27,704 nucleotides of DNA from a virus (IMGVR_UViG_3300044723_004817:1-27704), one strand, 5' to 3'; counted from the first letter of the stretch, positions 1-27,704 are shown. Numbers and translations are program-made. Notes: a model not told the origin generated them from the sequence alone.

Positions 1-1738
1 GGAAATCAGTGATACCTCGTCGACCCTGTACATCTCTCAGGAAGGGCTCAACCAAATTGACAAACTGTGCTCTTGTAAATTCATCGTTGAATTCGAACAG
101 GCTTTGTCTAGCTGCGATTGCAATTGCCTTTTCAAGGACGATAAACAATCGACGTACGTTAATGCGATCAAATGCACTTGGGTGACCAAGCAACGTCTTA
201 TCACCAAACAGGATTGTGCCTTCGCCTGGGAATGTCGTTACTGGGTTGACACCATTCTTATACAGTTGATCTCGCTCAGTCTTATTAGGGTTAAATGCAA
301 GACTTACTACGTTCTTAATTCGACCTCGAGTAAGACCGGCTGGCGAGTACCATGGATCTCGTACTTGATCTGTGCGAGCCATTGTACCAGCGGTATCGCC
401 GTTCAATGGTACCCAACGGTACTGATCGTTGTACTTATCGTACTGATACTTGTAACCGCTATCCAGTACTGCATATGAGGTTGATGGAAGAGTGTTTCTA
501 AACTCGATAATATCATCAATCTCTGCAGAAGTATAAGAAGTATTGTTAACTACATCAGCCTGTTCAGGTGAAATACAAACTACACAGTCTTTTCTGTACT
601 CAGCAATATTGTTGATCAAGTGGATTGCAGTAGGTGAAGTAGATGATCCCCCAAGAAGCAAGGAAATATCAACTTCCTCAGAGCTCTTAAACAGATCGTA
701 AGCCAGCTGATATTCACCTGATGTGCCAGCAATTCCATCAGAGCCGCTAGCTAGTGAGTTAGTAATTGGAGTATTACCACCACCAAATGCTGTACCGGTT
801 GCAGAAGAACCCGCACTAGTTACGCCAGACGGGTGACCTGCCCACCACAAGTAAGATGAACGACGGTTCAGTGCTTCTTTGTAGTAGTTAGATGATCCAT
901 CTTCATTCTTAGCATCCGATGCCTTGGAAACAGCATCAAATACTTCAATAACCTGACCTTTAATATTGGTCCATTCACCATCTTCGTCAACAACTACAAT
1001 GTGCATTTGATCGTTACGACCTCCGCGAGTAGTTGCAAACGGTGAAGTACCAGGAGCAGCAGTTACAAAATCATAGTACTCCCATCGACGCTTAAGAGCA
1101 GTAACAGCATTTACAGTGTTACCAGAGTAGGAAGTAGTTAATACAACAGAAAGACCATCACCTGCTACAGATGATACCTTGTAAATATCTTTATCTGGTC
1201 CAACCTGAAGTAAATCCCCTGCTGAAATTACAGCAGCCTGGTTTGCAGAGAATGTAACACCGTTGTTACCATTTACTGCTGTGTAGGTACCAGACAATGT
1301 AGATTCAAAAGCGGTGTTACTTGGGCAGATTGAATACTTGAGTGAGTTACCAAGTGCACCCGGATACTTAGCTATGACATCACCACCACCAGTAATTCCT
1401 GATGAATAGTTGGCATTGTAGTCTTCTTCACTCTTTACAAGAATAATAGAAGCATTAGCATTAGCGTTAACCAGGTTTGTGTTGTTGATACGTACCAAAT
1501 GAAGTGTATCAGAGTATGCTAAGAAGTTAGCAGCTGTAAAGAAATCCTGAAAGTAAGTTCCGTTTGGCTTTTGGAACTGACCTACAAGCTGAGCTTCGTT
1601 GCTAATAAGAACACGTTGCTCAACTGGACCCCAACGGAACTGACCGGCAAAGCCGCCAGCTGTCGTTTGCACTGCAGGAACAATCGCGGTGAGATCAATC
1701 TCACTAATATTGACTCCTGGAGAAATCTGGAAGGCCAT
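1..1738 (-). CDS. gp18: Tail sheath protein, 5' part; runs off the left edge of the window
   Basis: Not in the ORF track. Manual translation from ATG at 1738 gives MAFQISPGVNISEIDLTAIVPAVQTTAGGFAGQFRWGPVEQ, the typical T4-like gp18 N-terminus. The same frame at the window start reads NLVEPFLRDVQGRRGITDF. GAGGAG Shine-Dalgarno at 1745-1750. Confidence 0.97.
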   Translation of the reverse strand, partial: MAFQISPGVNISEIDLTAIVPAVQTTAGGFAGQFRWGPVEQRVLISNEAQLVGQFQKPNGTYFQDFFTAANFLAYSDTLHLVRINNTNLVNANANASIILVKSEEDYNANYSSGITGGGDVIAKYPGALGNSLKYSICPSNTAFESTLSGTYTAVNGNNGVTFSANQAAVISAGDLLQVGPDKDIYKVSSVAGDGLSVVLTTSYSGNTVNAVTALKRRWEYYDFVTAAPGTSPFATTRGGRNDQMHIVVVDEDGEWTNIKGQVIEVFDAVSKASDAKNEDGSSNYYKEALNRRSSYLWWAGHPSGVTSAGSSATGTAFGGGNTPITNSLASGSDGIAGTSGEYQLAYDLFKSSEEVDISLLLGGSSTSPTAIHLINNIAEYRKDCVVCISPEQADVVNNTSYTSAEIDDIIEFRNTLPSTSYAVLDSGYKYQYDKYNDQYRWVPLNGDTAGTMARTDQVRDPWYSPAGLTRGRIKNVVSLAFNPNKTERDQLYKNGVNPVTTFPGEGTILFGDKTLLGHPSAFDRINVRRLFIVLEKAIAIAARQSLFEFNDEFTRAQFVNLVEPFLRDVQGRRGITDF

Positions 1739-1769
1739 TTTTGTCTCCTCGTGGTTTTTGTTTCTCGTA

Positions 1770-1777
1770 TATTTATA
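1770..1777 (-). promoter_or_regulatory. T4-type late promoter TATAAATA upstream of gp18
   Basis: The + strand TATTTATA at 1770-1777 is a perfect gp55 consensus TATAAATA on the minus strand, in the gp17-gp18 intergenic gap. Confidence 0.9.
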
Positions 1778-1780
1778 ATT

Positions 1781-3412
1781 TTAGAAGTCTACGACATCCT
1801 CGACGTCATACTGATAACCTAAAGGACCAACCGTATCTTCCGCATGGTAAACATCGTGACCGTCATTAACTATACCAAATGGTAAAACATCATCTTCAAT
1901 CATTTTTTGATTTTCTTGATATAGTCGACTGCGGACATCGTTATCAGTAAGTTCGATAAAGAAGTCTTGTCTTACTAACCACGAAAACAAAACGGCACAC
2001 ATAACAAGGTCATCGTGGTGACCTTCTTCAGCTTCATAGCTGTTTCTCTTATTTATGAAAACTGAGAGTTCTTGCAATAGGTCGTAGTCGTTCAATATAA
2101 TCTTATCGTTTTCAACTACATCTTTTAAGTGTGAACATCCAACTCTTTTTACTGTCTTAGTTGTCTTTACTCCAAGTTGGATACGATGTGAAAATCCTCC
2201 TCCAACTTGTTGTCCACCTCTACCTCTTACACTAGTAGATAGTATATTTTCGTATTCGAGATCCTGTTGAATGATGTTTGCAACAGTTTCACCAAGATCA
2301 TTTAGTTCAACCAACACAAACGCATTATTATACATTGTAGCAGCGTTTACAATAACGTCTGGATAAAACATTGGAGAGATTTCTTTCGAGCGGTATTTCC
2401 CCACAATCTTATAAGGCATTTCGGTAACATCGAACACTAAGAAAGCACTGTAGTCTAATCCAAGACCTCTAGCCGAGTCTACTGTTATTACATATAATCT
2501 ATCGGGTTTTGGTTTCTCGTAAATATCAAATCCATTACGAGTTTTTATTGGATGGATGAAAGGTATTTGTGCTAGCTTTCTGCCATCGATAAGAGTCGCA
2601 GTACTTCCAAGGAACTCACATTCAAATTCTTGTCTAAACTGCTCTTCGCTGGTATTCTTAATTGTGTCCTTTTTCCACTTTTCATCTCTGCCAGGTACGT
2701 CTGACCAATGCACACCGTGTCTTACATAATCGTTGTTACCCTCTTCGCTGTCTACCCAAATCTTATAGAACATATTCATTCCATTTGGAGTAGACGTGAT
2801 TAGTACTTTAGTAGTAGTACCAGATGAAATTGTTGGAAATACAGAAGCAAAGAATTCTTCTTGTAAGTTGTTTGGCACGAACGCAAACTCATCAAGATAG
2901 ATTAAGTTCTGAGATGTACCTCGGATGGCTGATGATGATGTGGCTGAAGCAAGGATCTCTGAGCCATTCTCTAACTCAATGTTACCTTTGTTCCATTCCT
3001 TAACACCTTGTTGCAACCATTTAGGAAGGTGCTCGTACGCGTTTTGAATCCTACCAAGAATTTCCCTTGCTTGAGCAAGTTTGTTAGCTAGGATAGCAAC
3101 ACTATACTGTTCATTAAATAGTACTTGCCATAGGATGTATGCAGCTACGGTAGTTGTCTTACCAACCTGTCGAGGAAGTTTACAAATAACAAAACGGTTA
3201 TCATCAAACTTCTGTACCATCTCCTCTTGGAAAGGCCAAAGATCAAAGTTTACTAGACCGTAATCAACGTGAACAATCTTTACATATTTCTTAATAAAGT
3301 AAACGGGATCGCGGGAGCATTTGATATACTCCTGCACCTGCTCCTGTGTATACTCAACAGGAACGCCAACCTTTTTAAGGTTTTTGTTACCAAGATAGTT
3401 TTCTATAGCCAT
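1781..3412 (-). CDS. gp17: Terminase large subunit
   Basis: Walker A PRQVGKTT, Walker B LIYLDEFAF, ITSTPNG coupling motif, RNase H-like nuclease residues (ITVDSARG, HDDLVM). Lies between gp16 and gp18. Confidence 0.98.
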   Translation of the reverse strand: MAIENYLGNKNLKKVGVPVEYTQEQVQEYIKCSRDPVYFIKKYVKIVHVDYGLVNFDLWPFQEEMVQKFDDNRFVICKLPRQVGKTTTVAAYILWQVLFNEQYSVAILANKLAQAREILGRIQNAYEHLPKWLQQGVKEWNKGNIELENGSEILASATSSSAIRGTSQNLIYLDEFAFVPNNLQEEFFASVFPTISSGTTTKVLITSTPNGMNMFYKIWVDSEEGNNDYVRHGVHWSDVPGRDEKWKKDTIKNTSEEQFRQEFECEFLGSTATLIDGRKLAQIPFIHPIKTRNGFDIYEKPKPDRLYVITVDSARGLGLDYSAFLVFDVTEMPYKIVGKYRSKEISPMFYPDVIVNAATMYNNAFVLVELNDLGETVANIIQQDLEYENILSTSVRGRGGQQVGGGFSHRIQLGVKTTKTVKRVGCSHLKDVVENDKIILNDYDLLQELSVFINKRNSYEAEEGHHDDLVMCAVLFSWLVRQDFFIELTDNDVRSRLYQENQKMIEDDVLPFGIVNDGHDVYHAEDTVGPLGYQYDVEDVVDF

Positions 3413-3418
3413 AAGCTG

Positions 3419-3446
3419 TTGACTTTTTTTGGAACACGAGGATAAT
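3419..3446 (+). promoter_or_regulatory. Possible sigma70-like promoter (TTGACT-16 nt-GATAAT) pointing antisense into gp16
   Basis: Each hexamer matches consensus at 5/6 positions; the site lies in the 50-bp gp16/gp17 gap. Confidence 0.35.
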
Positions 3447-3462
3447 AGCCGGTGTAGCCGGA

Positions 3463-3924
3463 TTAAGACTTATCTTCTAAGTTATCCTTTAACATATTCT
3501 GTAGTTCGGTCGTAGACCCAACGAAGAGAGCGTTGGTTACGTTATTGGGACCTGACTGTGCGTTATCTTCTTGTTTGAGCTTTTTAACTTTCGCCTGTAC
3601 TTCAAGCAAGTCTTTGTTTGCATCTGTAAGGGTCTTCATCAGTGAAGCTACTACTTCAAATGCTCGGGGATGTTCGCTTGACTTAGCAATCTCTACTAGC
3701 TCATGGAGAGCATGAGAACCATTTTCAATGATGTCGTAAAGATTCTCTCTAGCATATCGATAATCGGTGTCAATGTCACCGGTATGATCTCTCCCTTCAC
3801 GATTTGTTAGTTCATTCCTGGTTTCTACAGCTACTAGCTCACCTTTAGCTTCGGAGATGCTAGCTGTATCTTCAGGCATTCCAAACAGATCGTTTAGATT
3901 GCTTTCAAGTTTTGTTTTAGACAC
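3463..3924 (-). CDS. gp16: Terminase small subunit; probable GTG start at 3924 rather than the track's 3978
   Basis: D-Y-x-Y-A-R-E-N-L and EHPRAFEV motifs and C-terminal NVTNALFVGSTTELQ, typical of T4-like gp16. The GTG at 3924 overlaps the gp15 stop by 8 nt and follows GGTGGTGG. Confidence 0.93.
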   Translation of the reverse strand: MSKTKLESNLNDLFGMPEDTASISEAKGELVAVETRNELTNREGRDHTGDIDTDYRYARENLYDIIENGSHALHELVEIAKSSEHPRAFEVVASLMKTLTDANKDLLEVQAKVKKLKQEDNAQSGPNNVTNALFVGSTTELQNMLKDNLEDKS

Positions 3925-4744
3925 TATCAGTACCACCACCGAAGAACTGCTGATCTTCGATAAATCCATAATCGTCAATACTACTTATCTGTTCTGGTGG
4001 TACGGTAATTGTTGAGTCGGATGTCGGAGTACCGTTAGCAGTTAGTCCAGGTGTGGCAGTGAGTATTGATGATATGGCTGAAGACGAGCCATCAGTCGTT
4101 TCAATGTTAGTGGTAGCAATAGCTCTTTTAATAACACCCTGAGTTCTGACTGGACCAAACAAGTATCCTTTCACGGTAAAGTTTAAAGTATGGATAAGAG
4201 CTCTTCTAGTTGAGAAGTCCCCCTCATATGTGTCCTCAGTCGAAATGTCATTAAATACGACCGGAACATCCATTTTTAACTTTAGCTCTGGAATAAGATT
4301 GACACTATTTGTCCATTCAGGTGTAAAGAAGGGAAGTATTCCTTCAAGTATCTGTACACCATCATCCGCGTTCTTTACAAACACAGACAACGCAATGTTT
4401 ATATCAAAAGGCACTGGCGTATACTGATATTTTAGTTTGTCCTGATCAGTATAAGTGTATACGTTTTTAATAGTAGAAGGTAATTTACGCGTTGAATTAT
4501 AATTCATTGACGTAATCTCAAAAGACATTCTAGGTAATGATATTGCAACATCGCGATCAAAGTTTGGATCTTGAGCAAGTCTTACCAGAAACTTTTCTTT
4601 TGGTCCATACGCAATTGGAACCCTAAGTGTTTGGATTCTTTCGCCGGCAGTATTAAATCTCTGCACATCAATGTCGTTAAACATTGTACCGAACATAATG
4701 ATGTATTTTCTGATAATACTGTGATAGTAAGTATGTCCAAACAT
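3917..4744 (-). CDS. gp15: Tail sheath stabiliser / tail terminator
   Basis: YYHSIIRKYIIMFGTMFNDI, VPIAYGPKEKF, LPRMSFE, ILPFFTP and TLNFTVKGYLFGP motifs; gp13-14-15-16-17-18 synteny. Confidence 0.96.
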   Translation of the reverse strand: MFGHTYYHSIIRKYIIMFGTMFNDIDVQRFNTAGERIQTLRVPIAYGPKEKFLVRLAQDPNFDRDVAISLPRMSFEITSMNYNSTRKLPSTIKNVYTYTDQDKLKYQYTPVPFDINIALSVFVKNADDGVQILEGILPFFTPEWTNSVNLIPELKLKMDVPVVFNDISTEDTYEGDFSTRRALIHTLNFTVKGYLFGPVRTQGVIKRAIATTNIETTDGSSSAISSILTATPGLTANGTPTSDSTITVPPEQISSIDDYGFIEDQQFFGGGTDSV

Positions 4745-5592
4745 TAGAACCTATCTACCTCACTAAATGGATTGGACTCACTGAAGTCCAATACAGAATC
4801 AGCTTCAAATTGGAAGAATGTATTGTTAGCAGCTGGTGCAGTTGTTGTCAATTCAAATTCTTGTAAGATACTATCACCATCTTCGCTCTTGACAATACCT
4901 GATCCATCTTCGAGAGTGAATTGATATATCAATGTGTTTAGACTAAACTGATCTTCAGTTGCATCTATTGCACTATCACCAGTATTAATCTCTTCGCTGC
5001 TGTACTCATAAAGTTCGCAACGAAGGTCATAAGACTGCATTCTACCAAGCTGAAAATGTACAGGGCGGTCATCGACATACATTACTTCGAATATCTTGTC
5101 CATCATAGGGAAATAGATCAGATCTCCCTCTCTTGGACGGTTCAGGGTGTTTAAGTAGTCGTCACCTTCCTGTACCCATGCTTCAGTTGCCGCATCTCCA
5201 GTTAAAAACTGTCGACTTGGTTCATTGTTGTCACCATCTTCAAATACAAGATTGTAACCAACCTCGGTCATAAGTTTGGGAGATGTTAGAACTTGATCAA
5301 ATCTCTTTCGAGACACCGTCAGTACAATTTGATCTCGTATCTCTAGCCCAAACTTACTTAAAAATTGTCCGTCTCCTTCAAAGCCCTCCATAGACTTTAA
5401 ATACATTTCTATATCTATGGCTTCTTCAAACTTAGATAATGTATCTTCACCAAATAGATGATCATTCTTTACTAATGATCTTGGCAAATACTTTACATCG
5501 TGTCCGTATATCTTGATTGATTCAAGTATAAGGTCCTCAACGACATCTTGCTCGCGAGCAAATCCATAATTGTTGAAATACTTATTTAACAT
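4744..5592 (-). CDS. gp14: Neck protein
   Basis: EQDVVEDLILESIKIYGHDVKYLPR, LSKFGLEIRD, RPREGDLIYFP and the C-terminal DFSESNPF motif. Confidence 0.96.
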   Translation of the reverse strand: MLNKYFNNYGFAREQDVVEDLILESIKIYGHDVKYLPRSLVKNDHLFGEDTLSKFEEAIDIEMYLKSMEGFEGDGQFLSKFGLEIRDQIVLTVSRKRFDQVLTSPKLMTEVGYNLVFEDGDNNEPSRQFLTGDAATEAWVQEGDDYLNTLNRPREGDLIYFPMMDKIFEVMYVDDRPVHFQLGRMQSYDLRCELYEYSSEEINTGDSAIDATEDQFSLNTLIYQFTLEDGSGIVKSEDGDSILQEFELTTTAPAANNTFFQFEADSVLDFSESNPFSEVDRF

Positions 5593-5593
5593 A

Positions 5594-6334
5594 TCAACCG
5601 GTCATATCGCTAACTGGAAGTGAATAACTTGAAATCATTTCGTCTTCTAGCCTTCGAATCTCCTCGGTAGCTTCTTCCCATATCTTTTGACCGTTAAACG
5701 TAAGACCACCAGGCATCTGCAGACCTTCAAACTTTTTTAAGTTCTCACCCCACTGCCTTTTTATTAAAGAAGTAGTGTATTGCATTAACCACCTATCAGA
5801 CCACACATCTGCATATGTGCCAGGATCGGTTACTTTATAGCTATCAACTATAAGATAGTTGCCTACAGTAACATCGTTCCAGGACATATCAATATGTACT
5901 TTGTTCGTATGACGATTAAACCTGATGGGCTGCTTTCCAACAAATATTTCCTCCAACTGAGCAACGTGTCTCATTGCAGTAACGTAAGGTACGTAAGTTG
6001 TAGAGGAGAAGTCAAATAGATCGTTCAAATGTATTTGATAACGTACATTAAAAAGATTAGAAGTTTGAGTGGAGTCACCAACATCGAATACACCGACGAC
6101 TCCGATGTAAGAATCGTCTAACGTAATGTACTGGTTGATCTTATCTTCAGCTGTGATTTGATGCTTAAGCAGCACCCTCTCTGAACCATCAAAGTGGTAG
6201 TCTCTATAATAAAGTAGAGATTCGTCAATTCTATCTTCGACTTGCTCGTCGTCCACATTGATATCTACGACCGGCTTTCCTAACCTTCGCAAGCAATGTT
6301 CTTTAAGTTGGTCTCTAGAAGTTGGGATGGCCAT
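5594..6334 (-). CDS. gp13: Neck protein
   Basis: CLRRLGKPVVDINVDDEQVEDRIDE N-terminus and KRQWGENLKKFEGLQMPGGLTFNG C-terminal motif; GAGGTG Shine-Dalgarno upstream. Confidence 0.96.
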   Translation of the reverse strand: MAIPTSRDQLKEHCLRRLGKPVVDINVDDEQVEDRIDESLLYYRDYHFDGSERVLLKHQITAEDKINQYITLDDSYIGVVGVFDVGDSTQTSNLFNVRYQIHLNDLFDFSSTTYVPYVTAMRHVAQLEEIFVGKQPIRFNRHTNKVHIDMSWNDVTVGNYLIVDSYKVTDPGTYADVWSDRWLMQYTTSLIKRQWGENLKKFEGLQMPGGLTFNGQKIWEEATEEIRRLEDEMISSYSLPVSDMTG

Positions 6335-6353
6335 AGATCACCTCTGTTTCTTC

Positions 6354-6361
6354 TATTTATC
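6354..6361 (-). promoter_or_regulatory. T4-type late promoter variant GATAAATA upstream of gp13
   Basis: 7/8 match to TATAAATA in the intergenic gap, 20 nt upstream of the gp13 start. Confidence 0.7.
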
Positions 6362-6363
6362 TA

Positions 6364-6975
6364 CTAACTTTCTTTGTGACTATGATCCATCACATGGGCT
6401 TTGAATGTATTAAGCACATTATGTTTGTTGTTCAACCAAGTAACTATAGCCTCTCTAGACCCATGAGTCACTAAAGTTGCTTCATGCTGCATAAAAGCTG
6501 GAAAAATTACAAAACTTCCTTTTTCTCGTTCACATCTACCAACTACGCTATCGCCGTCGTATATTAATAAATCTCCACCGTCATAATCTTCACTATCAGA
6601 CATATTAATAGACATTGTTAACACTCTAGTAACATCAACCGCTGGTACTACATCCTGGTGTTTTTTAAAAAAACCTCCTTCAGCATAATGTACATATTGA
6701 AAATGTGACAATGAACTGTAGTCTAAATGTTGATAAATAGACTTATAGTTCTCAATTATTAGAGATTGAAGAATTTGAGTAGTAACAGGGAATTTTGAAT
6801 AATCAACCATGTGTATTTGGCATTCGCGAATGTTGGGATCGTAATTACCACCTTTAGTTACGTCTCCGTTTGTGATTAAAGCATTGACTTTGTCACGACT
6901 GTACATCTCTATATCTTTCTTTAAAAGTTCAACCTCGCGAGTCGGTAAGACACCTTGACTTATAAACGTTTTCAT
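6364..6975 (-). CDS. 2OG-Fe(II) dioxygenase, prolyl-4-hydroxylase/PKHD-like
   Basis: Y-x-x-G-G-F-F-x-x-H-Q-D (HxD), LTMSINMS...DYDGGDL, FPAFMQHE (distal His), and GSREAIVTW (2OG-binding Arg). Confidence 0.92.
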   Translation of the reverse strand: MKTFISQGVLPTREVELLKKDIEMYSRDKVNALITNGDVTKGGNYDPNIRECQIHMVDYSKFPVTTQILQSLIIENYKSIYQHLDYSSLSHFQYVHYAEGGFFKKHQDVVPAVDVTRVLTMSINMSDSEDYDGGDLLIYDGDSVVGRCEREKGSFVIFPAFMQHEATLVTHGSREAIVTWLNNKHNVLNTFKAHVMDHSHKES

Positions 6976-7666
6976 GCAAAAAATAACCTTAGGTACAACA
7001 TACTATAACTGCCCGGATCTGCTAGAAAGGTTTTTAGAGAAGCATAGCAAATATGCAGATGAATTAATTGTAGTTGATGATGGATCTAAAAAACAAAACT
7101 GTATATCCAAGTACTCAGACGTCGATAATAATGTAAAACTGTATAAGGTACGTAAAGATATAGGATTTAACTCTCACGGTTGCAGAAATCTCATAGCTAG
7201 CGAGGCTTCAAACAACTGGATAGTTTTGATCGATATTGATCGAGAGTTTGATAATCCAGAATATACTTTCAACACTCTGTCCACTAGAAAACTAAAAGAA
7301 AACGTACGCTACTTATTTATTACGCATTATCGCAAATTATCCAATGATACTCACGCTTCTGTAAATGATTTTCTAATTCATCGTAATCATTATTTTAGTG
7401 TAGGTGGTTATGATGAGGAATTAGTAGGACAAAGATGGGGTGACAGAGAATTTTTAGATCAGCTTAAAGTCATGGGAGGAAAAGAATCTTTGTTATATGA
7501 TATTGATTTAATTGCAACTAGGAACGCAAGTTTGTTACCGAGAGTAAGACACAAGGTTGTTTGGAAAACTGCTGAACGCAGTCATTTTAAATTGATGGAA
7601 CAAAGAGCAAAGAAACCCGATCCAAATAAACCTATCCTACAATTCGAATGGGATCGACTGTTTTAA
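6974..7666 (+). CDS. GT-A fold glycosyltransferase (GT2 N-terminus with GT7/galactosyltransferase-like C-terminal motif)
   Basis: ELIVVDDGS, RNLIA, DID (DxD), and GGYDEELVGQRWGDREF resembling the GGFDE..GWGGED motif. It is the only credible + strand gene in the window. Confidence 0.88.
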   Translation: MQKITLGTTYYNCPDLLERFLEKHSKYADELIVVDDGSKKQNCISKYSDVDNNVKLYKVRKDIGFNSHGCRNLIASEASNNWIVLIDIDREFDNPEYTFNTLSTRKLKENVRYLFITHYRKLSNDTHASVNDFLIHRNHYFSVGGYDEELVGQRWGDREFLDQLKVMGGKESLLYDIDLIATRNASLLPRVRHKVVWKTAERSHFKLMEQRAKKPDPNKPILQFEWDRLF

Positions 7667-8651
7667 AATCTTTTAGAGAAAAACTTGTACCTTTCATCTT
7701 GTCTAGCATTACCATATCATTGTTCTTCCAAACAAGCACCTCGTTATCTTCATAAAGAAAATCACAATCTTTGCAGAAAGGTACCTCATCAAATCTTTGC
7801 TCAGCATGCATTTGCCTAAGCCACTTGTATCGATTACCGTTCCAAACCTGCTCTAAGGTTAGTTCTTTCATTGATCCTAAATCAGCGTCATCATCTCTAC
7901 CTAACGTCTGACAGCAGGGGGCTATGGACAGTGTGGTACCATTTGTACCACCTGCTCTTACAGTTAGGTCCGGTGAGAATGGTCTTCCACAACTTCGCTT
8001 TTCTCCTTGCCGCTTATAGTCAACCTCGTAAATACCAGACCAGTTATGCATCTTCCATATTTCAGCATAAGTGTCGGCGTGATTAATGAAATTAGCTCGG
8101 TATAGATTAACTTCTTCGTCTATGTTGTTGTTATCCAAAATTAAGTGGTAGGAGGCGACCTTACAGTCGGCGTTTTTCCACATAACATATTCTTTCATTG
8201 ACACAGCGTTTTCTCTAACATGGTCAAACGCATCTCTGTTCATCCATTTTTTATACGTCTGCTGATTGTATCCTATAACAGAAAACCTAGCTAAACTTAA
8301 ACCAGCATCTACACAGTTCATCATATACGTACCGTACAGATTGTATCCATTGGTGTAGATGAAGGCTTGAGCTCCGTGTTTCCTAACAATCTCAATATAC
8401 TTTGGTAAGTCTTTAGCCAACGTTGGCTCACCAGATCCTTCTAGGTTAACCACATTAAGACCAGCCTTAGCACACTCTGAAACCACATATTCAAAGTTTG
8501 CTAGGCTCATTTTCTTTAACCAATTTTTACCCCGGGCACCAGTAGATCCATTAGTATTGGTTTGAGGACACATTTCACACGTATAGTTACATCCTCCGTT
8601 AACTTCAATTACGGCTCTATCAATACTTAAAGGTATACTATAATCAACCAT
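7632..8651 (-). CDS. Radical SAM enzyme with a C-terminal SPASM/Twitch auxiliary Fe-S domain
   Basis: CNYTCEMC (CxxxCxxC), GSGEPTL, YTNG; C-terminal CGRPF...IAPCC...LGS...LEQVWNG...CKDC. Confidence 0.93.
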   Translation of the reverse strand: MVDYSIPLSIDRAVIEVNGGCNYTCEMCPQTNTNGSTGARGKNWLKKMSLANFEYVVSECAKAGLNVVNLEGSGEPTLAKDLPKYIEIVRKHGAQAFIYTNGYNLYGTYMMNCVDAGLSLARFSVIGYNQQTYKKWMNRDAFDHVRENAVSMKEYVMWKNADCKVASYHLILDNNNIDEEVNLYRANFINHADTYAEIWKMHNWSGIYEVDYKRQGEKRSCGRPFSPDLTVRAGGTNGTTLSIAPCCQTLGRDDDADLGSMKELTLEQVWNGNRYKWLRQMHAEQRFDEVPFCKDCDFLYEDNEVLVWKNNDMVMLDKMKGTSFSLKDFKTVDPIRIVG

Positions 8652-9423
8652 TGGGTTTGTTATACAAACTATGCATTGTTGGGTTACTGTAAGTATCTAA
8701 CCAAGCCTCAAGCTCGTTATTATATCTAATGCAACGAGCTTTGGATTCATTTACATATACTTCAACACCCTTTTTAAAAAGGTTATCAACATTATGTTCA
8801 AGTGATGCTGTTGGCACTAAAAGACGGTTTAAATTGTGTCTTTTACACATTACAATTAATGGTTTCCACATATATTTAAATAATTGATGGACCATACCAT
8901 CATAACCAATACCAAATCTACATTGTCTGATACAATCCAATACCTCACATATTGGAGTACGGTAAGTAACCTCCTTCACAGTGTAGCCATTATGCTGTAG
9001 ATAACTAATCACACTATCCCATCTATCATGAGCCGGATCTTTTTTTTCGCCAGGAAAATATGTGTTGTACTTGGATCGCCACAATACAACCATGTTAGTG
9101 TTGGTTGTATCTAAATTGGTATACCACAGTCCGTGGAGAGGATTAAATTCATCTAGGTTGTTAACAAATCGGTATGGAAAGTTACTGTTAACTTTATACG
9201 ATACTTCAACGTTGTCTAATTTGCGCATCGTGCTGTACACGTATTGCATCCGGTCTATAATAGTTTCCGGATCTTCAATAGATTCTTTATAATCTTCAGA
9301 ATGATTCCAATGAAAGGTAATATGAGTAGGTGTTTTGTATTTAAGTGAAGACGTATGAGCATAGCCTAAACCCGTGACAAAGTCTCCATAACCAAAACCA
9401 CAACGCCAATGTATGTCAAGCAT
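8644..9423 (-). CDS. Putative GT-B fold glycosyltransferase-like protein (GT9-like)
   Basis: N-terminal GFGYGDFV and C-terminal IRQCRFGIGYDGMVHQL...KPLIV, resembling the GT9 GIGD and F-I-G-x-D-S-G-x-x-H-L-A motifs. Confidence 0.55.
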   Translation of the reverse strand: MLDIHWRCGFGYGDFVTGLGYAHTSSLKYKTPTHITFHWNHSEDYKESIEDPETIIDRMQYVYSTMRKLDNVEVSYKVNSNFPYRFVNNLDEFNPLHGLWYTNLDTTNTNMVVLWRSKYNTYFPGEKKDPAHDRWDSVISYLQHNGYTVKEVTYRTPICEVLDCIRQCRFGIGYDGMVHQLFKYMWKPLIVMCKRHNLNRLLVPTASLEHNVDNLFKKGVEVYVNESKARCIRYNNELEAWLDTYSNPTMHSLYNKPNG

Positions 9424-10106
9424 TAATCTTTAGGGCCAATTGCATCCAAATCAAAAGGTATTTCATCTGCACATTCTTCTATTAACGTCTTCCAAACTGT
9501 CTTATTAGGCACAATAAAACCAAGAGTTATTCTTGGATTTTTAGTATAAGCAGTGTGCCAAAACAAATCATCATGATCCTTTTCAAGCGAAGAATAATAT
9601 CCAAATCTGAAGTTCCAACCAGGATTATCATTTAAAGTAGTAAATGTGTCTGTACGTTTATCATAGTATCTAAAATAGCCCTCACCGTCTATACTGTACG
9701 TTAAAAGAAAATTAAAACCATGCGCATTTCCATTATGATGCCACCCAATATAACCATTATTAGGATAAAAATTACATAATGCGTTCATATGTGAACCAAT
9801 GTAACTCATTAAAGGTCTAATTAACGGCGATGCCAATTCATGCCAATAGCTACCGCCTTTCCTAACAGCATAGACGGTATCTAATCCATACCCAGCTTTG
9901 GGAACATTGTAGTCTGTCACCGGATACTCTAACGCTCTATAGAGATAATCATCGCTATAAGGCAAGCAATCAGTAATATTTTTATCTGTATCTCTAATTG
10001 CTCTTTTAGATAATTTATCGACTACCTCTGGATCTTCAAATACAGTTTTAGTTATATTGGATAGATGCTTTAGAAGTGTAGTGTTTGTCATCAAAAGCTG
10101 GTTCAT
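9423..10106 (-). CDS. Divergent 2OG-Fe(II) oxygenase-like (double-stranded beta-helix) protein; start probably ATG 10106 (track gives 10112)
   Basis: FYPNNGYIGWHHN (H-x-N), LFWHTA (distal His) and PRITLGF (Arg) in the usual order. AAGGA Shine-Dalgarno upstream of 10106. Confidence 0.6.
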   Translation of the reverse strand: MNQLLMTNTTLLKHLSNITKTVFEDPEVVDKLSKRAIRDTDKNITDCLPYSDDYLYRALEYPVTDYNVPKAGYGLDTVYAVRKGGSYWHELASPLIRPLMSYIGSHMNALCNFYPNNGYIGWHHNGNAHGFNFLLTYSIDGEGYFRYYDKRTDTFTTLNDNPGWNFRFGYYSSLEKDHDDLFWHTAYTKNPRITLGFIVPNKTVWKTLIEECADEIPFDLDAIGPKD

Positions 10107-10848
10107 TTGCACAATTCCTTTCTATTTGTTCCCATACTTTAAAATTCTTGTAAATAGCCCTTGGCACTTGTAATACTACAGGTGGTTTATCAGTACCGTG
10201 GTTACTACCATCGACCATAGTACAGTTAAATCTTCTATCTCCCAGCTTAACAGCTCCAGTAAACTTTTCAAAACCTGGAATAACTCCCGAATATAGTTTC
10301 CAATGAGTGAACATATCCCACTCTCTCCATATATCAGAGTATTGCTTATATGGCCATGGTGAGCTCCATTGCTTGACATATTCACTCCACCATGTCTCCA
10401 TAAACTCTAAATTGTAGTCAGTTTTTTTGTACCATGCTACAGCACCGTTAAAAAGAGGATAATGACCATTATCCTCATCTATGTAATACAAGTCAGGAGT
10501 GCTTATAGTGTGATGCATATTCTCTGCCATCCATATATGATCATCAAGGTCATTAAACACGTCTTTTATATCTGGATGTATAATTAGGGAATCAACGTCG
10601 TTATAAAAAGTTTGGTCATATGGAGTACGAGCCATGCACCACATTTTGGCTCTGCGATGAATTGGTATACCCGTCACGACGTTATCAAAAACCTGCTCCG
10701 CCCGGTCATCAACATAACATTCGTGGGTAAACAAAGTAACATTAGCTTCTGGATAAACGTCTTTAAGAGATTTAGCTGATTCAATGCCCATCTCATAATA
10801 CATTTTCTTTTTTGAAGCGACGTAAATAAAGCCACTATTCATTGACAA
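10048..10848 (-). CDS. Putative GT-A fold nucleotide-sugar transferase (GT8-like)
   Basis: GFIYVAS...SAKSLKDVYPEANVTLFT, AKMW...TPYDQTFYNDVDS (DxD), FNGAVAWY and WDMF motifs. Confidence 0.75.
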   Translation of the reverse strand: MSMNSGFIYVASKKKMYYEMGIESAKSLKDVYPEANVTLFTHECYVDDRAEQVFDNVVTGIPIHRRAKMWCMARTPYDQTFYNDVDSLIIHPDIKDVFNDLDDHIWMAENMHHTISTPDLYYIDEDNGHYPLFNGAVAWYKKTDYNLEFMETWWSEYVKQWSSPWPYKQYSDIWREWDMFTHWKLYSGVIPGFEKFTGAVKLGDRRFNCTMVDGSNHGTDKPPVVLQVPRAIYKNFKVWEQIERNCANEPAFDDKHYTSKASIQYN

Positions 10849-11331
10849 TTACGTCTCCTGGTGTTCTGTTTCTTCCACGTAGTCTAGATAATCACAATAA
10901 TCCAGGTTTTTAGAAGACAAGTAAGTTCTAAAATAATCCGAAGCTATCATATGTAGAGTCATTTCATCAGGACATCGTCTGACAGATGACTTAACTTCTG
11001 AAGGTGCTTCTTTTATAAATTGAAGTTCAAACATAGCACTTTTAATATCAAACAATCGAGTTAATCGCCTTATTTCTTGTTCTTTTAATTTATCTTCCTC
11101 AACTCTTTCTTTACGAGCATTGTGCTCTTTAAGGGCACTTTGATAAGCCGCCTTAATATCAGTTAATGGATAATTTTGGCAGATCCAATCAAAGTATTCG
11201 TTTACACCCGATGCCTCCCCTTCTGGTACCGTAAAATCAATTTCTACAGTAGTACCATCCTTTTTTACTCCTCTGCATCTCATAGTTTCGGGATTCAGAA
11301 ACACAGGGTTTATCAATTTCTCATATCGCAT
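10849..11331 (-). CDS. Hypothetical protein with a central charged coiled-coil; possibly an assembly or chaperone partner of the upstream protein
   Basis: 160-aa ORF tightly packed in the operon, with an AAGGA Shine-Dalgarno. No motif recognised. Confidence 0.7.
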   Translation of the reverse strand: MRYEKLINPVFLNPETMRCRGVKKDGTTVEIDFTVPEGEASGVNEYFDWICQNYPLTDIKAAYQSALKEHNARKERVEEDKLKEQEIRRLTRLFDIKSAMFELQFIKEAPSEVKSSVRRCPDEMTLHMIASDYFRTYLSSKNLDYCDYLDYVEETEHQET

Positions 11332-11340
11332 AATAATTCC

Positions 11341-12882
11341 TTAACCAATTCGTCTCCATAGTGTTATTGTAGATATAGTAGATGTGCCAGAATCCACGGT
11401 AGGCACAGAACCTGTATATGAAGCGCTGCCTATATAATTTGCAACGCCAGTATAGTTAGCAACATTAGTAAAACCCTGTGGGCCATAAAAGGTGCCTGGA
11501 CCAGCAAAGCCAGCGGCCCCATAGTAAGCTGCTGAGCCATAATAGGTACCTGGGCCGTAATAGGTGGCAGGTGCGGTTCCATAATAAGTAACGAAACCTG
11601 TATATGCAGCCATACCGTAGTAAGCAGTCGTGCCAGTAAACACTACTTCCTGCACGCCTGCATAACCCGCCGTGCCAACAAATGTGGCGGGGCCAACGTA
11701 ACCAAACGGGCCATAAAAATATACGGTACCAAGATATTGACTTGAATAATAACCTCTCGCCCATCCACCAAAATAGCCCGCATAAAAATATCCACCGTAA
11801 AAATATTGTGAATTCGCGAAACCGACTGTTCCGGCGTAGCTGGCTACACCATAATAATTTGCGGGACCATAAAAAGTGGCCGGGGTAGGGCCTATATAGG
11901 ATATCGGACCATAGTAGGTAGCAGGACCATAGTAAGGAACAGGACCCGTAGAAGACGTAGGTGTAAATCCATAGTAAGCAGTTGGGGCGTAACTAACAGT
12001 TCCGCCGATATAGGTGGCTGGCCCATAATAAGTATTCGTGCCATAAAAAGCAGCTGTGCCAGTATAAGTTATTGGACCTACATAATCGAATGGGCCGACA
12101 TACGTAGCTGGGCCAGTAAATCCAGTTGGTACGCCAACTACATCTCTACGAGTGTCGACTACAGAACCAACGTTGGTCCAAGTACCGGTTACAGGAACTG
12201 AAGCTTGGAATTGATATGTACCTATTTCAGTTGTTACTATTCGTTCCCTCACAATCTCTGAAATTGTGTCTATTTCTGTGTTAGACATTAACTGCAAGGT
12301 CCCTTGAGATTGTTGCTTCAACGGCCGTTGAGTCATCGTAGTGTCGTTAGCTATTTTTTCATATAAGCTATATGTTGTCCCATTAGTGGGATCAATTTGA
12401 TCATTAAAAGTATGAATTATAGCCCAAGTACCTCCATACGTTCCAGCTGGAGAAGAAGTATCAATTCTATATGCGCCAGGTGCGTCGTTATCAACCATAT
12501 GGGCAACGATATCATCCGCTAAAGCGTGCATTTCCGTGTTAGAGATTTTTCTAAGACTTGTTGATGAATTATCCCAGGTAAATGGTCTATCTGAAAACGT
12601 TCCATAATTAGAAGTTAAATCTTGATACAACGTGGTAGTATAGGTTGTAATTGAAGTATCTGTTGATCCTACAGCCTCTGTCCTCGTATCATCTATAGTA
12701 CCAATTGAGGTATAGTTAGCGTTAGCGCCTGCCGTGTTAGCAAACAAGTTTCCGGGTCCATCAGACACAGCAAACTTTTCAAGAATTTTATCAGCTAGTG
12801 CTGTAAATTCTGTATTGGAAATCATTTGAAGCATGCCACCAGATGGGATAGCTTTAAATGTTAATATATTTGGTCTAGCCAT
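11341..12882 (-). CDS. Putative virion appendage/tip protein: three-repeat base domain plus a Tyr/Gly-rich hexapeptide-repeat insertion
   Basis: Three RP...L..[IM]SNTE repeats and about 240 aa of [YF]-x-G-x-x-x units. Located directly after the fibre genes. Confidence 0.7.
   Translation of the reverse strand: MARPNILTFKAIPSGGMLQMISNTEFTALADKILEKFAVSDGPGNLFANTAGANANYTSIGTIDDTRTEAVGSTDTSITTYTTTLYQDLTSNYGTFSDRPFTWDNSSTSLRKISNTEMHALADDIVAHMVDNDAPGAYRIDTSSPAGTYGGTWAIIHTFNDQIDPTNGTTYSLYEKIANDTTMTQRPLKQQSQGTLQLMSNTEIDTISEIVRERIVTTEIGTYQFQASVPVTGTWTNVGSVVDTRRDVVGVPTGFTGPATYVGPFDYVGPITYTGTAAFYGTNTYYGPATYIGGTVSYAPTAYYGFTPTSSTGPVPYYGPATYYGPISYIGPTPATFYGPANYYGVASYAGTVGFANSQYFYGGYFYAGYFGGWARGYYSSQYLGTVYFYGPFGYVGPATFVGTAGYAGVQEVVFTGTTAYYGMAAYTGFVTYYGTAPATYYGPGTYYGSAAYYGAAGFAGPGTFYGPQGFTNVANYTGVANYIGSASYTGSVPTVDSGTSTISTITLWRRIG
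11401..12120 (-). repeat. Coding repeat of about 35 degenerate [YF]-x-G-x-x-x units (about 18-nt period)
   Basis: FTGPAT YVGPFD YVGPIT YTGTAA FYGTNT YYGPAT ... YYGPGT YYGSAA YYGAAG FAGPGT FYGPQG ... YIGSAS YTGSVP. Confidence 0.95.
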
Positions 12883-12884
12883 TA

Positions 12885-13211
12885 TTAACTACCCCATACA
12901 ACATTATTTGCTTCATCGCGAATAGTTAGCGTTCGGTTTGAACTGTCTTGCAACGTAGTAACGATAGCGGTAGTTACAGTAATCGTATTAGCAGTAATAT
13001 TGTTACCAGAGAGAGTAGTGCCGCCCCCGGTTACTGATAATGTTCCAGATATAGTAACTGAGTTGCTAAAAGTTTGAGTCCCTGCAAAAACATTGTTACC
13101 GGAGGTACTCGCTGCATCTCTCAAAGTTTTATTAGTAACAACTCGCCACGTATTGAAAGAGTCTGATAACTCTACATTAGCAACAGGAGAGCCAGAAAAT
13201 ACTATTGTCAT
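12885..13211 (-). CDS. Short fibre-like virion protein, a miniature paralogue of 13215..15242
   Basis: N-terminal ANVELSDSFNTWRVVTN and C-terminal DSSNRTLTIRDEANNVVWGS, both matching the neighbouring gene. Confidence 0.75.
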   Translation of the reverse strand: MTIVFSGSPVANVELSDSFNTWRVVTNKTLRDAASTSGNNVFAGTQTFSNSVTISGTLSVTGGGTTLSGNNITANTITVTTAIVTTLQDSSNRTLTIRDEANNVVWGS

Positions 13212-13214
13212 ACC

Positions 13215-15242
13215 TTAGCCTCCCCACACAATGTTGTTAGCTTCATCACGTATAGTAAGTTGTCTATTAGAGCTATCTAATAACGTTCTTGTTTTTATAG
13301 AATCTACGAACATTGCGTTAGCTGATTCATCATAGTTAAATCCTGAATCTATAATTATCCTACCATTCATGGCTGCATGCGCACTACAATTATAATGCAG
13401 CACCGCAGGTGCATGATTTGGAACCTGGAAAGTAACCAAACCTACTTCCGCTCCATTATTTGTTACACCGTCGTTGTAAGCATTTCCTGTGCCAGTAGAA
13501 TTTATAGTTTTAATATAAAATGGATGGCCGGACGCATTTACGTTAAATTTATAAACCTTTCCTCTTGATAGCAATAAGGTGGGATTATTGTTTGTTGATG
13601 TACCACCACCGTTAAACTGATAAGCACTAACTCCATCGTTTACCACATTAAACACTGTAGCGGTACTGTTTGCGGACAGTGTCTCTGTACCCGGATTAAA
13701 TGTAAATTGGGCATCTACATTAGCGGATGTCATTGTACCACTGCTAATTCCAGTAAACGGAACAAATAACTCTCGGTTAGCTCCTCCATCTGTGGCCACT
13801 GAGGATCCAGCATTTGTTAAATTACTACCATCCCCAGAGAAAGCTGTTGCTGAAAGAGTACCGGTCGATGGATTAAACGTGAAATTTGAATTCACATTGG
13901 CACTCGTCATTGTGCCAGAAGATACACCGGTAAATGGTACAAACAAGTCGTGGTTAGCTGAGTCTGTGGCTACTGTTGAACCAGCATTGGTTAACTGACT
14001 ACCATCACCGATAAACGTGTTTGCTTGCACAGTTCCCAGTTCAAATGAAGTATGAGCAGTATTAATATTACCTTGTACTTCTGGATCATATGACTGGAAA
14101 AACTTGAACCGCTCATCAGTAACATCAAAGAATACACCCACGTGAGTGTACCCACCAGCTGCTTGTCCAGTGTTTCTGTTTGACGCCCACCCTGTATCAA
14201 CGTTAAGAGGAGCGGCTCCTCCGGTCCAAATATCTCCAGCTGTATGACCAGTGTTGGCCACAAACAGAGCACTAATACCCCATCTCAACGATTGCTGAGA
14301 AGCGGTAATAGCAACGTTAGCTGCTTCTGTAGTTGAGAAATTGTCTAACGACCAAGAGAAGGTATCTGGATTACCGGGATTGGTATTGTCGATCTTTACA
14401 TAAAAAGTTACAGTATTACCACCGTTGTAATGACCTTTAAAAGTAAAGTCATTGAGACCTGTTACGGCAGTTGAATTTGCTGTGAGTGTATCACCACCGT
14501 TTAGATAAACAAACGAATCATCAATAGATAAGTTGGTTAACGTCGTGACGGTTTCTCCACCTAGAACATTAAGGTTTCCATCTACATCTAAATTACCACC
14601 TATATGGGCGTTGTTAATGACACGGAAGGATGGTACCGAGTGGTTTTGCTGTTCTATTACAACTATACCGTTAGCAGAATCTGACACAACACAAAGTCCA
14701 ACACACATCGGGTAGTTTGGATATGTCGGTGGTGTAGTAACCAGCTGACCGTTTGCAGATGCACTTACAAAGAATCTTTCGCCTTGAGTGAGACTAGATG
14801 TATCTAATCCTCTCAAAGTACCAGATACTGCAGCCCAACCATAAGAACTGTTCCCAATCGAACTTGCAGCTAGTCCTGAAATGTTGTACTTGCTAGCGTT
14901 TGAAGCGTTAGCTAATTGTGCATTTGGAACACCACCTGTTGAACCACTTAGAAACAACGGTTGACCAAGATTGATTTGAACACCACTGTTATTGTATACT
15001 CGGATATACTCATTCTGGCCAAGCTCCATTTCAAGGCCACCCTCACTGAATACAGTCAGAGATTTATGAGTATTATCGAAGTACGTTCGACCTTCTTGAG
15101 CAGCAAGACTGGCATGTGTTGCCCCCTCGAAGTCTAGAAACTTAGGGGTGCTGTTAGAGGACCTTTCAATAATTTGATTGGTACGATTCAGCCACGTAGA
15201 AAACGTGTCTGTACTTACTACATTTGCTAAATTAAGTGCCAT
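13215..15242 (-). CDS. Multi-domain fibre/virion structural protein
   Basis: N-terminal DTFSTWLNRTN motif, a cement/decoration-like domain (RVYNNSG...INLGQPLFL...GQLVTTPP), beta-shaft segments (IGGNLDVDGNLNVLG), two GDGS repeats, a cupredoxin-like module, and C-terminal IRDEANNIVWGG. Confidence 0.8.
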   Translation of the reverse strand: MALNLANVVSTDTFSTWLNRTNQIIERSSNSTPKFLDFEGATHASLAAQEGRTYFDNTHKSLTVFSEGGLEMELGQNEYIRVYNNSGVQINLGQPLFLSGSTGGVPNAQLANASNASKYNISGLAASSIGNSSYGWAAVSGTLRGLDTSSLTQGERFFVSASANGQLVTTPPTYPNYPMCVGLCVVSDSANGIVVIEQQNHSVPSFRVINNAHIGGNLDVDGNLNVLGGETVTTLTNLSIDDSFVYLNGGDTLTANSTAVTGLNDFTFKGHYNGGNTVTFYVKIDNTNPGNPDTFSWSLDNFSTTEAANVAITASQQSLRWGISALFVANTGHTAGDIWTGGAAPLNVDTGWASNRNTGQAAGGYTHVGVFFDVTDERFKFFQSYDPEVQGNINTAHTSFELGTVQANTFIGDGSQLTNAGSTVATDSANHDLFVPFTGVSSGTMTSANVNSNFTFNPSTGTLSATAFSGDGSNLTNAGSSVATDGGANRELFVPFTGISSGTMTSANVDAQFTFNPGTETLSANSTATVFNVVNDGVSAYQFNGGGTSTNNNPTLLLSRGKVYKFNVNASGHPFYIKTINSTGTGNAYNDGVTNNGAEVGLVTFQVPNHAPAVLHYNCSAHAAMNGRIIIDSGFNYDESANAMFVDSIKTRTLLDSSNRQLTIRDEANNIVWGG
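13665..14015 (-). repeat. Tandem duplication of a 58-59 aa fibre module
   Basis: FIGDGSQLTNAGSTVATD-SANHDLFVPFTGVSSGTMTSANVNSNFTFNPSTGTLSA versus FSGDGSNLTNAGSSVATDGGANRELFVPFTGISSGTMTSANVDAQFTFNPGTETLSA; units start at 14015 and 13841. Confidence 0.93.
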
Positions 15243-15257
15243 TATACGCCTCTAAAA

Positions 15258-15467
15258 TTACTTCGACACCAACTGTTGTAAAAGCTGCTTAATGTCTTGG
15301 ATATCGTCTTGAAGGTCTGAAACTTTTTGCTCTACAAGGTCGATCCTTTGAGCCTTCTTTTGTTTTATTAAATAAGCCTCGTATCCCTGCCTATCGGTAT
15401 TAACAATAGCCTTACTATGACGATCACGAATTAAATCTTTATGATCTTTTACCTTGATACTATTCAT
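15258..15467 (-). CDS. Small coiled-coil hypothetical protein
   Basis: IKVKDHKDLIRD..SKAIVN followed by the heptad pattern VSDLQDDIQDIKQLLQQL. Coupled to the upstream stop through a TAATG overlap. Confidence 0.8.
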   Translation of the reverse strand: MNSIKVKDHKDLIRDRHSKAIVNTDRQGYEAYLIKQKKAQRIDLVEQKVSDLQDDIQDIKQLLQQLVSK

Positions 15468-18400
15468 TATGCTAACGCTATTGCTCTAAAGTTACGGAAT
15501 GTAGGTACAGCTGCAGATGATGTCGAGTACATCACAATCTTAATGCTAAACGTAGTAAAGTTATCATAGGTAACAGAACCGCTAGTATATGAAATATCAT
15601 CTGCATAATATTCGTACTCATTAAACAATGAAACCGACTGATTGACCGTAATACTCGGTTGTCGTCTAGTCATTAAGACATATGGTCTTTCTTCAAAATT
15701 AATATCATCCTCACTATTTATAACTCGGTAATAAACTTCAACCGATGCACCCGAAGGCATGTTTTGATCTACGAAGACTTTAAGGCTGGTAGCTTCTAGA
15801 CCTTCTGCTAGAGTAACCTTTCTTGTAATATATTTTGCAAGCGCATGGCTGTCTGTAGCTTCTGTTTCAGCAACCTCTCCACCAGTAGGAGGTGCGTTAA
15901 TTACATTTTTAATCAAGGAAATTCCTGCAGAACCGACATCAAAGTATGGTGAAACATTGGTATCACTAGTTCTAAAGGTAACCTTTAATTGAAGATCATT
16001 ATTAGTTGTGATCTCCTTCGAAGTGCTAAAGATCAGATCTTGATTTGGTATCACCTTCTCAAAGGGCTGTACTGCTCCCCCGTCATTTTTAGTAGACAGC
16101 TCATACACAGAATTCAAACTTCGTAACGCGTCAAATTTAGACATTGATATGTTAGCTATATCAAACTTACCAACTGTATTGGCATATAATGTATTAGCAT
16201 TGTATGCTGCGCGTCCAATATTATTAGCTGACAGAGTTACACTGTAGTTAGTATTAATAGTAAACTGAGCTTGCTTCAACCTGAAGCACAAATCAGATTC
16301 TTGTTGGGCAGTCCAAGTTCTTGCGTTCTGAGACTTAAACAAAGAACCCAGTGTAGGTTGCTCGGTAACAAACCCAGTACCATCTAACCTCTCTTCACCT
16401 ATTGTTGAAATGTATGTGAGGTAGTTGAGCGAGTCCGTCAGCAGCACGATACAATATTCACCCGGAGGCAAATGTATAGGACACTTGAATGCAACGTTAG
16501 TGGCCGTTGGAGTAGTGGCGTTAGCATTGATCTGACTCGGATTCAAGGAAACTTGAGACATAGGAATGGCTTCGTCAGCGCTTGGGAAACCATTTACCGT
16601 AGGACGTAGTTCTACACGCAAAGGTAAACTATTGTCCTTTTGTGCTATAAAGATATCTGCAGAACTTATAAAAATACCATCAGGATAAAATTCCTCTGGT
16701 ATAGTAAAGGTTTGCGCAAGGGGGTCGTAACCGTATTCACAGACAATGTTAGGGTTGCTTCCATCACCATGCACTGCTGAAGCTCCACGGTTAACAGTTG
16801 CCGCCGTTACAATAGCTGCACCCAATGCAACAGGACTCTCGAATTGACCATTAATATATTCAGTAAGCCAATAATTCCAACCTGCTACTTCTGGTCGTCT
16901 TCCAATCCTTTGCTCGTATTGAGCAGTGATGAAATCTGCTGTGGATAGTTCATCAGCTGTAAGTGATCTACCTATAGTTGCTTCGATGTCCCCAATAGCA
17001 CTGGCTTTAGTATCGTTGGTAGTAAGGAAATATCCATTTTCTACTTTTGAAGTCTGAACAAATCCTGCTGGTGCTCTTAACAACTCATAACGCTTAGTCA
17101 TTGTTGTAGTGGTGGTATAGGTGTCTAACTTACCTCTAGAACTGAACGTGGTAGAAGCGTAAGAAGTTGAAAACTGAGGATTAATAAAGTTATCAACAAA
17201 CAAGACTTCTATAGTACCAGCTTCGAATCTAAGACTATCACCCTTAGAATTTGATAGATCAGGCAGCACCGTAGCATTTGGATTTGCAGAATAAGCAGAA
17301 GCACTTAAAACTTGCCTTGTATTAGGAACCCAAAAATAACCACTTGCTGAGCCAAAGCTGTCTGTGATTATCTCACGGTTTGTAATGTCACTGTACAAGA
17401 CTTGTTCGGCCCTAGTTGAGCTGAAAGTATTTGGCGCCATCCACTGAGTACAATCAATACCTCCTAACAAGAGGTGTAGTTTAGTATTAGGTCTAGCTCC
17501 CTCAATCGTAAAGTTAACTTTACGGGTTCGCATGTAAGGGTAAAAAACACTTTCTGTAAGTCTAGTGCTGGTTGAAGTGTCTGTTTCAACCTGTACAGAT
17601 AATTTAGTTGCACTAATTTGTCCAGTAGTGGTAATTTGAGATGCCCAAACTCCAGGACCATCTACCGCAGTTGGATCGTTAGTACCTGCATACGAGCCTT
17701 CTACTTTTACAATTTCTGCTGGACCCTGACTTGTTTGTTGCCAGTCTCCATACTCATATCCATTACTACCTTTTACAAAGTCCTGAAGATATGTCAGGTG
17801 ATCGAGGTTACCATCTGAGTTAACCAACACACTTACATTCTTATTATCGGTCCAGGAGTCTGATGATGGATCCAAGAATACGTTGCCGGTAAAAGATACA
17901 ACTTGAAACGGATTTACATTTAAAGTATCAGAAGCCAACTCTTGAGAAACAAAATTTATTTCAGAGAATGGAAGTGTAGCAATCTTATTGTTTATAGTAA
18001 GACCGCTACCAGCTTGTGGAACCAACTCAGTTGAATCACCAGTAAAGGTAGGACGCATAACCTGTCGACGTCTATCAATAGATGCCTTATAGTTCTTATC
18101 GAAAACATTACCTACTGAGTGACCTTTAAATGGATCAACTATAAAACCGTTCTTATATCTGGCATCTCCATTGTCATCAAGAAACTGGGTACTAGCAACT
18201 TGAGATTCAAGTAAATTCAAAGAAGTATAATACTCAAGTTTCTCTACTCTCTTTTCAATATTACCAATGTCCTTCATTGTGTATCGAGAATTGTCTTCTA
18301 GCTTTATCCTCAAATCCTTTTCGTTGTACGTATAAGGATTTACATAGATAGTTGCCAGGAGCATTTGATCTTTATCAACTTCTGGAATTATAGGATTGTT

Positions 18401-21073
18401 TAAAGATGGAGTTCCGGAGGTCAGAATAAAATTGCCTACCGAGTCCAAAGAGAGCTTGTGTACTATTTTCTTATAGTAGCTATAATCAGCCTCTGCTTCA
18501 AAAGTTTGAGAGTCAACAATTTGATGGTTGTCGAAGGCTTTTGTAGAGTGATAATAATTAGCACTCGCGTCAGCTGTTCTAGTAGGTCTGAAATCCAAAG
18601 CGTCTCTTAGAGCAACCGTACGTCCTTTTTCATCCCTGTAATATGGGATGTTATTATAGTCGGGATAGCTTGCCTGTGAAAAGTAACCTAAACCACCGCC
18701 ATGCGCATAGTAATCAAAGTCTACTAGAATTTGGTTTGTGCTTGCAGACAGACCAGGTTTCAGTGTAATGGTCGAATGATCATAGTATGCATCACGAGCA
18801 TTACGGTTAAAATTAAAGTTGTTAGTGACATCTTGTATGGTCGTATTAGTACTATTGTTAGCTGGAATAATTTGACCTGTGTTAGAAGATACAAAAGTTG
18901 AGTTACCTTCATAGATCGCATTAATTTTTATTACATCGGCGTACCCAAGAGAAAGAGAATTCGCTGAAGTTGGATATCCAAGTGCATACGTTTTGGTTGC
19001 ATTGGTTCTAGTTTTTACTCGTCTAGTGTCGGCTGTAACATCTATTGTGGCATATATGTCAGCAGTACCATTAAACGAAGCTTCATTTACATCAATTATA
19101 GCTGACGCTGGGTTGCCTGGTGTAGGTGTTGGTATTGTGACAGATCGACCAGCTGCTTCCAAGTCAACGTTTTTATTGTTTGATATAGTGCCTGCCCCGC
19201 CAGTTTTTACTACTACGATAAAGTTTTCAGTAGCCAGGCTACCTGCACCAGAGGAGAATCTCTCTGAACCCCCTAAAGTCTGAATTGTAACAGATCCACC
19301 AGTAAACGAAACATCAGAAAACTTTCGCTTAAACTTGTAATCGACGTTACTTGTGTTTGCTACATGGGTGTGTGGGAACAGAAACAGACTTCTGTTAAAT
19401 TGTTTGTCTGACAAATTAACACTAGTAAAATTAAGAATGTTGTTCGCATTGGTTACAGTTGCGTTTCGACTTAAAGTAACTGTATCAAACAGAATAGAGC
19501 TCACAGTGGTGTTAGCAAGGATACCTGGACCGCTAACTACTTGCCCTACTTGTACTCCACCGATACTAGTTAACCTTACTGAGGTTTTACCTGCGGTGGT
19601 TCCACCTGTCTTGTTAAACGAAGTGATGCTATCAGAGTGAACTGCAGCATAGGCGTTATTACTTGAATGCGTACCTAACGTAATGCTTTTTACAGAATTA
19701 AAGTTCTTCTCACTGTTAGTAATTCGAACATCGTACAGAAACAACTTATACTTTCTCTGATCACTGGTGCCGGATAGGTACTCAATATTTCTTACATGAG
19801 CTTCACCAATCTTTGAATCAGCATCTGGAGTTACTCTAGCATGTAGTTCTACCCTATCATCTATGTCCATCAATCCGTTGGACAGCGTATTGGCTATTAA
19901 GTAGTTTCCATACAGTGTAGTAATTTTTTGTTCAGCAACAGTATCGAGCGCTCGGGACTTAGGAATAGCAACGTCAATATTAGAACCCGTTCTGACTCTG
20001 TATCCCTTAACATAAGCAGTTCCTGGTGAAAATCTTGCCACCAGGTTAGCAGTCGTAGCCGCAGTATTAGCTACTGATAGATTAAGGCCCTCGACCGTAT
20101 AGTTTCCAGACTCTTCGTAAGTTCGCTTTGCCAATACATCTGCAAGTGTGTTATAATCTGGAGACGGACGTTTACGGATAAACTGTCCGTTCTTTACCCT
20201 AGCTACTTCAAAATAGTTATTTGAAGTTAACGGTGGTACATCAAGAGATGAAAGTGGTTTGGCAGTAACTGTAAGTTCTACCTTTAATCTGTCTGCTCCA
20301 GGAGCAGCATAGTTGTAGCTACCCCTTGCAGGATCTGTTAATGTACTATCATCATCACTAGTAACTAAGGTTTCTGTAGATGTGAATCCAATACTTACAA
20401 TATGTTCTATGTTTGCTGCAACTGCTGCAGTCTGCTTTGGAGCCCTAATAAACAGGCCTTTGTGGTAATAAACCGACTCATCTACCGAATACAAGAAACC
20501 TCTAGTTACTGGTCTTTTAGCAACAGTACTTTCTGCTGTAGATAAAACTTGAGCTGTGCCTGTGTTTGAAAAGAATAGACCAGTATTACTATTAATGTAC
20601 GATGAGCTAAAATCTATAATGTCGTTATTAGAAACAATAGAATAGTAGATAGAAGAATTGGATGTAGTATTAGCACTCTGTAAATATTGAACGTAAATTA
20701 AGTCGTTGTCACCGCCTGCAGCAGGCACAGCCTTTTTAACGTAAAATAAATCTTGTGAATTACGGCTCCTAGCATACTTTCCTTCAAAACTAGAGACGTC
20801 GATAGCGACACCGCCATACGTCGACTTTAATCTAAAAACACCTACTTGGTCGAGTACCTCCGATGAACCACTAACCTGCGAACCATCTTTAAAAATATGA
20901 TTACCAAAACGATGAATTTGGTTTTGTAAGATTGTCTGCTGTTGTGTTAGCTCTCTAGCCTGTACGGCAAATCCAGGACGATACAAAATACGATGAAAGT
21001 TTTTAGTTTCATCGTAATCATCGTAGTATGGATCTACGTTGAAGTTAGTTACTAGGTTGTTGTTAGCAGTCAT
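15467..21073 (-). CDS. Large virion structural protein, DUF4815/VrlC-like
   Basis: N-terminus FNVDPYYDDY...ILYRPGFAVQARELTQQQTILQNQI, plus APGADRLK, RTYEESGNY, RYTMKDIG..EKRVEKLEYYTSL, DPLAQTF and GSLFKSQNARTW motifs seen in this T4-like family. Confidence 0.88.
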   Translation of the reverse strand: MTANNNLVTNFNVDPYYDDYDETKNFHRILYRPGFAVQARELTQQQTILQNQIHRFGNHIFKDGSQVSGSSEVLDQVGVFRLKSTYGGVAIDVSSFEGKYARSRNSQDLFYVKKAVPAAGGDNDLIYVQYLQSANTTSNSSIYYSIVSNNDIIDFSSSYINSNTGLFFSNTGTAQVLSTAESTVAKRPVTRGFLYSVDESVYYHKGLFIRAPKQTAAVAANIEHIVSIGFTSTETLVTSDDDSTLTDPARGSYNYAAPGADRLKVELTVTAKPLSSLDVPPLTSNNYFEVARVKNGQFIRKRPSPDYNTLADVLAKRTYEESGNYTVEGLNLSVANTAATTANLVARFSPGTAYVKGYRVRTGSNIDVAIPKSRALDTVAEQKITTLYGNYLIANTLSNGLMDIDDRVELHARVTPDADSKIGEAHVRNIEYLSGTSDQRKYKLFLYDVRITNSEKNFNSVKSITLGTHSSNNAYAAVHSDSITSFNKTGGTTAGKTSVRLTSIGGVQVGQVVSGPGILANTTVSSILFDTVTLSRNATVTNANNILNFTSVNLSDKQFNRSLFLFPHTHVANTSNVDYKFKRKFSDVSFTGGSVTIQTLGGSERFSSGAGSLATENFIVVVKTGGAGTISNNKNVDLEAAGRSVTIPTPTPGNPASAIIDVNEASFNGTADIYATIDVTADTRRVKTRTNATKTYALGYPTSANSLSLGYADVIKINAIYEGNSTFVSSNTGQIIPANNSTNTTIQDVTNNFNFNRNARDAYYDHSTITLKPGLSASTNQILVDFDYYAHGGGLGYFSQASYPDYNNIPYYRDEKGRTVALRDALDFRPTRTADASANYYHSTKAFDNHQIVDSQTFEAEADYSYYKKIVHKLSLDSVGNFILTSGTPSLNNPIIPEVDKDQMLLATIYVNPYTYNEKDLRIKLEDNSRYTMKDIGNIEKRVEKLEYYTSLNLLESQVASTQFLDDNGDARYKNGFIVDPFKGHSVGNVFDKNYKASIDRRRQVMRPTFTGDSTELVPQAGSGLTINNKIATLPFSEINFVSQELASDTLNVNPFQVVSFTGNVFLDPSSDSWTDNKNVSVLVNSDGNLDHLTYLQDFVKGSNGYEYGDWQQTSQGPAEIVKVEGSYAGTNDPTAVDGPGVWASQITTTGQISATKLSVQVETDTSTSTRLTESVFYPYMRTRKVNFTIEGARPNTKLHLLLGGIDCTQWMAPNTFSSTRAEQVLYSDITNREIITDSFGSASGYFWVPNTRQVLSASAYSANPNATVLPDLSNSKGDSLRFEAGTIEVLFVDNFINPQFSTSYASTTFSSRGKLDTYTTTTTMTKRYELLRAPAGFVQTSKVENGYFLTTNDTKASAIGDIEATIGRSLTADELSTADFITAQYEQRIGRRPEVAGWNYWLTEYINGQFESPVALGAAIVTAATVNRGASAVHGDGSNPNIVCEYGYDPLAQTFTIPEEFYPDGIFISSADIFIAQKDNSLPLRVELRPTVNGFPSADEAIPMSQVSLNPSQINANATTPTATNVAFKCPIHLPPGEYCIVLLTDSLNYLTYISTIGEERLDGTGFVTEQPTLGSLFKSQNARTWTAQQESDLCFRLKQAQFTINTNYSVTLSANNIGRAAYNANTLYANTVGKFDIANISMSKFDALRSLNSVYELSTKNDGGAVQPFEKVIPNQDLIFSTSKEITTNNDLQLKVTFRTSDTNVSPYFDVGSAGISLIKNVINAPPTGGEVAETEATDSHALAKYITRKVTLAEGLEATSLKVFVDQNMPSGASVEVYYRVINSEDDINFEERPYVLMTRRQPSITVNQSVSLFNEYEYYADDISYTSGSVTYDNFTTFSIKIVMYSTSSAAVPTFRNFRAIALA

Positions 21074-21088
21074 ATCTGTTTCTCTTTA

Positions 21089-22624
21089 TCAAAACTTAAC
21101 AGTGATTGTAAAGTTTTCTGTTTGAGCTGAATCTCTTTCTATTGGTCTTTGTGTTACCGTATAAAGCATCTGACCGCTGTACGGAACCAAATCAGGTTTA
21201 GTAATTTGATCTATAACAGCGGTTACTCCGGATGAATTTGCGGTAATTGTTTCCGCGTTTGCAAAAAATCCTTCTGGATAGCTCAAATGAAGTACACCTT
21301 TTGTACGAGACGAGTTGGTGTTAGCAAAATACACAACCCGCCCAGCTGAACCAGATGTACCCCCTTTAACAAATTCATCTTGTGTAAAGTCTCCAGTTAT
21401 TGAATTCAATGACAAACGAAAAGTTTGATCATACCTATCACCACTAGCGACAGCACCTGTTGATCTTAATGTTGGGTCCTTTACTATACCATAAATTCTA
21501 AATTGATTGTTAGCAGCGAAATACCCACCTTCGTTACCAGTTACCTGTACATTCATTGTTACATTACGAGCAAATAGCTCATTTTCAGGATCGGCGCCGT
21601 GGCCACCAACTCCGGGTAAGTATGTAACAGCCGTTGCACCAGATCCAAAGGAAGGATTTGCAGTAATATTAACTCGGGCTCTAGAGTAACTGCTACCCTC
21701 ATTGATAGGCGTAATTTTAGCTACGGATCCAGATTGCACGTTGGCATACGCTAACGCACCGGTGCCATCTCCAATAATATTTATCCGTGGTCCAATATGG
21801 TAAGTACTAGAGGTATTGGGTGATACTGTAAATGCATTGTTGACCGTAACTAGTTTTGTCGAAGCATTGTACCCCGTAATAACTCTAATCTGTCCAGAAC
21901 CAAGACCGTTTGAGATGAAAATAGTTGAACCATTATAAACATTGTCTGACTCAACAGCAGTATTTGCAATAGTTAGTTGAGTTGTACTAGTGACACCTGC
22001 AAAAGTGCCCTTGTTTTCAAGGTATCCGCTACCACCAGATGTAACTTCATAAATGGGTACTGAACCATTTGCGGCGGCTTGCTGTACTGTCCACTGAGCG
22101 CTACCATCGTTAGTTGTTAAAGTTTTGACTGGTATGTGGTTTAAGCCACCATATCTATTCATATCGGCAGCACTTATGTCGTACATAAACTTCCACTTGT
22201 ACCCATCAGCAGTAGTAATTACTGATGTAGATTTACCAGTTGGCATTACGGTACTTAATGAATTTGATGAATTAAACAGACACTTGTATACTTCGTTGTT
22301 ACTAGTTATAACATAGAAGTTACTTGTAGAAAGATCACCATTAGTATCGCTATACTGAGTGTATAATGTATTAGCAGCCCACGAGTACTTAGTAGCAGAC
22401 ATGGTAACACTATTATTAGATATCTTTTTTACAGCAGTCATTCCTCTCCAAATACCCCTCTCAGCATACTGAGTATCTGAAAAGGCAGGAGGGTTATAAT
22501 CATCACCCCAAGGATCTATTCTAGAATAAAATAGATAATGTTGTGAAGGATCGGATTCAGCAAACGACTCTTTAAACTGCTGCGCAGCATGTACGTTAAA
22601 ATTCTTTTTTACTAATATCGCCAT
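21089..22624 (-). CDS. gp8: Baseplate wedge subunit
   Basis: FYVITSNNEVYKCLFN, TADGYKWKFMY, GGHGADP..EL and PYSGQMLY...RDSAQTE motifs; follows the gp7-like gene. Confidence 0.9.
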   Translation of the reverse strand: MAILVKKNFNVHAAQQFKESFAESDPSQHYLFYSRIDPWGDDYNPPAFSDTQYAERGIWRGMTAVKKISNNSVTMSATKYSWAANTLYTQYSDTNGDLSTSNFYVITSNNEVYKCLFNSSNSLSTVMPTGKSTSVITTADGYKWKFMYDISAADMNRYGGLNHIPVKTLTTNDGSAQWTVQQAAANGSVPIYEVTSGGSGYLENKGTFAGVTSTTQLTIANTAVESDNVYNGSTIFISNGLGSGQIRVITGYNASTKLVTVNNAFTVSPNTSSTYHIGPRINIIGDGTGALAYANVQSGSVAKITPINEGSSYSRARVNITANPSFGSGATAVTYLPGVGGHGADPENELFARNVTMNVQVTGNEGGYFAANNQFRIYGIVKDPTLRSTGAVASGDRYDQTFRLSLNSITGDFTQDEFVKGGTSGSAGRVVYFANTNSSRTKGVLHLSYPEGFFANAETITANSSGVTAVIDQITKPDLVPYSGQMLYTVTQRPIERDSAQTENFTITVKF

Positions 22625-22626
22625 CG

Positions 22627-24870
22627 TTAAATGTTACCATCGTAGATGTATCTGAATACACCGTTCGACATATTGCCGCCGGTAAACTCAGTGTTAATTG
22701 TGAACGTAGTGTTACTGAATACAGTATTAACTATATATGTCGTGTTGCCAGATGTACCTGGTACTATATCTTGAATTTCAATTTGTGATCCACCTTTAAC
22801 TATAGTAGAGAAGATAGCAGAACCATCACCCTGTACAACAAATGGCGTACCTATAATAACTGGATCATCTAGATGTTGTGTAATAGGTTTACCAAGATAG
22901 GTCGTGATAGTATTATTGTTAGATACGTAAATATAACCGTTAGCAAGTAAGTATACGTCATCTGCAGGTTCTCCAACTACTAATGTAGACTCTATTGAAG
23001 TAGTGAACAGATCCCTAGACAATATGTTGTCAATAGATACGTTGGCTGTTGGCACTATCGGTGGCAACGACATGTCCCTACTCAAGACGTTATCTGTAGA
23101 GAACGCCTCAGTACTTACTATGCTAGCTGCAACCATGCTCATGTTAACTATTGGATTAGGTACTGCAGCTGTACTGGTAATGGATGGTAAATTAAATACT
23201 CGACTTACAACATAATCAGTACCAAATGACAATGTTGAATCTATACTTGGTACACCATCCTTGCCACCAATCAAATCTGTCGACACGTTAGTCTCGACAT
23301 CCAATCCAGTCAAGTCAACGGTGTCATAAAGATCAATTTGTCCAAACAATTTGTTGCCGGCTGGATGAATGACATCATTTACAATTTTCTTATAAGTTCT
23401 AAAAGCTATCTCTGATCTTAAAACGTAACTAAACTCCTGATAATAATAATTGTCTTGAAGTCTTTGATCCCAACTTAAAAATCCCTTAGTTCCTTTATAG
23501 CTGCCTAGTTCGTTGATAACGCCAGATACGACTGGGGTACCTGTTGCGTCAGATGCGGTACGAGTTTGATTTGATACAGTAACGCTATCAATTGTGTTAT
23601 AAAGTTGCCCACCCTGAGTGACAGACAAAGCTGTTATTGATCCTGCTATGTACGATGGTGTAATTACAGCATTGCGCCCTTTAATGCCTCCAGCACCATC
23701 CGAAAGTTCAAGTGGTGATATTGCGTTGTCGACTGCGACAACATTTGGTATCGAATTAAGTTGATAGTTGCCTGTAGTGACAGATATAGCACTTATTTTA
23801 CCTGCTTGTAAAGATATTGTACCAAGCGCTGAACCTAACGACGTCGATGAATTAGATGAAGCAAGATTAGAACTGATGACACCAGAGTTCGAACTAAAGG
23901 TAGGCCCGTATCCAATTGGTGTGTCTGAAAGACCTTGAATGGTGTCACTATAGCCAAATATAGTTTCAGCATTTGCTATAGCAGTAACAGTTACTGCTCC
24001 AATCAGACCACCTTTTGGTGATCCTCCGGATATAGTAACAACTGTATTACCAACTGTATACCCACTACCACCATTGGTAATCTTAAAAGTTAAAACTTCG
24101 TTACTGGTAGCATCTACAACTCCAGTAGCGCCAGTACCCGATGCACTAGTTAAATTAACCAGATCGCCTGGCTGATGACCTGTACCACCTTGAGCACTCG
24201 CAGTACCAAACGTAACTTTAGATAGCGGACCAATATTGTTTACCACTACCCCGCTTTCACCACTAGTAGTTGTTACTTGCTCTAGGTCAATAAACGATCC
24301 AGATACTTCTGTCAATCTTAGCTGTTTTAATTCAACACCACCTTCAAATATGGTTAGTACTTTTAATACCTTACCGGTAGCACCAGAACTAGAACCAGTA
24401 ACAATTTTACCGACAATACCATCTACGTTACCAGAGAAAGGAGCACCAAGACGTACAATAGTATCTTGAGTCCATCTTCCATCAGACGCTCTCAGAATAT
24501 TTTCACTAGGTTTATACACCGATACATTCTGATCATACAGAATACGGAATAGAAGGTTATAAGCAGCAGTCGACCCTTTTGCGCGATACAAGTCTTTTAT
24601 TCGTTTTGCGACTAGCTTTTTATCGGCCAAGATATTCTCAGGAAAGTCAGCCAATACTTCTCGTCTGAAGTATTCATAGAATTTGTCAAGATTAGTAGAA
24701 TCGATATCACGGTTATATAAATGATTCTTACTGACTTCTGTAACTTGGCCAGTAGTCTCCATCCACTCATAGTATGCTTTTAAGAACGCAACGAGATTAG
24801 GGCCTTCTTCGAGAAGATATCCCGGAACCTGACTTTCTACTAATGTCGATATTTTATTATCGGTGGCCAT
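22627..24870 (-). CDS. Baseplate wedge subunit, gp7-like
   Basis: ISTLVESQVP...FLKAYYEW, KDLYRAKGS..AYNLLFRILY, LRASDGRW and LQDNYYYQEFSYVLRS...IHPAG motifs; lies between gp6 and gp8. Confidence 0.8.
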   Translation of the reverse strand: MATDNKISTLVESQVPGYLLEEGPNLVAFLKAYYEWMETTGQVTEVSKNHLYNRDIDSTNLDKFYEYFRREVLADFPENILADKKLVAKRIKDLYRAKGSTAAYNLLFRILYDQNVSVYKPSENILRASDGRWTQDTIVRLGAPFSGNVDGIVGKIVTGSSSGATGKVLKVLTIFEGGVELKQLRLTEVSGSFIDLEQVTTTSGESGVVVNNIGPLSKVTFGTASAQGGTGHQPGDLVNLTSASGTGATGVVDATSNEVLTFKITNGGSGYTVGNTVVTISGGSPKGGLIGAVTVTAIANAETIFGYSDTIQGLSDTPIGYGPTFSSNSGVISSNLASSNSSTSLGSALGTISLQAGKISAISVTTGNYQLNSIPNVVAVDNAISPLELSDGAGGIKGRNAVITPSYIAGSITALSVTQGGQLYNTIDSVTVSNQTRTASDATGTPVVSGVINELGSYKGTKGFLSWDQRLQDNYYYQEFSYVLRSEIAFRTYKKIVNDVIHPAGNKLFGQIDLYDTVDLTGLDVETNVSTDLIGGKDGVPSIDSTLSFGTDYVVSRVFNLPSITSTAAVPNPIVNMSMVAASIVSTEAFSTDNVLSRDMSLPPIVPTANVSIDNILSRDLFTTSIESTLVVGEPADDVYLLANGYIYVSNNNTITTYLGKPITQHLDDPVIIGTPFVVQGDGSAIFSTIVKGGSQIEIQDIVPGTSGNTTYIVNTVFSNTTFTINTEFTGGNMSNGVFRYIYDGNI

Positions 24871-26727
24871 TTAGTACGTCGACGATACTGATACTACCCC
24901 TGTCTCGGTAGAAACAGTGGATTGGTTAGTGGAAGACAATGATCTAGATACTGCTTCACTCTCGTCTGTAAGATTATTAATAATCGACACTTTAGAATCA
25001 GCAAGTTGACATATCTGGCTTCTTAGTGATTTAATAACCTGTTCTCTAGGCTGTGCATTAATCTTAATACCATCCCCACTATACCCTGTGAATTTTATAG
25101 CGTTAATTTTAACTGTACCCATTTCATAATCTACTACACCCGCATTCTGATCAATATACACGCGTGCATTACTTGCTATTCTGTAGATTCGCAGCTTTCC
25201 TTTTCCATCATCATCAAAGTAACAAGTAAATCCCTGATAGGTAAATGAGCTACTACTGATAGCATGCAGGTGACCACTATGTGGGTGGTATAATGCATTA
25301 TTGAATTTTACTTGGTATGCTTGAGTGATCGTAGTATTAGGAATAAACCGTCTCTGCATTAATTCTGTTACAGATACGTTTACTACACTATCATCAATTG
25401 CATCGATCTTTTTAATAAATTCTGACAGATAGAAGTTACGGTTAAACACCCCAAGCTCGTTAGTGTTGAAAGAAGACATGACACTATTAACTTGATTGAG
25501 TAACGTATCAGCTGTCTTACTAGTAACATTAGGATTATAACGTACTTCTACTGTAGGAACGACATACAGATACTCAGCATCTACGAATACTGGTTCTATA
25601 GTAACGACGTTTCTATCATCTAGTAATTGTACAAGCTCATCCTTACGAGACTGAGTAAGAAGAGTATTCCCTATAGGCTTAGCCGCAATATACACTTTAC
25701 CGTATACAGGGGGACTATTCTTTTCACCACCCCATACACTAATAGTCTGAAGATCAGGTGCATTGTTTAAAAGGATGTTCTTATAGTCGTTAGCAGTAAC
25801 TGCTCTATTCTGAGCACTGTAGTTTCTAGGCGCATTAAATTTAATACTGTCTATAGACTGAGGATTTGCACCCCCGGATGCTCTACTAGTAGTACTAATG
25901 GTATACGAACTATTACCAGCAAGTGTAGCAGGACCATTAAATGTTCTAGCACCGTTTAAAGTAGGGCCGTTACATACGTTGTAATTAAGTTTAACAATAT
26001 TACCATCCGATGGTTTTTTACCAAGTATGTTATCGCCAAACAATACTTCAAAAGCACCATCACCATTCTCTTGAAGGAAGTATACGGCCGAATTTCCATT
26101 TATAGCTGAAAGATCATTGGCTAATTTATAAACCTGTACAGCCGTGTTAGAAACGCTCTGCTGCACGGTAACTTTAAGACTAGTGGTATCACAGTTTTCG
26201 TTATTAAGTAAGTATGAAACAGGCGCTACTGTACTTACGGTATAAGACTCCTGTACAGGATCGCCTTCTCTAATAACCATGCTGTTAGTATAAGCACCTG
26301 CATCAGAACGAGTGAATGTAGTACTGTTAATAGACTGGAAGATATAAGACACCCCATCTACAGTACTAGTAAATTGAGTGTTAGCAGGAACAGTAACCGT
26401 ATCAGGAGTACCAGCAGGATTAACCGTTACATTCAAAGTCGCTCTAGCACCCCTGGCACTAGTAGGAGTAAACCCAAGCATCTTAGCACGTGATACAACA
26501 TTGTTTCTTAAAAGCGCTGTATCTAAGAACGATTCATTAGATGCGAAGTTAGTATAGATCGAATTATAATAGGTGTTATAAGCAAGCAGCTGAATAATAG
26601 TCTGCATACCGCTACTTTCAAAGTCATAGTCCTGAAACTCTGACTGACTAGAAAGATACGCCTGTAGATTGCCTTTGATCGTATCAAAGTTTATGTCTGT
26701 TACTATAAGTGCGTTATTAGCAGCCAT
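24871..26727 (-). CDS. gp6: Baseplate wedge subunit
   Basis: FDTIKGNL..YL..Q.EFQDYDFE.SG, LAYNTYYN, NESFLDTA.LR..VVS.AK.LG, FGDNILGK and AQNRAVTANDY motifs. Confidence 0.96.
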   Translation of the reverse strand: MAANNALIVTDINFDTIKGNLQAYLSSQSEFQDYDFESSGMQTIIQLLAYNTYYNSIYTNFASNESFLDTALLRNNVVSRAKMLGFTPTSARGARATLNVTVNPAGTPDTVTVPANTQFTSTVDGVSYIFQSINSTTFTRSDAGAYTNSMVIREGDPVQESYTVSTVAPVSYLLNNENCDTTSLKVTVQQSVSNTAVQVYKLANDLSAINGNSAVYFLQENGDGAFEVLFGDNILGKKPSDGNIVKLNYNVCNGPTLNGARTFNGPATLAGNSSYTISTTSRASGGANPQSIDSIKFNAPRNYSAQNRAVTANDYKNILLNNAPDLQTISVWGGEKNSPPVYGKVYIAAKPIGNTLLTQSRKDELVQLLDDRNVVTIEPVFVDAEYLYVVPTVEVRYNPNVTSKTADTLLNQVNSVMSSFNTNELGVFNRNFYLSEFIKKIDAIDDSVVNVSVTELMQRRFIPNTTITQAYQVKFNNALYHPHSGHLHAISSSSFTYQGFTCYFDDDGKGKLRIYRIASNARVYIDQNAGVVDYEMGTVKINAIKFTGYSGDGIKINAQPREQVIKSLRSQICQLADSKVSIINNLTDESEAVSRSLSSTNQSTVSTETGVVSVSSTY

Positions 26728-27144
26728 TTACCTTACTCTTTCTATTGCTACTTCTAGATCGACTGGGAACCGTTCGTTGAATACCATGAACCTTATCTTA
26801 ATAACTAGTGCATTGGAATCAGGCTTTACATCTACCACTACCGATTCAACCTTTGCTCTAGGCTCGTACTTGTCAATGGCCGTTTCTATACGGCTGCGTA
26901 TAAGACTATCTAATAGAGGATCGTCCGTATTCTCAAATAACATCGCCCTTACATTGCCGCCGTATAGAGGCTCATAAGGACGTTCACCAAAGTTAGTTAA
27001 TATAAGGTTGCGGACAGCTCTCTTTACAGCATCCGCATTCTTAAGCACGGGTAGTTTACCAGTAACTGGATGCGGTGTAAAAGAAACGTTGACATCACTG
27101 AAAACGACTTCTTTAAGTAAAGGGTTAAGAGCACCGCTAGCCAT
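26728..27144 (-). CDS. gp25: Baseplate wedge subunit (gp25/GPW-like)
   Basis: AVKRAVRNLILTNFGERPYEPLYG...LFE...YEPR motif; immediately upstream of gp6. Confidence 0.95.
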   Translation of the reverse strand: MASGALNPLLKEVVFSDVNVSFTPHPVTGKLPVLKNADAVKRAVRNLILTNFGERPYEPLYGGNVRAMLFENTDDPLLDSLIRSRIETAIDKYEPRAKVESVVVDVKPDSNALVIKIRFMVFNERFPVDLEVAIERVR

Positions 27145-27172
27145 CAGAGCGTCCAGTTATTATTATTGTCTA

Positions 27173-27349
27173 TTATTTATCGCTGTTCTTAGCAGCTTGT
27201 ATCTCTAGACGTAAAAGTTTACACAACTTTGCAATTTCACTAAGTGATTTACGTGCTCTAGTGCCTGCTGCCTTATTACCACTCTCAAACTTTTCATACT
27301 CTGCTGTGAGAGTAGCAACGTGATTGTCCAACATATCTTTAGTGCTCAT
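27173..27349 (-). CDS. Small Hc1-like (histone H1-like family N-terminal domain) protein, 58 aa
   Basis: Absent from the track, whose shortest listed ORFs are 60 aa. Manual translation: MSTKDMLDNHVATLTAEYEKFESGNKAAGTRARKSLSEIAKLCKLLRLEIQAAKNSDK. AGGAGA Shine-Dalgarno at 27355-27360; the GNKAAGTRARK signature resembles Hc1-family proteins. Confidence 0.85.
   Translation of the reverse strand: MSTKDMLDNHVATLTAEYEKFESGNKAAGTRARKSLSEIAKLCKLLRLEIQAAKNSDK
27174..27181 (-). promoter_or_regulatory. T4-type late promoter variant GATAAATA upstream of gp25, overlapping the Hc1-like stop codon
   Basis: 7/8 match to TATAAATA, 30 nt upstream of the gp25 ATG, followed by an A-rich leader. Confidence 0.7.
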
Positions 27350-27359
27350 TAGTATCTCC

Positions 27360-27704
27360 TTATAAGCCTGTGATCACATCTGTAATAATACCTTGCGATA
27401 CAACGTACCGTACTTGATTGACGTTGCCGCCATTCGTTACAATCTCAAAGTTACCACCAGTGCCACCTGTTTCAGCATTAGGAATAGTAACGTCTCCTGA
27501 AAAAGCCCCTGCTGTAGTAAGGATGCCACTAACTGCATTGGATGATAGCTCTGCCTCTGCTTCACTCAATGATTCTGTCGCATACTCATTAACGTCTGAC
27601 ATAAACGCCGCTCTATTCTCAGTCGTAGCTGATTCTATTAGCTGCTCAACACTGTTAGTCTGAAACTTAGCTGGTTTGCCTGTGATATCACTTAACTTGC
27701 TCTG
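27360..27704 (-). CDS. Hypothetical protein, C-terminal part; the frame is open to the right window edge
   Basis: The frame of the track ORF 27360..27602 continues without a stop to 27704 (QSKLSDITGKPAKFQTNSVEQLIESATTENRAAFM...), so the listed Met is probably internal. Confidence 0.7.
   Translation of the reverse strand, partial: QSKLSDITGKPAKFQTNSVEQLIESATTENRAAFMSDVNEYATESLSEAEAELSSNAVSGILTTAGAFSGDVTIPNAETGGTGGNFEIVTNGGNVNQVRYVVSQGIITDVITGL

Follow-up and report, generated by a model that had tools for sequence, protein, structure and literature searches.

A near-obligate four-gene block in the tail-fibre region of uncultured marine T4-like phages, and its candidate role in fibre maturation and glycosylation

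A four-gene block within the structural operon

Our analyses of a 27,704-nucleotide stretch of DNA (the window) from an uncultured ocean T4-like phage, and of related loci, showed that a repeat protein (REP), a small helper (u160), a transferase-like protein (u266) and an oxygenase-fold protein (u229) are encoded by an almost obligate four-gene block of uncultured marine T4-like phages. In loci selected with the REP profile, u160, u266 and u229 were identified in 37/37 distinct lineages, defined as 90% clusters and counted if the downstream sequence reached 2.5 kb or more (three u266 genes were detected by tblastn only). Selection with the u229 profile gave 42 lineages, counted if they had at least four upstream ORFs, and u266 was present in 40 of these, u160 in 40 and the REP N-domain in 39. 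Within the structural operon, the block occupies the tail-fibre portion and follows the gene for the VrlC-like baseplate protein. An earlier note on this DNA had proposed a cluster comprising a repeat substrate and six maturing enzymes, and had advised a check of whether these co-occur. That check supported the co-occurrence of u266 and u229 (and u160) with the repeat protein, but not that of the GT9-like, radical SAM, GT2 and P4H enzymes. Hence the repeat protein is indeed tied to enzymes, but the conserved core includes only two of the six; genes for the other four are clade-specific add-ons in the clade of the window. We interpret the region as a predicted fibre-maturation and glycosylation module, a reading to which we would give about even chances.

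The tail and structural gene operon of the phage holds the whole region, and all ten genes placed in it by the earlier note were found at positions 6364-15242 (features are on the minus strand unless stated otherwise). The GT2 gene needs correction, as it is on the plus strand with all of its neighbours in the opposite orientation. The flanks, gp25/6/7/8 on one side and gp13/14/15/TerS/TerL/gp18 on the other, agree with the location between gp8 and gp13 of T4 that had been claimed, but two further genes also lie between gp8 and the fibres. These encode a 1868-aa DUF4815 (VrlC-like) baseplate protein (15467..21073), with which the "host recognition cluster" begins, and a 69-aa virion structural protein (15258..15467; PHROG 473), conserved as upstream neighbour of the block. 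The two fibre genes encode a 675-aa protein (13215..15242; PHROG 677, baseplate wedge tail fibre connector) and a short, 108-aa protein (12885..13211) with the N- and C-terminal motifs of the larger one, and the termini common to both (35 aa, 63% identity, E 2e-11) confirmed that they are paralogues. The genes are tightly packed, although the spacing within the region ranged from -59 to +9 nt, compared to the gaps of 0-10 nt or overlaps described previously.

Late-promoter-like motifs precede gp25, gp13 and gp18, and none was found in the intergenic gaps within the block. We infer that the ATAAATA at 27174..27180, ~30 nt upstream of gp25, is the start of a transcription unit that would run through the enzymes, and that the GATAAATA at 6354..6360, inside the 29-nt gap before gp13, is the start of the next; in the window as a whole, counts of the motif were not above chance. 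Based on these promoter-like motifs, the entire set would fall within a late-type structural transcription unit, consistent with its proposed placement in the late structural operon. No membrane segments were identified in any of the enzymes and the proteins are predicted to be soluble. The region is a variable island with fibres and glycosyltransferases that extends from a VrlC-like gene to the neck genes, as in the host recognition cluster of pelagimyophages.

The repeat protein and its conserved partners

Repeat analysis and family alignments indicated that REP (11341..12882), a 513-aa fibre-like protein, has a conserved N-terminal domain of ~240 aa with three internal repeats, followed by ~35 xxx[Y/F]xG units and a C-terminal TLWRRIG; no Pfam domains were identified in 21 REP homologue clusters. 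The repeat reported earlier is genuine, with lag-6 autocorrelations (0.41 for aromatic residues, 0.40 for Gly) that were equalled by 0/5000 shuffles, and with 36 [YFW]xG motifs seen versus ~12 expected. The number of [Y/F]xG units in REP relatives ranged from 14 to 282, and we propose that REP is a virion appendage whose length would be set by the unit count. Hydroxylation of Tyr or Pro had been suggested for these repeats. Our data did not support either as a family-wide chemistry, because the aromatic position is Tyr in 65% and Phe in 32% of units across the family, such that Tyr cannot be the general target, and because Pro is enriched in the repeats of the window's clade only. REP proteins whose repeats contain 4% Pro or more were all from this clade, most loci of which also have a P4H gene, yet one locus (L015) has 4% Pro in its repeats and a flank without P4H. 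The association of P4H with Pro rests essentially on one clade.

The gene for the 160-aa helper u160 (10849..11331) always directly follows that of REP in relatives. The protein has a small N-terminal domain and then long charged helices, and matched no family in Pfam, PHROG or NCBIfam. We predict that u160 is an assembly chaperone or adaptor for REP.

The 266-aa u266 (10048..10848) resembles GT-A-type nucleotide-sugar transferases. Its DxD motif (D84, D86) was invariant in 24 sequences, and the best PDB profile matches of the family were to glycogenin-1 (E 0.0018), in an aligned region that includes the glycogenin DxD and is confined to the nucleotide-binding half. The DxD and the weak glycogenin match are in keeping with the earlier label "GT8-like", but Pfam GT8 (PF01501) matched 0/24 family members at E<=1. 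Weak Pfam matches were to GT2 (8/24) and Nucleotid_trans (5/24), and u266 reached no threshold of the curated families. Glycogenin, a GT8 enzyme, glucosylates its own tyrosine. It is the top solved sequence relative of the u266 family over the nucleotide-binding region and DxD, although the match is weak and partial, and a third of REP units have Phe instead of Tyr.

The gene for u229 (9423..10112; probable ATG start at 10106), a 229-aa protein with a predicted 2OG-oxygenase fold, overlaps that of u266 by ~59 nt, and the overlap recurs in relatives. The previous assignment of u229 as an H-x-N oxygenase-like protein was supported by its AlphaFold model (pLDDT 91.6). All 50 structural matches listed were 2OG oxygenases or cupins, in line with a double-stranded beta-helix fold, and the top matches were prolyl hydroxylases (Z 9.2-8.4), including PHD 6f0w (Z 9.2, 143 aa, rmsd 4.1), Tpa1 (Z 9.1) and the viral collagen prolyl 4-hydroxylase (vCPH) of PBCV-1 (5c5t, Z 8.4). 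H125-x-N127, H186 and R194 were invariant in 63 diverse relatives (21-57% identical). H125-x-N127 aligns with the HxD of the P4H family with an invariant Asn, so that u229 has no 2-His-1-carboxylate facial triad. Because the carboxylate ligand of active 2OG oxygenases is missing, u229 may not be an oxygenase. By sequence profile u229 had no match in Pfam, PHROG or NCBIfam, and an hhalign comparison with the P4H family yielded E 0.029 and a probability of 1.7. At 50% identity, 736 representatives of the u229 family were counted with E<=0.001 and 304 with E<=1e-10, and the family is virus-restricted, with a single match in 185,579 prokaryote species (one genome each), on a 142-kb contig. We also note that an Atlas cluster that structurally resembles u229 has Pfam Phage_tail_APC (TM 0.67; a lead only).

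Clade-specific enzymes downstream of the block

The enzymes encoded after u229 vary by clade, and include another radical SAM enzyme, a sulfotransferase, methyltransferases and a weak GT8 match, a pattern that fits variable tailoring of one conserved acceptor. In the window the first of these is u259 (8644..9423), a compact 259-aa protein similar to GT-B glycosyltransferases. Its GT9-like identity was borne out by an AlphaFold model (pLDDT 95.8) that was closest to GT9 enzymes, with WaaC (Z 11.1, 191 aa), TibC (Z 10.7, 193 aa), WaaF (Z 10.5) and 3tov (Z 9.9) as matches, and the Atlas lists a viral GT9 cluster for it at 0.95. No Pfam match was found for u259 (none to PF01075 at E<=10), and its profile matched no PDB sequence. 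TibC (PDB 4rap, 4rb4), which shares the GT9-like GT-B fold, was the top Foldseek match (E 6.7e-4), but sequence identity was 16% and u259 is ~120 residues shorter. TibC, an autotransporter heptosyltransferase, glycosylates a repeat-rich adhesin (TibC/TibA). The fold does not tell the type of acceptor, however, because the LPS enzymes WaaC and WaaF score as TibC does.

The adjacent gene (7632..8651) encodes a 339-aa radical SAM enzyme whose C-terminal domain is of an abridged SPASM/Twitch type, and Pfam agreed with the radical SAM-SPASM identity given to it (Radical_SAM 43.1 bits, cut-off 29.5; SPASM 34.4 bits, cut-off 21.5). The Cys residues of its CxxxCxxC motif (C21, C25, C28) are invariant. 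The seven-Cys SPASM motif for two auxiliary clusters is incomplete, as the only invariant C-terminal Cys are 221, 246, 247, 293 and 296. With the radical SAM motif beginning at residue 21, there is no room for an RRE/PqqD-like domain, although an RRE is not universal among maturases, and none of the NCBIfam maturase models came near its cut-off. The best solved relatives were BtrN (E 1.6e-5) and DesII (E 0.04), which have aminocyclitol and sugar substrates. BtrN (PDB 4m7s) is a Twitch-type dehydrogenase that resembles the phage enzyme in its short N-terminus and probably single auxiliary cluster, although the alignment is restricted to the radical SAM core (residues 14-145). As BtrN is its closest relative, the radical SAM enzyme probably acts on a sugar and not on a peptide.

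The radical SAM/GT9-like pair was also found at ~64 other loci, in sugar-nucleotide islands beside replication genes, where the surrounding 10 kb contain no fibre gene. These islands encode epimerase/dehydratases, UDP-glucose dehydrogenase, GT8, GT25 and an FkbM methyltransferase, and the genomes that have the pair in such islands have the core block at another site.

The remaining two enzymes were identified by Pfam as described earlier. The 230-aa GT2-family glycosyltransferase (6974..7666, plus strand) matched Glyco_tranf_2_2 (PF10111; 46.7 bits, cut-off 27.3, E 3.8e-12) and Glycos_transf_2 (PF00535; 32.2 bits, cut-off 23.3), and the opposite orientation of its gene is kept in 12/13 related loci with a GT2 match, the exception being L018. 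The 203-aa P4H-type 2OG-Fe(II) oxygenase (6364..6975) matched 2OG-FeII_Oxy_3 (PF13640; 50.6 bits, cut-off 27, E 4e-13), and its metal triad (H106-x-D108, H164) and 2OG-binding R174 were invariant in 12 orthologues.

Candidate acceptors of the predicted enzymes

Under the fibre-maturation interpretation, u266 would add the first sugar onto Ser, Thr or Tyr of the REP repeats, and u229 would hydroxylate these repeats or recognise them. In the window's clade the GT9-like transferase and the BtrN-like radical SAM enzyme may then add and edit a second sugar, with the GT2 enzyme extending the glycan and the P4H hydroxylating the Gly-Pro-rich version of the repeats. The host could supply the sugar donors, as could a sugar island located in another part of the genome. 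A more elaborate form of this proposal, which we put forward tentatively, is that a length-variable [Tyr/Phe]-x-Gly appendage is matured by a virus-only pair (a glycogenin-like transferase and an HxN 2OG-oxygenase relative) with clade-specific tailoring, including a sugar-acting radical SAM enzyme and a prolyl hydroxylase, and would thus be a phage counterpart of collagen/extensin maturation. Mimivirus L230 is a viral 2OG oxygenase paired with a Pro-containing repeat protein. The likeness to this enzyme and to PBCV-1 vCPH is the pairing of a virus 2OG oxygenase with Pro-containing repeat proteins; unlike them, u229 has HxN and not HxD, and unlike in collagen systems the Gly spacing in REP is six or four residues rather than three. 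There is a precedent in mycobacteriophages for virion-protein glycosylation by phage-encoded glycosyltransferases (Freeman et al. 2023, as cited in PMC12619734). The glycosyltransferase genes there are likewise next to structural genes, but the targets are C-terminal extensions of capsid and tail-tube subunits and the glycans have been demonstrated, whereas the candidate target here is a repeat fibre, accompanied by additional oxygenase-like and radical SAM enzymes.

The alternative that survives best, although we consider it unlikely, is that the enzymes remodel a host surface glycan (LPS O-chain or capsule) in infection and sit among the fibre genes of a hypervariable cluster, in which case they could block superinfection or change recognition. 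Such a role is the published reading, in the text available from PMC7029224 (Zaragoza-Solas et al. 2020), of glycosyltransferase and radical SAM cassettes that pelagimyophages carry between VrlC and gp14, and that available from PMC12801897 gives a similar one for cyanophage S-SCSM2R. The "host recognition cluster" of pelagimyophages and cyanomyophages shares with our region the VrlC-like-to-neck position, the fibres, the glycosyltransferases and the radical SAM cassettes; the same portion of PMC7029224 regards the enzymes as host O-chain modifiers and does not mention the conserved four-gene block described here. The presence of the radical SAM/GT9-like pair within sugar-nucleotide islands, and the tie of the u259 fold with the LPS heptosyltransferases WaaC and WaaF, also favour action on host glycans. 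However, this leaves unexplained the near-obligate adjacency of u266/u229 to REP/u160 and is at odds with the virus-restricted u229 family. In addition, the window has no membrane-bound transferase, flippase or polymerase, and if the genes are co-transcribed late with those of the baseplate and fibres, as is probable, their expression would come late for altering a cell that is soon to lyse.

Assembly chaperones are the usual products of genes directly downstream of fibre genes. The position of the block just 3' of such genes would therefore suit u266, u229 (and u160) being non-catalytic assembly factors or minor fibre parts with enzyme folds, with the accessory genes alone encoding true enzymes, for unrelated targets. 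The acidic metal ligand absent from u229, the failure of u266 to reach any curated glycosyltransferase threshold and the Phage_tail_APC lead noted above are consistent with this idea. We nevertheless think it improbable, because the DxD of u266, like the His, Asn, His and 2OG-type Arg of u229, is invariant in a manner that looks like active-site conservation, and u229 has lone paralogues at sites away from fibre genes (L093, L098, L243 and C48C1).

That the radical SAM enzyme cross-links aromatic residues of the repeats in the manner of RiPP maturases (cyclophane-forming or PqqE-type), making a strict substrate-plus-maturase system, is very unlikely in our view. It has a SPASM-type domain, REP has repeated aromatic-x-Gly motifs and the two genes are less than 3 kb apart. 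Evidence against peptide cross-linking, as raised in the earlier note, comes from the lack of an N-terminal peptide-recognition extension (with the reservation regarding RREs given above), from only five invariant C-terminal Cys and from the substrates of BtrN and DesII. Furthermore, the enzyme was 52-58% identical across the ~64 loci without REP within 10 kb and was missing from most REP-bearing clades. Least probable of all is modification of phage DNA bases, analogous to the glucosylation of hydroxymethylcytosine in T4, since the genes are in the structural operon and tied to REP rather than to replication genes, and the window (~16% of a genome) has no base-hydroxymethylase, even though DNA modification is known for glycosyltransferases and 2OG oxygenases of phages (as cited in PMC12619734 and PMC7029224).

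The genes for glycosyltransferases, radical SAM enzymes and prolyl hydroxylases rank with the most common "auxiliary" genes of marine viromes, and the near-obligate REP/helper/GT-A/HxN block offers a concrete, testable alternative acceptor to host LPS, the usual reading in what is available of PMC7029224. The block also defines three protein families without a Pfam, PHROG or NCBIfam model, and the invariant His-x-Asn site would be of enzymological interest. Glycosylation of the fibre, if it occurs, would bear on views of host range and particle stickiness in ocean phages, and of their grazing or immune recognition. The viral use of prolyl 4-hydroxylase "remains cryptic", in the words of an available portion of PMC9301287, and fibre maturation, if true, would provide a substrate for such genes in marine viromes. 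In line with the fibre-maturation reading, a close relative of the phage has two extra P4H paralogues next to the gene for a collagen-like (Gly-Asn-Pro)n protein.

Gene order and expression context

The window comprises a complete 27.7-kb IMG/VR contig, estimated to represent ~16% of a genome, and its large terminase shares ~60% identity with the counterparts in Methylophilales phage Melnitz and cyanomyoviruses, all Kyanoviridae. The minus strand carries almost all of its genes. Based on PHROG matches, baseplate wedge proteins (gp25-, gp6-, gp7-, and gp8-like) lie on one flank of the region under study, and head-tail adaptor and head closure proteins (gp13- and gp14-like), a sheath stabilizer, both terminase subunits, and the tail sheath on the other. 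From gp8 to gp13 the order is a 1868-aa DUF4815 protein (known as VrlC from work on pelagimyophages), a 69-aa virion structural protein, a 675-aa fiber, a 108-aa fiber, and a 513-aa repeat protein (REP, 11341-12882, minus strand), followed by proteins of 160, 266, 229, and 259 residues (u160, u266, u229, and u259), a radical SAM enzyme, a GT2 glycosyltransferase on the opposite strand, and a P4H-type oxygenase (6364-6975, minus strand). Gene spacings within the region were -59 to +9 nt and the two fibers had termini in common. The earlier note, which had described two fiber paralogues and a run of tightly spaced or overlapping genes, was confirmed in what it observed, with the plus-strand position of the GT2 gene as one correction.

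The 108-aa protein (12885-13211) resembles a minimal form of the 675-aa fiber (13215-15242), the N-terminal F-x-T-W and the last 35 residues being those in common, and between one and three of these short "fib" genes precede REP in relatives. A DUF4214-like motif was found in the VrlC-like protein (15467-21073), and a similar stretch was seen by eye as an insertion in the repeat region of one REP homologue (P0009). When compared with window positions 10000-24870, a second IMG/VR contig (L002) had 100% protein identity over VrlC, the 69-aa protein, both fibers, REP, u160, and u266, and just 75% (gp8) and 81% (gp7) directly upstream. This drop suggests that the fiber module is bordered by a recombination boundary.

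The window was scanned with the T4 late-promoter motif. The motif was not enriched, with counts of TATAAATA/ATAAATA not above chance, and neither promoter nor terminator scans of the window exceeded chance. Three copies are suggestive of late promoters based on their positions alone: one precedes gp25 by ~30 nt, another lies ~20 nt before gp13, in the single gap of appreciable size, and the third is ~32 nt ahead of gp18. Since no intergenic copy of the motif and no convincing terminator were found within the block, we infer that the minus-strand genes from gp25 to P4H probably constitute one late unit. The GT2 gene (6974-7666, plus strand) is antisense to this surrounding operon, overlapping the start of the P4H gene by 2 nt and the end of the radical SAM gene by 35 nt, and its opposite orientation was kept in 12 of the 13 related loci with a GT2 match. 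This conserved, overlapping antisense arrangement implies that GT2 either has its own promoter within the P4H gene or is controlled through convergent transcription.

A conserved core and its clade-specific neighbors

Related loci were fetched using three queries: the radical SAM enzyme (80 loci of 315 relatives), a u229 profile (80 of 256), and a REP profile from another clade (79 of 140). ORFs were called in the fetched loci and searched with a jackhmmer profile of each window protein; smaller alignments were used for the REP locus scan, the 18-sequence REP alignment being too diverse. Among u229-selected lineages (90% clusters with at least 4 upstream ORFs, n=42), u266 and u160 were each present in 40 and the N-terminal domain of REP in 39, with two exceptions (L093 and L098) representing lone u229 paralogues in a replication region. 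Conversely, all 37 of the REP-selected lineages with at least 2.5 kb of downstream sequence had u160, u266, and u229, although in three of them u266 had been missed by ORF calling and was seen by tblastn (73-74% identity). The usual upstream neighbors of these genes were a ~2000-aa VrlC-like protein, a 69-aa protein, and a ~160-aa protein.

The genes for the GT9-like protein, radical SAM enzyme, GT2, and P4H followed the core block only in the clade of the window (12 loci). In other clades the core is followed by different sets of genes encoding 200-290-aa proteins, mostly on the reverse strand, which include a different radical SAM enzyme, a sulfotransferase-like protein, methyltransferases, and a weak GT8 match. 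The earlier note had proposed testing whether the enzyme set co-occurs with the repeat protein; of the six enzymes, u266 and u229 did so (as did u160), and the remaining four did so only in the window's clade. A conserved fiber-plus-enzymes module exists, and its core is REP, u160, the GT-A protein u266, and the HxN protein u229, not the six-enzyme set.

Among 50,697 phage records, neither megablast of the region nor tblastn of REP had a match, a result in which the low-complexity filter may hide REP. In deposited records, u266 matched Phage C48C1 alone, and u229 matched that phage and a single uncultured 595-kb record. Phage C48C1 (OQ984149.1) is the only deposited genome found to have the block, in which three "hypothetical proteins" come after a REP-like protein of 3347 residues. 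The u229 family contained 736 representatives at 50% identity (E<=0.001), and its single prokaryotic match, among one genome per species for 185,579 species, was a lone paralogue on a 142-kb contig; viruses account for essentially the whole family. Lone paralogues of the HxN protein were located away from any fiber gene in L093, L098, L243, and Phage C48C1 (OQ984149.1, 40130-40804), in the last case between a replicative helicase gene and a NifU-like Fe-S assembly gene, which gives the fold a second use, independent of fibers.

No description of the REP/u160/u266/u229 block was found in the literature searched. Passages of the study of pelagimyophages by Zaragoza-Solas et al. 2020 (PMC7029224) describe, in the interval from VrlC to gp14, a hypervariable "host recognition cluster" that contains tail fibers, glycosyltransferases (GT8 being the commonest), and radical SAM cassettes. 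An excerpt on a cyanophage places a radical SAM gene among glycosyltransferases and sugar aminotransferases (PMC12801897).

Predicted activities of the enzymes

Three enzymes passed the curated Pfam cut-offs: the P4H-like oxygenase (2OG-FeII_Oxy_3), the GT2-like enzyme (GT2), and the radical SAM enzyme (Radical_SAM plus SPASM). Neither REP nor u160, u266, u229, or u259 had a Pfam, PHROG, or NCBIfam family, and PDB searches with these five proteins (single sequence and small profile) gave nothing significant. Membrane-spanning segments were absent from all of the enzymes.

For u259 (8644-9423, minus strand), the predicted structure (pLDDT 95.8, 31 relatives aligned) was used in an all-against-representatives structural search, in which the four best full-length matches were all GT9 proteins: WaaC (Z 11.1), TibC (Z 10.7), WaaF (Z 10.5), and 3tov (Z 9.9). 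TibC was also the top Foldseek match (E 6.7e-4), and the model agrees with the GT9-like assignment made previously. The model of u229 (9423-10112, minus strand; pLDDT 91.6) matched 2OG oxygenases or cupins in all 50 matches listed, led by prolyl hydroxylases of the PHD, Tpa1, and OGFOD1 types and AlkB homologues (Z 9.2-8). Profile-profile alignment with the P4H family of the window, which was weak (E 0.029), paired H125-x-N127 with the H-x-D, H186 with the distal His, and R194 with the 2OG-binding Arg. These four residues, together with Y116, W124, D162, and W166, were the only ones invariant across 63 diverse relatives (identity down to 21%). Based on the fold matches, aligned residues, and invariance, the description of u229 as H-x-N oxygenase-like was right, and the Asn is a hallmark of its family.

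The GT8-like label of u266 (10048-10848, minus strand) fared less well. Its DxD is invariant and the best solved relatives of a 24-sequence profile were glycogenin-1 (E 0.0018, N-terminal half only), but none of the 24 family members reached Pfam GT8. This evidence supports no more than a predicted GT-A transferase that weakly resembles GT8.

The earlier note had also allowed for cross-linking of the repeats by the radical SAM enzyme (7632-8651, minus strand). Its CxxxCxxC begins at residue 21, leaving no room for an N-terminal peptide-recognition domain, and only five C-terminal Cys are invariant, which fits one auxiliary cluster (Twitch-like or an abridged SPASM). The best solved sequence relatives were BtrN (E 1.6e-5) and, more weakly, DesII, and no NCBIfam maturase model came near its cut-off. 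The enzyme (52-58% identity), usually with a u259 homologue just upstream, was found in ~64 further loci with no fiber gene within 10 kb. In two annotated islands it was surrounded by NAD-dependent epimerase/dehydratases, UDP-glucose dehydrogenase, HAD-nucleotidyltransferase, GT8, GT25, and FkbM methyltransferase, and both islands adjoin RNase H and ribonucleotide reductase. Together, these features and the occurrence in sugar islands favor a sugar as the likely substrate and argue against peptide cross-linking. Of the five long island records, four also encoded u160, u266, and u229 at another site, so the radical SAM/GT9-like pair is mobile in genomes already equipped with the core block.

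The repeat protein as a candidate substrate

The repeat in REP, which had been noted earlier, is significant: its lag-6 autocorrelation of 0.41 was reached by none of 5000 shuffles, and it has 36 [YFW]xG motifs compared to ~12 expected. Members of the family have a conserved ~240-aa N-terminal domain that contains three internal repeats; the repeat region follows, 14 to 282 units long, and the extreme C-terminus is again conserved (T-x-S-T-x-x-L-W-[RVL]-R-[IT]-[AG]). The unit in the window is a hexapeptide such as GPATYY, and that of the largest clade comes nearer to G-x-Y-[T/S]. With all units taken together, the aromatic position, after which Gly is fixed by the unit definition, was Tyr in 65%, Phe in 32%, and Trp in 2%. 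This interchange indicates that Tyr is not universally required at the site and weakens a Tyr-specific modification. Thr and Ser were abundant at three unit positions, such that they are always available in the repeats, and Pro reached only 9% at its best position.

The interpretation that the enzymes modify the repeat protein was partly supported. The mechanism we consider most likely, with confidence that is evenly balanced, is the maturation of a putative virion appendage in which REP would be glycosylated and accessory tailoring would differ by clade. Virion glycosylation by phage enzymes is established in mycobacteriophages, according to a passage in PMC12619734 citing Freeman 2023. The main rival is that the enzymes would remodel host surface glycans; modification of the host O-chain was proposed for the host recognition cluster in PMC7029224, and we judge this reading of the present locus to be unlikely.

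Under glycosylation of REP with clade-specific tailoring, hydroxylation of Pro would belong to the window's clade, as only there does Pro make up 4-10% of the repeat region. P4H was present in most loci of this clade whose flank reached far enough and absent in two, of which L020 has the radical SAM enzyme and 0% Pro, and L015, whose flank lacks a P4H, has 4% Pro. These data fit P4H acting on a Pro-containing repeat, based on essentially one clade. The role of viral P4H is termed cryptic in a passage of PMC9301287.

A close relative (L005) encodes, before its REP block, a 621-aa collagen-like (Gly-Asn-Pro)n protein (L005:1383-3245), with two additional P4H paralogues starting two genes downstream of it, an arrangement that supports a wider pairing of such oxygenases with Pro-rich fiber proteins. 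The REP-like protein of Phage C48C1 (OQ984149.1, 141011-151054; L237:5012-15055) has several globular insertions among runs of GNY/GNF repeats and a ~80-residue stretch that is duplicated almost exactly.
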